From a virus (Duplodnaviria; Caudoviricetes), in the IMG/VR virus record IMGVR_UViG_3300020045_001604, positions 9,788 through 73,787 of that record: a stretch of DNA of 64,000 bases. One strand, 5' to 3'. The position numbers and the translations under genes were made by a program. This document shows positions 1 to 64,000 of this stretch, piece by piece (within the stretch, counting starts at the first letter, position 1; each line of letters begins with the position of its first letter). The notes below the pieces were generated by a model, which saw only the letters and a list, made by a program, of their open reading frames with translations, ran no database searches and had not been told where the DNA came from.

Positions 1-41
1 ACATCTGAAATGGTTATAAATGAAATTAAAAAACTATTATA

Positions 42-674
42 ATGGCTTTTGTGTATAGACATATTAGATTAGATAATGGAAATCCATTCTATATAGGAAT
101 AGGAAAAAGTGAAGCAAGAGCATATTCAACAAAAGGTAGAAGTAAGTTCTGGCAAAGAATAGTAGACAAATGTGGATATGAAGTTGAGATATTATTTGAT
201 AATTTAGATTATGAACAAGCTAAATTAAAAGAACAAGAGTTTATATCTCTTTACGGTAGAGCAAATACTTGCAATGGACTCTTATGTAACCTAACTGATG
301 GAGGAGATGGTAGTTTAGGCTATAAACCTACAGAAGAAGCATTATTAAAAATAAGTAATACTAGTAAAGGTAGAGTAAAAAGTGTAGAGCAAATAGAAAA
401 ATGGAAAAGTAAAATGAATTTTACTAAATCTGATGAGACTAAGGAAAAAATAAGACAGAGTTTATTAAATAAACCTCACACAGAAGAAAGAAAAACAAAT
501 CAAAGTAAAGCTCATATAGGTAAAAAGTTATCAGATGCTGCAAAATTAAAATTAAGTATCTATTGGAAAGGTAAAAAGAAAAAACCTATATCAGAAGAAA
601 CTAGAAAAAAGATGTCAGAGTCTAGGAATAAATACGTATTAAAACAACAAGAAATAATAAAGCTCCTTAATTAG
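42..674 (+). CDS. Free-standing GIY-YIG-family homing endonuclease with NUMOD3 repeats
   Basis: N-terminal VYRHIR..FYIGIG..R motif and NLTDGGDG; C-terminal HTEERK../SEETRKKMS NUMOD3-like repeats. Confidence 0.8.
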   Translation: MAFVYRHIRLDNGNPFYIGIGKSEARAYSTKGRSKFWQRIVDKCGYEVEILFDNLDYEQAKLKEQEFISLYGRANTCNGLLCNLTDGGDGSLGYKPTEEALLKISNTSKGRVKSVEQIEKWKSKMNFTKSDETKEKIRQSLLNKPHTEERKTNQSKAHIGKKLSDAAKLKLSIYWKGKKKKPISEETRKKMSESRNKYVLKQQEIIKLLN

Positions 675-680
675 GAGCTT
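660..680. terminator. Intrinsic terminator hairpin between convergent genes
   Basis: aagctcct-taatt-aggagctt, followed by a T-rich tract on + and an A-rich tract upstream. Confidence 0.7.
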
Positions 681-685
681 TATTT

Positions 686-868
686 TTATGGTTTCACAAC
701 ATTCTTTTTCATAGGACCTTCTGGTCTTTGATCTGGTGGTGTTGAGATTACCTCGATAGCCTTAGCGATTGCAACAGCCTGTTGTAGCGTGAATGCTCCT
801 TTTAGTTGAGCGTCGTTAGCAGCTTGGACAAGTATTCCTAATGCTTGATTTACATCCATGTTCTCCAT
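686..868 (-). CDS. Small hypothetical protein, last gene of the tail-fibre module
   Basis: ORF with its own TAnnTTTG box upstream. Confidence 0.65.
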   Translation of the reverse strand: MENMDVNQALGILVQAANDAQLKGAFTLQQAVAIAKAIEVISTPPDQRPEGPMKKNVVKP

Positions 869-888
869 AATATATTTGATTTTATTTG

Positions 889-896
889 CAAATATA
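889..896 (-). promoter_or_regulatory. Bacteroidota -7 promoter box TATATTTG
   Basis: Matches TAnnTTTG about 20 nt upstream of the ATG at 868. Confidence 0.6.
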
Positions 897-907
897 GTGA
901 AATTATT

Positions 908-1366
908 TTATTGTGTAAATATTATTTGACCTATCCCTGTAGCGGTACCTGCTGGAGAAACATTACAGCTAAAAGTATAACTATAAGTTCCAGCAGATAA
1001 AGTAAATGTTGTTGAGTTTAAAGTTCCAGGACCTAACTGCCTAGCTCTTCTAGCGTTTCCATTTATATTGATATTGGTATCTGTAGTAACAAATCCTGTT
1101 GAAGTTGATCTAGCATTAAAAGTAGCAGCTGAACCTACTATAGTAACTGTTCCACTATAACTACCAAAACCCGTACCTGTGTAAGAATACGAACTGCTAA
1201 ACGTAACTGAATTAACTGGAGCAGGACTGTATCCGTAAAAATCAGATATTCTGTCGGGCGTATTAAAATCAGCTATGTCGCTTAATACTCTAAGAGAACC
1301 ACTAGAAGTTCCTAATTCGTTTCGAATCATATTTATAGATAAGGTCCCTGAAGGTGGTAATGCCAT
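908..1366 (-). CDS. Putative tail-tip adhesin with T-even gp38-like N-terminus
   Basis: MALPPSGTLSINMIRNELG...ISDFYGYS N-terminal motif; G/S/T-rich beta C-terminus; downstream of the fibre gene. Confidence 0.55.
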   Translation of the reverse strand: MALPPSGTLSINMIRNELGTSSGSLRVLSDIADFNTPDRISDFYGYSPAPVNSVTFSSSYSYTGTGFGSYSGTVTIVGSAATFNARSTSTGFVTTDTNININGNARRARQLGPGTLNSTTFTLSAGTYSYTFSCNVSPAGTATGIGQIIFTQ

Positions 1367-1373
1367 AACTTAT

Positions 1374-1733
1374 TTATATTGTCGGTACTTCTGGAGTTGG
1401 TTGTGCCCAAGGAGAAGGTACAGGTTCGTATTTAGGATTTATCTTAGCTTCAATTTGTTTTACAATACGCTCCTGCATATGCGCAACATCAGCGGTAGCT
1501 TCCAACCAAGCTACAATATTATCTGGTTGTAATTGTGAAAAAGGAATATAGTTTTGCGTATCTTCTGGTAAAGGCATAGGAGTTGCTCCTGCAAATATTC
1601 CTTCTACACCATTTTCGTCTACACCAACATAGTTGTATCTAACTCTTGTTACTACGTCTGTTAAATCCCCTAACACTGGAGCTATCTCCAGTTTCATTGT
1701 GTCATCTGTTAAGAATGTGAATGTGATTGCCAT
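1374..1733 (-). CDS. Tail-fibre-associated (assembly-like) protein
   Basis: DVVTRVRYNYVG...YIPFSQL...IVAWL pattern typical of small genes following fibres. Confidence 0.5.
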   Translation of the reverse strand: MAITFTFLTDDTMKLEIAPVLGDLTDVVTRVRYNYVGVDENGVEGIFAGATPMPLPEDTQNYIPFSQLQPDNIVAWLEATADVAHMQERIVKQIEAKINPKYEPVPSPWAQPTPEVPTI

Positions 1734-4700
1734 TATTTTTTTATTAATTGATTAACCAATTGTTTTAATTCTTCTATTTGTGTTTGTTGTTCTTTTATTG
1801 CTTCAATAAGTAAAGGTGTTAATTTACCATAATCAAGAGTCTTATATCCGTGCCCAATAGGAGCATCTTTAATTATTTCTGGAAGTATAGCTTCAACTTC
1901 TTGAGCAGAGACACCAACTTCCTCCTTGTATTTATATCCTAATTTTTGAGCTTTAGCATTAGGTGTATAGTAAAATCCATTCAAAGATAAAACTTTTTCT
2001 AATGCGTTTTGAATGTTTCCTTTTTTATCTTTAAGTCTTTCATCTGAATAGTATGCAACAACATCCCCCGCAACTCTAATTGAGTCCCCTGTTGAAGAAC
2101 CATCAAAATAGTAAGATGTATTATTATAATCATAAAAAACAGTTCCGTAAACAGCTCCGCTAAAATTAGAATATGAAGAATAATTTCCAGTATGTAATAA
2201 TGTTTGCCAAGCATACCAACTTCCTGATTGTTGTCTTCTAATACGAACATCATCACCCCAAAACGAGTATGCCATTTGCCATCTATATCCATCAGATCCA
2301 CTCCAGCTATTACCAGCTACAGTAAGCCAGTTCCACCAATCTGTACTAGGCATTCCTGTTACACCGCTTCCGAAATAGAACCCTGATGAGTTAGAAGAAT
2401 CCGAAGTGTTGGCATTTGTATTATTTTTTGACCTACCGTTTGCTCCATCACCATACACAACATTGTTTGCTCCTGAAAATGTACCTGCTACTGCAAGGTT
2501 ATTTATGTTAGACGTAGATGTAGGATCTACATAATATCCTGTATTATCACTATCGTAGAAGATAGGTGCTCTAAAATCCCCAGTTGCAGATATTGTACTA
2601 TCTCCATCAGTCCAAAGCCTTTTCCAGGAGTTATATACACCAGCGTCACCATTTCTCGTTCTTATAAAAAAAGCATTTCCTCCACCTCCATATCCACCTC
2701 CTAACCATAAATCATATCCACCACCAGTGCTAAACCTAGCAATTGGACCATAAAAGGGGGCATTATTAGCATAAGTAAATCCAGATGCATTAGAGTCCAT
2801 TGTATTAGCATCAAGAGTAAATCCTTGATAATAAAATATATTACTAGGTTTACTAGTTACATTACTCCAAGGAACACTTGTTGGTGTTACACCACTAGTA
2901 CCACTAGTACCACTAGCTCCTGATCCAGAAGTTCCACTTGTACCATTAACACCAGAGGTGCCGTTAACACCTGATGTCCCGCTAACTCCGGATGTACCTG
3001 ATGTTCCATTAACACCACTTGTACCATTAACACCAGACGTACCTGAGGTTCCATCTACTCCGCTAGATCCTGAACTTCCTGACGTTCCTGTAGTACCTGA
3101 CGTACCGTCAATTGCACTAGTTCCACTAGAGCCGGACGTTCCTGTAGTTCCAGAACTACCCGAAGTTCCAGTTGTTCCAGAAGATCCGCTAGTACCAGTT
3201 GACCCAGAAGTACCTGATGTACCTGATTCAGCTGCAATAGATGTTGTTACATAAGAATACTCTCCATCCTCCGTATACCAAGATACTATTTTTGATGTGC
3301 TTTGATTATTACTAACGTATATCTTAACAATCATTCTGTCTGTTGCAGATATAGCTGTATGTGGGAACACGAAGTCTACATTAGCCTCGGCAGGAATTCC
3401 AGTTCCGTTCCAAGGTATATTTATAGCTGCTGAAGTTGCTGGAGATCCATAAGGCACTCCTGATGAATTAGCAAGCTGTAATGTTACATAAAGTAATATT
3501 ATATCGTTTGACTGCTCCTTAAGAGCATGAAAATGAAATCTCTGAACTCCAGAAGGTATAATTGTAAATCCTAGTTGATTAGTCATGAACTCTTGAACAA
3601 GAGCGTCCTGTTGATTACCGGCTAGATTTAGTGTTATTGTTTGTAGTGCTGCTAATGTAGGAGTTGTACTTAGTAATTTATATGGAGATACAGAAGAATT
3701 TTCGCTATTATTAAAATAATATACTCTACCTCCACTAACTCCATCTATACCGGATGTTCCTCCAGTTCCTGAAGTCCCAGTTGTACCGCTTGTACCACTT
3801 GATCCAGAGCTTCCAGAAGTACCCGTTGTACCAGAAGTACCGTTACTACCATCTGTACCAGAAGTACCTGTAGTTCCCGATGTTCCCGATGTTCCCCCCG
3901 TACCATCAGTTCCACTAGATCCGGATGTTCCGCTACTACCTCCTGTACCATCAGTACCTGATGTTCCTGAACTACCAGATGTTCCATTACTTCCGTCTGT
4001 TCCTGAGCTTCCGCTTGATCCGCTAGTTCCGTCTATACCTGATGTTCCGTCTATACCAGACGTTCCGTTTGTTCCGTTTGTTCCGCTACTTCCTGAGCTA
4101 CCTGACGTACCAGAAGATCCTCCTGTACCGTCTGTTGCAGATGTACCGCTACTACCACTGGTTGCTGATGTACCGCTCGTTCCGTTACTTCCGTCAGTGC
4201 CTGAAGTGCCACTGCTACCGCTTGAGCCTGATGTACCTCCTGTTCCGTCTGTACCGCTTGATCCACTAGTCCCAGAACTTCCTGATGACCCGCTAGAGCC
4301 TGAAGTTCCACTAGTACCATCGACCGGTGAATAAGCACTAAGAAGAGATACCATGTAGTCCTCATCCTCCTCCATGTATCCGTTTCCTTCTCTATACTCT
4401 ACGGTTACTAAGAAAAAATTAGGCTCTTCATCGTATATTACAACATCCGTTACCTTATAGTAACCAAATGAATTTATGTCTTTTGATTTAAATAATAGTA
4501 TCTCAGTTCCATTTAAAAAATTTAAATACTCAGATACATCATTTTGTTTTGTTGTGTACTTACTAAGTAAAAATGTGGTTATAGCAGAAAAATTAACCGT
4601 CGGTCCAATCTCTGGATTAAAGGTTAATGTTCCATTTGGTCTTTGCTCTAACGGATCTAAAGTATAGTACTTATACTGTATTGGAACCCCTATATTTATT

Positions 4701-4840
4701 ACCTGATTATCATTAAAGTACTCAGCTAATTTTTTAGGTGTAAAGTTCTTAGTTCTATTCTGATTATTAACATCAGATCCAATCCACTTATCAAGTGCGG
4801 TTATCTTTTCGTCTAATGTATATGTACTTATTTTTGTCAT
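1733..4840 (-). CDS. Tail fibre with collagen-like G-S/T-S/T repeats and C-terminal peptidase S74 intramolecular chaperone
   Basis: YSDERLK...GVSAQEVEAILPE...LDYGKLTPLLIEAIKEQQ S74 signature; two Gly-X-Y blocks. Confidence 0.9.
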   Translation of the reverse strand: MTKISTYTLDEKITALDKWIGSDVNNQNRTKNFTPKKLAEYFNDNQVINIGVPIQYKYYTLDPLEQRPNGTLTFNPEIGPTVNFSAITTFLLSKYTTKQNDVSEYLNFLNGTEILLFKSKDINSFGYYKVTDVVIYDEEPNFFLVTVEYREGNGYMEEDEDYMVSLLSAYSPVDGTSGTSGSSGSSGSSGTSGSSGTDGTGGTSGSSGSSGTSGTDGSNGTSGTSATSGSSGTSATDGTGGSSGTSGSSGSSGTNGTNGTSGIDGTSGIDGTSGSSGSSGTDGSNGTSGSSGTSGTDGTGGSSGTSGSSGTDGTGGTSGTSGTTGTSGTDGSNGTSGTTGTSGSSGSSGTSGTTGTSGTGGTSGIDGVSGGRVYYFNNSENSSVSPYKLLSTTPTLAALQTITLNLAGNQQDALVQEFMTNQLGFTIIPSGVQRFHFHALKEQSNDIILLYVTLQLANSSGVPYGSPATSAAINIPWNGTGIPAEANVDFVFPHTAISATDRMIVKIYVSNNQSTSKIVSWYTEDGEYSYVTTSIAAESGTSGTSGSTGTSGSSGTTGTSGSSGTTGTSGSSGTSAIDGTSGTTGTSGSSGSSGVDGTSGTSGVNGTSGVNGTSGTSGVSGTSGVNGTSGVNGTSGTSGSGASGTSGTSGVTPTSVPWSNVTSKPSNIFYYQGFTLDANTMDSNASGFTYANNAPFYGPIARFSTGGGYDLWLGGGYGGGGNAFFIRTRNGDAGVYNSWKRLWTDGDSTISATGDFRAPIFYDSDNTGYYVDPTSTSNINNLAVAGTFSGANNVVYGDGANGRSKNNTNANTSDSSNSSGFYFGSGVTGMPSTDWWNWLTVAGNSWSGSDGYRWQMAYSFWGDDVRIRRQQSGSWYAWQTLLHTGNYSSYSNFSGAVYGTVFYDYNNTSYYFDGSSTGDSIRVAGDVVAYYSDERLKDKKGNIQNALEKVLSLNGFYYTPNAKAQKLGYKYKEEVGVSAQEVEAILPEIIKDAPIGHGYKTLDYGKLTPLLIEAIKEQQTQIEELKQLVNQLIKK
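2890..3228 (-). repeat. Second Gly-X-Y (GTS/GSS/GVN) repeat block in the fibre; limits approximate
   Basis: Gly at every third residue; degenerate 9-nt periodicity. Confidence 0.85.
3733..4322 (-). repeat. First Gly-X-Y (GTS/GSS/GTD) repeat block in the fibre; limits approximate
   Basis: About 190 residues with Gly at every third position. Confidence 0.85.
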
Positions 4841-4841
4841 A

Positions 4842-4976
4842 TTACTTTCCTTGACCGCGATTTTTCTTCACGTAATTTTTACTTGACTTTAGTTTTGAAG
4901 TTTTTGACTTGGCATGAACTCCAGGCCTGTTAATCTTCTTAGACTCCTTCTTGTTTGATTCTGTCTGCTTAGCCAT
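4842..4976 (-). CDS. 44-aa Lys-rich protein (not in ORF track)
   Basis: MAKQTESNKKESKKINRPGVHAKSKTSKLKSSKNYVKKNRGQGK; TAATG coupling with the upstream gene. Confidence 0.7.
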   Translation of the reverse strand: MAKQTESNKKESKKINRPGVHAKSKTSKLKSSKNYVKKNRGQGK

Positions 4977-5440
4977 TATAAGAATATTTTGTTTTTGATC
5001 TGTCTATAAACATACATTCCGACAGGTATGAGTAATAACCATAAATAAACAAAATTGTTTACTTTTTTGTCTACCTTTTTTTCGAAAGTTTTTTTAATAC
5101 CTTCTCTTTTTACATTTAACTTTTTTACAGAAGATACTTTTGAAATTTCTTTTGTTTTATCTATGGTTTCTTTTTTTGATTTCTTGCTTTTTATAACTAC
5201 GTTTTTAAAAACCTTTCCGTCAATTTCCATTGGCTTTGAGGTGTCCTTTGCTGTATACTCAACCTCATCTGTAGACTCTATTACAACTACGTTATTATCT
5301 TTAACGTACGTTCCGTCTACCTTTACTTCAGACATACTATCAACCTTAGTCTCCACAGTCACCTTAGATACATCTACTTTTCTAGACGCACAAGAATGAA
5401 GTAGTAGTACACTAATAAATAGTATAAGCAGTCTTACCAT
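4976..5440 (-). CDS. Putative unimolecular spanin (lipoprotein with C-terminal TM helix)
   Basis: Signal peptide and lipobox LHS-C; C-terminal FVYLWLLLIPVGMYVY then basic tail; next to the endolysin. Confidence 0.6.
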   Translation of the reverse strand: MVRLLILFISVLLLHSCASRKVDVSKVTVETKVDSMSEVKVDGTYVKDNNVVVIESTDEVEYTAKDTSKPMEIDGKVFKNVVIKSKKSKKETIDKTKEISKVSSVKKLNVKREGIKKTFEKKVDKKVNNFVYLWLLLIPVGMYVYRQIKNKIFL

Positions 5441-5870
5441 TTTTTTTTATTGCTTTAAGTATTTGTTTTCTTTGCTTTCCTTTTGATTCGTAAGAGACGT
5501 GTACCCAGTCAGGGTTTTTATCTGTGCCGAACTCCCATATTAACTGATCAAAAACTAGGTTGTCTTTAATGTAATTGAATATTTTAGCATTTGTAATATC
5601 TGTTCCGTCCATGTCTATATCCATAGCCTCACCAGAACAGTGTTGACTTGATAATGATCCTTTTATAGCTTTATTTAAAGCTAAACTTCTATATCCGGAA
5701 CTTATATGTATCGGAGTGTTAAAGTGATCTCTAATGGGCTGAAAAACGTTTTTAGCTAGCTTTTTCATATTATCTAAGTGCTCTGCTGTAGGTTCGTTTT
5801 TTATTCCGTTCCTTTTAGCAGATTCGCTACTAATCATTTCGGCCAGTGACAGGTTCTTAGATAGATTCAT
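5412..5870 (-). CDS. Endolysin, peptidase M15 family
   Basis: ISSGYRS..LN...SQHCSGEAMDI and WVHVS zinc-peptidase motifs. Confidence 0.9.
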   Translation of the reverse strand: MNLSKNLSLAEMISSESAKRNGIKNEPTAEHLDNMKKLAKNVFQPIRDHFNTPIHISSGYRSLALNKAIKGSLSSQHCSGEAMDIDMDGTDITNAKIFNYIKDNLVFDQLIWEFGTDKNPDWVHVSYESKGKQRKQILKAIKKNGKTAYTIY

Positions 5871-6163
5871 GATTTTGAAAATATTTTAACCAATATTGTA
5901 GCTAGAGATCCTAGTATAATAACTATTACAACTTTGAACTGGTTTACGTATACTGACACTTCATTCTTAAATGTCTCAAGATCCTCAACGCGGTCCTCTA
6001 TTTCGTTTATCTTGAATAGCATCCCGTGGTTGTTGTTTAGTTCGTTTCCAACAATAGCGTTCTTAATGTCTCTAATGTTTTCACCAACTATAGCTAGATC
6101 TTCAACAAGTTCTTGCTGTTTTTTTTCAAGTCTGTCCAATCTCTCTATCTCTAAATTACTCAT
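5867..6163 (-). CDS. Holin-like protein, coiled coil plus C-terminal TM
   Basis: Single C-terminal hydrophobic segment; immediately upstream of the endolysin. Confidence 0.5.
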   Translation of the reverse strand: MSNLEIERLDRLEKKQQELVEDLAIVGENIRDIKNAIVGNELNNNHGMLFKINEIEDRVEDLETFKNEVSVYVNQFKVVIVIILGSLATILVKIFSKS

Positions 6164-6347
6164 TTTTCTTTATGGATAATTTTTCGACAATATCTGTAAC
6201 TCCTTGAATACTAATATATGCAGTAGCTATAATTACCCAATCAGAGGAGGTTAGTGTTCCTGAAAATAATCCAGCACAACCTATAAGAAAAACAAAAAGC
6301 TTTCTACTTATCCATCTGTTTATTATTGTATCAAGGTTCTTACGCAT
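6156..6347 (-). CDS. Holin-like two-TM protein
   Basis: SRKLFVFLIG...DWVIIATAYISIQG; lysis cassette context. Confidence 0.55.
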   Translation of the reverse strand: MRKNLDTIINRWISRKLFVFLIGCAGLFSGTLTSSDWVIIATAYISIQGVTDIVEKLSIKKNE

Positions 6348-6348
6348 A

Positions 6349-6609
6349 CTACCAAAGAGCTACTATTCCTGTAGCTGTTGTTGTTGTTGAGAATACGCGA
6401 ACTACTTGGATTGGTAATACTACTCCTGCTGGAACAGCATTTAATGTAATGTCATCACCTCCTGCGGTAAGAACTCTAATAATTCCTCCTGATCCTGTAT
6501 ACAATACGCAAGGATCTGCTTGAGCAGCTCCATTAACTGAAGGAATATTTTCTGTATCTGATTTAACTACTGCTAAACCTCTACTCTGTTGTAATTTTTG
6601 ATAAGCCAT
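6349..6609 (-). CDS. Head spike base protein-like (RcGTA Rcc01079 family)
   Basis: LYTGSGG.IRV..AGGD.ITL.AVPAG.VLPIQVVRV..T.TTATGIVALW. Confidence 0.6.
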   Translation of the reverse strand: MAYQKLQQSRGLAVVKSDTENIPSVNGAAQADPCVLYTGSGGIIRVLTAGGDDITLNAVPAGVVLPIQVVRVFSTTTTATGIVALW

Positions 6610-6768
6610 TTATTTTAATACTTTGTTTATTAGTAAATTAGGATTGTTTAGTTTTGCCTTTCTAGCAGCACATCCACAGTCCTTTCCTGTTTTTTCTGAT
6701 ATGGTATCTACTACTTTTTTTATTCCTGTCTTAGTAGTAACTAACTCAATTGCGTTTCCTAGTAACAT
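6610..6768 (-). CDS. Small protein with CGC motif (start likely 6768)
   Basis: TGIKKVV...KDCGC..RK.KLN; ATG follows the upstream stop at 6770. Confidence 0.6.
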   Translation of the reverse strand: MLLGNAIELVTTKTGIKKVVDTISEKTGKDCGCAARKAKLNNPNLLINKVLK

Positions 6769-6769
6769 A

Positions 6770-7045
6770 TTATTTATTTTTTTTACCTCTTGCTCTTTTG
6801 TCTCCAGGCATGTCATTAGTATCACCTCTGTTAACTGATGCCTTCTTCATTACGTACCCCTTCTTCGTGTGTGCTAGGTCCATACCGTTCTTATCTCCGT
6901 ATGTTCCTCTTTTACGATTCTCTCGGTTAAGCTCTACTCGTTTAGCTACTTGTTTATCAGATTTATTATATTCCTTCTGATACTCGTTACGCTTTTTTCT
7001 AGCTTCTGGATTCTCTTTGTAATATGTAGCAGTTTTACCTGGCAT
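6770..7045 (-). CDS. Basic hypothetical protein
   Basis: ORF track; translationally coupled within the cluster. Confidence 0.65.
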   Translation of the reverse strand: MPGKTATYYKENPEARKKRNEYQKEYNKSDKQVAKRVELNRENRKRGTYGDKNGMDLAHTKKGYVMKKASVNRGDTNDMPGDKRARGKKNK

Positions 7046-7182
7046 TATTTCTTCTTTTTTATCTTTTTTTCTTGTTTAAGCATCTCCTTAGTTGGAGCCT
7101 TTCCACTTCCAGCATTAGCTCTAATGTTATCCCAAAGTCCTCTTTTAGATACTGATCCGTCTTTTCTTTTTATCATCTTCAT
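7045..7182 (-). CDS. 45-aa Lys-rich protein (not in ORF track)
   Basis: MKMIKRKDGSVSKRGLWDNIRANAGSGKAPTKEMLKQEKKIKKKK. Confidence 0.65.
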   Translation of the reverse strand: MKMIKRKDGSVSKRGLWDNIRANAGSGKAPTKEMLKQEKKIKKKK

Positions 7183-7183
7183 A

Positions 7184-7450
7184 CTACCATTTTACTTTAT
7201 CAGCCCAGTACGCTGCACTTGACTTACCCTTAGATATATTCTTGCCGTGTCTTGCTTTAAATGAAGCTCTCTTTGCTTTCATTGCATCGCTTTCTCCTGC
7301 CTTTGGTTTTCCTGCTGTCTTAGCTCCCTGCTCTCCGAATCGGATTATCTTTTCCTTTCCATTAGTGCATGCCTTTACAACATGAGATTTTGTTGGATGG
7401 CTAGGCGTTCTCTTAGGAGCATTGCATTTCATTGACTTTTTATCAACCAT
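7184..7450 (-). CDS. Basic phage protein (start likely 7450, MVDKK)
   Basis: KSHVVKA...KIIRFGEQG...RASFKARH...SAAYWADKVKW. Confidence 0.7.
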   Translation of the reverse strand: MVDKKSMKCNAPKRTPSHPTKSHVVKACTNGKEKIIRFGEQGAKTAGKPKAGESDAMKAKRASFKARHGKNISKGKSSAAYWADKVKW

Positions 7451-7451
7451 A

Positions 7452-7583
7452 CTACTTCTTTTTAGACTTTCCCGCCTTTGACAATGCGATAGCAATAGCC
7501 TGCTTTTGAGGCTTACCGTGCTTCATCTCTGTTCTTATATTAGCGCTAATTGTTTTAGTACTCTTTCCTGACTTTAGCGGCAT
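7452..7583 (-). CDS. 43-aa Lys-rich protein (not in ORF track)
   Basis: [43 protein letters not shown]. Confidence 0.7.
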
Positions 7584-7586
7584 AAC

Positions 7587-7703
7587 TTATTTCTTTACGT
7601 TACCCTTTAAATAACTCATTTTACCATTAAGAGACTTTTTTGACTCGTACTGAGCTGCTTTTTTCTTTCCAGCAGCCATGCTAGGTGCACATTTTTTCTT
7701 CAT
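7587..7703 (-). CDS. 38-aa Lys-rich protein (not in ORF track)
   Basis: MKKKCAPSMAAGKKKAAQYESKKSLNGKMSYLKGNVKK; directly below the palindromic promoter. Confidence 0.6.
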   Translation of the reverse strand: MKKKCAPSMAAGKKKAAQYESKKSLNGKMSYLKGNVKK

Positions 7704-7717
7704 AGCTATAAATTATT

Positions 7718-7733
7718 TATCTTTGCAAAGATA
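7718..7733. promoter_or_regulatory. Palindromic back-to-back -7 boxes (divergent promoter)
   Basis: TATCTTTGCAAAGATA reads TAnnTTTG on both strands; ATGs at 7703 (-) and 7749 (+). Confidence 0.7.
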
Positions 7734-7748
7734 TTAAATTTAATTCAA

Positions 7749-8342
7749 ATGAAATTTACTAAAATAATCAAGAAAACCTACACAAGGGTCGAACCAAAGT
7801 CAGATTATCTTAAATACTGGCGCATTGTTCGTATATGGGCAAGAGAAAAACACGGCCTAAGCTACTCAGACCTAGAGATGCTACTATTTTTACACAGCGA
7901 GAGGCTTTTTAACAAGTCAAAGTTCGTAGAATTCAACAAGATGATGTCGTGGGACAATGTAAGATTCGCTAGACTGTACCGTGACGGATGGATTAGCAAG
8001 TGGAGGGACCGTATCGGGAATGAGGCAACGCTATATGAGGTGTCGTTGAAGGGTAGAAATCTTATAAAGGCTATCTACAAGAAGCTAGAAGGCGAGCAGA
8101 CTATATCAGAATCACCTAGCGCCAACCCGATGTTTCAAAAAAGAAACAGTGGGTACGCTATGGACCGTGATAAGACTATAATTCGTAAGATGAATCGTAC
8201 AAGAAAAGAAAAAAAGAGGCTGTCTGACCTTGCTGAGCAAGAGTACCAGAAGCAGCCTCATGTTATTAAGAGAAGAAAGGAGATAACTCCTTATTTAGAG
8301 TACAAAAAGAGTCTAAAGGACAACGACAACGTCACGCTCTAG
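7749..8342 (+). CDS. Winged-helix (MarR-like) DNA-binding protein
   Basis: LSYSDLEMLLFL...RLYRDGWISKW...LYEVSLKGRNLI pattern; lone + strand gene in the block. Confidence 0.55.
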   Translation: MKFTKIIKKTYTRVEPKSDYLKYWRIVRIWAREKHGLSYSDLEMLLFLHSERLFNKSKFVEFNKMMSWDNVRFARLYRDGWISKWRDRIGNEATLYEVSLKGRNLIKAIYKKLEGEQTISESPSANPMFQKRNSGYAMDRDKTIIRKMNRTRKEKKRLSDLAEQEYQKQPHVIKRRKEITPYLEYKKSLKDNDNVTL

Positions 8343-8612
8343 TATGATCGTGTACGGAATATCGTTGATTAGCATTGTGTAACCGGCTCCCTTATCATAA
8401 TATATAAAGTCCCCTTCTTTTACACAGTCTACATTGGTGCCAGGTCGAATGACCTGGCCTTTTTTGTAGCGAAACTTTTCGTTATCACTTCCTGACAGCA
8501 GCAGTCCAGAGTCTGTCTGGATCTGCTCGTCAATCGCGTTTATTACTATGTACTTATTTATTGGTTGAAATTTACTCATTTTGTTTTCTGATGTGTTATT
8601 AGCTGTCCACAT
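8313..8612 (-). CDS. groES: Co-chaperonin GroES
   Basis: FQPINKYIVI...TDSGLLL...KGQVIRPG...VKEGD.IYY; adjacent to groEL. Confidence 0.85.
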   Translation of the reverse strand: MWTANNTSENKMSKFQPINKYIVINAIDEQIQTDSGLLLSGSDNEKFRYKKGQVIRPGTNVDCVKEGDFIYYDKGAGYTMLINDIPYTIILERDVVVVL

Positions 8613-8613
8613 G

Positions 8614-10218
8614 TTATGCTCTTGCCATTGTTATAATTGCGTTAGTACTAAGCACTGTTGTCGATACTGATACGGCATTCTTCAGCGCGTTCTTTGTTAC
8701 CTTTAATGGATCGATTACTCCCATCTTGTACATGTCGCCGGTTGTCATGTTCTTGATATCGAATCCGACAGTGTATCCTTGACATCCTTCCATCAACTCG
8801 TATCCGTCTAGTCCTGCATTCTCGAATATCTGTAGTAGTGGTGCCTGAATGGCTCTTGCCACAATATGCATTGCCGCGTACTGCTCGGCGCTGATGTCTT
8901 CGATCATGTCGTCTGCATCTGCAATGATCGCGTACGACTCGTTGAACAGCGCTACTCCACCACCAGGTAAGATGCCCTCCTCCAGTGCAGATCGTACCGC
9001 GCATACTGCGTCGTCTACCCTGTCCTTGCGTTCTTTCTGTTCTAGGTCAGAGTTTCCTCCGACGTGAATCACGGCAATTCCACCTGTCAAGCTGGCGATA
9101 CGCTCCTTGATAAAGTCCTGGTCATTCTTTTTATTACTCAAGTCGTGAGCCTGCCATAACTGAGCTACTCTTTCTTCTACCACGTCAGTGGTCGATTCTG
9201 ATTTTATAATTGACGCCGATTCCCTTCCAACGATTACACGCTTAGCCTTACCAAGTGACTCGATTGTCATAAGGCTCAGGTCGTCTCCAGTCTGTTCTGA
9301 GAAGTACTTAGCACCTACTGCCAACGCGATGTCGTTCATCAGTTCGTTTCTCTTGTAACCAAACTCAGGCGGTGTGATGTTACAGAACTTAAGTCCTTTC
9401 TGCACTACGTTGATTGCCAGTGTGTTAATTACGTTTTGACTGCACGGACCGATGATCAATAGTTTTTTTCCTGTTTGGATTACGTCTCTAAGTACATTCT
9501 CGATCGATAGGATGTTGTTGATCTCCTGATCCGTAACCAGAATGTGTACGTCCTCTAGTATGCACTCGTCCTTTCTGTGGTCGTTAACGAATAGTTGTGA
9601 CGTGTATCCTCTGTTTACTTTGATACCGTTGGTGTACTCGCAGTAGGTCTCGGCCGTCTGTGAGTTTTCAACCGTTACGATACCGGTCTTGCCCACCTTG
9701 TCGTACGCTTCAGAGATCAAGTTACCAATCTCAGAGTCGTTGTTGGCAGATATCGACGCCACGTTGTTCAACGTCTTGCCCGTTACCTTTTTTGAGCGCT
9801 TCTCTAGTCGACTGATTAACTTGTTTGTTGTGTCGTTGATCTGTCTGATCACCTCTGTTGTGTTCAGGTTACTAGTGATCATGTCCTGACCGTGCTTTAC
9901 CAGTGCCTCTGTTAGTACGATAGCCGTTGTGGTACCGTCACCAGCGCTTGTCGCGGTGCGGTCGGCCGCCTCTTTCATCATCTTTACTGCCAGGTTCTCT
10001 ACCGGGTCTAGTAGGTCAATTGATTTAGCAACTGTTACGCCGTCCTTAGTTACTGTAATACCGTGCGTGTGGTTTATCGACTCGATTAGTACGGTCTTTC
10101 CGCGCGGTCCTAGTGTGCTCTTTACTGCCTTGGCAATCGTGGTGATGCCGTTGATTAGTTTTTCTCGTCCTTCTTGTTCAAAGTCTAGAACTTTTGGACT
10201 GTATCCGAAGTTTGTCAT
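8614..10218 (-). CDS. groEL: Chaperonin GroEL
   Basis: TLGPRG, VTKDGVTVAK, AGDGTTTA, GILPGGGVAL, GVIDPLKV motifs; no GGM tail. Confidence 0.97.
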   Translation of the reverse strand: MTNFGYSPKVLDFEQEGREKLINGITTIAKAVKSTLGPRGKTVLIESINHTHGITVTKDGVTVAKSIDLLDPVENLAVKMMKEAADRTATSAGDGTTTAIVLTEALVKHGQDMITSNLNTTEVIRQINDTTNKLISRLEKRSKKVTGKTLNNVASISANNDSEIGNLISEAYDKVGKTGIVTVENSQTAETYCEYTNGIKVNRGYTSQLFVNDHRKDECILEDVHILVTDQEINNILSIENVLRDVIQTGKKLLIIGPCSQNVINTLAINVVQKGLKFCNITPPEFGYKRNELMNDIALAVGAKYFSEQTGDDLSLMTIESLGKAKRVIVGRESASIIKSESTTDVVEERVAQLWQAHDLSNKKNDQDFIKERIASLTGGIAVIHVGGNSDLEQKERKDRVDDAVCAVRSALEEGILPGGGVALFNESYAIIADADDMIEDISAEQYAAMHIVARAIQAPLLQIFENAGLDGYELMEGCQGYTVGFDIKNMTTGDMYKMGVIDPLKVTKNALKNAVSVSTTVLSTNAIITMARA

Positions 10219-10241
10219 TATGTATTAGATTTAATTCTCGA

Positions 10242-10249
10242 CAAATATA
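10242..10249 (-). promoter_or_regulatory. -7 box TATATTTG for groEL-groES
   Basis: TAnnTTTG about 24 nt upstream of the ATG. Confidence 0.65.
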
Positions 10250-10271
10250 CATATTATTTATTAAAAACAAA

Positions 10272-10289
10272 AGCACCCGTTAGGGTGCT
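10272..10289 (-). terminator. Intrinsic terminator
   Basis: agcaccc-taac-gggtgct followed by tttgttttt on the minus strand. Confidence 0.65.
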
Positions 10290-10327
10290 CGTTCTAAACA
10301 AAAATGTTTAGGCAAAGAATGGATTTT

Positions 10328-10513
10328 CTATTTCTTTTTCCTGAATGACATTGTCGGCATAGTCTTAGCTAGGTTAATGGCGTTAGCCATCGTCATAGAT
10401 TTTTCCATCATCTCTTTAGCCTCGTGCATGGTCTTTTTAGCCTTGGCCATTCTGTACAATCCGATCTCCTGTGTTGGCATCGGCTTGTTGTTGTTTTCTA
10501 GTTTTATTCCCAT
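10328..10513 (-). CDS. Met/Lys-rich hypothetical protein
   Basis: ORF track; overlaps the upstream stop. Confidence 0.55.
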   Translation of the reverse strand: MGIKLENNNKPMPTQEIGLYRMAKAKKTMHEAKEMMEKSMTMANAINLAKTMPTMSFRKKK

Positions 10514-10644
10514 CTTATGTGTATACTTATAAATGTTAGATATATTATTAACTCTCCGTAGTCGAACTCCTCGTCCTTACCGTAATATCCCCATCCAATT
10601 GCTGGACCGATATTGAATCTTGATTGAATTTCTATTTCTGTCAT
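10504..10644 (-). CDS. 46-aa hypothetical protein (not in ORF track)
   Basis: MTEIEIQSRFNIGPAIGWGYYGKDEEFDYGELIIYLTFISIHIRWE; TACCTTTG box just upstream. Confidence 0.55.
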   Translation of the reverse strand: MTEIEIQSRFNIGPAIGWGYYGKDEEFDYGELIIYLTFISIHIRWE

Positions 10645-10648
10645 GCTA

Positions 10649-10656
10649 CAAAGGTA
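10649..10656 (-). promoter_or_regulatory. -7 box TACCTTTG
   Basis: Matches TAnnTTTG. Confidence 0.5.
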
Positions 10657-11012
10657 ATAAAATTATTTGATTGTTATTATACACAAAATGTCTAGGAATG
10701 TCTAGAATATCGAACATTGTTCATTATATTTGAATGTTCATTGACAATGAACGCTGATTTTAAATGAACAGGTTACCCACCTGTATAATAACGGCAATTA
10801 TCGCCGGTATTTGCCAACTTTATATGCGGTATAGTGCATTTATTGTTGGGAAAAGTACTCTCCTATATGTTATAGCATATAAAAATGTATTATATCGCAT
10901 TATTATATGTAAAAGCATCGGCGCCCGGGACTGCCCAGGCCTAAACCGATGCCTTAAATAAACGACCTTCGCTGGGACGCTGTTCTACGGGTAGCGTCGA
11001 AGGTACTGTTTG

Positions 11013-11086
11013 TGGTCCCACATGGGCTCGAACCATGGACATCCTGATTATGAGTCAGACGCTCTAACCAACTGAGCTATGGGACC
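11013..11086 (-). tRNA. tRNA with CAT anticodon, most likely tRNA-Ile2 (lysidine type); CCA not encoded
   Basis: GGTCCCA/TGGGACC acceptor, GCTCAGTTGGTTAGAGC D-arm, TCTGA-CTCATAA-TCAGG anticodon arm, TTCGAGC T-loop; C4/C5 acceptor pairs as in TilS substrates. Confidence 0.9.
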
Positions 11087-11212
11087 GGTTGCCTTTTTGA
11101 ACGACGTCGAGAAAGCTAACTCTATCTCCTATACGATGAGAACAACCTCTTGCGCACTGATCTTACGGGAAGTGTGTTGTGTTTTACGATCCCCTCGCGA
11201 GCGGGGCTTTTG

Positions 11213-11292
11213 TGATTGAGGTGAGATTCGAACTCACATATCACCAGTATATTTTTCAATACTGGCTGCCTAAACCGTTCAGCCACTCAATC
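11213..11292 (-). ncRNA. tRNA-like RNA with over-long anticodon arm
   Basis: GATTGAG/CTCAATC acceptor, GTGAG-TTCGAAT-CTCAC T-arm, GCTGAACGGTTTAGGC D-arm; anticodon arm GCCAGTAT-TGAAAAAT-ATACTGGT (8 bp plus 8-nt loop). Confidence 0.75.
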
Positions 11293-11398
11293 TCCACTAA
11301 GGCAGCGGCGTCCTTAGTCGCACTTTTCAGGTGATCAGCCTGGAGGTTTTGTTTTAGCCCGGGTGTATTTAACCTCTTAAACCAGGATCCGCTTATCG

Positions 11399-11501
11399 AG
11401 ACCGAGACAGGATTCGAACCTGTAAGAGTTAATATCTCAACACAGTTGTGCTTACTTTACACCAATACTTTCTGCAATGTTTACCATTCCATCACTCGGT
11501 C
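11399..11501 (-). ncRNA. Class II tRNA-like RNA with expanded, irregular anticodon arm
   Basis: GACCGAG/CTCGGTC acceptor, ACAGG-TTCGAAT-CCTGT T-arm, GATGGAATGGTAAACAT D-arm, GTTGA-GATA-TTAAC variable hairpin; about 34-nt anticodon domain with no canonical 7-nt loop. Confidence 0.75.
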
Positions 11502-11657
11502 ATTTGCGGTTCGTTGCCTCTTTATACTTGCACCGCTAGACAAGTCTCATAACCGTCGGACAACTACGTCGAGAGTTTAATATTCACTGCAACTCACAAG
11601 CGTTCCCTAACATCAGAGACCAATCTTACAAGTTTAACGTGCATGTAAGAGCACTGT

Positions 11658-11879
11658 TTATTGTACAACTTTAATTACGTTACCGTTTTTACTGATGACT
11701 ACGGTCAAGTCGAACTGCTTGTCCAGGTAGTTCATTATCTCGTGAATGTCCCCGTTCATAAAGAACATGTGGAAGTGATTGAAGTGAATGTTCCTACCCG
11801 TCTTCTCTACAAAGTAACGATGGAACCAGCTGATCGGCATGTCGTCCTGCGTTCGTAACTTAATGTATTCGTATTTCAT
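11658..11879 (-). CDS. Hypothetical protein
   Basis: ORF track; TATATTTG box at 11884-11891. Confidence 0.7.
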   Translation of the reverse strand: MKYEYIKLRTQDDMPISWFHRYFVEKTGRNIHFNHFHMFFMNGDIHEIMNYLDKQFDLTVVISKNGNVIKVVQ

Positions 11880-11883
11880 TTGG

Positions 11884-11891
11884 CAAATATA
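11884..11891 (-). promoter_or_regulatory. -7 box TATATTTG, probably driving the ORF plus tRNA cluster
   Basis: Matches TAnnTTTG. Confidence 0.6.
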
Positions 11892-12184
11892 AATATTATT
11901 TTCGATTGCCGCAAGACTTTTTTAAAAAATGTTAGATATGTGGGGGGTTTGGGTTATATATAGATATTGCGGATGGGATGCCAAAACGAAAACGACTTAA
12001 AAATCGATGGTGGGGGTGTGATTTCATTGGACTTGCCGAGAATTTTTGGCTTTTTCTGGACTGCCCTACCCCTACACGCAGGTGTCTACTATATCACGCG
12101 CATACACGTACTACTATACGCGCACGTACACGTACCTATAGTTCACTTTTTTTACCGAGAGTAAACGATCTGATCCATACCAAA

Positions 12185-12454
12185 CTATTCCAGTCGTTTA
12201 CGTTTCTGATATAATCTATCTCTCTCGTTGATACGTTCTTTGTTATCAATCTTATACTGCTTATCATACTCTCTCTTTAATTCCTTGCGCGAGTCTCTGT
12301 ATTGTTTTAATCGTTCCTTATTGTCAACACCAAAGTCTTTGAAATAACTTTTATCACACGTCTTGCAAATAGGTCTCAATCCGTCAACCTTACTTTTGTC
12401 CTTTCTGAAATTCGTAGCATCACTTTCAATACTACATTTTGTACATTTTTTCAT
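12185..12454 (-). CDS. Zn-finger (CxxC..CxxC) plus basic helix; resembles the N-terminus of endonucleases without a nuclease domain
   Basis: MKKCTKC...FRKDKSK.DGLRPICKTC; TATCTTTG box at 12471-12478 places the start at 12454. Confidence 0.55.
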   Translation of the reverse strand: MKKCTKCSIESDATNFRKDKSKVDGLRPICKTCDKSYFKDFGVDNKERLKQYRDSRKELKREYDKQYKIDNKERINERDRLYQKRKRLE

Positions 12455-12489
12455 ACCATTTATTTTTGTGCAAAGATACAACATATGTC

Positions 12490-12790
12490 TATATGACGAT
12501 TAAGCACCTAATCCATGACAAACTATGACGAAATATGACGCCAAATGACAAGATTTAAAATAATTGTCATGGCGCTAGGCCACGCCAGTAAAGGAAAGTT
12601 TACGAAATATGACGCCATGACGTTTTTATTCCTATATAGGGCTATATACGTTTTTATATATATATTATTTTTTTTTTAAATGCATTTAGGATAGTAAAAA
12701 TCGACATAACGTCATAAAACGTTAATTATCAGTTAGTTAACGAAAAAAACTCGACATAAAATCGACATAAATTTCCAAAACTCGACATAA
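12490..12790. repeat. Short-repeat cluster around an AT-rich core; replication origin candidate
   Basis: Many ATGAC(G) copies including 16-bp direct repeat ACGAAATATGACGCCA (12528, 12602); TCGACATAA x4 (12701, 12751, 12762, 12782); poly-T/TA tract about 12650-12680. Confidence 0.55.
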
Positions 12791-13109
12791 TCCCAGTGTT
12801 TACGGGACTTCCCGCGTCATGAGATTATTTGCGTGTGAATTGGTTTATGCGTAGATATACAGAGACTTGAAATAGCCCACGTCCAAACCTTCCCCACACA
12901 AATCCAATAGTAAGCAAATACAATCCGTAAAACACTGATAATCAATACATTAAACAAACTTCGTTATTTTTTGTTGAATAATTGTCAATATCAACACAAA
13001 TCTGTTGCATTATTCTCATCAAAATAATCAATTCACTGAGAATGTCATAAAAATTAGAACAAAATCAAAAATAATTAAACTTTTATTTTTTTATTCAAAA
13101 CTAACGGCG

Positions 13110-13117
13110 TAGGTTTG
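13110..13117 (+). promoter_or_regulatory. -7 box TAGGTTTG, putative major early promoter
   Basis: TAnnTTTG preceded by an AT-rich stretch, at the start of the 21-kb + strand block. Confidence 0.6.
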
Positions 13118-13320
13118 TCCTGTTCAAATGAGCGACTGGAGTTAACCAGTTATTAAATCGGGTGTTAGGCTTCCCTATTAGCAAGTAGCGAGACCACAGC
13201 GATAAAGTGGCGGGAGTCAAACAAGACTATAAAATTGGGTGTAGCTACTCTGGAATATGCGGTCAAAGTAATCCGCGAAGTCCGAAGCTACGATACTGCC
13301 AACTACATAGGCAAAGGTCG

Positions 13321-13377
13321 TTGACGTATATGGATGTGTTATCCATACTGATGAGTCGCAGAACGACGAAACGTTAA
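13321..13377 (+). ncRNA. Hammerhead ribozyme, type III (HH1); predicted cleavage after A13328 (GUA)
   Basis: ttgacgt|a|tatggat-gtgtt-atccata|CTGATGA|gtcg-cagaa-cgac|GAA|acgttaa: all three stems and full core. Confidence 0.9.
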
Positions 13378-13386
13378 TTACTTATT

Positions 13387-13623
13387 ATGAAAGCAGAAAT
13401 TTTAAAAGCAGTAGAAAACAATAAAAAAGTAATAGTATATGATTTAATTTTTACATCATTCAGAAATTGGAATGGAGAAAGAGAGTATAAAATGCAAAGT
13501 GATAGAAATAGAGATAAATGGAAAACTTATGATTCAGAAAAAGAATATATAAAGGCAATAATGCAAAGAGTAAATTATTACATCAAAAGAGGATTTCCTA
13601 ATGTAATAGAAATTCAAGGTTAA
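13387..13623 (+). CDS. Hypothetical early protein between HH1 and HH2
   Basis: ORF track; stop codon lies in stem I of HH2. Confidence 0.75.
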   Translation: MKAEILKAVENNKKVIVYDLIFTSFRNWNGEREYKMQSDRNRDKWKTYDSEKEYIKAIMQRVNYYIKRGFPNVIEIQG

Positions 13624-13667
13624 CTGACGAGTCTTAAATAGACGAAACGCCGAGAGGCGTCTTAACC
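13618..13667 (+). ncRNA. Hammerhead ribozyme, type I (HH2); predicted cleavage after C13661 (GUC)
   Basis: ggttaa|CTGACGA|gtct-taaat-agac|GAA|acgcc-gaga-ggcgt|c|ttaacc. Confidence 0.92.
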
Positions 13668-13683
13668 AATTAAATTAATTATT

Positions 13684-13935
13684 ATGAATTCAATATCAAA
13701 AACACATAGAGGATGTACTTACTTTGGAAGTTCTGAAGAAGCGATAAATAAAACAATACAGGAAGCAGAATTTCAACGCTCAATTTTTTATAGAAGCAGC
13801 GTATATGCTTACTCTTGTTTTGCTAGATTATTAAATGACAACTCAGTAGAATTTACAGAATCTTTTAATAACGGAGAGCGTCGTAAAACATCTAACTTTA
13901 AAAGTAAAGATGATTTTTGGAATAGCAAAGGTTAA
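13684..13935 (+). CDS. Hypothetical early protein between HH2 and HH3
   Basis: ORF track; stop codon lies in stem I of HH3. Confidence 0.75.
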   Translation: MNSISKTHRGCTYFGSSEEAINKTIQEAEFQRSIFYRSSVYAYSCFARLLNDNSVEFTESFNNGERRKTSNFKSKDDFWNSKG

Positions 13936-13980
13936 CTGACGAGATCTAAATGATCGAAACGGGCACTGCCCGTCTTAACC
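13930..13980 (+). ncRNA. Hammerhead ribozyme, type I (HH3); predicted cleavage after C13974 (GUC)
   Basis: ggttaa|CTGACGA|gatc-taaat-gatc|GAA|acgggc-act-gcccgt|c|ttaacc; compensatory changes relative to HH2 in stems II and III. Confidence 0.92.
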
Positions 13981-13999
13981 AATTTAATTATTTAACATC

Positions 14000-14095
14000 A
14001 TGACAAAATCACAAAAGCAAGGTAGACTATACCTACAGGTAACAATCGTATTAGTAATAGTAATCTTTAATCTACTAGCATATGCAGTATCATAG
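14000..14095 (+). CDS. 31-aa single-TM peptide after HH3 (not in ORF track)
   Basis: MTKSQKQGRLYLQVTIVLVIVIFNLLAYAVS; AT-rich leader like the other early ORFs. Confidence 0.45.
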   Translation: MTKSQKQGRLYLQVTIVLVIVIFNLLAYAVS

Positions 14096-14318
14096 CAACA
14101 ACGAAATAGAACGTCTATACCTAGACTACGTAAACAACTGGCTAAGCGCAACAAACTGGGCAAGCCACCACGGACTAAACAAGCACCAATCAAATTACAT
14201 CTTAAAAAAAGGCAAATCATTATGGCGACAAAAATCTACAACAAGATAAGCAAGTTCCTATTCGGAGACAACAAGGGCGTAACACAAAGACACTTTTAAT
14301 AATCTAAATTAATTAATC

Positions 14319-14642
14319 ATGAAAGCAACTTTAAACATCGGATTAAACAACAACCCATTGAGCCAAGAGGCAATCATCAACAAGTTAAGAGAGGACTACG
14401 ACATCGACACGTACAAGTTCGGCATCGGACGATACGAGGACGAGCACGAGCCGACTCTTATTGTAGAGCTAGAGAGTACATACGCTAGGACTAGCCACTT
14501 CATTAAGAAGATCGAAGAGTTGTCCACGATACTAACACAGAACTGCATCGCGGTAAGCACAGACCAGTTCGACCTACTAGTGTACGCACAGAACTACAAC
14601 GGACAACGCTACAAGTTTGATAACCAATACTTTATACGATAA
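14319..14642 (+). CDS. Hypothetical protein
   Basis: ORF track. Confidence 0.75.
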   Translation: MKATLNIGLNNNPLSQEAIINKLREDYDIDTYKFGIGRYEDEHEPTLIVELESTYARTSHFIKKIEELSTILTQNCIAVSTDQFDLLVYAQNYNGQRYKFDNQYFIR

Positions 14643-14869
14643 TGACACTACAACTATACCGCAGACAACTATCTAACAACGCGCTGACTATCGACGATGG
14701 TGGTCAGCCGTTCTTTATCCCGAAGAGTTTCGAGCACACGATAGTTAACGACTACCTAGTAGTTGTAGACGTACCGAAGTGGTTCGAGGATAAGCACGAG
14801 GACACGCTAGAGAGAATTAAAACAAGCACCAACCTAACAATAAAAAGACTAGGTGACCATATATCATAA
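14642..14869 (+). CDS. Hypothetical protein
   Basis: ORF track; TAATG coupling. Confidence 0.7.
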   Translation: MTLQLYRRQLSNNALTIDDGGQPFFIPKSFEHTIVNDYLVVVDVPKWFEDKHEDTLERIKTSTNLTIKRLGDHIS

Positions 14870-15001
14870 CTCCTTTCCAACTTTGAAATGTAGGCCGTGT
14901 TGTTGGTTGTATCGCTACGTTTGTATGGTCACTGAATTGGAAAGATTTGAATTCAAGACGTAAAACAACACATAAGTGACTGCTAGGAAAGACTAGCACA
15001 C

Positions 15002-15141
15002 GAAGAGGTGGCGGAAAAGGAAGACGCTAAATACTTAATATGATTTAACTTATGGAGTTAAGTATAAAAAATCCAATCATTGTAAATTCGTTTAAAATTT
15101 TGATAAAAATCATAGTGCAGGTTCGAGTCCTGCCCTCTTCA
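15002..15141 (+). ncRNA. Leu-like tRNA mimic with an 88-nt AU-rich insert replacing the anticodon and variable arms
   Basis: GAAGAGG/CCTCTTC acceptor plus A73, TGGCGGAAAAGGAAGACGC Leu-type D-arm, GCAGG-TTCGAGT-CCTGC T-arm. Confidence 0.75.
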
Positions 15142-15164
15142 CTAACCTTAAATTAATTAATAAC

Positions 15165-15437
15165 ATGAGAGTAATTATCACACAAGGCGACTACGGATTC
15201 GGTCGCAACTGGACGCTAGAGTACAACAAAAAACAATTCTTCCTAGGCCAAGACGTAAAGTTCTGTCAAAGGGTTTTAGGTATAGGGCCTAGAGTAATCA
15301 TTGATGTAATTGGAACGGCAGAGATTGACAACAACACAATAGGCAACAAGAAACTGGCCAAGTTTATTGTAAGCCAACTGGGGTTGACGCGACAAAATGT
15401 AAAACAACTTAATACTTGGGAACTATGTGCACAATAG
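15165..15437 (+). CDS. Hypothetical protein
   Basis: ORF track; follows the tRNA-like element. Confidence 0.75.
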   Translation: MRVIITQGDYGFGRNWTLEYNKKQFFLGQDVKFCQRVLGIGPRVIIDVIGTAEIDNNTIGNKKLAKFIVSQLGLTRQNVKQLNTWELCAQ

Positions 15438-15832
15438 CAGACAACAACAAACTTATAGCCGAGTTTATCGGTTACCCATCAAAAAGCATAGACTCAATAG
15501 AAGCTACGCTAATAGAGAACTCCTATCATTGGTACTCGGGACGGAAAAAATTCTACTATATAAGTGGAGACTATCACGCAGAAGACTACTTGCTATTCCA
15601 TTTAGATTGGAACTGGTTAATGAGTGTAGTAGATAGGATAGAGTCTATGTCTTATGCAAAGGGAAGACGATACTACCTATCAGTAGACAAGTCACACGTA
15701 CAGATAAGGATAGATAGAATGAACTACCAACCTTATAGCAAGTGGGGTTTAAGTAACGACAAATTAAAAGCAACATACAAAGCAGTAATCGAATTTATTA
15801 ATTTTTATAACAGACAACAAAATGAAAACTAA
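15425..15832 (+). CDS. Hypothetical protein, recurrent phage family (start likely ATG 15425)
   Basis: NNKLIAEF.G...FH.DWNWLMSVVD.IE...ATYKAVIEFI. Confidence 0.7.
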   Translation: MCTIADNNKLIAEFIGYPSKSIDSIEATLIENSYHWYSGRKKFYYISGDYHAEDYLLFHLDWNWLMSVVDRIESMSYAKGRRYYLSVDKSHVQIRIDRMNYQPYSKWGLSNDKLKATYKAVIEFINFYNRQQNEN

Positions 15833-16052
15833 AAACCCAACGGCATTTCCATTAAAACACGCAGACGACAAGTTCAATCCAGGCATGACACTACGCGACT
15901 ACTTCGCAGGTCAAGTACTAACTGGAATACTATTAGACCATGAGGCTTGGAGCATAGGAACAATATCAAATGATATAGCTATTAGAGCATATCAAATAGC
16001 CGAAGCAATGTTAAAAAGAAGAAAAGAATATGAGTCTGAAGATAACAGATAG
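15822..16052 (+). CDS. Hypothetical protein, recurrent phage family
   Basis: AFP...GMTLRDYFAGQVL...AYQIAEAML. Confidence 0.75.
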   Translation: MKTKNPTAFPLKHADDKFNPGMTLRDYFAGQVLTGILLDHEAWSIGTISNDIAIRAYQIAEAMLKRRKEYESEDNR

Positions 16053-16272
16053 TTGCATTAACTGCGGACTATGCGAGTGGGAGTGTCCCAACAACGCAAT
16101 ATACGAACCAAGTACACAATGGACGTACAAGAACGACAACGTAAAACAAGCGCCGTTATCTGACGATGTATACTACATCGTGGCAGAGAAGTGCACGGAA
16201 TGTGTAGGCTTCCACGACACGCCACAATGCGCAGTCGTATGTCCGTCCAATTGTTGTGTACCTAATAACTAA
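16030..16272 (+). CDS. yfhL: YfhL-family 2[4Fe-4S] ferredoxin (host-derived)
   Basis: ITDSCINCGLCEWECPNNAIYE...YYIVAEKCTECVGFHDTPQCAVVCPSNCCVP. Confidence 0.85.
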   Translation: MSLKITDSCINCGLCEWECPNNAIYEPSTQWTYKNDNVKQAPLSDDVYYIVAEKCTECVGFHDTPQCAVVCPSNCCVPNN

Positions 16273-16365
16273 ACAAATGAAAAAACAGATAGCCTACGTG
16301 GTACTGCTATGGGCAGTATTCTTTACCATGATGGTAGTAGTAGTAAATAAATAAATAAAATAGAC

Positions 16366-16578
16366 ATGGAAAAAATAACACAAGACGGATTTGCGTGGCA
16401 GATCCTAGACAGAAACGATGCAATACAATACTTTCACGATGGCAAGACAATCTTTGCCCTTCGCGATGATGAGAGTGAATCACAGATAGTAACAAGACAA
16501 GACCTTGAAGACGCACTGGACTGGGATGACGTCCAGATTGGAGTAGAGATTGGATTTATAAAAACAAGCAAGATATGA
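16366..16578 (+). CDS. Hypothetical acidic protein
   Basis: ORF track. Confidence 0.7.
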   Translation: MEKITQDGFAWQILDRNDAIQYFHDGKTIFALRDDESESQIVTRQDLEDALDWDDVQIGVEIGFIKTSKI

Positions 16579-16871
16579 GAACACCGATAAAACAAAACGA
16601 GGTTAGGCTGTACCCTAACAGCACAACATGTCCGTACAGATTTAATGTGAGTATCAGTAACGACTGGTTCAATCAAGAATTTGTATACAAGGTATACGAC
16701 AATAAGGTTGTATTTAAGAGACCTACACTAGAATCAAAAAAGTTTCCAACTAGGGCAAGGAAGACTGGTAACTCATGGACATTCTTCCTAACCATACTAG
16801 ACCAAGACAACCTAAGACTAGAGATACAAGACGAAGATATTAACGAAGACGAAGCAATACTATACCTATGA
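16575..16871 (+). CDS. Hypothetical protein
   Basis: ORF track; ATGA coupling. Confidence 0.7.
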   Translation: MRTPIKQNEVRLYPNSTTCPYRFNVSISNDWFNQEFVYKVYDNKVVFKRPTLESKKFPTRARKTGNSWTFFLTILDQDNLRLEIQDEDINEDEAILYL

Positions 16872-17071
16872 ACGAACACCAAATAAAAGCCAGAGAGATT
16901 GTAATTAAGATGCAATTTCAACCGAATCCATTAGCATTTGAACAAGCGAGAATGTGCGCTTTAATAGCAGTTAATGAGATATTAGACGCTATTGATTGGC
17001 ACAATTTTGAATTCCCAAATAAAGAATTTATATATTGGCAAGAAGTTAAACAAGAAATAGAAAAGTTATGA
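16868..17071 (+). CDS. Small protein, family A (KAKEL..CALIA.DE..YWQEVKQEIEKL)
   Basis: Paralogues at 29293 and 29487. Confidence 0.75.
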   Translation: MNEHQIKAREIVIKMQFQPNPLAFEQARMCALIAVNEILDAIDWHNFEFPNKEFIYWQEVKQEIEKL

Positions 17072-17262
17072 AACAAACAGCAGTAGAATGGTTACTTACT
17101 TATTTACCACAAATAGATTATGGTAATGACCCATATTATAGAGATATAATTGAACAAGCCAAAGAAATGGAAAAGCAACAAATTATTGATGCGCACGGTT
17201 CAAAACAATATCATAAATCAATTAATGGAGAACAATACTACAACGAAACATTTAACAAATAA
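17068..17262 (+). CDS. Small protein, family B (QTAVEW..AKEMEKQQIIDA)
   Basis: Paralogue at 18425. Confidence 0.75.
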   Translation: MKQTAVEWLLTYLPQIDYGNDPYYRDIIEQAKEMEKQQIIDAHGSKQYHKSINGEQYYNETFNK

Positions 17263-17266
17263 AATT

Positions 17267-17461
17267 ATGATACAGATACCACTAGCATTAGCCGTAGTAA
17301 TTATTATAGCAATACACACAACACTAACACACTTAATGAATTGGGGAATACGAGAAGCGGAAAAGCAAGGAGATAACAATGCAATAGGGCTTTGTTTATT
17401 CTTTTCATTTTTAGAAATAACCTCAGTAATAGCACTACTATGCAACATGAAGCCAGTATAA
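17267..17461 (+). CDS. Two-TM membrane protein (start likely 17267)
   Basis: MIQIPLALAVVIII...IGLCLFFSFLEITSVIALL. Confidence 0.55.
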   Translation: MIQIPLALAVVIIIAIHTTLTHLMNWGIREAEKQGDNNAIGLCLFFSFLEITSVIALLCNMKPV

Positions 17462-17952
17462 AGATATCCTCTAAGTTAGAGTGTCTCAACAGAGAACTAA
17501 AGAGTCTATACAACGACTTCTTTAACAACAACGGAATAATCGATTCCGATACGGTAGCGACAATGATAGTCAGCACAGAGCGTGAAATAGAAATTTATAA
17601 ATACATTAATAATTTAATAGATGAGAAGAAAAGTAAACATCAAGAACTATCTTGACAGAGAGCGCGAGTACAATAAAAAATTTGGGCAACTAGCTAAGTA
17701 CGAGATGAAGGATAACAATCTAAATTGGGAAGACGCTAAGAGACTAACAAGACAGAACATAATTTTTGCACTAATTAAATACGAAATACAGAATGGCAAC
17801 ATATAAAGAGGCAGTACAGAACAAGCTAGACACTTGGTACAAGACACTGGGACGACAAGAACTTTGTAAACTATACGGGGTAGACGATCCAGATCAGGAA
17901 ATTATTAACTTATGGTATAACATGTCGATCGATGACAAAATAACAATCTACG

Positions 17953-18225
17953 ATGAAATCAACTAAACAAGAAACAATTGAACAAGCATCAGAATACCAC
18001 GCACATAACTATTTTGATATGCACGAAACAAATAACTATAAAGCACTAAAACAGGGGTTTGAAGCAGGTGCTAAATGGCAGCAAGAACAATACAAGAAAA
18101 AGTTTAGTGAGGCAATTGATATTTTTGAATATATTTTAGAGTATGATGATGGAGTTGGTATTGCTTTAGGGTATAATTCAAGGGTAATGATTGAAAGATT
18201 TATAAATCAATTTAAAAACAAATAA
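17953..18225 (+). CDS. Cassette-array hypothetical protein
   Basis: Ends in the junction repeat (QFKNK stop). Confidence 0.7.
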   Translation: MKSTKQETIEQASEYHAHNYFDMHETNNYKALKQGFEAGAKWQQEQYKKKFSEAIDIFEYILEYDDGVGIALGYNSRVMIERFINQFKNK

Positions 18226-18228
18226 GAT

Positions 18229-18411
18229 ATGTTAAAATTAAACACAAAAGTAAAAGTAGAAAATCAACAAACTTCTTTTACGGGTACTATTGAACGTATA
18301 ATGAAATGGGAAAACCCATTTAGTAGAAGCAAAGGTATTGATTATGTCGTAAGAGCAGATGACGACAACGAATTGTACAAATGTGCAGAAGAAGAAGTTT
18401 TAGAAATTTAA
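18229..18411 (+). CDS. Cassette-array protein, SH3-like beta pattern
   Basis: KVKV...FTGTIERI...YVVRADD. Confidence 0.65.
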   Translation: MLKLNTKVKVENQQTSFTGTIERIMKWENPFSRSKGIDYVVRADDDNELYKCAEEEVLEI

Positions 18412-18424
18412 AAAAAAATAAGAT

Positions 18425-18655
18425 ATGACAGCAGTAGAATGGTATTCTCAACAACATTTAAAACTTTTAATCAAGTTAGAAAATAAAGAATTAAGTATCG
18501 GAGAATACGCAGTGCAACACCAAGAAATTTTGCACAAAGCCAAAGAAATGGAAAAGCAACAGATTATTGATGCTTTTAATGAAGGACAAGCCTTGAATGT
18601 AAGAGGTAAATTAATTCAAGGTAAAGAATGGTTTGAACAATTTAAAAACAAATAA
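18425..18655 (+). CDS. Small protein, family B
   Basis: MTAVEWY...AKEMEKQQIIDAF...QFKNK. Confidence 0.75.
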   Translation: MTAVEWYSQQHLKLLIKLENKELSIGEYAVQHQEILHKAKEMEKQQIIDAFNEGQALNVRGKLIQGKEWFEQFKNK

Positions 18656-18658
18656 GAT

Positions 18659-18859
18659 ATGATACATTTACCTTGGATATTATTCTTAATTGGACATATA
18701 GGTTACACTTTATATGTAAAAGACGAAGCGTTTTGGTTTAGAAATACCAATAGTAGGATTAATGATGAATTAATGATGTTAATATTTGGCTTTGTGGCTT
18801 TTGTTGGTATTCTATCGTCAGTTATGGTTTACGGAATAATGTTAATAGAATTAATTTAA
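18659..18859 (+). CDS. Cassette-array membrane protein
   Basis: Two hydrophobic segments. Confidence 0.65.
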   Translation: MIHLPWILFLIGHIGYTLYVKDEAFWFRNTNSRINDELMMLIFGFVAFVGILSSVMVYGIMLIELI

Positions 18860-18872
18860 AAACAAATAAGAT

Positions 18873-19139
18873 ATGGAAACAGAACAATCAAGATTACAAG
18901 AAATAAGAGTAAAATTAGACAATTCAAATTCAAGGTTATATAATTTTTCAAATGACCTTTATTTACAAACTTCAAATTTATGTGGTGAATTTCCAAGACT
19001 TATAAATGAATTGCTGAATGAAGAAGTGAGTGATTTTTATGTAGATATTTTTAACGCTCAAATTAGATTTCAAAAACACATTACTGCTGATATTGAAAAT
19101 ACATTAAGTTATTTAAAATCAGCCACGAATAAGATATGA
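18873..19139 (+). CDS. Cassette-array helical protein
   Basis: ORF track. Confidence 0.65.
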   Translation: METEQSRLQEIRVKLDNSNSRLYNFSNDLYLQTSNLCGEFPRLINELLNEEVSDFYVDIFNAQIRFQKHITADIENTLSYLKSATNKI

Positions 19140-19462
19140 GAAAAACCACAATAGATATACCAATATACTGTTGTAAGTTAAATATCATATTGGATAAAGA
19201 CTTGTCTTATGTTGAAAAGAAATATAAGACAAAGCCTCTATCTAATTTTGGAGCAATTACAATGAGAGCGCCTGATAAATTTAGAGAGTATATTATAGCT
19301 TTTGAATATACTGATGGAACTATAATAGCACACGAAATAGTACATTTAAAAAACTATATCTATCAAGACTGTTCAATGGAAGTAGATAGATATAACGATG
19401 AACCTGAGGCTTATTTAACAGGTTGGCTATTTGACCAAATTAATAATTTTTTAAATAAATAA
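19136..19462 (+). CDS. Zincin-like metallopeptidase-fold protein
   Basis: IAHEIVH plus downstream DEPEAYL. Confidence 0.65.
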   Translation: MRKTTIDIPIYCCKLNIILDKDLSYVEKKYKTKPLSNFGAITMRAPDKFREYIIAFEYTDGTIIAHEIVHLKNYIYQDCSMEVDRYNDEPEAYLTGWLFDQINNFLNK

Positions 19463-19465
19463 CAA

Positions 19466-19660
19466 ATGAAAAAAGTAGTATTGACATTAATAGGATACAC
19501 ATTAGGAGTAGTTCTTACAACTATTGGAATTAAAGGAATGATAGATAATTCAGGCAAACCAATATCATACCCTGAAGAAATACAAATAGCAAAACCAGGA
19601 GATACATTAATTGTATACGCTGTTAAGGATAGTATTTACATTGGATTTAAAAACAAATAA
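19466..19660 (+). CDS. Small membrane-anchored protein
   Basis: N-terminal hydrophobic helix; ends GFKNK. Confidence 0.6.
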   Translation: MKKVVLTLIGYTLGVVLTTIGIKGMIDNSGKPISYPEEIQIAKPGDTLIVYAVKDSIYIGFKNK

Positions 19661-19896
19661 TGAAAGTAATTAACGGAAGATGGGTAAACGATCAAGGAGA
19701 GACCTTGACTACTCCAGACGAGCACAACAAGTTTCAAGAGACATTGATGAGAGTGAAGAGTTTCTCACAAGGCAAACGACTAACTGAAAGAAAGGTTAAC
19801 GTTCTCTTCAAGATTTTAAGTACCAACGACGACATGGACAACGCGTTAACTAGCGTTCTATCTATGGATAATTCACAAATCAAAAGATTATTTTAA
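19660..19896 (+). CDS. Hypothetical protein
   Basis: ORF track. Confidence 0.7.
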   Translation: MKVINGRWVNDQGETLTTPDEHNKFQETLMRVKSFSQGKRLTERKVNVLFKILSTNDDMDNALTSVLSMDNSQIKRLF

Positions 19897-19898
19897 TT

Positions 19899-20402
19899 AT
19901 GTCAAGAATAACAAAAGAAATAGCAACGCAGGTAGCAAGAGATTTGACTACTAAGAAAAGAGAAGAACTAAAAGTTTTAGACACTAAATTCCGTTCAGAA
20001 CTTAAAAGGATGTATGTTGAAGACGTACCTAATGAAATAAAAGAAATTTCAGTAAAATACCGTAAGTATTTTGACTTTAGGAGTAGAATATCATTAAATG
20101 GAGTGAATGGTTTTGGGTATGAATCGTACTCAATAGACGGAGAGGTTGTTGTGCCTAATAGCGGAGCCTATTACACTAATATATCTTCTGATAACGCAAA
20201 AATTTTAAAGAAATTAGAAAATGAATTTCAAGATAAAAAGAAAGAGTTAAATGAATTGGTAAAAGACCTAGAGATTTTACTATATTCTCTACGTACTTAC
20301 GCTAAGGTATCAGAACAATTTCCAGAGGCAATTCCTTTTTTACCTTTCAGAACCACAAGTGCTTTAGCTATTAACATCCAAGACTTAAGAAATAAATTAT
20401 GA
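19899..20402 (+). CDS. Hypothetical protein
   Basis: ORF track. Confidence 0.7.
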   Translation: MSRITKEIATQVARDLTTKKREELKVLDTKFRSELKRMYVEDVPNEIKEISVKYRKYFDFRSRISLNGVNGFGYESYSIDGEVVVPNSGAYYTNISSDNAKILKKLENEFQDKKKELNELVKDLEILLYSLRTYAKVSEQFPEAIPFLPFRTTSALAINIQDLRNKL

Positions 20403-20556
20403 CAGAAGAGCAAAGAGAAGTACTAAGAGACTTAGAAGTAGTAGTAGCAGTACTAGAGGTTAGAGACAACACGTACTGCATTAATAAATTAATGTCGATA
20501 AAAGAAAAACTTAAAAAAGAATGGGAAAAAAATTAGGAATTTATCTTTTATAATTA

Positions 20557-20564
20557 TACATTTG
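20557..20564 (+). promoter_or_regulatory. -7 box TACATTTG upstream of the recombination/replication genes
   Basis: Matches TAnnTTTG. Confidence 0.55.
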
Positions 20565-20568
20565 CCAC

Positions 20569-20946
20569 ATGAAAGAAGAAATTTTTAATCAGGCAAAGAT
20601 GGATTCACTAGCCAAGAGGTTAGTAACTCCAGTATCTGTATCGTATATCTACAAGGGTATAAAGATAGAGAATAGAGAGGGTCATATTGCGATATACAAT
20701 ACTAAAATCCCAGGTGACGAGTACACGGAGATCTCTGAAGATCAGTACGAGGTGTTCTATAACCACGGATTTAGAATGGGTGTATACAACCTATGTATAT
20801 TCAACTACAACTGCTCACTAAATGGTATACAGAATAAAATCAGGACAGAGCTAACTAATCGTAACAATCAGAAGCACTACCACTCGATGAAGTCACACAG
20901 AACGTATATCATGAACAAGTACACAGAAATTTTAAAACTTAAATAA
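20569..20946 (+). CDS. Hypothetical protein
   Basis: ORF track. Confidence 0.7.
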   Translation: MKEEIFNQAKMDSLAKRLVTPVSVSYIYKGIKIENREGHIAIYNTKIPGDEYTEISEDQYEVFYNHGFRMGVYNLCIFNYNCSLNGIQNKIRTELTNRNNQKHYHSMKSHRTYIMNKYTEILKLK

Positions 20947-20947
20947 C

Positions 20948-21196
20948 ATGAAACTAGACGAAGAATACTCAATCAAGTCTGACGGAGTTGGCACCACGCT
21001 ACAACTAGAGACTCCAAGACAGAGAGAAAAAGACGGAAAGACAGTAGACTTTATTTACACAGACAAGTGGTACTATCTTACTGTAGAACAGGCACTTAGA
21101 AAGTACCTCGACCTTAAGTTAGAGAACTGCGAGGACGTAAAGGACTGCCTTACAAGAATAGAAGAAGTGAAACAAATAATATCTAAAATAAAATGA
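20948..21196 (+). CDS. Hypothetical protein
   Basis: ORF track. Confidence 0.7.
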   Translation: MKLDEEYSIKSDGVGTTLQLETPRQREKDGKTVDFIYTDKWYYLTVEQALRKYLDLKLENCEDVKDCLTRIEEVKQIISKIK

Positions 21197-21717
21197 CAAA
21201 CTGGAAAGACGCATTCGACAGCCCATTCATGAGTTCATACGAACTAGACGGGCCAGTACAGCTCACCGTTGAAAGGGTAGAGCAGAAGATGGTACAACTA
21301 ACCAAACAAGAGCTAAAAAACGTAGCCTACTTTAAAGAGGCCAAGCTACCATCTGGACGACCAACCAAGCCAATGATCTTAAACTCAGGTAACTGTAAAA
21401 TGCTACACAACGCGGTTAAGTCTGGTAACGTTGATGCATGGAAGAATATTACAATTGAGTTAAGTGTTAAGCCTAACAAGGGACGTATCGGAGAGGCTCA
21501 GGGACTAGCGATTAATAGGATCATAGCGGTAGGAGAAGGATCCACGCCAGTAAATGCCAAGACGGAACTAACACCAGAGTCACCTAACTGGGCTGGAGTT
21601 ATCGAGTACGTTAAGGCAAACAAGCAACTGGGTCTGGCTAATATTATTAACAACTTGCAGTCTAAGTACACCATCTCTACTGCTACTAAAAAAGAACTAG
21701 GAAATTATGTCGACTAA
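21193..21717 (+). CDS. Hypothetical recombination-module protein
   Basis: W..AF.SPF...LTV..VE...VAYFKE...KPMILN..N; coupled to the exonuclease. Confidence 0.6.
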   Translation: MTNWKDAFDSPFMSSYELDGPVQLTVERVEQKMVQLTKQELKNVAYFKEAKLPSGRPTKPMILNSGNCKMLHNAVKSGNVDAWKNITIELSVKPNKGRIGEAQGLAINRIIAVGEGSTPVNAKTELTPESPNWAGVIEYVKANKQLGLANIINNLQSKYTISTATKKELGNYVD

Positions 21718-22441
21718 CATCATTGAAAAATTACAGAACGATGCGGACTACTACGGTGATTTTGGTAAGCAGTTCTTATCTAACTCAGACATCGGAGACT
21801 TATTAAACAACCCGAAGAATTTTAAAAAGAACACCGAAACCACTAAGGCGATGATCGAGGGTAGCTACTTTCACACTGCCGTACTGGAGCCAGAGAAGTT
21901 AGGAAACTTTAATATCGTAGACGCGTCAAGCCGTAACACGAATATCTATAAGGACGCGGTTAAGGAGTCTGGATCCAACATCCTAATCCTTAGATCTGAA
22001 GTAGATGAGCTTAACAACCTTGTCAATACAATGAAGGGTAACCTTCACTTTTACGACAACATCTATAAGGCTGGAAATCAGTTTGAGGTGCCAAACGTTA
22101 AGGAGATCTACGGAGCCATGTGGAAGGGCAAGGCTGACATTGTGACTGACGAGATGATCATTGACATTAAGACGACGTCAAAGATATCAGAGTTTAGATA
22201 CAGCGCAAAGAAGTACAACTACGATAGTCAGGCGTACCTATACCAAGAGTTCTTTGGTAAGCCGTTAGTGTTCTATGTTATAGACAAGGAAACAGGTATG
22301 CTAGGAGAGTTTACTTGTAGCGACGACTTCTTAGAGTCTGGACGAGTTAAGGTAATCTCGGCGATCGATCAGTACAATAAGTTCTTTGGTAAGGATGCGT
22401 GGGCTGACATAAACAATTATATCATTGAAGAAGAATTATAA
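21707..22441 (+). CDS. PD-(D/E)XK exonuclease, DUF3799/RecE (ExoVIII)-like
   Basis: LSNSDI..LL...G..FHTAVLEPEK...KGKAD...IIDIKTT...Y.YD.QAY.Y. Confidence 0.85.
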   Translation: MSTNIIEKLQNDADYYGDFGKQFLSNSDIGDLLNNPKNFKKNTETTKAMIEGSYFHTAVLEPEKLGNFNIVDASSRNTNIYKDAVKESGSNILILRSEVDELNNLVNTMKGNLHFYDNIYKAGNQFEVPNVKEIYGAMWKGKADIVTDEMIIDIKTTSKISEFRYSAKKYNYDSQAYLYQEFFGKPLVFYVIDKETGMLGEFTCSDDFLESGRVKVISAIDQYNKFFGKDAWADINNYIIEEEL

Positions 22442-22460
22442 ACAATTGAATTAAATCAAC

Positions 22461-22655
22461 ATGAGTACATTTTTAGAAAGATTAGAACAAGAAAAAAAAG
22501 ACTTAATTGACAAATCGGTTCTTTTAAATAAATTTATGAAAACAGAAGATTTTTATAATTTATCTGATGCAAACCAATATTTACTAAGAGAACAATTAGA
22601 GTTAATGTTAAGGTATTCAAGTATTTTAAACATTAGAATAGAATTAAATAAATAA
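22461..22655 (+). CDS. crAss001_48-related small helical protein
   Basis: FLERL.QE..DL..K...L.KF...F..L...Q.LL..QL..M..Y..IL..RI. Confidence 0.6.
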   Translation: MSTFLERLEQEKKDLIDKSVLLNKFMKTEDFYNLSDANQYLLREQLELMLRYSSILNIRIELNK

Positions 22656-22670
22656 TTAAATTAAATAAAC

Positions 22671-22961
22671 ATGGAAGTAAAAGGAAAAATCAAGTTCATC
22701 GGATCAACACAACAAGTATCTGAAAAGTTTTCAAAAAGAGAAATCGTAGTATCAACTGACGAGCAGTACCCACAACACATCAGCATAGAGTTCAATCAGG
22801 ACAAGTGCGCGATACTAGACAAGTATAACGTTGGAGAGAATGTAGAGGTTGGCATCAACTTGCGCGGTAGAGAGTGGACTGATCCACAAGGATTAATTAA
22901 ATACTTCAACAGCATCCAAGGATGGAATATTAAGAAGGAAGCGACTAACGACATCCCTTAA
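22671..22961 (+). CDS. DUF3127-family single-stranded DNA-binding protein
   Basis: MEVKGKI...QVSEKFSKRE.VV.T.EQYPQ.I..EF.QDKC...INLRGREW...YFNSIQGW.I. Confidence 0.85.
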   Translation: MEVKGKIKFIGSTQQVSEKFSKREIVVSTDEQYPQHISIEFNQDKCAILDKYNVGENVEVGINLRGREWTDPQGLIKYFNSIQGWNIKKEATNDIP

Positions 22962-22982
22962 TTAGACGTATCACACTCATCA

Positions 22983-23008
22983 GGCCTCGAGTGTTTCGGG
23001 GCCTTTTT
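22983..23008 (+). terminator. Intrinsic terminator after SSB
   Basis: ggcctcga-gtgtt-tcggggcc then TTTTT. Confidence 0.65.
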
Positions 23009-23025
23009 AATTTAAATTTTAATCA

Positions 23026-25443
23026 ATGGTAACAATATTTGCTAATATAAAACAAACTGAGACGCCATTCTTTCGACCAATCGAAAAGATACTAGAACGC
23101 ACCAGAGATGGTCACTCCAAGGAGCTAGTAGAAAAGATCCGAAAAGAAAAGGACAAGTCGCTCAGAAATATTATGAAGCAGTCACTACCAGCGATATGCT
23201 TCTCGGGTACATTTAATAAAAGACTCGACACCGCGCTAGTAGAACACAGTGGATATATATGCCTAGACTTTGATGGGTATGCTACAGCTAAGGAGATGAA
23301 GATGGAAAAGGATATATTATCTACAGACAACTATGTTTACTCTGTGTTTATATCCCCATCAGGAGACGGACTGAAGGTACTCGTTAAGATACCTAAGGAT
23401 CCAGACAATCACAAGAACTACTTTAACGCACTAGAGAAGCACTTCGACTCTCCTCAGTTTGATAAGGCGTGTAAGAACATATCACGCGTTTGCTACGAGT
23501 CATATGATCCAGCAATATACATCAACGAGGATTCTGAAGAGTGGACAGAGATAGCTGAGCATGAGTACGTTGAGAAGGAGAAGTTCAACTCTCAGCCAAC
23601 CATACCAATAACAAACGAGAATAAGATCGTTGACATCCTAATGAAGTGGTGGACTAAAAGATACGGACTGGTAGACGGAGAGCGTAACAACAATGTGTTT
23701 ATATTGGCATCAGCGTTTAACGAGTACGGTATATCTCAGTCACTGGCCGAGTATGTTATGAGTCAGTTTCAGGCTAAGGACTTTCCTATGTCTGAGATTA
23801 ACACAGCCATTCAGTCTGCATATAGAAACACGAGCAAGCACGGTACAAAGTTCTACGAGGACGACGACAAGCTGGCTCAGGTACGTCAAAAGATTAAGAG
23901 AGGAGTGTCCAAGAAGGATATCAAGTCTGAGCTTATGACTACAGCGCTAGACGAGAACACAATCGATACGGTGATTAGCACAATAGATCAGGACGAGTCG
24001 GCCAAGAAGTTCTGGACCAAGTCAGACAAGGGATCTATCAGTATAGTTCACTATCTATTCAAGGAGTTCTTAGAGGACAACGGGTTCTATAAGTTCACAC
24101 CGTCTGGTAGTAAGAGTTCTATATTTGTAAGGGTAACCAACAACCTCATCAACCACACATCTGACGATGAGATCAAGGACTTTGTTTTGACGTATCTAGA
24201 AGGACTTGACGACCTGTCAATCTATAACTACTTTGCTGATAAGACGCGCTTCTTTAAGGACGACTTCTTGTCACTACTTACATCAGTTGACGTATCGTTC
24301 ATGGAAGACGATAAGGACAACGCGTACCTATACTATAGAAACTGCGCTGTAAATATCACTAAGGACAAGGTAAACATTATTGACTACCTAGACCTAGGCG
24401 GATACGTATGGAGCGATCAGGTTATCGATAGAGACTTTGATATATGTGAGGTTACGGACTGTGACTACAAGGTATTTATCTCTAACATATCTGGAGGAGA
24501 CGAGAGTAGAATCAAGTCAATGGAGAGTACGATCGGATTCTTATTGCACGGGTACAAGAACTTCTCTTACTGCCCAGCTGTGATACTGAATGATGAGGTG
24601 ATCACTGATAATCCAGAGGGTGGTACAGGTAAGGGATTGTTTGTTAATGCTGTGTCTAAGATGAAGAATACCGCTTCGATCGATGGTAAGCGTTTCAACT
24701 TTGATAGTTCGTTTCCGTACCAGACCATGTCGGTTGACACGCAGGTGCTGTCGTTTGATGACGTTAAGAAGCACTTTGACTTCGAGAGATTATTCTCTGT
24801 TATTACAGAGGGTATTACAATTGAGAAGAAGAACAAGGACGCGATAAAGATACCATTCGATAAGTCTCCAAAGATTATCATCACAACCAACTATGCAATC
24901 AAGGGTAAGGGTAACTCATTCGAGAGACGTAAATGGGAGCTAGAGTTTAAGCAGTTCTACACTAAGGAGTTTACGCCACAGGTTGAGTTCGGTAGGTTAT
25001 TGTTTAGCGAGTGGGACGAGGATGAGTGGTGTCGATTCGATAACTACATGATCAACAACTTACAGGCCTACTTAACTACTGGACTAATCAAGAGTACGTT
25101 CGTTAACTTGAAGATCAGAAAGTTATCAGCCGAGACGTGTCATGAGTTCATTGATTGGTGTGGACTTATTGATGGTAAGGCGCATAGTGATAAGTTGAAG
25201 ACCAACACTGTAATTTATAAGCAGGACCTTTACGTTGACTTTATTCAAGACAATCCAGACTTTGCCCCTAAGGCCAAGATGACTATCTCTAGAAACATGT
25301 TCTATAAGTGGCTAGACTCGTACGGGGTATTTATATCTGGGGTACAACCAATAGAGGGTAGAGACATGAACGGAAGATGGATAAAGTTTGTAGACAAACC
25401 GCAGACAGAAAAACCAAAAGATGAACCACAACTCTTATTCTGA
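23026..25443 (+). CDS. Primase-helicase: BT4734/VirE N-terminal primase-like domain, PriCT and SF3-like P-loop ATPase
   Basis: LPAICFSGTF..R, ICLDFD, FISPSGDGLK, RVCY.SYDP; GERNNNVF; NPEGGTGKG Walker A, FDD Walker B, IIITTNY. Confidence 0.85.
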   Translation: MVTIFANIKQTETPFFRPIEKILERTRDGHSKELVEKIRKEKDKSLRNIMKQSLPAICFSGTFNKRLDTALVEHSGYICLDFDGYATAKEMKMEKDILSTDNYVYSVFISPSGDGLKVLVKIPKDPDNHKNYFNALEKHFDSPQFDKACKNISRVCYESYDPAIYINEDSEEWTEIAEHEYVEKEKFNSQPTIPITNENKIVDILMKWWTKRYGLVDGERNNNVFILASAFNEYGISQSLAEYVMSQFQAKDFPMSEINTAIQSAYRNTSKHGTKFYEDDDKLAQVRQKIKRGVSKKDIKSELMTTALDENTIDTVISTIDQDESAKKFWTKSDKGSISIVHYLFKEFLEDNGFYKFTPSGSKSSIFVRVTNNLINHTSDDEIKDFVLTYLEGLDDLSIYNYFADKTRFFKDDFLSLLTSVDVSFMEDDKDNAYLYYRNCAVNITKDKVNIIDYLDLGGYVWSDQVIDRDFDICEVTDCDYKVFISNISGGDESRIKSMESTIGFLLHGYKNFSYCPAVILNDEVITDNPEGGTGKGLFVNAVSKMKNTASIDGKRFNFDSSFPYQTMSVDTQVLSFDDVKKHFDFERLFSVITEGITIEKKNKDAIKIPFDKSPKIIITTNYAIKGKGNSFERRKWELEFKQFYTKEFTPQVEFGRLLFSEWDEDEWCRFDNYMINNLQAYLTTGLIKSTFVNLKIRKLSAETCHEFIDWCGLIDGKAHSDKLKTNTVIYKQDLYVDFIQDNPDFAPKAKMTISRNMFYKWLDSYGVFISGVQPIEGRDMNGRWIKFVDKPQTEKPKDEPQLLF

Positions 25444-25678
25444 TGCGAAGTGGTGCATTGAGAACGACTATCAGGTTTACATTAAACCAATTGATAGTCA
25501 GTTCTGCATCGCTATAAGACGGGGCGGAATATCCTCGCACGGTAAGGACTGGCGTCAAGAGAAGGGTATAGAATATACCAGCTCAGAGGTGCTAGGTTCT
25601 ATGAGATATAAGACGGTAGAGAAGGCTACCGAGAAGATACCAGAAGTTTATAAGTACTTAAAAGAAAGACACAGATAA
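25421..25678 (+). CDS. Hypothetical protein
   Basis: ORF track. Confidence 0.7.
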   Translation: MNHNSYSDAKWCIENDYQVYIKPIDSQFCIAIRRGGISSHGKDWRQEKGIEYTSSEVLGSMRYKTVEKATEKIPEVYKYLKERHR

Positions 25679-25695
25679 CACTAAAAAAGAAGATT

Positions 25696-25938
25696 ATGAT
25701 TTTGATATTATTATATTTAGCAATTACTATAATTGCCATTACAGTTTGCTATTTTGATGCTAAAGAATATCATTTTACCGTTAAAAATTTCTTAATTGAA
25801 TGTTTACTTGTTGTAATTCTACCGCCGGTTACAGCAGTGTTTTTAGCAAGTAGATTAATTGAGTTTTTTAAAATTAAATTACCAAAATTTAAAATAAATA
25901 CTGATTTTATAAATGAGTTTTTAAATAAAAAATTATGA
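25696..25938 (+). CDS. AT-rich membrane protein
   Basis: Two hydrophobic segments. Confidence 0.6.
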   Translation: MILILLYLAITIIAITVCYFDAKEYHFTVKNFLIECLLVVILPPVTAVFLASRLIEFFKIKLPKFKINTDFINEFLNKKL

Positions 25939-26177
25939 CACTAAAAGAAAAATTTAAACTAATAGAAGGTAACTCTATAACTTGGAGTGCATTTTATGAT
26001 ACGCAAGTGCAAATAGCAGACGATTACGCTATTGAGTTTGCAGAGTGGTGCGATGATAACTATTTTAAAAACGGAAAAGGTAATAGTAATTGGTCAGCTT
26101 CAATGGACTGGGACGACAATGAAAAGTTTACAACAAAAGAATTATTAGAAATATTTAAAAAAGAAAAAGGATGGTAA
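25935..26177 (+). CDS. Small protein, recurrent family (MTLKEKF..IADDYAIEFAEW..TTKELLEIFKKEK)
   Basis: ORF track. Confidence 0.7.
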   Translation: MTLKEKFKLIEGNSITWSAFYDTQVQIADDYAIEFAEWCDDNYFKNGKGNSNWSASMDWDDNEKFTTKELLEIFKKEKGW

Positions 26178-26277
26178 GATTTTGGAGTGAAAGAGATAAG
26201 AATTCAAGAATGTATTTTTATTACGACATAGTTTTAGGATTAGTTTATTATTCAGGAATATAAAAACAAAAGGAATT

Positions 26278-26667
26278 ATGACAATAGATAATATATACAA
26301 GGTTCGATTTGAGAATCATTACGACAAGTATTTCGGATTCTTAAGAAACGAAAAGAAGTTTAGTCTTGGAGACGACGTATTTATTGGTTATGGAAAAGAC
26401 AATATATTCAGAGGCATAATAAGAGGCATCGAACTTAGCGACAATTTAAATCCAGAGATATACTACAAGGTGGATATCCCAAAGGGATTAGTATTTAACT
26501 TTGAGGGTAATGAGGAAACCTCGTTAAGCTTAAATTGTAATTACATATTTAGCTCTTTAGATGATGCTAAAGAATCTAGGATCAGACAGCTAAATAAAAT
26601 GCACAAACTAGAACTTGAAAGTATAGAAAACTTTTTTAATCAGTTTAAAGATGAAGAGGTTTCTTAA
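26278..26667 (+). CDS. Hypothetical protein
   Basis: ORF track. Confidence 0.7.
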   Translation: MTIDNIYKVRFENHYDKYFGFLRNEKKFSLGDDVFIGYGKDNIFRGIIRGIELSDNLNPEIYYKVDIPKGLVFNFEGNEETSLSLNCNYIFSSLDDAKESRIRQLNKMHKLELESIENFFNQFKDEEVS

Positions 26668-26842
26668 GTACACCATAGTATGGATAGCAAGTAACCTAGC
26701 TATACCGTTCTGGGTAGTAGGTCACGTGCACTTATCTATTAATGTTTACGAGGATATACGAGAGATCATCGCTTCATTCGGCATGAATATTTTAGTACTA
26801 ATAGGATTTTTAATTCAGTATAAAGATGAAGACAGGAATTGA
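26651..26842 (+). CDS. Two-TM membrane protein
   Basis: Hydrophobic segments; coupled to neighbours. Confidence 0.65.
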   Translation: MKRFLKYTIVWIASNLAIPFWVVGHVHLSINVYEDIREIIASFGMNILVLIGFLIQYKDEDRN

Positions 26843-27152
26843 ATTATCATTAACGCTACAGCTAGCACTGGAGTTAATGGACGAGATGAGGTTGAAAGGT
26901 AAAACAAAGAACCTAGCGAACTTACTCAAGAACGATATTGAAAAAGATGTTGTTAACAACTACAACACGATGTACAAGAACGGCCCGCAGATGGTAACAA
27001 ACTTAATGAACTCTAGACACAGACTAATCAGTCAAATAGCAGAGTTTGATGAGCCTGATTTATTACTACTGTCACATATTATTAATCATGTGGTGGACAA
27101 CATTGATAAGGCCAGAGAGAACAGGGTATTATTTTTAAATGAACTACTATGA
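26826..27152 (+). CDS. Hypothetical protein
   Basis: ORF track. Confidence 0.7.
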   Translation: MKTGIELSLTLQLALELMDEMRLKGKTKNLANLLKNDIEKDVVNNYNTMYKNGPQMVTNLMNSRHRLISQIAEFDEPDLLLLSHIINHVVDNIDKARENRVLFLNELL

Positions 27153-27523
27153 AAGCACAAGAATTAAGAATTGGGAATTTAGTTGAATTTAAAGGTCAAA
27201 TAGAAACTGCCTATCAAATAAAAAATAGTGGTATTGATTTTTTAAGAGGAACAACTCAAAAAGGTATAATTTATCAATCTTATGTATGGGAAGCAATTAA
27301 CCCAATTCCATTAAAAGGAGAATGGTTTTTAAAATTTGGATTTAATGAACACGCTATTGGATATTATAATAAAAACCAAAACATAGTTATAGGTTATGCA
27401 AATACAGGTATGTATGAATATAGATTAAGAGAATTTGGAACAATTATAAAATATGTACACCAACTTCAAAACTTATACTTTGCGCTTACTGGAGAAGAAT
27501 TAACATTAAAAGAACAGCTATGA
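27149..27523 (+). CDS. Hypothetical protein, recurrent Bacteroidota phage family
   Basis: ELRIGNLV...PIPL..EW.LKFGF...IKYVHQLQNLYFALTGEEL. Confidence 0.75.
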   Translation: MKAQELRIGNLVEFKGQIETAYQIKNSGIDFLRGTTQKGIIYQSYVWEAINPIPLKGEWFLKFGFNEHAIGYYNKNQNIVIGYANTGMYEYRLREFGTIIKYVHQLQNLYFALTGEELTLKEQL

Positions 27524-27894
27524 CACTAAACTACAGAGAGGTAGCGTTTGTACTTAACAAACCTTCCGCAGAAATAAAGACTAAGTTTCAGGAGCTATTA
27601 AAGATAGATAAAGTATCTATCAAGGATGAGGTTCATATTGACGACCTATCATGGCAATTTGGAAGCATAAAGTCTGTTGATCAAAGGTACGATGGGCTAC
27701 CGTTATTTCCTTTCTACTTGCGTGAATGTAAGAAGTCATTTAGGAATTATCTAAATGAAAAATCATGCATCAAGGCTAAGAAGTTTACCAGTGGACGCAC
27801 TATATTTTATAAGACATTGACACCGGAAGAAATTGAGTTTTGCAATAACAACTTAGCTTATAAATACAAAGAGGTATATGGAAAAAAAGCTTAG
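27520..27894 (+). CDS. Hypothetical protein
   Basis: ORF track. Confidence 0.65.
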   Translation: MTLNYREVAFVLNKPSAEIKTKFQELLKIDKVSIKDEVHIDDLSWQFGSIKSVDQRYDGLPLFPFYLRECKKSFRNYLNEKSCIKAKKFTSGRTIFYKTLTPEEIEFCNNNLAYKYKEVYGKKA

Positions 27895-29110
27895 AGATTA
27901 TCAGGTAGACATAGCAAATAAGGCGGTGAAGATTTTAAAAGTAAACAAAATTGTTTATTTAGCAGCAGAGGTTCGTTGCGGCAAGACACTTATGGCTCTT
28001 GAAACTGCCAGGTTATTTGGAGCCAACAAAGTACTGTTCCTTACTAAGAAGAAAGCTATCAGTTCTATTGTTGGAGATTATAACGACTTCAACTACGCAC
28101 AGTACTTCTCAATAGAAGTGATGAATGATGAGTCCATGCACAAACTTGTAGGTGATTATGATCTTGTAGTGCACGACGAGAGTCATAGGTTCGGATCATT
28201 CCCTAAGCCAGGTGTTGGAGCTAAAACATTCAAGAAGATGTTCGCTGGTCTGCCAATGATATTTCTAAGTGGAACCATGAGCCCCGAGAGTTATAGTCAG
28301 TTGTACCATCAGTTCTGGGTTTCTAACGCGTCACCGTTCAGGAAGTATACTAACTTCTATAAGTGGGCTAACGACTTCGTTAAGATTAAGAAGAAGTACC
28401 TAGGATCACATGAGGTTAACGACTACTCCGATGCCGACAGAGAAAAAGTGATGAGTGTGATAAAAGACTACGTCATCACCTTTACGCAGGAGCAGGCCGG
28501 ATTTAGCTCTGAAATTGAGGAGGAGATACTTTATGTATTGATGAGTCCACTCACATACAGCATGTGTAGTCGATTAAAAAAGGATTTGGTAGTCGAAGGT
28601 AAAGAGGAGGTTATTTTAGCCGACACACCGGTTAAATTACAGCAGAAATTACACCAGATGTACTCAGGTACGGTTAAGTTTGAGTCTGGTAACTCTATGG
28701 TATTTGACACATCTAAGGCTGGATTTATCAAGAATAGGTTTTATGGTAACAAGATAGGTATATTCTATAAGTTTAAGGCAGAGTTAGACGCGCTAAAGGA
28801 AGTGTTCAAGGATAAATTGACAACCGACATCGACGAGTTTAACGAAACCGATAAGTCTATAGCGTTACAGATCGTATCTGGCCGTGAGGGTATTAGTCTT
28901 AGAAATGCTGATTACTTAGTGTTCTACAATATTGACTTCTCTGCAACCAGCTACTGGCAGGCACGAGACAGGATGACTACTATGGACCGAAAGTTTAATA
29001 AAGTCTACTGGATATTTGCTCAGGGCGGTATAGAGTCGCACGTGTATAAACAAGTACTTAACAAAAAGAACTTTACGTTATCACATTTTAAGGCTGTAGC
29101 CTTAAAGTAA
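27878..29110 (+). CDS. SF2 (SNF2-like) helicase
   Basis: LRDYQ, EVRCGKT, DESH, LSGT, SGREGISL, YWQARDR. Confidence 0.85.
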   Translation: MEKKLRDYQVDIANKAVKILKVNKIVYLAAEVRCGKTLMALETARLFGANKVLFLTKKKAISSIVGDYNDFNYAQYFSIEVMNDESMHKLVGDYDLVVHDESHRFGSFPKPGVGAKTFKKMFAGLPMIFLSGTMSPESYSQLYHQFWVSNASPFRKYTNFYKWANDFVKIKKKYLGSHEVNDYSDADREKVMSVIKDYVITFTQEQAGFSSEIEEEILYVLMSPLTYSMCSRLKKDLVVEGKEEVILADTPVKLQQKLHQMYSGTVKFESGNSMVFDTSKAGFIKNRFYGNKIGIFYKFKAELDALKEVFKDKLTTDIDEFNETDKSIALQIVSGREGISLRNADYLVFYNIDFSATSYWQARDRMTTMDRKFNKVYWIFAQGGIESHVYKQVLNKKNFTLSHFKAVALK

Positions 29111-29292
29111 ATACGGTAACGTAAGGTTATAACCTTAAAAATCATGACAGAAAAAGAAAAATATATAGGAGCTTTTTTAGATGGTTACTTTTCAGATAAA
29201 CTTTTAAATTATGGATTTACTTATTTTAATGAAGTCGAAAATGCTACTAAGTTAGCAAAGAAGAAATGGAAACAATATAAAAAGCAAAGTTT

Positions 29293-29490
29293 ATGACAGC
29301 AAAAGAAAAAGCAAAAGAGTTATTTGATAAATTTGAAGACAAATTAATATCAAGCCATACTATATTTTTAGGAGAAGCTAAAAAACAATGTGCCTTAATA
29401 GCAATTGATGAGATATTAAATTTACCTTTTGAATTTGAAGCAGAAAGAAAATATTGGCATGAAGTTAAACAAGAAATAGAAAAGTTATGA
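29293..29490 (+). CDS. Small protein, family A
   Basis: MTAKEKAKEL...QCALIAIDE...YWHEVKQEIEKL. Confidence 0.75.
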   Translation: MTAKEKAKELFDKFEDKLISSHTIFLGEAKKQCALIAIDEILNLPFEFEAERKYWHEVKQEIEKL

Positions 29491-29684
29491 GGCCAAAAGA
29501 AAAAGCAAAAGAGTTAGTAGAATTGTATTGTCAATTGTTATCAATTAGAGACTACGAAAACAATGAAAAGGCAAAACAATGTGCTTTAATAGCGGTTGAT
29601 GTTCTTATAAAAGAAAATTACCCAAGAGATATAAAAAGATGTGAATATTTTAATGAAGTTAAACGAGAAATAGAAAAGTTATGA
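29487..29684 (+). CDS. Small protein, family A (tandem)
   Basis: MRPKEKAKEL...QCALIAVD...EVKREIEKL. Confidence 0.75.
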   Translation: MRPKEKAKELVELYCQLLSIRDYENNEKAKQCALIAVDVLIKENYPRDIKRCEYFNEVKREIEKL

Positions 29685-29899
29685 TATTTGAAATAGATTT
29701 TAATAGAACAAGTGACGATAAATTTTTAACTGAAAAATTAGGAGCTAATTATGTTGATGATTTTATATTAACTATAGACGTGAAAGACTTTGATCATTTA
29801 GAAAAAATTTTAGATCTAGTTGACGAAGAGCTTGGTGATTTTTTCTCTGCTGTTATTTCATTTGATCCGCCAACAATTTACTTAGACAATAAGGTATGA
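29681..29899 (+). CDS. Acidic hypothetical protein
   Basis: ORF track. Confidence 0.65.
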   Translation: MIFEIDFNRTSDDKFLTEKLGANYVDDFILTIDVKDFDHLEKILDLVDEELGDFFSAVISFDPPTIYLDNKV

Positions 29900-30096
29900 G
29901 GCCACTACACAAATTTAATAACTGCGACGGAGCCACTCTATGCAACAACTGTAGAGCGATAATTAATATAGGATTCACTGACACATTATACTGTAACAAA
30001 TGTAAAGGATATGGCAAGCAAGCATCAAGCGAAGGTAAAGAAGAAGTACGAGAACGAGGGTTGGATAGTGATAAACACGATAAAGCTAAGCGTTAG
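29896..30096 (+). CDS. Cys-rich hypothetical protein
   Basis: KFNNCDGATLCNNC...YCNKC. Confidence 0.5.
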   Translation: MRPLHKFNNCDGATLCNNCRAIINIGFTDTLYCNKCKGYGKQASSEGKEEVRERGLDSDKHDKAKR

Positions 30097-30265
30097 TGGT
30101 TATCCAGACTTATTCTGTTTCAAGGACGGAAGAACTATTTTTATAGAGTGCAAGGAGGGTGGAGACACGCTAAAGCCACTACAGAAATTTAGAATAGATG
30201 AATTAATTAAACAAGGTTTTGAGGCGTTCTGCCTACACGACACTAAAGGAAAGATATACCCATGA
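30011..30265 (+). CDS. VRR-NUC domain nuclease
   Basis: GYPDL...FIECKE...LKPLQKFRIDEL...GF. Confidence 0.8.
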   Translation: MASKHQAKVKKKYENEGWIVINTIKLSVSGYPDLFCFKDGRTIFIECKEGGDTLKPLQKFRIDELIKQGFEAFCLHDTKGKIYP

Positions 30266-30726
30266 CAAAGAAATTTAAAAGAGATGAAAAAGAACTAAAA
30301 GATATCTCAGATAAAGTAAAGGAATATATTAAGTATGAGATGGACGTAGACGTCAATAGAAATTGCAGAGAGCAAAAACAGATAGATGCCAGATGTATGT
30401 ATTCAAAGATACTTTATGAATACTATTACTTTACATATCAGCAAATAGCAGATACTATCGGAAAGAATCATGGAACTATAATTAACTCATTAAGAATGTT
30501 TGATTATAATATACGCCCATACAAAAGAATGTATGCGATGTATAGCAAGATATTGTTAGCTCTAGATATTACTACTGTAGAAAAAGAAAGATACTTAGAA
30601 TTAACATATGGAAGATACGAAATAAACGATAAAGCAAAGAAGTTATTTGACTTGGTGAATAAAGTTCCTGACGACAAACTAGAGTTAACGTATAAATTGA
30701 TAGAAACATTGTTAGAAACATATTGA
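30262..30726 (+). CDS. DnaA C-terminal-like HTH protein
   Basis: DAR.MY...FTYQQIADTIGKNHGTIINSL. Confidence 0.65.
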   Translation: MTKKFKRDEKELKDISDKVKEYIKYEMDVDVNRNCREQKQIDARCMYSKILYEYYYFTYQQIADTIGKNHGTIINSLRMFDYNIRPYKRMYAMYSKILLALDITTVEKERYLELTYGRYEINDKAKKLFDLVNKVPDDKLELTYKLIETLLETY

Positions 30727-30921
30727 TTTTGTTAAAAACTTATTTACATGTTGATTGCTATATGCTTTAACTTTACAAACAAAAAACTATTATGGAAAAT
30801 ATTCAACAGATTATCAAGGACATAAATGATCAGACCGATGCAATTTATGAGGGAATGTGTGATTCAGAAAAACAAGAGGTACTAGACGCTATAAACGAAT
30901 TAAGAAAAATTTTAAAATATA

Positions 30922-31353
30922 TTGAAAATGAAATCAATTAAAAAGGGACAACAGTACAGATGTATTAAGGACTACATAATGAATGATGGTACGCTAGCGT
31001 ATAAGTCCGGATGGACATATGAGGCCACTGGAAAAAATATACTACCTTCTTTGTTTGACCCTACGCATCAGATGGATAAGTCAGATGATTTTAAAGATCA
31101 CTTTAAGAGAGTAAAAAATAACCCAGAGGCATATATACAGAACATTCCTGTTATATTTGAAACTGTAAAGACAGACTCTATTGTTGAGTCAGTAATCAAA
31201 AAGTTTAAGAGTAGATCTGATGTAGGAATCAAAAAGTATGGTACAACATTAGCAGGAAATGATAAGTTAACCACACTACAATGGATAGACGAGGCTCAAG
31301 CTGAAGCCATGGATTTTTGCTTGTATTTAGAACGTCTTAAAAAAGAATTTTAA
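30922..31353 (+). CDS. Hypothetical protein with putative all-alpha NTP-pyrophosphatase-like C-terminus
   Basis: SRSDVGIKKYGTTL...WIDEAQAEAMDFCLYLERL. Confidence 0.45.
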   Translation: MKMKSIKKGQQYRCIKDYIMNDGTLAYKSGWTYEATGKNILPSLFDPTHQMDKSDDFKDHFKRVKNNPEAYIQNIPVIFETVKTDSIVESVIKKFKSRSDVGIKKYGTTLAGNDKLTTLQWIDEAQAEAMDFCLYLERLKKEF

Positions 31354-31381
31354 TGGGCAATAGTATAGAATTATTTTTTTG

Positions 31382-31389
31382 TATATTTG
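31382..31389 (+). promoter_or_regulatory. -7 box TATATTTG upstream of the HNH gene
   Basis: Matches TAnnTTTG; implies the true start is 31409 or 31415. Confidence 0.55.
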
Positions 31390-31414
31390 CATATACTATA
31401 AAATAATAATGTAT

Positions 31415-31912
31415 ATGAGTAAAACAAGTATTACATGTAAAGGATGTAACAAGACTTATGAAGTTACAACTCAATCTGCTAAAAGAAATAAAACTGGATA
31501 TTGTAGACAATGCCATTCAAAACATGTACAAACAGGAGTTAAAAGACCGCAATTTTCTGGAGAAAATAGTGGGCGATGGGGAGGTGGTGAATACATAAGT
31601 TCTGATGGATATATAATGACCAAAATACCAGATAAATTTTTAGAATCAGGAAGACAACTTTATAAAAGAAAACATATAGTTATATATGAACAATATATAG
31701 GAAGAGAACTAAAAACGACAAAAGGTGGAGCTGGTGAACAGCTACATCATATTGATGGAGATAAACAAAACAATGTTATTGATAACTTACTATTATGTAA
31801 AAATGTATCAGAACATAGGTTAATACATGACTCTCTTGAGAAAGTTGCTTTCGAACTATATAAACAAGGAGTTATAAAATTTAATAAAGAAGCAAAAATA
31901 TATTATTTATGA
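31415..31912 (+). CDS. HNH endonuclease with N-terminal Zn finger
   Basis: CKGC..CRQC; HHIDGDKQNN.IDNL.L...EH..IH. Confidence 0.85.
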   Translation: MSKTSITCKGCNKTYEVTTQSAKRNKTGYCRQCHSKHVQTGVKRPQFSGENSGRWGGGEYISSDGYIMTKIPDKFLESGRQLYKRKHIVIYEQYIGRELKTTKGGAGEQLHHIDGDKQNNVIDNLLLCKNVSEHRLIHDSLEKVAFELYKQGVIKFNKEAKIYYL

Positions 31913-32556
31913 GCGTAGAATTAATTTCACATTACGGAGATGATGTAATGATTACAAATGTAGCCAGGGTTAGTTATGGTAAAGATGCTTCTAATTATAC
32001 TGAAGAACAAAACGGAAAACTAATCAATTATTTAGTAAATCATAAACACACTAGCCCTTTTAGACATCCTCAATTACAGTTTAGAATTAAATGCCCTATT
32101 TACGTAGAGCGTCAGTTACATAAACATCAAGTTGGGATTTCTGTAAATAGTATATCTGGTAGATATGTTGACTTCTCTGATTCATATTATAAGATTCCTT
32201 TTGGTGAATGGAGAAAACAATCAACATCAAGTAAACAAGGTAGCGAAGGATTTATTGAAAACCAAGAAGAATGTGATTATGTTCAAAATGAGGTATTATT
32301 TATTTGTAAAAAAGCATATCAACACTTACTCAGTTTAGGAGTTAGCAAAGAACAAGCTCGTTCAGTACTTCCTTTATCTTTAGAGACTGAGTTTATTTGG
32401 ACAGGGAGTTTGCTTGCGTTCTTTCACATGTGTAATCTTAGGTTAAAAGATGATACTCAGAAAGAAACTAGAGACGTAGTATCGGACATGCTGGACTTAG
32501 TTAAGAACATAGATGGAAATCCATTTGAACACACATTAAAAGCGTTTAAATTATGA
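31909..32556 (+). CDS. thyX: Flavin-dependent thymidylate synthase
   Basis: ARVSY, HTSPF.H, RQLHKH...NSISGRY, EQARSVLP, LR....TQ.E. Confidence 0.93.
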   Translation: MSVELISHYGDDVMITNVARVSYGKDASNYTEEQNGKLINYLVNHKHTSPFRHPQLQFRIKCPIYVERQLHKHQVGISVNSISGRYVDFSDSYYKIPFGEWRKQSTSSKQGSEGFIENQEECDYVQNEVLFICKKAYQHLLSLGVSKEQARSVLPLSLETEFIWTGSLLAFFHMCNLRLKDDTQKETRDVVSDMLDLVKNIDGNPFEHTLKAFKL

Positions 32557-32777
32557 GATATAGAATAAAGCAAATAGCAGATGATATTTTCATACCGCAA
32601 TGTAGGGAACATTTTTTTTTAACATGGGCTTCTATAGATAATATAAATAATTATGCATGGAATATAACTGAAAAATACTCTTATAATAAAACATATGACG
32701 AAGCATTTAAAGTAATTGAAAATCATAAAAAATATTTAAGAAAAAAAAATAAATACCCTAAATATTATAAAGTATGA
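32553..32777 (+). CDS. Hypothetical protein
   Basis: ORF track; AT-rich. Confidence 0.65.
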   Translation: MRYRIKQIADDIFIPQCREHFFLTWASIDNINNYAWNITEKYSYNKTYDEAFKVIENHKKYLRKKNKYPKYYKV

Positions 32778-32885
32778 AACAAAGCCCACTACAAAGAATA
32801 TACAGAGTAATGAACTACTACTACAAGATGGGTCATAACTCTGAGAGAGTAAACAAGGTATATAAAAACATTTTAAAACAAAGAT

Positions 32886-34085
32886 ATGGCAAAGAACAAG
32901 TATCCTAATGAAATGATAGTCATGGTTAACGATCTAGTTACCGGAGGACTATCAGTTACTAAAGCAGTAAAGAGGGCATGTGCATCGTTCGGAATAGAGT
33001 TTACAGACGGAGTGAGACGTACGTTTCATGACGTGGTAAACAGGTCCGATACTAATCAGTACAAGAATGAGGTACAACTATCAGCGATGAAGTCTGACGG
33101 AACTATAATGAATATCGAGGAGTACTGCGTGTACTATGGTATACCATTTGAGCAGGCCAGAACGTATAAGCTAGTTACCCATACGGGAACTCCTTACTAC
33201 AATATTGCTAGTAACATTCTAAAGAATGATGACATTAATAAGTTCTTTGATGATCTACTTAAGGATCTATCAGAACTTCCTAACAAGCCTTCCACTATAG
33301 TAAGACAGCGTCCAGTAGATAATGAAACTTATTTATTAGTTGTTGATCCGGCTGACTGTCATATTGGCAAGTTGTCCATGAGTTTTGAGACTGGAGAGGA
33401 TTATAATAATCAGATCGCAGTCAAAAGAGTTAAGGAGGGAGTGGACGGAATTATAGAGAAGACTAAAGGATTTAATATCGATAAGGTATTATTTATCGGA
33501 GGTAACGACATACTTCACATTGACACGCCAAAAAGAACAACAACATCAGGAACGCCTCAGGACACAGATGGAATGTGGTACAGTAACTTCTTAATTGCTA
33601 AGGAACTATACATAGATGTTCTTACTAGATTAATTCAAGTAGCTGATGTTCACTTTGTTTTCAATCCTTCTAACCACGACTTTACTCACGGATTCTTTTT
33701 GGCTAATGTTATCGAGACGTACTTCAAAGACTGCAAGAACATTACATTCGACTGTGATATTAAGCATAGAAAGTACTTCAGGTACTACGATAACTTAATC
33801 GGAACAAGTCATGGTGACGGAGCTAAGACTCAAGACTTACCGCTACTTATGGCTCAGGAAAGTCCAGAATGGAGCAGTACTAAGCATAGATACATTTATA
33901 CTCATCACGTGCATCATAAAACATCTAAAGACTTTATTGGAGTAACTGTTGAGAGTATGAGAAGTCCAAGTAGCGCAGATGGTTGGCACTCTAGAAATGG
34001 GTACCAATATGCGCCAAAGGCTATTGAGGGATTCTTACATTCTAAAACTCACGGGCAGATTGCTCGTATAGTACACGTGTTCTAA
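32886..34085 (+). CDS. Calcineurin-like metallophosphoesterase with N-terminal extension
   Basis: DCHIGK, GNDILH.D, SNHD, HGD, HHVHH motifs. Confidence 0.8.
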   Translation: MAKNKYPNEMIVMVNDLVTGGLSVTKAVKRACASFGIEFTDGVRRTFHDVVNRSDTNQYKNEVQLSAMKSDGTIMNIEEYCVYYGIPFEQARTYKLVTHTGTPYYNIASNILKNDDINKFFDDLLKDLSELPNKPSTIVRQRPVDNETYLLVVDPADCHIGKLSMSFETGEDYNNQIAVKRVKEGVDGIIEKTKGFNIDKVLFIGGNDILHIDTPKRTTTSGTPQDTDGMWYSNFLIAKELYIDVLTRLIQVADVHFVFNPSNHDFTHGFFLANVIETYFKDCKNITFDCDIKHRKYFRYYDNLIGTSHGDGAKTQDLPLLMAQESPEWSSTKHRYIYTHHVHHKTSKDFIGVTVESMRSPSSADGWHSRNGYQYAPKAIEGFLHSKTHGQIARIVHVF

Positions 34086-34086
34086 G

Positions 34087-34305
34087 ATGAAGACTAGTCT
34101 TAATAAAAAATTAAGAAAAAGATTTCTAGTAGACTACTTTGATGACAGGGTAGTCTTACTAGATCTCAATACATTTGAAGTACACTATGCAACATGTACA
34201 AGGGACGCGCTATACCTTATGTTAATTCAAACCAACGATAAGGAATCATTAAAAAAAATAATTAAGAAAAAGAACTGGACAGCCAGTCATCTAAGAAGAA
34301 CATGA
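34087..34305 (+). CDS. Hypothetical protein
   Basis: ORF track. Confidence 0.55.
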   Translation: MKTSLNKKLRKRFLVDYFDDRVVLLDLNTFEVHYATCTRDALYLMLIQTNDKESLKKIIKKKNWTASHLRRT

Positions 34306-34619
34306 AACAAACATATAGATTACTAGAAACAAATGTAGAGGAATGGGCAGAGGATAAAGGAATATTCTCTAAAGGAAATCCAACCGCTCAGGCACTTAAG
34401 ACGATAGAAGAGTCTAACGAATTGCTAGACGCTATAGACAAAGAGGATAGAGCAGAGATAGTAGATGCTCTAGGTGATATTCTAGTCACACTCATCATTC
34501 AGGCAAAAATGCAAAATTTAGATTTGCTTGAGTGCTTACAATCTGCATATGATGTAATTAGTAAGCGATCAGGAGTTATGAAAGACGGAATGTTTATAAA
34601 AGAGAAAGCCACTAATTAG
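34302..34619 (+). CDS. MazG-like NTP pyrophosphohydrolase
   Basis: W...KG...Q..K..EE..EL......DALGD.LVTL...L.ECL..AY..I..R.G. Confidence 0.85.
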   Translation: MKQTYRLLETNVEEWAEDKGIFSKGNPTAQALKTIEESNELLDAIDKEDRAEIVDALGDILVTLIIQAKMQNLDLLECLQSAYDVISKRSGVMKDGMFIKEKATN

Positions 34620-34626
34620 TGGCTTT
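34605..34626. terminator. Bidirectional terminator containing both convergent stop codons
   Basis: aaagccact-aatt-agtggcttt palindrome. Confidence 0.75.
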
Positions 34627-37600
34627 TCTCATTCTCATTCTCATTCTATAAGCCTCTGGATTTTTAATCTTAAGCTCTTCGTCACTTAAAGGAATTTGTT
34701 TTATTTTTATATCCTTAAAATTACCTGTGGCTATATTTCGAATTACATTTTTACCTACCTTAGATCTTCTCATTTCTGATCTAAGATCCTTAGGTAATGT
34801 TCCAAAGTACGTAGCAGCGTCGTAATCTTTTTTAAGATCTTTGTATAACTTCAATGTTTCTGAATTAGATTGCTCATAAGCCTTATCCATTTCTTCTTTA
34901 GTTATTTTCTTGTCTGAAAATTGACGTGCAGCTTTAGTGTAAATTTTTCTAGCTGAAAGTTCATTCTCTTTCATGTCGTATATCTTAAATGAAAACTGTT
35001 TTTTAAGATCAACATCTATAGCTTTATAACCTGTAAACTGTCCAGCCATCTCATTAAGCATGTCGTCCGATTCCGAAATTTTTCTAGCTGACGTTACGGA
35101 TCCTGGTTCAAATGTTTTATAAACCCTAGAAAGAATAGCTTCTGACTTCTTTTCAAAACTATCATTCTCGTTATACAGTTCATTTCCGTAAGCATCCTTA
35201 TTTTCAGATATTTCAGTAAACATAGACTTAAGGATGTCAGGGTTAGTAAAAGGAGCCATAAGTTCCTTTAAACCATCTACAAATCCGTCTAGTAAATTAT
35301 CTCCAGACATCATAGCATTAAGTGGTTTAACAATTCCTCCAAATGGATCAGATGCGCTGATATCTATATAGCTAAACTTACCATCACCTTGATTCTTAAC
35401 TATTATGTTAGAATTTTTAGACCATGGGGCTACATATCTCTTAGCGTTCTCTTTTTCTTTATCCTCGTCATCTCCAGCAACAGCACCGCCAATCAAGTAC
35501 ATTACCCCGTACTTAACAGCCTGAGAGGCTATTATACCTGCTAGTCTTTGAGCCCCAATCTTTCTTATTTCTGGATTACTTGACTTTATCTCGTCTTTAG
35601 CTAGGTTAACAATGTTGTACGCTGTTCTTAAGGCCTCAGATTGAAACGAAACAAACGTGCCAACAACAGGGAAGGCTTTAATTAACTTAACGGCTCCAGG
35701 AACCCTTCCGTAATTTGGAAGGTTATTCTTTACTATCTCAGAAACCTTGTTAACTATTTCTTTTTGTTGGTTAGCATCTAACTCTGAAAAATCTTTCTTG
35801 TAAATAGCCTTTGCGTATCTATTTTTTTCTGTTTCGTATGCAACGATTTTAAAGTAGTCATCCTCGGCTTGATAAGCATTTTCAGCTAACGACATTCCTT
35901 TTTTACCGTAACGCTTAATAGTGTTCAATAACTTTTGTCCTTTGTTAAGGTTTTTATCAACCATCCTTCTATCAAAAGTTTTGTCAAAGTCAGGATCCTT
36001 AAACATATCCCTTAACTCACCAAGAACAGCACTCTGATCTACTATTCCAGCCTCAGTGTACTCCTTCATTTTTTCTCTAAGCTCTTTGTCTGACTTATTT
36101 AAAAAGTCATTATAGATTACCTTAGCAGACTTTCTATACTCATCTGGTTTAAAATATCCGTTAGCTAACATAAAGGTTATGTTACCTGTTAAGTTTTTAA
36201 AGTGAGTACCTACAGACGCTATAGTCTTTAACCATTTTACAGATCCAAGGGCCTTCATGTAGTATTCATAAACGTTCTTCACGGGTTTTGATATCTCAAA
36301 AGGAAGTGCTACGTCTATACTGTTTAACAGACCGGCAGACTCTTTTAAAGAAGCTGCTATTTCTTTAGTGGTGTACATTCCATTTAATGGGTTCATTGTT
36401 TCACTACCCTCAGCAGCTATTTGAGTGTCAAATTCTTTAGGTCTATTGATATCGTCCTTTTCAAATAAAAACACTCCGGTACCGTTTTCTTTGACAGTAT
36501 TTAAAAACTTAGCGTTACTTATTAAGGAAGCTATTTTAAAAATAGTTCTTGAATAGTTCTGAGCAGGATCTGTATATTCCCCCATTAACGCCCTAATTTC
36601 TAACGGAATATCTGTTTTTTGTTTAAGTATAGACACATCTTTAGAACCAGTCTTACCAGCAGAAATAAAAGACTCGGCACCTTCTCTATCTATAAGGTCG
36701 TTTATAGCTAAATCTACTTTATTCTCTAAGACAGAATCAACGTCTAATCCACTTTTATCAGCCTCCTTAATAGCTTCAGATAGTAACTGCTTTTTTAAGA
36801 AGTTTCTTGCTGCTTGAATAACTTCCTTGTCTACCTGTTCAGCCCAATCCTTTTTATCGAATACTTCGTATGAACGAGTCAAATACGATCCGATATTTTT
36901 TGTTATGTTATCAGCCTGATATTCATCAACAGCTCCAGACTTTATAAGCATTTCTGATAAGTTATCAATATGGTTCCTCATGTCAGAACCTATAAAAATA
37001 AACTCATCCGGCAATTCAACTTCTTCTCCTCTGATAAACTTATCGAAGTCAGAGATTAATTTATCCTTATCTCCTTTATAATTCTTTAATGCATTGTCAA
37101 AGTCTTTTACTAAGTAAGCCGCTTGTTTAGATTGAGTTTTTATACCAGACTCAATTCCTTCTTTAGCTATAAAAACAGACTTAGGCAAGAACGCTCTAGC
37201 CGAAGTAAACCTTCTTTTTACTGAGTCTAAAAACGTAATAACATTGTTTCTGCCTTCTCTAGTAAAAACACCTTCTGCCTTTTGACCTTGAACAGCCTTA
37301 TCTTTACTGTATTTTAATAACGCATCTGTAATTTGTTTTACGGTAAACCCTTTAGATTGCAGGTAAGTTGAAATAGCCTTATCAGTTTTACCAGCGTCCT
37401 TAGCTTTTTTTATAGCGCTTAGTAATGGAGATTGAGTTTGTTTTCTTTTTGCTATCTCTCTGATAACACCTGTTTCAGCTGCAATTATTTTTGTTTGCTG
37501 AGATTTAGTTTTATCTTCTCTACCCTCTACTAAGTCTTTATATTTAGCTTTTAATTCATCAGGCATTATATCCCATGAATTTATTTTTTTATCAGGCACC

Positions 37601-40600
37601 CCTATTACTTCTCCTAAAATAGAGGTTTCGTAAGTAGAGTGAATAGCTTTACCTCCTAGTCCTGTAGGCTTTCCAACCAACATAATATCATTTTGAGAGA
37701 AATTATTATCTTTATAAAATCCATCTCTCAATTCATTGTAATCCACAAAAGCATTATATGAATTTAATAATTCTTTTAAAGAACCTTTAGGCATTGTCTT
37801 AGAGCTTCCGACTTTATTTATAGCAATTAAAAAAGGTTTTCTTTTAGAACTACTAGATAATTCGTCAAAAGAACTTACGCTATTTAACGCATCTTTTATT
37901 ACCTTTAATTCATTAGTCTCTTTACTAAATTTGTTTATAGATTTTTTAAATTCATCAAAACTAGAAGTGCTATTTATTCTAGAAGCAGTTAAATCTAAAA
38001 CCCTTTTATTAAATAGCTTTGCTTTCTCCGGAGATCCGCTTATAAAAAATATGTAGTCAGAATTATTTATTTGAGACTGAAGTGTTTTTTCCGACAAACC
38101 GCTAGCCCATAATGCATTATTATCTCTGTTTGCAGGATCTAATGCAAACGAAGGTCCAGCATCTAAATAATGTTCTCCATCTATTACAGCATCGTAATAA
38201 TTACCTCTACCAAGTTGGTCTGCCATCCAGAACCAGACTTTTTGTCCTTTATCTGATATTTCATTTATTAACTTATCTATGTCTATGATATCAGATTGTT
38301 TTACAAATGAAAGCTTATGTTCTCCTACTTTTACAGGAGATCCGGATTTAGACTGTCTAATTTCTGTAGGTTCTGATATATAAGTAGAAGCGCCATATTT
38401 TAAAGCTTTCACATCAGTTTCAGTAATAACCTCCCCAGTAGAAACCTTACCAGAAATTGCGTTTAATAGATCAACAACTTCATTATCAGTAAATTGTTTT
38501 AGTCCAAATAATTTAGCTATCTCATCTAACCACTGCTTAATCAAGTTTTTGTTTGGTTTAGATAACGACTCGTAATTGTCGGCTAAGTATCCTACAAGTT
38601 CAGCTAACTTTTCTTCATTCCAAAGTTCTTTTTGGTCGTCATATCCATTCTCTACAAACTCCTGTAACTTAACTTTTAATTCAGGAGACACAGACTTCGT
38701 TACGGAGTTGATCATATTTAACGTTACCTTAGCGGCGTTAATATCAGTCTTTACTGCGTTTAAAAGTATAGCATGGAACACCTCATGAGCCACGGTTCTA
38801 CCGTTAGCTTTACTAGGGTTTATATGTATTTTATTCCCTATAAACGCACCGTTACTTTTAACTTCGTTATCAATCTCACCTACAGACTCGGCATATAAAT
38901 CTTCGTTGTCATAAAGTACCACGTCTACTTTAGGAAGTATTTTAGATAACGCTATTTTTGCTTTTGAAACCAGTGTAGGCATGTCTTTTGATATAGCAAC
39001 ATCTTCACTCTCATCAAAAAATTTAGTTAAATCTTCAGAGTCTTTAACGTTTTGTTTTGCCTGGTCAACAAATGAATCTCTGTAAGCCATAGCTTCGTCA
39101 TAATCATCAAATGTTTTTTCTTCAATATCCAACTCATTATTAGGATCGTAAACCATAGCAACTACATCAGGCGTCCCATGTTTTTCTTTATTCCATCCCT
39201 GTAAATCACCAGCATACTCCTCGTTAAAAGGAACCCTAGAAACAATTTTAAAACCGGCCTTCTCGTATTGTTTAGTAAGGTATCCGTCAAAATTATCCAA
39301 CTTAATACCACCTGCATCCACGGCTTTACTTAGTAAGTCCTGAGCGACTCCTTTAGTTTTAGACGTTAATTTCTTAAACAATCCAGCTATATCACCATCA
39401 GGTTTAACCAGTGCAGATCCATCTTCAGTGTCTATAATAGTTCCTTTAGCAGCATCCTCAGGAGATACCTCACTTACAGACCAATATGCTTCAGGATCAG
39501 ACTCTTTTGTTTTAGTAAGTTCTTCAACGTACGCCTGTGGTGTAACTTCAGTAGTAGGCGATACTGTTTCTTCAACAGTAGTTTCTACCTCTGTAGCTTC
39601 AACAGGAGTAACTTCTTCTATTTTTTGCTTTTGTTCTGTAGTGACTCTATTTTCAACATAAGTTCCGTCTAATATAGAGTTTTTTAATTGAACATTCTCT
39701 ATAGCTTGATTTTTTAAATCAGACAATAGTATAGACTTAGTTTCATCAGTTATATCTTCAGATTCATTTATTTCTTTAGCTTTAGACTTTAAAGAGTCTA
39801 TAGTATTGGTAGCAGATATAAGTTTATCTTTTACCTCTGAGCTAAGAGAATCTATTTTAGAAATATCTTCCTGTACGTACTTTTCATTTTCAAGTACTAA
39901 CTTCTCTATTTTAGAATTTATCTCTTGTTTTATTTCTGGAGATATATTTTGATTTTCTAACTGTGATTGAAGGTCAAATATGTTTTTTACATTTTCTTTT
40001 ATTTTTTTTTGATCCTGATAGTTTATAGTATTTTTTATACCTGTCAAACCAGTTCCAAAAACCGCACCTCCAAAAGTACCTCCTAAAAAAGCGTCAGATC
40101 CGCCTTCAAACACGTTATAATCAATCGGTTTTACTCCAGTAGCAACATCAATTGAATTTTCAGCCACAAGGCTACTCCATTCTTCTATACCCTCACCTAA
40201 TGTAGATGCAGTAAGCGGATTTTTTTCTAATGCAGATTTATAATATTTCTGTAACCCGTCTTTTAGTATTGATAAAGCTTTAGGCTTTCCTTCTCTAGCA
40301 ACTAATGCTTTTGCTGCAGAACCAATACTTGCAGATCCTAAAGTTTCAGTCGCTGCCTGTGCAAAACCAGTTGCTAATGAATTGGCTACCCTAGCATTTG
40401 TAGATAACTCAGGATGATCTTTTTTTAACTGTTCATTTTTATTTGCTCCAAATATCATTGTAGATGTAGCAAGTATTTGAGGAGCTTTAGCGTAAGCTCC
40501 ACCAACCATTATAGCAGCTGTAGTGGGTAATGACTCTGCAAAACTAGATGTTAATTGATCAAATCCAGCTCCATAATTTCCATTAACAAAAGAATCGTAT

Positions 40601-41292
40601 ACTCCTTGAGAATATTGTTGATCTAATTCTTTAGATTTAGCGCTTAATTCAGAAACTTGAGACGAATAATAGTCTTTAACTGAGTTATGAATATTCATAT
40701 TTTTTTTAAAAGACTCTGAGTCGGCCTTTAAAGAAGGTATGTCAAATATGCTAGCAATAGCATTTTGAGGAGCAGCTGCTACTTCATAAATTAATTCAGG
40801 TACAGACGCTATGTCAACACCTAGTTGAGAAGATCCGGTAGCTATTTTATCTACTAGCTTAGATCCTATATTTCTATACTCTTTAGGTTTGAATTTAGCA
40901 TTTTTTATTTTTGCTTGAATTTCTTTGTTTATTATAGGCTGTTTTTTTGGCGCCTGTTTTAACGCCTCCTCGGCAGTAATATCTACGCCAAGTGTGCGCA
41001 TTTTAGGTTGCTCTCCATTTGAAATAACCGATTCCTGTTGAGGTATCTGTTGATCTATAACCAACGAAGTATACGCATCCTTTGGCTGTGAATTTGATCC
41101 CCACACTTCTTCTTGAGAAGTAGGTTGAGACGATTCTTTTTTTTTTTCTTCACCACTTGAACCGTATTTATCTTTAAAGTCTTCGACAACAAACTTAATG
41201 TTACTTTCTGATTCTTTATTGCTGATCATTTTTTGAACTATACCGTCTAGTTTAGCTCTGTCTTGTTGCGATAATATTTTGTTATCTGGCAT
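34612..41292 (-). CDS. Large internal/ejected virion protein (polyvalent: GNAT-like, HExxH peptidase, helical C-terminus)
   Basis: 2226 aa at the end of the virion operon; HEVFH at 38773-38787 with later EEKLAE; LDNFDG.L..Y...GF...FN..Y...W...PDVV.M segment. Confidence 0.7.
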   Translation of the reverse strand: MPDNKILSQQDRAKLDGIVQKMISNKESESNIKFVVEDFKDKYGSSGEEKKKESSQPTSQEEVWGSNSQPKDAYTSLVIDQQIPQQESVISNGEQPKMRTLGVDITAEEALKQAPKKQPIINKEIQAKIKNAKFKPKEYRNIGSKLVDKIATGSSQLGVDIASVPELIYEVAAAPQNAIASIFDIPSLKADSESFKKNMNIHNSVKDYYSSQVSELSAKSKELDQQYSQGVYDSFVNGNYGAGFDQLTSSFAESLPTTAAIMVGGAYAKAPQILATSTMIFGANKNEQLKKDHPELSTNARVANSLATGFAQAATETLGSASIGSAAKALVAREGKPKALSILKDGLQKYYKSALEKNPLTASTLGEGIEEWSSLVAENSIDVATGVKPIDYNVFEGGSDAFLGGTFGGAVFGTGLTGIKNTINYQDQKKIKENVKNIFDLQSQLENQNISPEIKQEINSKIEKLVLENEKYVQEDISKIDSLSSEVKDKLISATNTIDSLKSKAKEINESEDITDETKSILLSDLKNQAIENVQLKNSILDGTYVENRVTTEQKQKIEEVTPVEATEVETTVEETVSPTTEVTPQAYVEELTKTKESDPEAYWSVSEVSPEDAAKGTIIDTEDGSALVKPDGDIAGLFKKLTSKTKGVAQDLLSKAVDAGGIKLDNFDGYLTKQYEKAGFKIVSRVPFNEEYAGDLQGWNKEKHGTPDVVAMVYDPNNELDIEEKTFDDYDEAMAYRDSFVDQAKQNVKDSEDLTKFFDESEDVAISKDMPTLVSKAKIALSKILPKVDVVLYDNEDLYAESVGEIDNEVKSNGAFIGNKIHINPSKANGRTVAHEVFHAILLNAVKTDINAAKVTLNMINSVTKSVSPELKVKLQEFVENGYDDQKELWNEEKLAELVGYLADNYESLSKPNKNLIKQWLDEIAKLFGLKQFTDNEVVDLLNAISGKVSTGEVITETDVKALKYGASTYISEPTEIRQSKSGSPVKVGEHKLSFVKQSDIIDIDKLINEISDKGQKVWFWMADQLGRGNYYDAVIDGEHYLDAGPSFALDPANRDNNALWASGLSEKTLQSQINNSDYIFFISGSPEKAKLFNKRVLDLTASRINSTSSFDEFKKSINKFSKETNELKVIKDALNSVSSFDELSSSSKRKPFLIAINKVGSSKTMPKGSLKELLNSYNAFVDYNELRDGFYKDNNFSQNDIMLVGKPTGLGGKAIHSTYETSILGEVIGVPDKKINSWDIMPDELKAKYKDLVEGREDKTKSQQTKIIAAETGVIREIAKRKQTQSPLLSAIKKAKDAGKTDKAISTYLQSKGFTVKQITDALLKYSKDKAVQGQKAEGVFTREGRNNVITFLDSVKRRFTSARAFLPKSVFIAKEGIESGIKTQSKQAAYLVKDFDNALKNYKGDKDKLISDFDKFIRGEEVELPDEFIFIGSDMRNHIDNLSEMLIKSGAVDEYQADNITKNIGSYLTRSYEVFDKKDWAEQVDKEVIQAARNFLKKQLLSEAIKEADKSGLDVDSVLENKVDLAINDLIDREGAESFISAGKTGSKDVSILKQKTDIPLEIRALMGEYTDPAQNYSRTIFKIASLISNAKFLNTVKENGTGVFLFEKDDINRPKEFDTQIAAEGSETMNPLNGMYTTKEIAASLKESAGLLNSIDVALPFEISKPVKNVYEYYMKALGSVKWLKTIASVGTHFKNLTGNITFMLANGYFKPDEYRKSAKVIYNDFLNKSDKELREKMKEYTEAGIVDQSAVLGELRDMFKDPDFDKTFDRRMVDKNLNKGQKLLNTIKRYGKKGMSLAENAYQAEDDYFKIVAYETEKNRYAKAIYKKDFSELDANQQKEIVNKVSEIVKNNLPNYGRVPGAVKLIKAFPVVGTFVSFQSEALRTAYNIVNLAKDEIKSSNPEIRKIGAQRLAGIIASQAVKYGVMYLIGGAVAGDDEDKEKENAKRYVAPWSKNSNIIVKNQGDGKFSYIDISASDPFGGIVKPLNAMMSGDNLLDGFVDGLKELMAPFTNPDILKSMFTEISENKDAYGNELYNENDSFEKKSEAILSRVYKTFEPGSVTSARKISESDDMLNEMAGQFTGYKAIDVDLKKQFSFKIYDMKENELSARKIYTKAARQFSDKKITKEEMDKAYEQSNSETLKLYKDLKKDYDAATYFGTLPKDLRSEMRRSKVGKNVIRNIATGNFKDIKIKQIPLSDEELKIKNPEAYRMRMRMRKATN

Positions 41293-41295
41293 AAT

Positions 41296-42735
41296 TTAGT
41301 AATTATATTTAGATCTAAGATTTTCTGTTGATGCAGTGCTTTTGCCTTTTGAAGGAGTAAATCCTAAAGTTTGTTTAGCTGATTCAATATTTTCAAACCC
41401 TCCACCAACAAAACGAAGTCTTTCGTTAATATTATTCCTGTCTTTATCTTCATAAACAGTTACGGTTTCTTTATTTTTATAACTGGTTCTATTTCCAGAA
41501 TCAAAGTCTTCATATCCGCTAGTTCCGTTATATTTAGTATACGTAACAAATAACTTACCGTTACTAATACCAACCCTATTAACTTGTTCTACCACTCCAG
41601 GAGCTCTTTTAATAGTAACACCAGACACAGGTACAACCTTACCTATAGTCCTATCTTTTGTGTTTATATAAGACGGTTCTCCAATAAATGGAACCTTACT
41701 CATGTCTTTAGGTTTTCCACCGCCACTACTAGGAGCAAATCCATGCCAAGTCCCCTCTTGCTGTTTTAAGGTTTGATTTATCTTAGCAAGTATAGCATTT
41801 TTAACTATATTTTCAGACTCTTTCACTTGTTCTTCAGTAAGAACAGGTATATTAACACCTGTAGACAAATCCTTTTTAACAACTATACTGTCCTTATCTT
41901 TAGCATTAGGATCTGAAGTTAAGGTATAAGAACTGCCAGCTCTATCGCCTAGTATACTGGCCTGTTTAGTTGGATTTGACGCTATAGAAGCGGCAGTTTC
42001 ATCTAAGAATTTTTTAAACTCAGGCTTAGATTGAATATTGTCAATTGTCCATATACCTCCAGCTGGTGGATTTTTAAGTATATACTCATACTTTCCTATA
42101 TCCTTAGATCTCTTATCTGCCTCTGCTAGATAATCAAATTTTAACGGCATATCGGCCTGAGATAGCATCCATCTAGGACTGTCTAACTTTGACATATCAG
42201 CCTTACCGTTAGCGTCCATTGGAGCCACGTACATTAAACCTGTTGCTGGATCAACGTAAGGAATCTTATTTTTCAAGTCTAAAGAATTTCCTAGCTGACC
42301 CATATTGTAATCTGCTAAAAATGAAGTTTTACCTTCCTCAGATAACTTAGCGTACTCCTCTTGTATCTTAGCTACGCTTTTACCTAAGGCATCAAATTCA
42401 CTAAATCCAGTACTAATGTTTTGCTTTATAATGTTATACTGCTTTGCATTTATTTTACCAGAGGTGTATAACTTGTAAGCGTCATTATTTATCTCCTTAG
42501 CCTTATAAACGCTATTAGTTAAAAACCCGTTAACATCTTGACTTCTACTTAAACTTATTTTGTTTAACTCCTTGTTAAGATCTGCGTTTTCCTTAGATTG
42601 TTTATCTCTAGCGGCTTGTCGTTGCTGTTCTTGTTGTATTATAGTATCCTGAACATCAGTAATAACAGAACCCCAATCAAGTGTTGGGTTAGCTTTTACA
42701 TTGGCTGGATTTACGTATCCTAAAAATTCCGGCAT
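41296..42735 (-). CDS. Putative ejection/internal virion protein
   Basis: Position between the small and large ejection-type genes; coiled N-terminus. Confidence 0.55.
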   Translation of the reverse strand: MPEFLGYVNPANVKANPTLDWGSVITDVQDTIIQQEQQRQAARDKQSKENADLNKELNKISLSRSQDVNGFLTNSVYKAKEINNDAYKLYTSGKINAKQYNIIKQNISTGFSEFDALGKSVAKIQEEYAKLSEEGKTSFLADYNMGQLGNSLDLKNKIPYVDPATGLMYVAPMDANGKADMSKLDSPRWMLSQADMPLKFDYLAEADKRSKDIGKYEYILKNPPAGGIWTIDNIQSKPEFKKFLDETAASIASNPTKQASILGDRAGSSYTLTSDPNAKDKDSIVVKKDLSTGVNIPVLTEEQVKESENIVKNAILAKINQTLKQQEGTWHGFAPSSGGGKPKDMSKVPFIGEPSYINTKDRTIGKVVPVSGVTIKRAPGVVEQVNRVGISNGKLFVTYTKYNGTSGYEDFDSGNRTSYKNKETVTVYEDKDRNNINERLRFVGGGFENIESAKQTLGFTPSKGKSTASTENLRSKYNY

Positions 42736-42760
42736 AATTTATTTATTTATTTATTTTTAA

Positions 42761-43597
42761 TTAACCAGGCATTCTAAAGCCAGCTAGAACATTATTAGTA
42801 CTTCCTAATAATTGAGATTCCATGCTTGGATTTGCTAATGACCCCCAACTATATTGTTTATATAATGGATTTAAAGATCCAGATGTAGCCGATTGTAATT
42901 GAGATGCTACGTTAGGTCCTGAACTTACAATTCCAGAAGGTGTCAAAACGGTAGACATATCAGTATTGTTAGAATTTATATCTGTTTTAGAATACTCAGG
43001 TATCATTCCGGTAAGGCCGGTTAGTAATTTACCTCCAGCAGCTAATGCACCTTGCTGTTGCTGTAGTGCAGCGGCTCTTGCTGCTGCTGATGCTTGTTGT
43101 GCTCCAGCTAATCTTTGACCTTCAAGCGCTGCTAATTGATCAGCATTTTGCCCAGCCTCGTTTGCTTGTAACTTACCTAAATTAAATAAGTCTTGACCTA
43201 ACGCCTCTCTTGTTTTAGCTTCCTGTTCTGCCGCTACAGCCTGAACTTTACCAACTCCACCAAGCAATAATCTAGGATCACCTTCTTGAAGAGCAGACAT
43301 GGCTTGCTGTTGCTGAGCTGTAGTTTCTCTAAACTCTCTATCGTATGCTTGCATAGGAACCTGTAAAGCCTCGAAAAAGTTCTGGCCTAATAATCGTTCT
43401 TGTTCTGCCGCTGCTTTTTCAGCCTCTCTATCAGCTGCTCTTTGTAGTTCTTTTTGCTTACTAGCCTCAACTAGCCCAGTAGCTATATTCGCCGCTCCTA
43501 AACCAAGTGATACCCAAGGCATCGCTGCACTTGCCGCTCCTGCCAAACCACCCCCTGCGCTTGCTACTCCTGTAGCTCCTGCTGCTGCTTGTCCCAT
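42761..43597 (-). CDS. Putative small ejection/pilot protein
   Basis: Ala/Gly/Gln-rich, hydrophobic N-terminus, as in P22 gp7/T7 gp14-like proteins. Confidence 0.6.
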   Translation of the reverse strand: MGQAAAGATGVASAGGGLAGAASAAMPWVSLGLGAANIATGLVEASKQKELQRAADREAEKAAAEQERLLGQNFFEALQVPMQAYDREFRETTAQQQQAMSALQEGDPRLLLGGVGKVQAVAAEQEAKTREALGQDLFNLGKLQANEAGQNADQLAALEGQRLAGAQQASAAARAAALQQQQGALAAGGKLLTGLTGMIPEYSKTDINSNNTDMSTVLTPSGIVSSGPNVASQLQSATSGSLNPLYKQYSWGSLANPSMESQLLGSTNNVLAGFRMPG

Positions 43598-43599
43598 AA

Positions 43600-43995
43600 C
43601 TATATTTTTTTTACGTATTCGTTAATATTTTCTCCTGACAATAAATAACCATTATCAGTAAATGTTTTCTTTAATATAGGAGTTCCGCTTACAGTCATTA
43701 TAAACTTTCTGCCAGAATCCTTTAAGTATTGTTCTGTATAATTTAATAAAAACCCTAACGACCCAGAACGTAAGTTTTTGGTACTGTATCGGTTTCCAGT
43801 AATAAACCCTATCCAACATACATCAGAATCACTTAAATAAACAGGAACAGAATATAAATCAACTCCATCATTACTTACGACAAATATATTATTTGGTAGC
43901 ATATCTATATTCATTATTGGAAATTTCCAGTCCGTCCACCACTTACATAATGTGTCGTAAAAATCATGCTTATTCTCTATTCTACAGGAAAACAT
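43600..43995 (-). CDS. GNAT-fold acetyltransferase-like protein
   Basis: Position and pattern like the small acetyltransferases preceding ejection genes; TATCTTTG box at 44004-44011. Confidence 0.5.
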   Translation of the reverse strand: MFSCRIENKHDFYDTLCKWWTDWKFPIMNIDMLPNNIFVVSNDGVDLYSVPVYLSDSDVCWIGFITGNRYSTKNLRSGSLGFLLNYTEQYLKDSGRKFIMTVSGTPILKKTFTDNGYLLSGENINEYVKKI

Positions 43996-44017
43996 TTTTT
44001 TTACAAAGATAACAAAA

Positions 44018-44764
44018 TTATGGGTAACTTTTAAAAATACTACTCCCTACTGAAAACAATTCCACTCTTGATGTATTATCATTCTCTAGCTCAAATTGCA
44101 TATAGTATCCTGTAGCGCCGTACGACTCCGCTGTGCTGTTTTTTATACACAATATATAGTCTGATACCGAAGGAATATTTCCACCTGTTACAGTAGTATT
44201 TATAGTAATTGAATTTGCTGACAATGCTGTAATGGTACCTAACTTTAGTAATGATCCTGAGTTATTCTTGTATGCAATATCTCCAACACTTATAATACTT
44301 CCTATATTAAAAGGAAATGTAACTACAGTTGCAGAAGGAATCGAAGGGTTAACTAATGTAGTTCCTCCAATACCTTGGGCCGATCTCATTGATAAATCAA
44401 TATCATTATCATATCTTCTTATATGCGCAAAGTAGTCGCCTTCTTTTAAAGAAAAGTACGACTTATCTACAAATCCAGTTGCCATGTCTGTTATAACCTC
44501 ACACTTCCAAGAGTCATCACTATTTAATGATATGGTCTTGAAGTTTTTAACTGATCCAGATTCTATATTAAATACACCTGTTATTTTTGAATTGTATTGA
44601 ACTCCGTAGAAATTATTTCTAAGTGAATTAGAGTTGTGTCTATATAAATTTCCATTCTTAAATGTATAGAAATAAGAATTCATACCAATCATTTTTTCAG
44701 GTATAAATGAAAAGAATGATGTCCATCCTTTTGAATCTTCGCTAAATGATAATGTATATTCCAT
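44018..44764 (-). CDS. Tail structural protein (muzzle C-terminal-like)
   Basis: TLSFSE..KGWTSFFSFIPE......YTFKNG.LY.H. Confidence 0.55.
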   Translation of the reverse strand: MEYTLSFSEDSKGWTSFFSFIPEKMIGMNSYFYTFKNGNLYRHNSNSLRNNFYGVQYNSKITGVFNIESGSVKNFKTISLNSDDSWKCEVITDMATGFVDKSYFSLKEGDYFAHIRRYDNDIDLSMRSAQGIGGTTLVNPSIPSATVVTFPFNIGSIISVGDIAYKNNSGSLLKLGTITALSANSITINTTVTGGNIPSVSDYILCIKNSTAESYGATGYYMQFELENDNTSRVELFSVGSSIFKSYP

Positions 44765-44765
44765 A

Positions 44766-45152
44766 TTACGCTAAACAAGCACCTAAATTAGTTATTGAAG
44801 CTGATCCACAAGTTATTGTAGGGGTACTTTGAGCACATACATACTCAGTTACACTTGTTGAAAAACTAGCTCCAATTTGCAATATACCATTACAATCAGT
44901 GTATGAATAATTAACGTATCCTTCACATCCCGGTCCGTCACTCATAGCTACCATTTCATAGTTGAAACAATCAACAGGAGGTGTAGAACATGCTTCAATA
45001 GGAAGTAGTAAACCTTCAAATTGCTGTCTATAATTTCCTCCAAATGAATAATACCCATCAGGGGCTTTTGTTGTTAATGCAGTATCTGTCCATACAGCTG
45101 TAGCTGTTGAAAAATCCGCTGTGTCTATGTAATATGTTCCGCTAGTCGCCAT
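44766..45152 (-). CDS. Cys-rich virion accessory protein
   Basis: Seven Cys, mostly C-terminal; within the tail block. Confidence 0.55.
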   Translation of the reverse strand: MATSGTYYIDTADFSTATAVWTDTALTTKAPDGYYSFGGNYRQQFEGLLLPIEACSTPPVDCFNYEMVAMSDGPGCEGYVNYSYTDCNGILQIGASFSTSVTEYVCAQSTPTITCGSASITNLGACLA

Positions 45153-45176
45153 ATTTTTTTATTTTTTTTTATTTAT

Positions 45177-48100
45177 TTAAACATTACAGTCACATGCTAA
45201 AGCGCTATCCGTAGCGTCGTAACACAACTCAATAGCGTAATGAGGAACATCTCCACACAACTCGCATGCCGCAACTCTATCTGTAGCGTCGTAACATAGA
45301 TCTACACTATAAGCATTTGTTAGATCCCAAACTAAATATAAGTACTGATATCCACTAGGGTTATTATAAACAAATGAAGCTTGGTACTTCCCTGTAACAG
45401 GATTAACTATTGGTGTAGCTTCTGTTAATAACGGTCTTAGTATGTCTATGTCTAAATCAGTATATAATGTATTAGAAACTAAATACTTAAATGAATTAGC
45501 TAAAGGATCAAAATTAAATGTATCTGTAATGTATTTCTCAGATTGAACTTTTATCGTACTTCCTATAGCAGGAATAACTCCTACTGAAGGTTGATTGGTA
45601 TTAGAATCGTACAACGACAATCCGTCACTTTCTAGTAGTACAAGGTCGATATTAGTTGGACTTGTATATCCATCTAATGTCCAGTTATAGTTATTGTGAA
45701 TAGTTTCTCCTTCGTTAGATGGAGAGTTTATTACCACTCTAATAACTGTTATAGGATCTGCTACAGTACAATTAGATATAAGAATATAAGTAGCCTCATC
45801 TGGAGTAATTGTAACTGTTGCAAATGTAGGGTTTATTTTTGATTTATCAAATGTTAACGTTCCAGCTCCAGATACCACTTCGTTTATAACTACAATACCG
45901 TCATAAGATACCTCAACATTTGCTGATCCGTTTTCAAAGTTATAATCAAAAGAAGCCTCTCCAATTACGTTTCCAAATTCTAAATTAAATAATAATTCAT
46001 TATTTGCAGTGTCCTGAGATATAGTAAATCCACACTCTAAAACATCTATAGGGGTTGGTAATTTGTTATCAGTTATAGACAACACGTACTCTTTTAAGTA
46101 TGGATCATAACCTCCTAATTTTTGATAGTTTACTTTATCTTTAAATTCACTTCTAAACCAACCGTTCATTCCTAGTTTAGATATAGGAACTAACGCATCT
46201 GCCTGAGTAGATCCTCCTTTTAAATTTATTACAGATGTCCTCTTAGTATCAGTAAAATATATATCCTCTCCCCATGCAGCAAAACTAGCAGCGTCGCTAC
46301 TTATTCCAAACTCTTCTATTCTAGATATTTGAGTACCTAAAACTTCAGGAACTGACGTTATAGCTCCACCTCCTGCAGCATCAGAAAGTAAATTCTTACC
46401 TGCTAATACATATGATATCTTATCTTCCTGAAGAGTTAATACATCTGTTTTTCTTCCATGAAGTATATTGATTGGTCCAAATGATTTCTCACAGTCTTTA
46501 AAATTAGCTAGCGCTAAGTTAAATTCATTTAACTTATTAACGTTAGTTTCTTCATTGTATATTCCACTATATGTTATTCCGGCGTATCTGTGAGCTTCTT
46601 TAAAGTCTTCTTGAGACACAGCAGTAACTCTACTTCCAAGATAGAATGGAGCTCCAGTTAACGAGTCTCCTATCTTGTAACTTTCAACTCCATTACCAAA
46701 TGTAAAACAGTCGAAAAAATTTAAATCTACAGTCGCAAAAGGACTAGATATAGACTGATTAATTACGTTACCTTGATGATATCCGTCAATAATATTGAAT
46801 GATTCACTTCCTTCGAAGTAAGTCTCTCCGTTTGCTTCGGCAGCTTCAGTTTCGAATACCATTATAGATTCTGCTCTCTGAACTTGAATATGACAAAAAA
46901 CTCTTGAAACTCTTCTGTCTACTCCGCCACAATTTGGAGTACCACTTTTCATTACAAAGAATAATCTACCATTAGTAGTGTCTTCTTGAAACTCATACTG
47001 ATTGGTCCCTGGTATAGCTGGTATATCTCCAGTATAAGGACTTGTTATGGTATCTTTAAAATAGTTTTCATTAACAGTAGTGTCACCTCCGGTTGAATTA
47101 CCAGAAGTTAAGTCAATATGATCTCCAATTATAAATGCAAACAAACTCTCATAATCTTGAGAGGCTGTAAATGATTTATCAAAAGTGTATGTTCTTTCTC
47201 CACAATCACTTCCTCTAGAAGCTCTAGTAACTTTAAAGTTTATATTTATTAAACTTCCAGCAGGCACGTCATAAGGCATAAACTCTAACTCTCCAGGATC
47301 TCCAAATAAAGGATTATCTATATAACATGGATAGGATAAGTTAGCGTAGCTTCCTCCTTCACTTACCTCTCCTTCGTCTATAAAAGAATTCTCAGTATAA
47401 TTAGCAGAGAAGTTAGAAGGCTTAAGTTTCATATATAATCCAGCAGGCTCTATAATATCTTTCTCAGCCGCATTCTTGTTCCCTTCAATAAAATCTTTGC
47501 CTTTAGCTTCTAATGCTAGAACCTTTGTTTTAACTAAATTTCTAAGGACACCATTTGAATCTGCCTTTACAATTAAAGTAGAATTTTCTTGAACCTTACT
47601 TCTATTGTCGCCTTCCAATTTAAACCAAGTAAATCCGGAGTCTTCTTGAAAATAAATATTAGAGTATACTACTTGGTACTGACTCTTAGATGGTTTTACT
47701 ACAAACTTATATTTAGTAGCCCAGCTTGGAGCTAAACTATTTACATTTACTCTTATATAGTTCTTTTTATCTGAATTATACGCAGGTACAAAAACTGTGT
47801 TATTAGTATCGACTAATGCCGTAGAGCTACGACCGTACTCGTCCATATATACAATTGCAACTTCATAATCTCTATTACTATGCAGACTTTGTTTTGCTCC
47901 TAATTCAGAAAAACTAGATGATATTATTGCGCTTGAAAGATACTCGTAAGCATAAACAAATATTCCGGGTGAAGTTTCAAAACTAAACTTTAAAGCTGGT
48001 ATTTGAATTCCTATTACATCAGACCCAAGAGATGAAGATATGACAAATGAACCATCAATATTCAGTATTCCGCTTCCAACCTCATTCCATCCGGATTTAG

Positions 48101-49544
48101 TAATTATTTGACAATTAAAAAAATCTGTTAATGAAGTTCCAGCACAGGCATTAGAATAAACTTCATGAGTAGATATAGCATCTATAAATTCCTGACTAGT
48201 GGCTAACTCATGAACACTTCCATAATCTTTTTGTATATTAAAAACAAAATCATACTCAAAACTATTTTCAGGCGCATCAGTGTAAGAAGCGTCACCTGAA
48301 TAAGAATCGTGTTGTAGATTTATATTTATTGAAATGTAAGATCCACTAGTTAATGATATACCTGATAGATCTATATTAAACTGAGAGTTATTAACTGTTT
48401 TAGGAGTTGATGAATCTATAGTGTATACTGTTCCATCGGTTAAATCAACAGGTAACTCAACGAAACCTACGTCTTCAGATATTAAACTTAAGTCGTAATC
48501 AATATCTATTGCATTTCCGTTGTTATCTTCTATATTATATCCGTCTACATAGTTACCATACATTAATCTATTACCCATTGTTGTCTGGGCTTTAGCTAAT
48601 CTAGGAACATTATCAAAAAGACGAAGCAATTCACTCTCTGTTAGAGTAGTGTATATTTTTTTATTGGTAAATGATATTTGTTGAATGGAATTATCAAACC
48701 ATCCTTCTTGATTTTTATTATACTTTTCTACAACATTTATAATGTTAGAATCAGAAAATTTAAAGCAAATATCAATACCTACTACATTCTTACTACCAGT
48801 ATTGAAATTAATATTAACCGAATTGAATATATTTTCCATTCCGGCATTTTCAAATGTAGAATAATCTATACTAAAATTACCAGGTTCAAAGGCTATTTCA
48901 CTAAACTGAGAAAGAGCGCTATACTCTCCATCCTTGTACTTATATCTATAAGCAAATGATATAAACTTATCAGTTATATAGTTCTCTTCGTCTGGAACAA
49001 ATGCAAGTGTAATATCAGGAGCTGATGATGGAGGAGCAACTATCACAGATATATCACTCTCATCAATTTGATCTATTCCAGCTATTGGCTCGGGATAGTT
49101 TCTGGTTACATTTATTTTTCTTGGAGGATTTAAATTATCAGTCCAAAACAATAAATTATCAATTAAGTTTATACCAGTAACCAAGTACTCTGAATCGAAG
49201 TTAAGCACATCCTCAGATACAACGTGATACTTTAATAATTTCTTATCAGTATTAAATGACACAACCATATCTACGGTAGGAGATGCTACAAGCCAGTATA
49301 TGGTCTCGTTAGACCCATCCTCATATGCTCCGATACAGGTAGCGTCTACAAGAGGAGATCCATTATACTGCAAGGTAGTTAATTTTATATTACCCTTAGT
49401 ATTCTCTACAGCACCTATACTATTGTTCTCAGTAGATCCTATTCTGATATTTAACGCATCAATGTACTCTCCAGCAGGGACTACACGCTCGTCAAAATCT
49501 TTATTCATTCTACCGGCAATGAAATTTACATCAGCGTTTGCCAT
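45177..49544 (-). CDS. Tail stabilisation/muzzle protein (crAss-like, P22 gp10-like position)
   Basis: NFIAGRMNKDFDER..P.GEY.DALNIRI; LFWTDN.NPPRKIN; FAYRYKY.DGE.SA.S.FS. Confidence 0.7.
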   Translation of the reverse strand: MANADVNFIAGRMNKDFDERVVPAGEYIDALNIRIGSTENNSIGAVENTKGNIKLTTLQYNGSPLVDATCIGAYEDGSNETIYWLVASPTVDMVVSFNTDKKLLKYHVVSEDVLNFDSEYLVTGINLIDNLLFWTDNLNPPRKINVTRNYPEPIAGIDQIDESDISVIVAPPSSAPDITLAFVPDEENYITDKFISFAYRYKYKDGEYSALSQFSEIAFEPGNFSIDYSTFENAGMENIFNSVNINFNTGSKNVVGIDICFKFSDSNIINVVEKYNKNQEGWFDNSIQQISFTNKKIYTTLTESELLRLFDNVPRLAKAQTTMGNRLMYGNYVDGYNIEDNNGNAIDIDYDLSLISEDVGFVELPVDLTDGTVYTIDSSTPKTVNNSQFNIDLSGISLTSGSYISININLQHDSYSGDASYTDAPENSFEYDFVFNIQKDYGSVHELATSQEFIDAISTHEVYSNACAGTSLTDFFNCQIITKSGWNEVGSGILNIDGSFVISSSLGSDVIGIQIPALKFSFETSPGIFVYAYEYLSSAIISSSFSELGAKQSLHSNRDYEVAIVYMDEYGRSSTALVDTNNTVFVPAYNSDKKNYIRVNVNSLAPSWATKYKFVVKPSKSQYQVVYSNIYFQEDSGFTWFKLEGDNRSKVQENSTLIVKADSNGVLRNLVKTKVLALEAKGKDFIEGNKNAAEKDIIEPAGLYMKLKPSNFSANYTENSFIDEGEVSEGGSYANLSYPCYIDNPLFGDPGELEFMPYDVPAGSLININFKVTRASRGSDCGERTYTFDKSFTASQDYESLFAFIIGDHIDLTSGNSTGGDTTVNENYFKDTITSPYTGDIPAIPGTNQYEFQEDTTNGRLFFVMKSGTPNCGGVDRRVSRVFCHIQVQRAESIMVFETEAAEANGETYFEGSESFNIIDGYHQGNVINQSISSPFATVDLNFFDCFTFGNGVESYKIGDSLTGAPFYLGSRVTAVSQEDFKEAHRYAGITYSGIYNEETNVNKLNEFNLALANFKDCEKSFGPINILHGRKTDVLTLQEDKISYVLAGKNLLSDAAGGGAITSVPEVLGTQISRIEEFGISSDAASFAAWGEDIYFTDTKRTSVINLKGGSTQADALVPISKLGMNGWFRSEFKDKVNYQKLGGYDPYLKEYVLSITDNKLPTPIDVLECGFTISQDTANNELLFNLEFGNVIGEASFDYNFENGSANVEVSYDGIVVINEVVSGAGTLTFDKSKINPTFATVTITPDEATYILISNCTVADPITVIRVVINSPSNEGETIHNNYNWTLDGYTSPTNIDLVLLESDGLSLYDSNTNQPSVGVIPAIGSTIKVQSEKYITDTFNFDPLANSFKYLVSNTLYTDLDIDILRPLLTEATPIVNPVTGKYQASFVYNNPSGYQYLYLVWDLTNAYSVDLCYDATDRVAACELCGDVPHYAIELCYDATDSALACDCNV

Positions 49545-49549
49545 ATATC

Positions 49550-50467
49550 TTACTTAATCCATTTATCACGACCTCTCATATTCATCAATAATCTACCTGG
49601 ATGAATATTACTCAATCTTATTTTTGCATTTCTTAGAAGGGCTGTTTTATCCTTCTTAGCTCTGTTAACTACGTACTCTTGTACGCCAACTTTTGAGTTT
49701 AGTATAGCATACTTGATGTACGCATATATAAACTCTTCGGCAAGTTTATTTATACTAACCTTGGAGTCGTCACCATTCTGCATTCCGTCTGAAATGTATT
49801 CTAAAATACATAGCTCTCCGGCCATTCCAGAACCAAAATTAATAACACCTGAAGCTTTATCTATTCTATATGTTGGATTTATATTAGCTGTTTCGGTATT
49901 TAAACCATAGTTAGCTCCGATAGAATAGTCGAAGTACCAGTTCTGATCTATATTAATACCCTCTCTACCAGCGTATAAGCCACTACCAGGATACATAGTC
50001 TTTTGTTGATTAGTAACCCTGTCATAATCTAAAATAGAAGTACCCTCAAGTACATTTCCATCCTGATCAAATAATACTCTACAGTTATTATCCTGTAAGT
50101 AACTATTACTATAATTTGTTTGAATATTTTCAGTAAGCGGTCGTAATACACCATCTTTATATAATGATATTCTAACGTAGTTTACGTAGTCGTTAGGTAA
50201 TATAAACTTAAGGTCGTCACAGATACTGATTTCTAGAACCTTAATCTCCTTAAGAGCGTCGTAGTTTATTTCTTGAATTCCTCTTTTTGCGTGAAATAAA
50301 ACATTATATCTCTGTACGTTGTTTATTAACTTGTCGTTACCAACATACATTAGCATAAAATTATTTACAATATCATCTAAAGATATGTACTGGTACGATC
50401 CCCAGTTTTCGTTTTCAGGTAAATTACCTGAATTCTCATAGTATTGATAACCAGTTAAGTATGCCAT
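49550..50467 (-). CDS. Tail ring / head-tail connector protein
   Basis: QYISLDDIVNNFML...LP.DYVNYVRIS; position after the head genes. Confidence 0.65.
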   Translation of the reverse strand: MAYLTGYQYYENSGNLPENENWGSYQYISLDDIVNNFMLMYVGNDKLINNVQRYNVLFHAKRGIQEINYDALKEIKVLEISICDDLKFILPNDYVNYVRISLYKDGVLRPLTENIQTNYSNSYLQDNNCRVLFDQDGNVLEGTSILDYDRVTNQQKTMYPGSGLYAGREGINIDQNWYFDYSIGANYGLNTETANINPTYRIDKASGVINFGSGMAGELCILEYISDGMQNGDDSKVSINKLAEEFIYAYIKYAILNSKVGVQEYVVNRAKKDKTALLRNAKIRLSNIHPGRLLMNMRGRDKWIK

Positions 50468-50469
50468 TA

Positions 50470-51159
50470 TTATCCTTGAGTTTGTTGATTCTTAACTTCT
50501 TCACTTGTTCCGAAAGAGAAAACATCTCCCTCTCTAATAGATATACCAGCAAACTGAAGTATCTTAGCTGTTAGTAAAGGCTCGTCTGACAAAGGCAATT
50601 CGAAGTCCTGGTAGTCAGATGCCGATTGATTAAATAGCGGCTCTCCTCCTGATAACGAAGTATACGTCCACTTAGGATCTCTAGGGTATCTAATGTACTG
50701 AGTACTAACGTTTGATGCTATTGTTGTTGGATATACCTTAATACTATCCCCTTCTAAAACATACGCTGGATAAAGTATTGACGGAGCCGTTAAATTAGAA
50801 GAAAGTAGGTTTAGTATCTTATCTTGTGATACCCTATCCACCTCTTTTGATCCGTATCTTACAGTATTCAGATAGTAAAAGTCGCTTGGTAAATTAAATA
50901 CCGGACTTGAAAATGTTAGTGAAGCTGTTGAAGATAGGCTATCAATAACCTCTTCTACGTTCTTAACTATATCTGCATATCCACTTCCAGACTGTCTAGC
51001 GTTCTGCTTTAGTATCCATGTATTGTACTGGTAGAAGTAGTCTTCAAATATGTCTAACTGCGCTTGCTTAGCGTACAAGTTAAAATCATCTGGAGTAATA
51101 TACCCAAAATTATTCTTGTTAGCTACAGACAATACAGTATTTCTTACTGAGTTTATCAT
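50470..51159 (-). CDS. Tail ring / tubular protein (true start 51159, MINSV)
   Basis: NK...GYITP..FN.YA.QAQLDIFE; LPSDFYYL; Y.R.P.DP.W. Confidence 0.65.
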   Translation of the reverse strand: MINSVRNTVLSVANKNNFGYITPDDFNLYAKQAQLDIFEDYFYQYNTWILKQNARQSGSGYADIVKNVEEVIDSLSSTASLTFSSPVFNLPSDFYYLNTVRYGSKEVDRVSQDKILNLLSSNLTAPSILYPAYVLEGDSIKVYPTTIASNVSTQYIRYPRDPKWTYTSLSGGEPLFNQSASDYQDFELPLSDEPLLTAKILQFAGISIREGDVFSFGTSEEVKNQQTQG

Positions 51160-51175
51160 TCTTAAAAACTTTTTA

Positions 51176-51183
51176 CAAAGATA
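51176..51183 (-). promoter_or_regulatory. -7 box TATCTTTG, just downstream of a terminator hairpin (about 51192-51214)
   Basis: Matches TAnnTTTG. Confidence 0.55.
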
Positions 51184-51237
51184 ATAAAAAAAAGCGCCCT
51201 GTAAAAGAGCGCCTTTAAACATAAAAAGAAAAGTAAT

Positions 51238-51978
51238 TTACTCGATTTTATTCTCAAGTAATCTTAACACTTCAATACCTTCATCTGTCTGTAGGTAAGA
51301 AGCTAATATATAAATATGATTTTCCCCGAAAGGTACCGTCAATAATTTTTTCTTGTTTTGTGGAAGATTAAAGTAGATATCTCTACCTTTATTCTTTAAC
51401 TTTAATAAGTCATACTCAAAGAATTTAGCACATGTGTTACGTAACTGTAACATTGGATCATTCAACATCTCTAAGAACGACATTGGATAATTTCTTGCAT
51501 AAACAAATACGTCACGTTTTAATTCAGCAGTAGACATTTTATCAATTTTAGATCCTAATAGAACTCTAGCTACAGCCTCTAAAGAGTCGATATCTAAATC
51601 TCTCGCTGCAATTTGAGCATCTAATTCACTTGTTAATTTTTCAATATCAGATGAAGCGTCCTTTTCAGTGTTTACTTCTTCAAATACTTGGCCATTACCA
51701 GGGTGTAGTTCTAAAAAATATTGTAGTACTGGATTTGTTTTTGATACTTTTAATGCACCGTCTACAAATACAATAGGTTCTAAAATAGCGTTACCATCCT
51801 GTTCGTCTTCGAACGGGCTCTTTTGGTTAACTGCATATCTTAAAGGTCTGTTTGATTTTCCGTCGAAGTGTAGTAACGGAGATCTACGTGTGTTTCTTGA
51901 TGCTAACATGTAAGATAGCGGAGTGTTTTTTTTCTTAAGTACGTACATCTTGTCTGTACTTGAAATTTGATTTGCCAT
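51238..51978 (-). CDS. Conserved virion protein downstream of the major capsid gene
   Basis: Position; RPLRYA.NQKSPF.DEQ pattern. Confidence 0.6.
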   Translation of the reverse strand: MANQISSTDKMYVLKKKNTPLSYMLASRNTRRSPLLHFDGKSNRPLRYAVNQKSPFEDEQDGNAILEPIVFVDGALKVSKTNPVLQYFLELHPGNGQVFEEVNTEKDASSDIEKLTSELDAQIAARDLDIDSLEAVARVLLGSKIDKMSTAELKRDVFVYARNYPMSFLEMLNDPMLQLRNTCAKFFEYDLLKLKNKGRDIYFNLPQNKKKLLTVPFGENHIYILASYLQTDEGIEVLRLLENKIE

Positions 51979-52007
51979 TTGATAAGATTTTAAATTTAAA
52001 AAAAATA

Positions 52008-52029
52008 ACCAGGGCTGTTACACCCTGGT
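52008..52029 (-). terminator. Terminator after the major capsid gene
   Basis: accaggg-tgtaacag-ccctggt then a T tract on the minus strand. Confidence 0.7.
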
Positions 52030-52046
52030 ATATTGTTAACTATTTT

Positions 52047-53447
52047 CTAGTTCTCGAACAAGAAGAAGTTGTTAGCACCTAAAGTACATAAAGCTCTTTC
52101 TGACAAGAAGTGAACTTCCATAGCATCTAAGCTAGAAGTTTGTGCTCCACCAGCAGAACCAGTAATCCAAGTTTTGTAACGTCTGTCTTCAGTTTCAGAA
52201 GCTCTATAACGAACGTGTAAGAATGGACGTTTAGCGTTTTTACCAAGTACTTGATCGTAAACAGTAGTAGATCCAGCAGGAACTAATACACCATTGATAG
52301 CACCTCCAACAACTCCACCTCTAAGTGTAGCGTCGTTTAAGTATTTCCAGTCAGTTTTGTAGAAATCGTAACCTCTACGGAATCCTGTAAATCCTAAGTT
52401 TAATGCCATTTCTTTATCGTTGTCGAACAATCCGTAAGATGTTCCACCAGCTCCGTAAGAGTTTTGAGCAGCCAACATATCGTCGATATCAAAAGAGAAT
52501 TGACGGTTGATGAACAATACGTTCTCTTCGATAGCTCCTTGCTTATCCAAACGTTGGATGATAGCATCAAAATCAGATAAAGCAGTTGGGTTACCACCTG
52601 ACCATACGTTACCTCTTTGTCCTACAGCGTAGAATAAACCTTCTGATCCTTTGTTTCCAAAAGCAGTATTAGCTACAGCTCCAGAGTTAGCCTCAGCAGG
52701 AACAGCTTCGATCATAGACATTTCTAAGTAATCTTCGAAACGCAAACGAGTTTCGTGCTCAGATTTAATGTACCATAAGTATCCAGTAGCACCATTTTCA
52801 GTAGTTACTTCAACCCATCCGATTTGAGCCATGTCAGAACCAGAAACAGCGTATTTCTCTTTGATGATGATTGGGCTGTTTTCGAAGATATCGTCTTGAG
52901 CCTCTAAAGATTCAGTTTGACCTTCAGTTCCTTTTTTGAATTCAGAACCATAAACAAAAGCAGTAACAGTTGCAGTAGCAGCGAAAGACTGTCCAGCAGC
53001 TTCGTAGTAAGCTACGTCAAAAGTACCAGCAGTATAATCAACAGAAGTGATGATTGCTTTGTTTGAGTTAGCAGCAGCAGCGTTATCTGATAAGAAAACT
53101 GTTTGCCCTGGTTTGAAAGCGATAGAACCTGTTAAAGCATCACTTACTGTAATTGTAGCAGTATCTCCACCTACAGCTGCGTCAGAAGCACAGTCAATGT
53201 ATTTAGTGTGAAGACGACCTTGCTCTGCCCATTTGATAAGGTCTGAGTTAGACGGCATTTCAGCTCCTACTGCTCTTAAGAAAGATGCAACAGAACGATT
53301 TCCGTAACGCTCGAATTCTTTCTCGTAAGTATCAGGAAGATACTGATTCAAGAAGTCGAAATTTGTAATGTAGTTAGTGCTTAAAGTTTGTCTTGTAGCA
53401 CTTGGTTGTAATGCAAACCCTGGGGTTGCTTGTACTGATCCAGCCAT
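52047..53447 (-). CDS. Major capsid protein
   Basis: 466 aa after portal and scaffold, followed by a terminator; strongly biased codons; QYLPD.YE.EFERYGNR..., W.EQGRLH. Confidence 0.85.
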   Translation of the reverse strand: MAGSVQATPGFALQPSATRQTLSTNYITNFDFLNQYLPDTYEKEFERYGNRSVASFLRAVGAEMPSNSDLIKWAEQGRLHTKYIDCASDAAVGGDTATITVSDALTGSIAFKPGQTVFLSDNAAAANSNKAIITSVDYTAGTFDVAYYEAAGQSFAATATVTAFVYGSEFKKGTEGQTESLEAQDDIFENSPIIIKEKYAVSGSDMAQIGWVEVTTENGATGYLWYIKSEHETRLRFEDYLEMSMIEAVPAEANSGAVANTAFGNKGSEGLFYAVGQRGNVWSGGNPTALSDFDAIIQRLDKQGAIEENVLFINRQFSFDIDDMLAAQNSYGAGGTSYGLFDNDKEMALNLGFTGFRRGYDFYKTDWKYLNDATLRGGVVGGAINGVLVPAGSTTVYDQVLGKNAKRPFLHVRYRASETEDRRYKTWITGSAGGAQTSSLDAMEVHFLSERALCTLGANNFFLFEN

Positions 53448-53460
53448 TTTGTTTTAGTTT

Positions 53461-54564
53461 TTAATTGTTTCTATTACTTTTTATTTTTAGTCCTCTTCCG
53501 CTATCTCCATCAGATGCGACAACTTTAAATCCAGACTGAGCAATTGATTGTGGAGAGTTTCTCATCTCCATATCTATATTCTTAATTCTTTTGGTGTTAT
53601 CTAATAACGCCTCTGCTCTACCTTGTTCATAAAAGAACTTAGCAACTTTTTCTGGATTCATAGCGGCAGCTAATGAACGATGGTAACCAACATGGTCTGA
53701 AATTAATCCGTTTTCATCTAAATACTTAGATATAAAATTGGTAACGTCAGATTGTGCCTTCTTAATCTCTGCAACATCTCCGGGTAAAAACTTAATTGTC
53801 TTATCTCCTACATTGAAATCAAAACCTTTGAATTCATCAGAGAAAAGTTCTTCAGTCTTCTTTTGGAAGTATTGAGACTTCTTAAGATTCTCTTCTTGTT
53901 GACTAGTGGAATCTTGAACATATTTCTTGTAAGCATTGTAAGTTTCCTTTTCGTCATCCGAAACCAATCCACCTTTTGACTCAAGAGGCGTCTTATAAGT
54001 TTCTTTGTACTCATCAAAAAACTTCTTAGCTTTAGCAAGCTCTTTTTTCTTAGCGATTTCCTTTTTCTTGATATCCTTAGGATCATCAAACTCTTCATCG
54101 TAAGCAAACTTATCTTCGATCATATATTGAATATCATCTCTGTCTAAGTCCTCTTCTGTTTGAGAGTAGTACTCAACTAATAAATCATCCGGATCCATAT
54201 CATCAAAGTTTCTGTTTAGTTTAACAAAATCTTCAATTCCACGTCCAGTTTCTTTTTTGTATTTAAAATACGCAGCTACGTCTTCTGGTAAGTCCTCTTT
54301 CTTTTCCTCTCTTTCCGCAAAAAGATCGTTGATAGAGTTTACTTCTTTTCCGTATCTGTTCTTAATATATGAAAGAACGTCATTATCTTCTAGCTCTGCC
54401 TTTACTGGCTCTGCTGGTAATTCTACTTCAGTCTCGTTTTGAACTTCTACATGTTCTGGTTCAGCAATACTCTCTTCATGCTTAGCCAATAACTCTTGTT
54501 CAACTTCCTGTACTGATTTTTGTTCGGCGACACCCAAGTCCCTTACAGTGAAAGTGTTTTCCAT
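53461..54564 (-). CDS. Capsid scaffolding protein
   Basis: Acidic, coiled; between portal and capsid; TAACTTTG box at 54581-54588. Confidence 0.7.
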   Translation of the reverse strand: MENTFTVRDLGVAEQKSVQEVEQELLAKHEESIAEPEHVEVQNETEVELPAEPVKAELEDNDVLSYIKNRYGKEVNSINDLFAEREEKKEDLPEDVAAYFKYKKETGRGIEDFVKLNRNFDDMDPDDLLVEYYSQTEEDLDRDDIQYMIEDKFAYDEEFDDPKDIKKKEIAKKKELAKAKKFFDEYKETYKTPLESKGGLVSDDEKETYNAYKKYVQDSTSQQEENLKKSQYFQKKTEELFSDEFKGFDFNVGDKTIKFLPGDVAEIKKAQSDVTNFISKYLDENGLISDHVGYHRSLAAAMNPEKVAKFFYEQGRAEALLDNTKRIKNIDMEMRNSPQSIAQSGFKVVASDGDSGRGLKIKSNRNN

Positions 54565-54606
54565 TTGATTTAATTTTTTGCAAAGTTACTTAATTATAAT
54601 TTTATA

Positions 54607-57051
54607 CTATCTAGGCTCGAATTCAGCTAAATCAAACCCATCTAAACTATCCTCTGTAGACTCAAAGTTCATAGGAGGAAGGTTATTTTTTCTTTGATCG
54701 ATAAGCTTAGATTGTTGTGTATTCTGTAAGCTTATACGCTTATCTTTTGCTTCTTCTTTTAATTGCTCTTTAGTTTTGGTAGTTTCAAATTCAGCTCCTT
54801 TAAGCTGCATCTGCATTTGGAATTCCATCTGCATAAGCTCCATTTTCAATTGAGCCTCGCTCTTCATCTTCTCAATTTCATAAGCAACTTCTGCCTGCTT
54901 AATCTGCATTTTAGACTGAGTCTCAGCCTGTATATTTTGCATTGCTGTTTGAGCTGCCATTTGCTGTGACTGCATTTGAATCTGCCCTTGCATTTGTTGC
55001 TTGGCTTGTTCGTTCTTTTGCAGTTGCTCTTCTTTTTTCTTTCTCTTAAGTTTAAGCAACTGATTAGCTAGCTTAAGATTTCTCATCTCTCTAATATCAA
55101 TCGCGTCCTCTAAGTAAATAGAATCACGAGATAACGCCAAACTAATATTTTGTTCTAACTGAGCCTTTTCTTCTTCGTCAGGAGATACTTCTATAAAGAT
55201 TCCAAAGTCATAGATGTATAGATCCTTAATCTCGTCTAATATACCTACGTTATATTTACCAATTTGATTGATAAACTCTTCTTTAAAATCAGAGTATTCT
55301 AAAATATCAGCTACTCTGTATGATATAGCTTCAGCTAATGATTTAGTAACAAATAAACTAGACTCTAGTATGTGTCTTGTAGCTGTATTTGAATTAAGAG
55401 CAGCTAACTTTTGAACACCTACTAATGAGTTAGGATCAGGATTCGATCCGTCTCTAGCCTCGTTTAATCCTGTTACGTCTCTAATCATGCTTAGGTAATG
55501 ATTATAACTAGCTACTAAACTAGATATTTTACCTTGTCCACTATTAGAGTTAAGTTCTTGAATTGGAACTCTAGCATTGTTGAATTCTCCATCTCCTGTG
55601 TAACTTCTACCAATTACACTACCCGTCTGGAAGTATAATCTCAATGCGTCTTCAGGATTGTATGCTGCCCCGTTACCTAAGTCAACCTCGTTAAGTCCGT
55701 CAGCGTCAATGAATACACCGTCAGGAACTACTTTAGCAATAACTTGTTGCAACTTCAAGTGTGTCATCTGAATTAAATCAGCAAAAGGAATCATTCTGCG
55801 AACCAATGATTCTTTTACGCCTTTATACATTCTTGGTGAGCAAGCTACATAATTAGGCAAAGCGTGTTGAACCGAAGATTGTGGGCGAACCATGTTTTTA
55901 GATTCTTCCCATTTCAAAATAATGCTACTTCCCAATACCATTATTCCATCATACCATACATCTATTGTTTTTTCAACCTTTTCATAGCCTCCTTCTTCCA
56001 TCATTTCAATAGACGGATTAAAGGTATCATCTTTCTTTGACATCCTTGTATTTCCGTTGTCGGTAATCTTCCTTTTATAAACTATTTTTTTGGTTGACTT
56101 ATAGTTAAAATAAAGCAATGACATCGTTTCATCGCGATACATTGAGTTATTATAATAGTTGTTTAGATTGTAGTAGTCATACCATGCCTGTGATTGCATG
56201 GCTACTTGTTTAATTTCTTCTTTGGTTATATCAGGTTTTATTTTATATAGTTCTGTTAATGGAAGGGTTTTAATCTCTCCAAAATAAAAACAATCCCTAT
56301 ACATTGGGTCTTCTGTATAAGAACTAATCCAATATTCAGGGTCAACATAAGACAAAACAACACCTGCACCTGGCTGAAACTCATGCTTTGCTACTCCAAC
56401 CCCTAAAGTAGTTTGGTCATAATCTACCCTTTTACGAATATCTGACCAATGGTTTTCTTCAAATATTGTATTTATAGCCTCTTCTTCTGCGATTTCTACG
56501 GCAGGTTTGAAGTTAAGTTGCATATACAAAGAAAGTTCTTCATCGGTATTAGGAAGTTCATCAGGATTCATAACAAAAGGATTAACCCCTGTTAGTTCGT
56601 GAACCTGATTAAGAACATCTTTGGCTACCATTTGACCTTCTATCATATCCTGATACTTGCTTCGCTTTGCTTGAGACATAGCATCAATAGCCGTTGCCTT
56701 TACTTTAAAAAGCCTGTCAGACATTCCATTTACTACTATATCAACAAATTTTGGAAGTATAGGCACAGGTGTCCAATCCAAATTTAAGTGAGATATATCA
56801 CCATCAACGGCTAATTCGTTTTTATATTTTTGAATGGGTTGCTCTCCTCTGGCATAAAGTCGTAATCTTCGGTATTCATCTAATTGACTATAATAACGAC
56901 ATGATGTCCCTTGACGATAGAACCAATCGTATTGGATGGCCGTTCCAATACTTAGCCCAAACTTTTCTGTTTTTTTCTCTGAATCAGGGACTAATTCAGT
57001 TGGGAATGGCATTTCAGGTATTAATACCTTTGGGATTTCGTCTTTGTTCAT
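54607..57051 (-). CDS. Portal protein (crAss-like type)
   Basis: LNLDWTPVPILPKFVDIVVNG motif; Gln-rich C-terminus; follows terminase. Confidence 0.85.
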   Translation of the reverse strand: MNKDEIPKVLIPEMPFPTELVPDSEKKTEKFGLSIGTAIQYDWFYRQGTSCRYYSQLDEYRRLRLYARGEQPIQKYKNELAVDGDISHLNLDWTPVPILPKFVDIVVNGMSDRLFKVKATAIDAMSQAKRSKYQDMIEGQMVAKDVLNQVHELTGVNPFVMNPDELPNTDEELSLYMQLNFKPAVEIAEEEAINTIFEENHWSDIRKRVDYDQTTLGVGVAKHEFQPGAGVVLSYVDPEYWISSYTEDPMYRDCFYFGEIKTLPLTELYKIKPDITKEEIKQVAMQSQAWYDYYNLNNYYNNSMYRDETMSLLYFNYKSTKKIVYKRKITDNGNTRMSKKDDTFNPSIEMMEEGGYEKVEKTIDVWYDGIMVLGSSIILKWEESKNMVRPQSSVQHALPNYVACSPRMYKGVKESLVRRMIPFADLIQMTHLKLQQVIAKVVPDGVFIDADGLNEVDLGNGAAYNPEDALRLYFQTGSVIGRSYTGDGEFNNARVPIQELNSNSGQGKISSLVASYNHYLSMIRDVTGLNEARDGSNPDPNSLVGVQKLAALNSNTATRHILESSLFVTKSLAEAISYRVADILEYSDFKEEFINQIGKYNVGILDEIKDLYIYDFGIFIEVSPDEEEKAQLEQNISLALSRDSIYLEDAIDIREMRNLKLANQLLKLKRKKKEEQLQKNEQAKQQMQGQIQMQSQQMAAQTAMQNIQAETQSKMQIKQAEVAYEIEKMKSEAQLKMELMQMEFQMQMQLKGAEFETTKTKEQLKEEAKDKRISLQNTQQSKLIDQRKNNLPPMNFESTEDSLDGFDLAEFEPR

Positions 57052-59285
57052 CTTAATATAGTGCTTTGAAAACCGTTATTGTCGTATCGTGCAATACTTA
57101 TGCTTATTTTATCTTGTTTTATTTCGGGTTGATAAAGGTTTTTCTGATTCGCCATTATCGCAAACCCTGAACTTATCGAAGCATCAAACTTTTCCCTGTC
57201 ATTTATATTAAATCCTGACCAATCTTCCAATGTTCTGTTAAATAACATTGAACCTATTTCTCCACCTGTACGGTATGTTTCTTGTGTATCAAATCCTATA
57301 TACTTTTCTATATAGGTTTGAATTGCTGTTGCGTGTGATTGTAAAACATCATCAGACGAACTTGGTATTCCCCCTAATTGCTTTTCGGTAACAGTAAGTT
57401 TTGCGTATGGCTTGTCGGGGCGATTCATAGAAAAAGGTCTGTATCCACTATTTTTAAAGTGATATAAAAGCCTTGTCCTATTACTTTCTATAAGTATTGG
57501 CATACTATAAAAGTGACAAGCCATCAATACTTCCTCAAAAAATATTTCTGCTGTTTGCGGTCTTGCGATATACTCTAAGAAAAAGCTATTTGTAGGGGCT
57601 TCATCAAAATGAAACTTGGTTAATCCGTGTAAAGAACCATTTGAGCCGCGACCTCCAACTACTGCATTTATATCGTACGGGTCACAGGCAAAACACCCTA
57701 AATGTTCATTTTGTGGATAAAATAAACCATTCTTTCTTGTTACTTTATTTTGCATCCCTGCTTTTGGTAGCCAACTTACTAAGAATCTGCCGTGTTTATC
57801 AGGTGTCCAAATGACCTTTGAAAAACGTACTCCATCTTCCCAATGAAAACTTCCTCTCGTTAAATGATGTTCCATAATAAGAGAATCATTATACGATATT
57901 TGGTCGTAGATTTTAGTTAGGTTAAATATAGACATTTGAGATTCGTCCCTGAAAGCATGGCTATATGTCCTTGGAAACTGCCTGTAAAACTCATTAAGTC
58001 CGTCAGGGTCATTTTTTAATCCTTCTACTTCTGCCTCCCAATAGTCTATTGCACCATTTTTTATCCATTTACCATCAATCCCCATAATAGGCTCGGAGGG
58101 TTTTCTTAAAACAGGCATACCGTATCGGTCAATAAAACCTTCCATATTCCACTCCATAGGAATAAACAGAGAATACAGGCCAGATTTAGTTTGTCCGTTT
58201 GCATTACGCTTAGTTACATCCGATTCGGATACCATTTTTTTAAACCCTGAACCTCCCTTTTTTTGGGCGTTTACAGTAGAACCCATACGGCACTTACCGA
58301 TTATCTTGCTTCCTATTCGTAAACAGGTTTTATGGATTCTCCAAACATTAATAATGTTTGCAGGGGCTAAAAGCTTACCTGCTTCATCAATAGATAAGTA
58401 CTTTAGTTTTTCCCCATCAAAGGCATTATCATCAGAACTACGATAACTTATAGATGTGTTTAGTCCTTCTGAACTTACATCAGAAGCAACAAACATATTT
58501 TTCTTTGTTATTTTAGTCGCAGGTACAGCATAGGATAAAACCGTTTTAGGCTTATCCATACCTTCCATTATTGGTTTAAAATAGAAAGGAAGATTAGTAT
58601 TTATAGGAACAACTTTTCGGGTAAACATTCCTTTAACATCTTCTAAGGTTTTAGAAAGTAATCCTATTTGTGAATCAGAAGCCAATGTCCCTATTTCTAT
58701 TGCATCTGTTGAAGCCTCAAATGAATGGCCTGAACGTCTGATTTTCGTATAGATTTGACCAAAACATCTTTCATCGGCAACACAAGCCTCCCAATGAATA
58801 TATTTTATACGGTTAGCTTCTCTAAAGTCAGGATACCCAACATCTATTTTAGAAGCCGTTAAATAGAACCAATGCGAACCTGTTAAGTATGTTGAAACTC
58901 CATTGTTTTTAAACCAAAAACCATACTTCCGATATTCAAATTGCTTTTCAATATAGGGTGTCCATTTGGATTTAAAAGTAGAAGGCATCTCATTCCATTG
59001 GTAAATAGATTTAATTCTCAATAGTTCACTTGCAGGGGCTTCTCTTTCCCAATATTGTTCTGACTTTTTATAACTTCTTTCAAATACTTCATCTTCCTCT
59101 AAAGGCAATGCAATCATCAATCCTTCGATAAGATATATTTCTCCAATTTGACCTGTCTTTGAAATTACCACTAAATCCCACTTTTCATTAAATCCATACT
59201 CCCATTTCTTAGCCTTGTTTAATTTGGCTATTTCATCTTTGGGGATGTAGTCATTAATGATTTTATATAGTGGTTTTTCGTTCAT
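57048..59285 (-). CDS. terL: Terminase large subunit
   Basis: KIRRSG.SF, DEAGK, GSTVN ATPase motifs; ACDPYD RNase H-like nuclease; D..ISSG. Confidence 0.9.
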   Translation of the reverse strand: MNEKPLYKIINDYIPKDEIAKLNKAKKWEYGFNEKWDLVVISKTGQIGEIYLIEGLMIALPLEEDEVFERSYKKSEQYWEREAPASELLRIKSIYQWNEMPSTFKSKWTPYIEKQFEYRKYGFWFKNNGVSTYLTGSHWFYLTASKIDVGYPDFREANRIKYIHWEACVADERCFGQIYTKIRRSGHSFEASTDAIEIGTLASDSQIGLLSKTLEDVKGMFTRKVVPINTNLPFYFKPIMEGMDKPKTVLSYAVPATKITKKNMFVASDVSSEGLNTSISYRSSDDNAFDGEKLKYLSIDEAGKLLAPANIINVWRIHKTCLRIGSKIIGKCRMGSTVNAQKKGGSGFKKMVSESDVTKRNANGQTKSGLYSLFIPMEWNMEGFIDRYGMPVLRKPSEPIMGIDGKWIKNGAIDYWEAEVEGLKNDPDGLNEFYRQFPRTYSHAFRDESQMSIFNLTKIYDQISYNDSLIMEHHLTRGSFHWEDGVRFSKVIWTPDKHGRFLVSWLPKAGMQNKVTRKNGLFYPQNEHLGCFACDPYDINAVVGGRGSNGSLHGLTKFHFDEAPTNSFFLEYIARPQTAEIFFEEVLMACHFYSMPILIESNRTRLLYHFKNSGYRPFSMNRPDKPYAKLTVTEKQLGGIPSSSDDVLQSHATAIQTYIEKYIGFDTQETYRTGGEIGSMLFNRTLEDWSGFNINDREKFDASISSGFAIMANQKNLYQPEIKQDKISISIARYDNNGFQSTILR

Positions 59286-59581
59286 TATTTAGCGTTCTTT
59301 TCAGCAAATCCAATAGAAGGTGTTTCTGCACCTTTCCCGTCTTGTAATTGCGTTTGCTCTGTATCTATTCTGGCAATCATTTCAAGAGCATCCATCATTG
59401 CTAATTTTTTAGCCATTACTGCATTTTTTAATCTATCTGCTGAAATATCTGTTGACGCTTCCCCCTCCTTGTCTCCTGAAATTATAGGCTCTTTAAGAAC
59501 TTTCACAAGTTCATCTACTCCAATTTTTGCAGCATCTATAATTTCCTGCTTATAATCTTCAGTGGTTTTTATTTCACTCAT
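59285..59581 (-). CDS. Putative terminase small subunit
   Basis: Helical 98 aa directly upstream of terL, TAATG-coupled. Confidence 0.5.
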   Translation of the reverse strand: MSEIKTTEDYKQEIIDAAKIGVDELVKVLKEPIISGDKEGEASTDISADRLKNAVMAKKLAMMDALEMIARIDTEQTQLQDGKGAETPSIGFAEKNAK

Positions 59582-60129
59582 ATTTTCGATACAATTGCGT
59601 GGTCGTACACTCGATATAATAATTCACCGTCTATTTTAAACTCGTATTCTGATTCAGGTTTGAAGATAACTCTATCTCCTTTATTCACTCCGTTCTTTTG
59701 TAGTGTACTATTTACAAACTTCATTTCACCGATTAAAGGCAAATATTCAGTTATCATGTTCGGTGATTTAATTGGTTTTACAAAACAATATCTGTCATGA
59801 CATTTCCAATCTCCTTCATTCCCATAAAGATAAAATAAGTCTTCGCCTACAAAGAATTGCATATCTCTAAAATGAGTTGACATACTTCGTCTTTTGCCGT
59901 CTGTATCACCATAGATTTTGAAAACATTATGATGAACGATTAGAATGTCTCCTTGTTTAATATCTCCTTTATAGCCGATTGGTGTTTCTAAAACTTTCGC
60001 TAAACGGTTAGCAACGGTATGGTCTTCCTCTGATGTCGAAGTTACAAAGTCCGCACCTCCAATTTTAACGATATTATCATACCGTCTGCCGTTATAAGGG
60101 GTAACTAAGAATTTATCAGGACTCTTCAT
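59578..60129 (-). CDS. GroES-fold-like protein (apparently duplicated domain)
   Basis: GDI..GD.L.VHHN and NKGDRVIF...SEYEF.IDGE.LYRV patterns. Confidence 0.5.
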   Translation of the reverse strand: MKSPDKFLVTPYNGRRYDNIVKIGGADFVTSTSEEDHTVANRLAKVLETPIGYKGDIKQGDILIVHHNVFKIYGDTDGKRRSMSTHFRDMQFFVGEDLFYLYGNEGDWKCHDRYCFVKPIKSPNMITEYLPLIGEMKFVNSTLQKNGVNKGDRVIFKPESEYEFKIDGELLYRVYDHAIVSKI

Positions 60130-60376
60130 AATCTATGTAGTATTCAATACTAATGGGAATTTGTTTTGTAAACTCTTTCCACAGTAACACTTCTTTATTT
60201 TTCCCCTCAATATACACTACAATATTTCCGCTTACTTCCTCTTGCTGAATTGAAACTATGGAATACTCATCATTCAAAACAGTCTGTCCTGTTTTATAAG
60301 TCATTCCTGTTTTATAGTCTAATCCAGTACATATTTTTCGTATAATTGAGTTCGGTTTTTGCACTATTTTCAACAA
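60116..60376 (-). CDS. Hypothetical protein, first gene of the packaging operon
   Basis: ORF track; GTG/TTG-type start. Confidence 0.6.
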   Translation of the reverse strand: MLKIVQKPNSIIRKICTGLDYKTGMTYKTGQTVLNDEYSIVSIQQEEVSGNIVVYIEGKNKEVLLWKEFTKQIPISIEYYIDYEES

Positions 60377-60464
60377 AAATAGAAACTATAAATCAAATAG
60401 TTATAAGATATTTTAAAATAAATTTGCATATATGTATAACAATAATGTATCTTTGTAAAACAAT

Positions 60465-60635
60465 ATGGCGAAAGAGATTATTGCATTTAGAATAGACCCT
60501 GCATTAAGGAAGCGATTAATAAAAATTGCTGATAAACAAAACAGGAATATTTCTAATATGATAGAAACTTTAATTCGTCAAGGAATAACTAAAAGTGAAA
60601 ACAAAGAATCCGATAGTAACAAGAACCAAAGTTGA
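60465..60635 (+). CDS. Ribbon-helix-helix (Arc/CopG-like) regulator, 56 aa (not in ORF track)
   Basis: MAKEIIAFRIDPALRKRLIKIADKQNRNISNMIETLIRQGI; TATCTTTG box at 60448-60455. Confidence 0.75.
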   Translation: MAKEIIAFRIDPALRKRLIKIADKQNRNISNMIETLIRQGITKSENKESDSNKNQS

Positions 60636-60730
60636 AAATATTAATCTTCAATTAATAGAAGAATATTTTAAAAAACAGATTCAATTACAAATCGGGGACA
60701 TAGAAACTAAATTAAGCGAGCATCAGTAAT

Positions 60731-60961
60731 ATGAAAAAAACAATTATAGCAGGAGTTGTATCTATTATACTTTTTATAAGTAGCCTTTACGTCCTTAATA
60801 ATATTTTAGTTAAAGAGGAAAATAAATATAAGGAGCATATGGGAGATGTTTTTATTTTAGAAAAAGATACACTTACTGTTACCGATTATTCTATATTAGA
60901 GGAAAATTTTACATTGTCTAATGGTAAAAAAGTTAATAAATCATTAATAATTAAAAAATGA
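60731..60961 (+). CDS. Membrane-anchored hypothetical protein
   Basis: N-terminal TM helix. Confidence 0.6.
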   Translation: MKKTIIAGVVSIILFISSLYVLNNILVKEENKYKEHMGDVFILEKDTLTVTDYSILEENFTLSNGKKVNKSLIIKK

Positions 60962-61188
60962 AAACAATAAAATTAGGAGAAATTAAGACCGTAGTCAACG
61001 ACAAGCGAAAGTTCGGCTCAAACGTAAATTACTACGCAACCTATATTAAATTTAAAGGAGATACTTGTGCAGTTCTTTTTACACTTGATGAATTAAAAAC
61101 GGCTATCAGTCGCAGTCAGGTTAATTTAGAAGATTTACCAAAGTTGAAAAAATCGTGGTTTCAAATGTTTTTAGATTGGTTTAAATAG
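60958..61188 (+). CDS. Hypothetical protein
   Basis: ORF track. Confidence 0.6.
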   Translation: MKTIKLGEIKTVVNDKRKFGSNVNYYATYIKFKGDTCAVLFTLDELKTAISRSQVNLEDLPKLKKSWFQMFLDWFK

Positions 61189-61826
61189 TGTTAATAAGTC
61201 TTTTGCATCCATCACGTTCCAGACCTGATAAATCCTTTCAGACTTATTCCGAATGGATAGCCTTATCTTCGGGTGAAATTAAGATTGAACATATCCCGTC
61301 ATTGGATAAATCAGACCCGAAATTACACGAATACAAGTTTAAAAACTCTATCATAAATAATAATACTTGTGTAGTTGAAGCTGCTAATTGTGCCGCCAAA
61401 GAATCCAAAGGTGATATAATATTATATCTCAGCGACGACTTCAAATGTCCTCAAAATTGGGATAAATTGATTGTGGAAAAGTTTGACGATATGACAATGC
61501 CAATGCTATTAAGGGTTGATGATTGCTTGCAAAGAATGGAAGCGGATGTAGTCACAATACCAATTATTAACAGGGAACTCTATAAAAAATTAGGATATTT
61601 TTTTAATCCCGACTTTAAATCTATGTTTGTTGACCAGCACTTATATCACGTTTGTAAAAACAATCATTGGGTACGAAGTGCTGCTGAATTAAAATTTCCT
61701 CACGAACACTATTGTAATGGAAAAGCAACCAAAGATGAAACCTATACTCGTTCAGAGGCTCATTGGGATTCAGGCAAAGCAATGTATCAAAAATATAAAA
61801 ACGCAGGATTTCCAATAAGATTATGA
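61188..61826 (+). CDS. GT-A fold (GT2-like) glycosyltransferase
   Basis: SLLHPSR.RP...A.N......GDII.YLSDD...W; F.SMFVD. Confidence 0.75.
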   Translation: MLISLLHPSRSRPDKSFQTYSEWIALSSGEIKIEHIPSLDKSDPKLHEYKFKNSIINNNTCVVEAANCAAKESKGDIILYLSDDFKCPQNWDKLIVEKFDDMTMPMLLRVDDCLQRMEADVVTIPIINRELYKKLGYFFNPDFKSMFVDQHLYHVCKNNHWVRSAAELKFPHEHYCNGKATKDETYTRSEAHWDSGKAMYQKYKNAGFPIRL

Positions 61827-62404
61827 AAAAATTATCAATACTTATACCATATACCAAAGACCGTAAAGATATGCTTGATGACTTGGTGGTTTCCCTTTGG
61901 TTGTCTTGTTCTCCCGAAAATGTTGATGATGTAGAAATATTAACCGATTCAAGGGAGCAACCTGTAAGTGTAGGTACAAAGCGTAATTCATTATTAGAAC
62001 GTGCAACAGGAGAATATGTGGCGTTTTTCGATTCGGACGATAAACCTTGCAATGATTATATTGATTTGCTTTTAAAGGCTATTGAATACAAGAAACCCGA
62101 TTGTTGTTCTTTGACGGGAATTATAACTATTGATGGTGGTAAGCCTGAAATATTTGAACATTCCATAAAATACAAGGCTTGGAAAACTAACGAACAAGCC
62201 AAGGAAGATGAAGTAAAATATGAAAGATACCCCAATCATTTGTCGTGTATTAAGTCATCAATAGCCAAACAATTTAAGTTCCCCGATAAAAACTTTGCTG
62301 AAGATAAAGCGTGGTCTGATTTAGTTTATCAAAGCGGACTTTTGAAAACCGAAGCATACATATCAGATATTTTATACTATTACACATACATTTCAAAAAA
62401 ATAA
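61823..62404 (+). CDS. GT2 glycosyltransferase
   Basis: LSILIP...R...VGTKRN.LLE.ATGEYVAFFDSDD. Confidence 0.85.
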   Translation: MKKLSILIPYTKDRKDMLDDLVVSLWLSCSPENVDDVEILTDSREQPVSVGTKRNSLLERATGEYVAFFDSDDKPCNDYIDLLLKAIEYKKPDCCSLTGIITIDGGKPEIFEHSIKYKAWKTNEQAKEDEVKYERYPNHLSCIKSSIAKQFKFPDKNFAEDKAWSDLVYQSGLLKTEAYISDILYYYTYISKK

Positions 62405-62530
62405 TGTCAGAAAACCAAGATACACCCGTTTTAAAAAAGGCTATTTCTTTTTCACTTTTTGGTTACGGAAAGCCCGATACACCTAATTGTTTTAGCCCTG
62501 TTTCATATTTAAGAGGTTTGTTAATGGCTT
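62404..62530 (+). pseudogene. Truncated 5' fragment of a glycan-related gene (41 codons)
   Basis: MSENQDTPVLKKAISFSLFGYGKPDTPNCFSPVSYLRGLLMA stop; TAATG-coupled to GT2; runs head-on into the minus-strand gene. Confidence 0.55.
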
Positions 62531-63157
62531 AACCCTATCTACTTCTTGATAGTTTATGTCATGGTCAAACTCACGATTAGCCATTAAGTGTGGGTGAAAA
62601 CTAATATAAAGAATAGGCTTGTGTTCTTTAAGAAAATCAATCATGGCCGGTATAACAAATTCCTCACCACCCTCAATATCCATTTTTACGAAGTCAACCT
62701 TTTCAATATCCTGTCGTTCTAATAAATCTTCGACTGTAACTGAACTAACAGATATACTTCCGTTATTATCTAATCTTGAACCTGAATGTCCAAATATTAA
62801 AGGGTTATAATGTTGTCCTGTTATTTTAGTTATCCCTGATTTATCCGAAATAGCAAAAGGCAAAACAATAACATTTTGTAAATTATTGGCTTCGATATTT
62901 TTAATACAGTTATAAAAAGCATGAGGGTCACACTCTAACCCATAAACCATTTTAACTTTATGTGCTGCATATAAAACGGTATGGCCTTCAAATGTTCCCA
63001 AATCAAGCATAGTCATTTCGGGAGTTAATAAAGTGGCAAAAACTTTAAATGTTTCTGATTCCCATATTCCACCGAAATAACTGTCTGTCCACCAACTTAA
63101 ATCAACATTGGTAGATTCTATTACTATCGGTATTCCGTTTTTTATTCCCCTAACCAT
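62492..63157 (-). CDS. FkbM-family SAM-dependent methyltransferase (C-terminus possibly artificial)
   Basis: MLDLGTFEG.T..YAA, GLECDP, VKMDIEGGE. Confidence 0.85.
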   Translation of the reverse strand: MVRGIKNGIPIVIESTNVDLSWWTDSYFGGIWESETFKVFATLLTPEMTMLDLGTFEGHTVLYAAHKVKMVYGLECDPHAFYNCIKNIEANNLQNVIVLPFAISDKSGITKITGQHYNPLIFGHSGSRLDNNGSISVSSVTVEDLLERQDIEKVDFVKMDIEGGEEFVIPAMIDFLKEHKPILYISFHPHLMANREFDHDINYQEVDRVKPLTNLLNMKQG

Positions 63158-63723
63158 GCTTTTACTTTATCTAATCCAAATGCCCAATGATGGAGATACC
63201 AAAGATTTCTTTTTGGGTCATATTTGTTATGTTCTAAACTTCTCCACCCGTCCTCAAATTTTATTAATTCAAATCCGAACATCTTACATAAATCTTCTGT
63301 GTCTTTATTCCATTTGTTAAATGGTGGTATAAAAATGCGAGAATCCACAAGACAACAACTTGCCATTATACTCATATCCTGACACTCCTTATCTAATAAC
63401 CTGTGGTCAACATGAAACAACCCATGAGAAGCCCTTTCTACATATTCAGGTATTTCAGGAATGCCCATTTTTTTAACTTCGTAAAAACCCTTATGTGCAG
63501 ATAATGCGGAAAAAATCTTTGGGAATACCCTTTGTTGATTATCGCTTGGAAACTTTGTCATATCAAAGACCAACGGACTTATCCCATAAATAATCCTACA
63601 ATCAGGGAAACGGGTCTTTAAATAAAAGGCAATATCATTTACTTCGTTCATTACAGAATTTACAGAAATATCATCGAAGCGAAAAACTACGTTTGGTGAG
63701 TTATAATTGTAAATACTATCCAT
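63142..63723 (-). CDS. NodB/polysaccharide-deacetylase-like (DUF2334-type) protein
   Basis: VFRFDDIS, ASHGLFH.DH, FIPPFNKWN. Confidence 0.65.
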   Translation of the reverse strand: MDSIYNYNSPNVVFRFDDISVNSVMNEVNDIAFYLKTRFPDCRIIYGISPLVFDMTKFPSDNQQRVFPKIFSALSAHKGFYEVKKMGIPEIPEYVERASHGLFHVDHRLLDKECQDMSIMASCCLVDSRIFIPPFNKWNKDTEDLCKMFGFELIKFEDGWRSLEHNKYDPKRNLWYLHHWAFGLDKVKAWLGE

Positions 63724-64000
63724 GCTTGTATTTAGAATAAAAATCTTCTACATAGGCTGACATCCATTCGGGAACAGAACCTAAAACACTTTCTATTGAC
63801 CTTTTAATCATTTTCCACTTTTCAGGAGAAGCTGGGTTGTTCGATTCGCAATGTATATCCCACTTGTCAGGTATGTTGTCATTCCAAGAGTACTCATGAG
63901 TAATAGGGTCAACTTTGATAGCGGCTCTATCAATCCTTCCTTTTGGTAATCCATTAACTAATCCACGTTCAATAAAAGTAAATTTGCTTTTATCTTTTAA
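63716..64000 (-). CDS. 3' end of a partial gene, probably glycosyltransferase-related
   Basis: Open frame from the window edge: ...GRIDRAA...WDIHC...YVEDFYSKYKHG stop; overlaps the next ATG. Confidence 0.6.
   Translation of the reverse strand, partial: LKDKSKFTFIERGLVNGLPKGRIDRAAIKVDPITHEYSWNDNIPDKWDIHCESNNPASPEKWKMIKRSIESVLGSVPEWMSAYVEDFYSKYKHG

Follow-up and report, generated by a model that had tools for sequence, protein, structure and literature searches.

What use does a phage have for a gene that keeps the shape of a tRNA and carries 88 nt between its D and T arms? The question is raised by positions 15002-15141 (+) of the window, by which we mean the whole 64,000-nt stretch of DNA analysed here, most of a 73.8-kb IMG/VR virus record. 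Phage tRNA genes are commonly taken for decoders that serve codon supply or anti-defence, and unusual ones are put down to pseudogenes or annotation noise. In this case, selection on the tRNA shape is clear, decoding has almost certainly been abandoned, and the inner part behaves as a conserved, swappable module. The terminase, portal and other proteins relate this phage to podophages of Flavobacterium, Cellulophaga and Tenacibaculum, and no annotated phage was matched by DNA-level similarity. The element itself sits among small co-oriented early ORFs.

The element is a tRNA-Leu-shaped RNA gene of 140 nt with no encoded CCA, and all parts described below lie on the plus strand. A first-pass annotation had described a perfect 7-bp acceptor stem, a canonical T arm and a Leu-type D loop, and all three are present. 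The 5′ strand of the acceptor stem (15002-15008) pairs at 7/7 positions with 15134-15140, after which the discriminator A73 stands at 15141, as read from the sequence and from covariation; U8 and G9 occupy 15009-15010. The D arm (15011-15027) has a 3-bp stem (15011-15013/15025-15027) and an 11-nt Leu-type loop with A14, A15 and G18G19, and U48 at 15116 leads into the T arm (15117-15133), whose stem (15117-15121/15129-15133) encloses the loop TTCGAGT (15122-15128). Between the D and T arms lies an insert of 88 nt with a GC content of 18% (15028-15115). The annotation held that 88 AU-rich nt had replaced the anticodon and variable arms; the length and composition stand, but a vestigial anticodon arm persists at 15029-15045, at the canonical distance from the D arm. 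Its weak stem (15029-15033/15041-15045) has one A.A mismatch and one G.U pair, its loop CUUAAUA (15034-15040) differs by one base from the CUUAAAA of Flavobacteriales tRNA-Leu(UAA), and position 37 is U where a purine is expected. Longer, invariant competing helices of 8-9 bp take both halves of this arm.

As had been predicted, no clean tRNA call was obtained: ARAGORN was silent at default settings, and the Rfam tRNA model (RF00005) gave no match even at E up to 10. With introns allowed, ARAGORN reported a tRNA-Leu(taa) with a 48-nt intron. Of the features of a canonical tRNA, the element has the 7-bp acceptor, the discriminator, the D and T arms and the conserved tertiary bases, and it lacks a 5-bp anticodon stem with a 7-nt loop carrying U33 and a purine at 37. 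It also scores below the RF00005 gathering threshold, which shorter family relatives reach at 31-47 bits. The fold of the whole element is better than that of shuffled sequences (z = -2.9), with 1/200 shuffles equally good. A scan of 1.3 Mb on both strands with the shell, by which we mean the acceptor stem, D/T elbow and core, gave 20 matches, 19 of which are tRNAs or tRNA-like elements, and the element recurs in at least 12 independent contigs. This specificity and this recurrence together exclude a chance origin.

Whether the tRNA shape is maintained was judged from the wider family, which we sampled by recruiting 80 related loci with a helicase-primase-like protein and adding viral contigs, metagenome contigs and whole records. 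Scans found many oversized tRNA-like genes, from 59 to 220 nt. Across an alignment of 19 members (A1), U8, G9, A14, U48, G53, U54, U55, C56, A58 and C61 are invariant and A15 is nearly so; the invariant columns are the tertiary-contact bases that build the L-shape of a tRNA. All seven acceptor pairs have changed on both sides, four of the five T-stem pairs covary, and both stems are 100% paired (n = 19), compared with 0 to 6 of 13-15 covarying pairs and 41-47% pairing in controls in which the 3′ partners of the whole structure were moved by 1-3 columns. Because the acceptor and T-stem pairs covary at full pairing, decay is ruled out; the random decay of these stems in relatives, which the first-pass annotation had offered as a way to overturn its reading, did not appear among the 19 members. 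That the element is a tRNA-Leu pseudogene, broken by insertions and decaying without function, is thus scarcely credible. A degenerate anticodon arm, an AT-rich interior and a patchy presence among relatives would suit such a pseudogene, but perfect stems with compensatory changes, invariant tertiary bases, near-identity of the element where its flanks have diverged, and recurrence in at least 12 contigs all speak against it.

The family is represented in 10 of 50 related records, and in 6 of the 20 whose completeness is 90% or more; the 90-aa ORF downstream of the window element also occurs elsewhere without it. The element is therefore accessory and dispensable. Judged from sequence, the hosts of the family are marine and freshwater podophages of Flavobacteriia. 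Our literature searches returned no description of this RNA family, and the copies in GenBank MW202828.1 are unannotated.

The descent of the shell is indicated by its covariance model, which, across three Flavobacteriales genomes, matched only ordinary tRNA-Leu genes of 81-89 nt and no long tRNA-like forms. The ancestry is therefore tRNA-Leu, and the earlier description of the element as a Leu-type tRNA mimic was apt. With the class II tRNA-Leu(UAA) of Flavobacteriales (RF00005), the element shares the acceptor, A73, the D arm with A14, A15 and GG, U48, the T arm, the absence of an encoded CCA, a trailer starting with C, and a vestige of the CUUAAAA loop. It differs in length (140 nt, whereas the host gene has 81-89 nt), in having U37 and no stable 5-bp stem with a 7-nt anticodon loop, and in carrying 71-88 nt in place of a 17-nt variable arm.

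Despite this descent, the element is almost certainly unable to read codons. We consider it very unlikely to be a working tRNA-Leu(UAA), whether used unaltered, with a variable region of 71 nt, or after loss of a 48-nt insert from the anticodon loop. Such a tRNA would account for the intron-mode ARAGORN call, for a loop that differs from the host loop by a single base and keeps the canonical spacing from the D arm, and for the YGUUU that ARAGORN's stem requires and that is kept in the linkers of all copies of the window's own form (W-type below). It fits poorly, however, with U37, with a stem that has an A.A or A.C mismatch and otherwise only A-U and G.U pairs, and with the invariant competing helices of 8-9 bp, which bury the anticodon loop. 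Intron-mode calls shift by allele among Leu, Ile, Tyr, Stop, Phe and none, and near-identical copies of the window element are called Ile rather than Leu; since the identity changes between near-identical copies and between alleles, these calls are forced fits. An intron-less canonical allele was found in none of the viral, metagenome and genome collections, and the shortest allele at this locus, of 72 nt, has a 6-nt loop and so is not a canonical tRNA. A pattern scan that covered 185,579 species, each represented by one genome, found no normal-length tRNA with this acceptor, only chance matches and one 76-nt non-canonical copy in a GC-rich contig; a 5′-shell scan of viral contigs added only chance matches in coding sequence. 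The 76-nt copy (L140 7729-7804, minus strand, in a contig binned as Pseudomonadota) has the window's acceptor, D-arm and T-arm sequence around a GC-rich hairpin with a 5-nt loop; its flanks extend the acceptor helix to ~15 bp, and a small ORF lies downstream.

Excision of an intron was considered separately. No tRNA_int_endo, RtcB or RNA_ligase family match was found in the phage, and no Rfam ribozyme or intron match was obtained in the insert (E up to 10) or in the other alleles. Group I introns are usually longer than 200 nt, and the earlier judgement that the insert is too short to be one holds: a group I intron in a tRNA-Leu(UAA) was rejected because the insert measures 48-88 nt, matches no catalytic core and has no intron-less canonical counterpart. 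A protein-spliced bulge-helix-bulge intron was rejected because the phage lacks a splicing endonuclease and ligase and its host is bacterial. A host RtcB may be at hand; to our knowledge, bacteria have no mechanism that excises a 48-nt tRNA intron and no splicing endonuclease. We regard an intron-bearing tRNA as unlikely.

If the element does not decode, its interior needs another explanation, and the insert of the window's allele has a structure of its own. Both pairings named in the first-pass annotation exist. The first (15032-15038/15058-15064) extends to the 9-bp stem of a hairpin, P_A (15031-15065; stem 15031-15039/15057-15065, 17-nt loop), which is part of the minimum-free-energy fold, buries the vestigial anticodon and shows zero substitutions across W-type copies. 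The second is a long-range helix, P_B, in which 15039-15046 pairs with an invariant 3′ strand at 15107-15114, ending 2 nt before the T stem. We read P_B as a probable homologue of the anticodon stem; in the 72-nt allele (G002) it corresponds to the 6-bp anticodon stem, and in two other family members, L010b and L018a, to the closing helix. These two have the same topology as the window's allele, in which a hairpin follows the D arm and its loop pairs with a segment just before the T arm. The P_A and P_B pairings cross and must therefore represent a pseudoknot or else a pair of alternative folds. Because P_A is absent from L018a, where two changes are uncompensated, we put the pseudoknot forward only as a hypothesis. 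The alternative folds lie ~4 kcal/mol apart or less, in calculations that did not enforce all forced-pair constraints, which is too close for energy to decide among them. The linker at 15076-15101 is the sole part of the insert that varies among W-type copies, indels included.

Comparison of alleles revealed that shell and interior behave as separate units. Across relatives, the acceptor stem, A73, the T arm, the upstream motif and the leader are kept at this locus, while the interior, which here takes in the D loop, exists as at least six unrelated forms with total lengths of 72-220 nt. These are a 72-nt form with a 6-bp stem and 6-nt loop (G002); a 92-nt form (L006, L083 and L086); a 107-nt form (L090); the W-type of 140-142 nt, in the window and six other contigs; a form of 171-172 nt (L088 and L093); and a 220-nt form that stands behind its own Bacteroidota-type promoter (L089). 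A phage whose adjacent ORF is 99% identical carries the 72-nt allele instead. Conversely, L010b and L018a have one interior in common but differ in their shells; an inner helix of this interior shows a single compensatory change from G-C to A-U, and each of those shells carries a second interior elsewhere (L018b and L017a). No viral contig held the W-type interior in another shell. A second locus of the window, at 11399-11501 (-), has three interiors among close relatives. Since interiors are swapped within one shell and one interior occurs in two shells, shell and interior are separable, recombining modules.

The gene at 11399-11501 (-) is itself an oversized Leu-type tRNA-like gene of 102-103 nt whose acceptor begins with GACCGAG. 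Its shell encloses other interiors in a 123-nt element of G002 (L189 1501-1623) and an 84-nt element of G004 (L200).

Each interior is nevertheless conserved within its type. The element is identical at 92/92 positions between L083 and L086, where the adjacent ORF is 80% and the upstream 200 nt 73% identical; at 140/142 between L085 and L094, against 74% and 54%; and at 170/172 between L088 and L093, against 89% and 55%. Interior types are thus nearly invariant while neighbouring genes and flanks differ by 10-45%. Among W-type copies, identity reaches 99-100% over positions 1-71 of the element and over its last 40 nt where the adjacent ORF is only 78-81% identical, and the 13 variable columns are confined to 15014, 15076-15077 and 15088-15101. 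If the 88-nt insert is assumed to be uniformly free to vary, the probability that 12 variable insert columns fall in one 26-nt stretch by chance is ~4e-7. Part of the near-identity of the cassettes could reflect recent lateral spread instead of purifying selection, an account against which the three linker haplotypes argue only partly. A coding function or a tmRNA-like tag in the insert was rejected because the linker indels shift every frame. Antisense targets in the phage were not apparent, reverse-complement k-mers of the insert being at or below the shuffle expectation, and BLAST of the insert against 301 Flavobacteriaceae genomes returned scattered, low-complexity, AT-rich matches with no consistent place.

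The surroundings of the element suggest how it may be produced. A hairpin with a 6-bp stem and a GAAAGA loop (14981-14998, +) ends 3 nt before it. All allele types have a hairpin immediately ahead of the 5′ end; where the upstream gene is another one, the hairpin differs but occupies the same spot, overlapping the upstream stop codon. On the 3′ side, a conserved AT-rich leader of 23 nt (15142-15164, +) begins with C and is directly followed by the ATG of the 90-aa early ORF (15165-15437, +). Trailers starting with C are common to the family, host tRNA-Leu genes, the phage tRNA-Met and the tmRNA of a relative. Three hammerhead ribozymes lie ~1-1.7 kb upstream (13321-13377, 13618-13667 and 13930-13980, +); their Rfam scores are just below gathering, with E-values of 1.7e-8, 7.7e-6 and 2.5e-4, and hammerhead cores with compensatory changes in stem II occur in the early regions of about 20 related loci. 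The early-operon placement proposed from the sequence is therefore well founded, with real hammerheads upstream and a conserved AT-rich leader adjoining the 3′ end of the element.

Other features of these boundaries were noted. The hairpins at 14933-14955 and 14981-14998 (+) both show GGAAAGA in the loop, as do hairpins in L010, L017, L018, L048 and L050, and a conserved motif of ~20 nt containing GGAAAGA stands 5-8 nt upstream of tRNA-like elements in divergent phages. Elsewhere, this motif gave only chance matches in coding sequence. An RNA 3′-end cap, a protein site and a promoter are candidate roles for it. Upstream of L090 10157 (-), the same 23-nt leader joins the upstream ORF to the 90-aa ORF with no tRNA-like element between them, and the same contig has the 107-nt allele and leader ahead of a different ORF; judged by these sequences, the leader acts as a portable ORF boundary.

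Taken with the modular interiors, this layout leads us to a reading that we hold with even confidence: the element would be a non-decoding derivative of tRNA-Leu(UAA) that host RNase P and RNase Z release from an early polycistronic transcript, with its conserved interior as payload. Host RNase P would cut the early transcript at 15001/15002 and leave the upstream mRNA ending in the 14981-14998 hairpin, which, to judge from its position in the sequence, may cap its 3′ end. Host RNase Z or trimming enzymes would cut after A73, and CCA would then be added as it is to host tRNAs, which likewise do not encode it; no CCA-adding enzyme was found in the phage. The products would be a stable RNA of ~140 nt that displays the payload and a downstream mRNA freed with the 23-nt AT-rich leader. 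A short AT-rich leader suits the translation of Bacteroidota mRNAs that lack a Shine-Dalgarno (SD) sequence. Such cutting would separate the flanking mRNAs, alongside the three upstream hammerheads. The shell would supply processing and stability, the interior (P_A and P_B) would act as a sequence-constrained payload on a putative partner, and recombination would reshuffle payloads and shells between phages.

The first-pass annotation had proposed a fourth processing signal in the early transcript. The hairpin, leader and hammerheads fit punctuation by RNase P and RNase Z, but a signal is insufficient, since the interiors are conserved. In its pure form, like a t-element, the shell would be an RNase P/Z signal for making monocistronic mRNAs and the interior would have no function; we think this unlikely. 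Several features can be cited for it: an intergenic place among co-oriented early ORFs, close to hammerheads that do the same job; the upstream hairpin and constant leader; interiors that are wholly different between alleles; and mini forms of 59-72 nt. An interior without function, however, is at odds with types that stay near-invariant beside flanks diverged by 10-45% and with W-type variation held to a 26-nt linker, and the interiors have been swapped as whole cassettes rather than eroded. The full D arm and the tertiary bases of the core are also kept, which is more than plant t-elements are known to retain. The settings of some members argue against it as well: a tRNA array that includes tRNA-Met contains family members, others lie between a phage tmRNA and an ORF, and one stands at the end of an operon, where a terminator follows and no further ORF. 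The conserved payloads, the conserved tertiary core and these non-punctuation settings disfavour a role as signal only; with the interiors conserved and the settings so varied, the RNA looks like a product and not just a cut site.

A product could also work through its shell. As a decoy or sponge, a CCA-tailed and possibly leucylated RNA would titrate a host factor with affinity for tRNA tops or for tRNA-Leu, such as a tRNA-targeting defence nuclease, an acceptor-end-modifying toxin, LeuRS or EF-Tu, and an arms race would drive the diversification of the interiors. All alleles at this locus keep A73, the Leu-type D loop, A14, and A15 with U48. These overlap with the identity set of E. coli LeuRS, namely A73, A14, A15-U48 and the placement of GG in the D loop, read independently of the anticodon. 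The early expression context, the turnover of cassettes, which is compatible with conflict, and a relative that has a tmRNA beside such elements, an investment in translation-related RNAs, point the same way. On the other hand, the discriminator of the wider family varies among A, C and U, a sponge would have to be present in very large amounts, and a decoy that acts by its shell alone needs no conservation of the payload at the sequence level. We consider this account quite unlikely.

A more specific version of the payload reading, which we offer tentatively as a possibility, is that the element is a natural tRNA scaffold. The tRNA-Leu shell would serve as a chassis for host RNase P, RNase Z and CCA-adding enzyme, and would present early, exchangeable payload RNAs (aptamers, decoys or regulators directed against factors of the host or of rival phages) that are shuffled by recombination at shell sequences. 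In the engineered tRNA scaffold of Ponchon and Dardel, the anticodon arm gives way to the RNA to be expressed, and the recombinant product is then processed and stabilised by enzymes of the host (PMC3753655, from the same group). The phage element has the same architecture, but the scaffold is a laboratory design. We know of no natural, recombining, scaffold-like family that has been described.

The stable RNAs species 1 and 2 of T4 (rnaC and rnaD) are the nearest natural precedents known to us. These RNAs, of ~140 and 120 nt, lie in the T4 tRNA cluster. Like the element they are phage-encoded, and they are stable RNAs co-transcribed and processed with tRNAs and with no assigned function; they differ in not being known as a family of shells with exchangeable payloads and in having enterobacterial hosts. 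Plant mitochondrial t-elements and the MALAT1 mascRNA are likewise tRNA-like folds within transcripts, at which RNase P and RNase Z cuts define mRNA ends, and the position of the element between ORFs fits this pattern. They are not known to keep much beyond the acceptor and T domain or to have a conserved cargo, whereas the phage element keeps a full tertiary core and a conserved interior, its own cleavage being a prediction. A tmRNA (RF00023) also has a tRNA-like acceptor/T domain around a large insert, there with pseudoknots; the element differs in having a real D stem and A-U instead of G3.U70 at pair 3-70, and in having no tag reading frame that survives the linker indels. Identity as a tmRNA was rejected for the window element on the A-U pair, the broken frame and the absence of any Rfam or ARAGORN tmRNA call. 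The element is a tRNA-Leu by descent and punctuation- or scaffold-like in its working, neither a tmRNA nor an intron host.

The small-RNA biology of Bacteroidota is poorly known. If the payload reading is true, the family would be a new class of early phage RNAs in this phylum, a natural precedent for the engineered tRNA scaffold, and a ready chassis for RNA expression in Flavobacteriia. On the conservative reading, punctuation by RNase P and RNase Z together with the hammerheads would offer an unusually explicit view of the division of an SD-less early operon into mRNAs.

Several other RNAs were observed in the window and its relatives. At 11213-11292 (-), a tRNA-like gene with a 7-bp anticodon stem and an 8-nt loop is called tRNA-??? 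by ARAGORN, with the anticodon 'aaaa'; it adjoins a normal tRNA-Met (11013-11086) and is conserved in L045 (9088-9165) and in G004. A related phage (G014, the record of L017) encodes a tmRNA at L187 1674-2036, with an Rfam score of 97.7 bits and an ARAGORN tag ending in VGVAA; it lies in the early region, flanked by two members of the tRNA-like family. A conserved structured spacer of ~110 nt, with short hairpins that include a T-arm-like one, is found in L017 (~8650-8765) and L018 (~6930-7050), placed between tRNA-like elements and after the tmRNA; it matched no Rfam family. The early region of another relative has an Rfam DUF805b RNA motif (L185 2420-2452, +; 37.9 bits against a gathering score of 35.6). 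A mini form of 59 nt is present in G035 at 11370-11428 (L192). Finally, MW202828.1 (L206) has an unannotated, long-armed tRNA-like RNA of 108 nt at 523-630, followed at 637-697 by a 61-nt form without an anticodon arm and then by an intrinsic terminator.

Follow-up and report, generated by a model that had tools for sequence, protein, structure and literature searches.

A probable assembly chimera of three podophages at an abrupt loss of GATC and CTAG sites

Why should a viral contig that is rich in GATC and CTAG cease to carry either site part-way through a portal gene? The stretch of DNA analysed here (64,000 nt, hereafter the window) forms the final part of one IMG/VR record of 73,787 nt, and the anomalous tail is the 3' end of that record. 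The analysis points to an answer that lies in assembly: the record is very probably a chimera of three related ~63-66-kb Flavobacteriia podophages, whose relatives, as judged from sequence, are the Flavobacterium 'elemo' phages, rather than a natural mosaic genome.

Site counts and the position of the switch

Exact k-mer counts over the whole 64,000 nt returned 180 GATC and 195 CTAG, with the final GATC at 55445, the final CTAG at 55571 and none of either in 55572-64000. The same disappearance, over ~8.4 kb, had been seen by eye in an earlier sequence-only reading of the DNA, which judged that tens of each site would be expected by chance. Both statements hold: the rate in the rest of the window predicts 27.3 GATC and 29.6 CTAG for the final 8.4 kb, while a second-order Markov model of the region itself predicts 24.8 and 15.8 (probability of observing zero, 1e-13 to 1e-7, and about 1e-12 for each site at the rate elsewhere). 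Elsewhere in the contig the longest gap free of GATC/CTAG is 1.9-2.0 kb, and the frequency of the two sites does not return to normal anywhere right of 55.6 kb.

Other palindromes are scarce in the same tail. GCGC does not occur, and CCGG (1 observed, 10.9 expected), AGCT (6, with 21 expected), TCGA (10, with 21 expected) and ACGT (9, with 18 expected) are all low, GGCC being likewise depleted; hence 4-base palindromes are depleted in general. The GC content is similar left and right of the switch, and the tetranucleotide profile of the last 8.2 kb (r = 0.906) falls at the low edge of the normal range, the minimum for other 8.2-kb windows being 0.901. As this correlation is only borderline, the anomaly is mainly a palindrome signal with a contribution from some other words, and the global tetranucleotide signature was rejected as a discriminator.

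The similar GC content and the borderline correlation would suit a single genome in which a local mutational or selective regime purged GATC and CTAG from the packaging and glycan region only. Such a regime has next to no chance of being correct and can be regarded as already refuted: the tail is about 65% identical in nucleotide sequence to the copy of those genes that genome X (see below) carries in the same contig, and identity to an independent record of X, G001, falls from 100% to about 65% within 30 nt.

The sequence-only reading had placed the switch inside the portal ORF with the reading frame kept. This is borne out by the 814-aa hybrid portal ORF (Table 1), and the true sequence breakpoint can be refined to window 55,768-55,797. 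The breakpoint lies 200-330 nt right of the last GATC and CTAG because the intervening X-type stretch happens to have no site.

Three pieces and two packaging-gene sets in one record

The contig consists of three pieces, termed V (contig 1-2568), X (contig 2569-65568) and Y (window 55,798-64,000). Each of its ends carries a full portal gene and a large terminase (TerL) gene, and the contig thereby holds two portals (811 and 814 aa) and two TerL genes (748 and 745 aa). The second up/portal/TerL/GroES-like set lies within the first 7.1 kb of the contig (locus L001), outside the window and on the minus strand. The two packaging-gene sets share about 65% nucleotide identity. Circular wrap-around of one genome was rejected, as the contig ends are only about 65% identical in nucleotide sequence and lack a terminal repeat. 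With 10.8 kb of V and Y DNA in addition to a full X unit, the contig reaches 73.8 kb, compared to 63.0-66.0 kb for related full-length IMG/VR records. Duplicated single-copy hallmark genes in a contig longer than its complete relatives are features expected of a chimera, whereas a natural mosaic genome should hold one packaging set within a packageable size; the contig holds two sets and 10.8 kb beyond the X unit.

Table 1 Features of the record (positions refer to the window unless marked as contig).
Feature	Coordinates	Strand	Description
up1	contig 239-1330	minus	V lineage; 41% aa identity to up2
portal1	contig 1395-3830	minus	811 aa; 61% aa identity to window portal
TerL1	contig 3831-6077	minus	748 aa; 64% aa identity to TerL2
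GroES-like gene near TerL1	contig 6333-6899	minus	50% aa identity to window counterpart (tblastn)
Window part of genome X	1-55767		collinear with G001
up2, structural gene downstream of portal	53461-54564	minus	X lineage; 367 aa; 100% identical to L006
Hybrid portal ORF	54607-57051	minus	814 aa; phrog_6547 portal, E = 1e-145
Y/X crossover zone	55768-55797	minus	portal codons RMIPFADLIQ; contains AGAATGATTCCTTTTGC
Y fragment	55798-64000		to contig end; zero GATC, CTAG, GCGC
TerL2, large terminase	57048-59285	minus	Y lineage; 745 aa; phrog_6681, E = 2e-153
GroES-like protein	59578-60129	minus	Y lineage; 183 aa; phrog_13932; 50%-identical counterpart adjoining TerL1
Two family-2 glycosyltransferase genes	61188-61826, 61823-62404	plus	Y lineage; phrog_14945, phrog_14775; PF00535
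FkbM-family methyltransferase	62492-63157	minus	Y lineage; PF05050, E = 2e-11

The X unit measures 62,999 nt, exactly one complete circular turn, and this central part of the contig follows the gene order of the independent record G001/L006 (64,053 nt, CheckV 100% complete) collinearly around the entire circle. Over the 20 kb from window 35791 to 55790, identity to G001 is 99%. Identity of L006/G001 to the contig is 95-100% (60-nt windows) from 6087 down to ~2568 and about 65% thereafter; against the window copy it is about 65% down to ~55,798 and then 100%. An identical motif bounds X at its two ends (contig 2569 and 65568), which in G001 meet at position 37529. Relatives were collected by an IMG/VR search with the window portal, from which 80 loci were kept. 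About 20 of these have a portal C-part 95-100% identical to that of the window portal. In the same X-clade loci, the portal N-part is 92-97% identical to that of portal1 by an approximate split and 100% identical when the split is made at the junction, and TerL is 95-100% identical to TerL1; the long contigs among them measure 63.0-66.0 kb. The density of GATC and CTAG in the X part of the window is about 3.3-3.4 per kb.

Certain local features of X were also observed. The block at contig 7.7-14.1 kb (window 1-4340) is missing from G001, which is 92-100% identical to X otherwise and has about 3.2 kb of other sequence (29.2-32.4 kb) at that place; identity in the flanks falls to 78-89%. The block contains a 694-aa plus-strand ORF, a 210-aa ORF and part of a 1035-aa repeat-rich fibre ORF, and the difference looks like a natural module swap. 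The 1035-aa ORF (1733-4840, minus) contains ~1.4 kb of degenerate repeats at 2914-4322, spaced at multiples of 9 nt; these are of the GTxCCx type on the plus strand, hence giving Gly/Ser/Thr-rich triplets in the protein, and hold many of the GATC and CTAG sites of the window. The extreme ends of G001 (63937-64051 and 1-119) match window 28471-28585 and 30141-30259 in an orientation opposite to the rest, which may reflect artefactual ends in G001 or small inverted elements close to its physical ends.

Piece V comprises a portal C-part, up1 and the start of the next structural gene. It is 88-100% identical (50-nt windows) to the natural contig L162, as opposed to 48-80% to X; right of the V/X junction the pattern is reversed. 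The segments of the record are near-identical to different independent assemblies (98-100% for X against G001/L006, 88-100% for V against L162) and the switches are completed within <=30 nt, as would be seen in a chimera. V has 12 GATC and 4 CTAG in 2.6 kb. The possibility that V and Y belong to the same phage, with X inserted in Y, was considered and rejected: V is GATC-rich, the TerL of L162 is only 63% identical to TerL2 in nucleotide sequence, and the portal C-parts of natural Y phages are 52% identical to that of V.

The Y fragment is about 65% identical to X in nucleotide sequence. By its gene content, the window as a whole belongs to a podophage with the Flavobacterium 'elemo' phages and MW202828 as relatives (about 66% nucleotide identity). 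No close DNA relative of Y was found in INPHARED phages, IMG/VR or JGI metagenome contigs, the best TerL2 relatives reaching 68% amino acid identity in IMG/VR and 66% in JGI metagenome contigs. Of the two glycosyltransferase ORFs, the second scores 26.8 bits against PF00535 (Pfam cut-off 23.3) and the first 21.4, below the cut-off. A phage DNA methylase was rejected as the source of the site pattern, the sole methyltransferase of Y being of the FkbM (non-DNA) type, with no match to a DNA-methylase family in the fragment. The contig encoding one natural portal cluster of the Y lineage (P0004) measures 72,561 nt and so exceeds the X-clade genomes (63-66 kb), which would mean either a greater genome size in the Y lineage or a second composite contig.

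Hybrid portals and the two joins

The window portal is a hybrid, with residues about 1-418 from lineage Y and about 429-814 from lineage X. Its N-part is 99% identical to the natural Y portal cluster P0002 and 63% to L006, while its C-part is 100% identical to L006 and 58% to P0002. This supports the sequence-only reading in its proposal of a separate lineage, distinct from that of the remaining window, as the source of the terminase, portal N-terminus and glycan module. A large protein collection contains five natural Y portal clusters (P0002-P0006, 817 aa), with identities of 87-99% to the N-part of the window portal (99% for P0002 and 94% for P0003) and 58-62% to its C-part. These clusters agree with one another in both parts and have a coherent C-part of their own.

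Maximum likelihood trees of the two portal parts place the window N-part with P0002 in the Y clade (100/100), whereas the C-part is identical to L006 and falls in the X clade. For portal1, the N-part groups in the X clade and the C-part is sister to L162 (100/100). Only the two portals of this contig change clade between the N-part and C-part trees, with relevant support of 100/97 to 100/100. Congruent trees for the two portal halves had been named by the sequence-only reading as the outcome that would speak against it; the trees are incongruent for the portals of this contig. Every natural sequence keeps its clade in both trees, and the ~20 X-clade loci and five Y clusters are congruent; hence, the incongruence is confined to this contig. 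On the side of the natural sequences, the N-part tree gives the V-like portal at L162:8000-11400 a branch of 1.3-1.6, an extreme divergence, and the L162 C-part has a branch of 0.75 inside a clade adjoining X.

The hybrid portal forms a singleton cluster (P0001), with one member from one contig, and no other protein with a Y N-part and an X C-part occurs among the matches listed in the protein-cluster search. The IMG/VR and JGI scans hold no close Y relative, and so could not reveal a Y/X junction. A hybrid junction absent from independent assemblies, as seen here with a singleton P0001 and congruent natural halves, is in keeping with a chimera.

The coding strand is Y-specific upstream of 55797, with CGC where X has AAG, and X-specific from the ATG codon at 55767-55765, which encodes Met where natural Y has Ile (by comparison with P0002). 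Between these positions lies AGAATGATTCCTTTTGC, the core common to V, X and Y within the RMIPFAD-coding stretch, and both joins fall in it. The 23-mer GTTAAGAGAATGATTCCTTTTGC is the longest exact match between the natural V-like L162 and natural X, and is the junction itself. Of the shared word, 17 nt are certain; it reaches 23 nt in the V-like/X pair and no more than 30 nt in the Y/X pair, where the Y side is known at protein level only. Thus both junctions fall within an exact word common to the source genomes, as would be expected of a chimera.

Read along the minus strand, the path of the contig starts in Y (glycan genes, GroES-like gene, TerL2, portal N-part) and crosses to X in the portal stretch that is nearly identical in all three phages (RMIPFAD, AGAATGATTCCTTTTGC). 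It then circles X exactly once (62,999 nt), passing the TerL1 and portal N-part of X itself, before re-meeting the same stretch and leaving X for V (portal C-part, up1), in which the contig ends. Such a path is expected of a k-mer graph assembler where the graphs of co-occurring relatives have a short word in common. On this reading, the loss of GATC and CTAG is the compositional signature of a different phage, Y, exposed at the seam. We infer that both joins arose during assembly rather than inside a cell. Some JGI MEGAHIT assemblies began at k = 23, which would fit. Assemblers finishing at large k usually make no join on so short a word, and a low-k step, greedy extension or chimeric library molecules must therefore be assumed.

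Virome assembly is documented to produce erroneous chimeric contigs when viruses that share similar regions occur together (Roux et al. 2017, PMC5610896). Like these, the present record has segments that match different natural genomes with abrupt switches in a shared exact word, duplicated hallmark genes and a length exceeding the genomes of its relatives. It differs in that three genomes are involved instead of two, the shared word is just 17-23 nt, and one full circular turn separates two passes through the same word.

In-frame joins at exactly homologous positions are also expected of real homologous recombination. A real recombinant, with a Y packaging and glycan module on an X backbone that was co-assembled with coexisting parental X, would explain a junction that is in frame, at a homologous position and in the longest stretch of identity. 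Module exchange is moreover common in this phage family, as illustrated by the contig 7.7-14.1 kb block that G001 lacks. Nevertheless, such a recombinant accounts for one of the two joins, and a further recombinant, of independent origin, would have to be postulated for the X-to-V join at that stretch. The 8.2 kb of Y show no junction leading back to X. Among the clusters searched, the hybrid portal occurs once, while congruent portals of X and Y are found repeatedly. The hybrid would also need to assemble and function as a portal even though each half is 58-63% identical to the natural partner of the other. Furthermore, site avoidance is lacking in X and V and complete in Y, indicating different hosts or life histories, which argues against co-infection. 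Two independent recombinations within the same ~20 nt and with three partners are much less likely than a single graph node, and it is implausible that a phage could be viable with ~10 kb of surplus DNA and two packaging sets that diverge from each other. We consider the recombinant improbable. The sequence-only reading had left the choice between homologous recombination in portal and a co-assembly chimera; the second packaging set, the full turn of X and the singleton hybrid strongly favour the chimera, and natural recombination is not upheld.

The two joins could be accommodated together if the RMIPFAD-coding portal stretch were a natural recombination hotspot, with both the Y-N/X-C and the X-N/V-C portals functional and captured along with parental X. 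We hold this to be a shade less probable again than the single recombinant. If true, it would mean that related Flavobacteriia podophages swap whole packaging modules in nature.

A contig that is the faithful copy of one molecule, either a three-phage hetero-concatemer or co-integrate from a co-infected cell or a chimera produced in library amplification by template switching at the conserved stretch, would place the joins in that molecule instead of in the assembly. Template switching, or recombination of replicating concatemers, accounts for two joins at a single conserved site as well as a graph artefact does, and the sequence offers nothing to tell a physical chimeric molecule from an in-silico join. 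However, coverage sufficient for a contig of 74 kb is not normally to be expected of a molecule that arose once, and 73.8+ kb with two packaging sets exceeds the 63-66-kb relatives and so is not a packaged genome. A single-molecule origin thus appears very unlikely.

The assembly chimera therefore stays our preferred reading. Natural tailed-phage mosaicism resembles the record in having an in-frame join at a conserved structural-gene stretch with flanks of different ancestry, but does not parallel the two packaging sets and full extra genome unit found here, the use of one site twice with three partners, or a hybrid that occurs in no independent assembly.

Restriction-site avoidance in the phage family

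The avoidance of GATC, CTAG and most other 4-base palindromes is a genuine property of lineage Y over the 8.2 kb available, these short palindromes being far below the Markov expectation of the same sequence. Among related loci, both sites are absent in, for example, L023, L029, L058-L063 and L069-L074. CTAG alone is absent in L024-L026 and L046, and GATC alone in L027, L028 and many others; in the X clade neither is absent. Four avoidance combinations are thereby observed among family clades (L022-L081, IMG/VR relatives), over loci of 5-22 kb. The pattern in the family is classical restriction-site avoidance, and the four combinations suggest repeated lineage-specific adaptation to differing host restriction systems. 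The palindrome avoidance of Y presumably reflects GATC/CTAG restriction pressure in its host. As in other phages that avoid short palindromes, Y lacks GATC, CTAG and GCGC in 8.2 kb and many relatives lack one or both of GATC and CTAG; Y differs in being known from 8.2 kb alone.

For quality control, the 73.8-kb public record, outwardly a single long phage genome, most likely corresponds to one complete 63.0-kb genome plus fragments of two other phages. The two artificial hybrid portals would mislead phylogenies, recombination analyses, host prediction based on site avoidance and estimates of genome length or completeness. An abrupt change in restriction-site content can serve as a sensitive, tool-free flag for chimeric seams of this kind. 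What is left as biology is modest and familiar in type: lineage-specific avoidance of GATC and CTAG fits varied restriction pressure across Flavobacteriia hosts.
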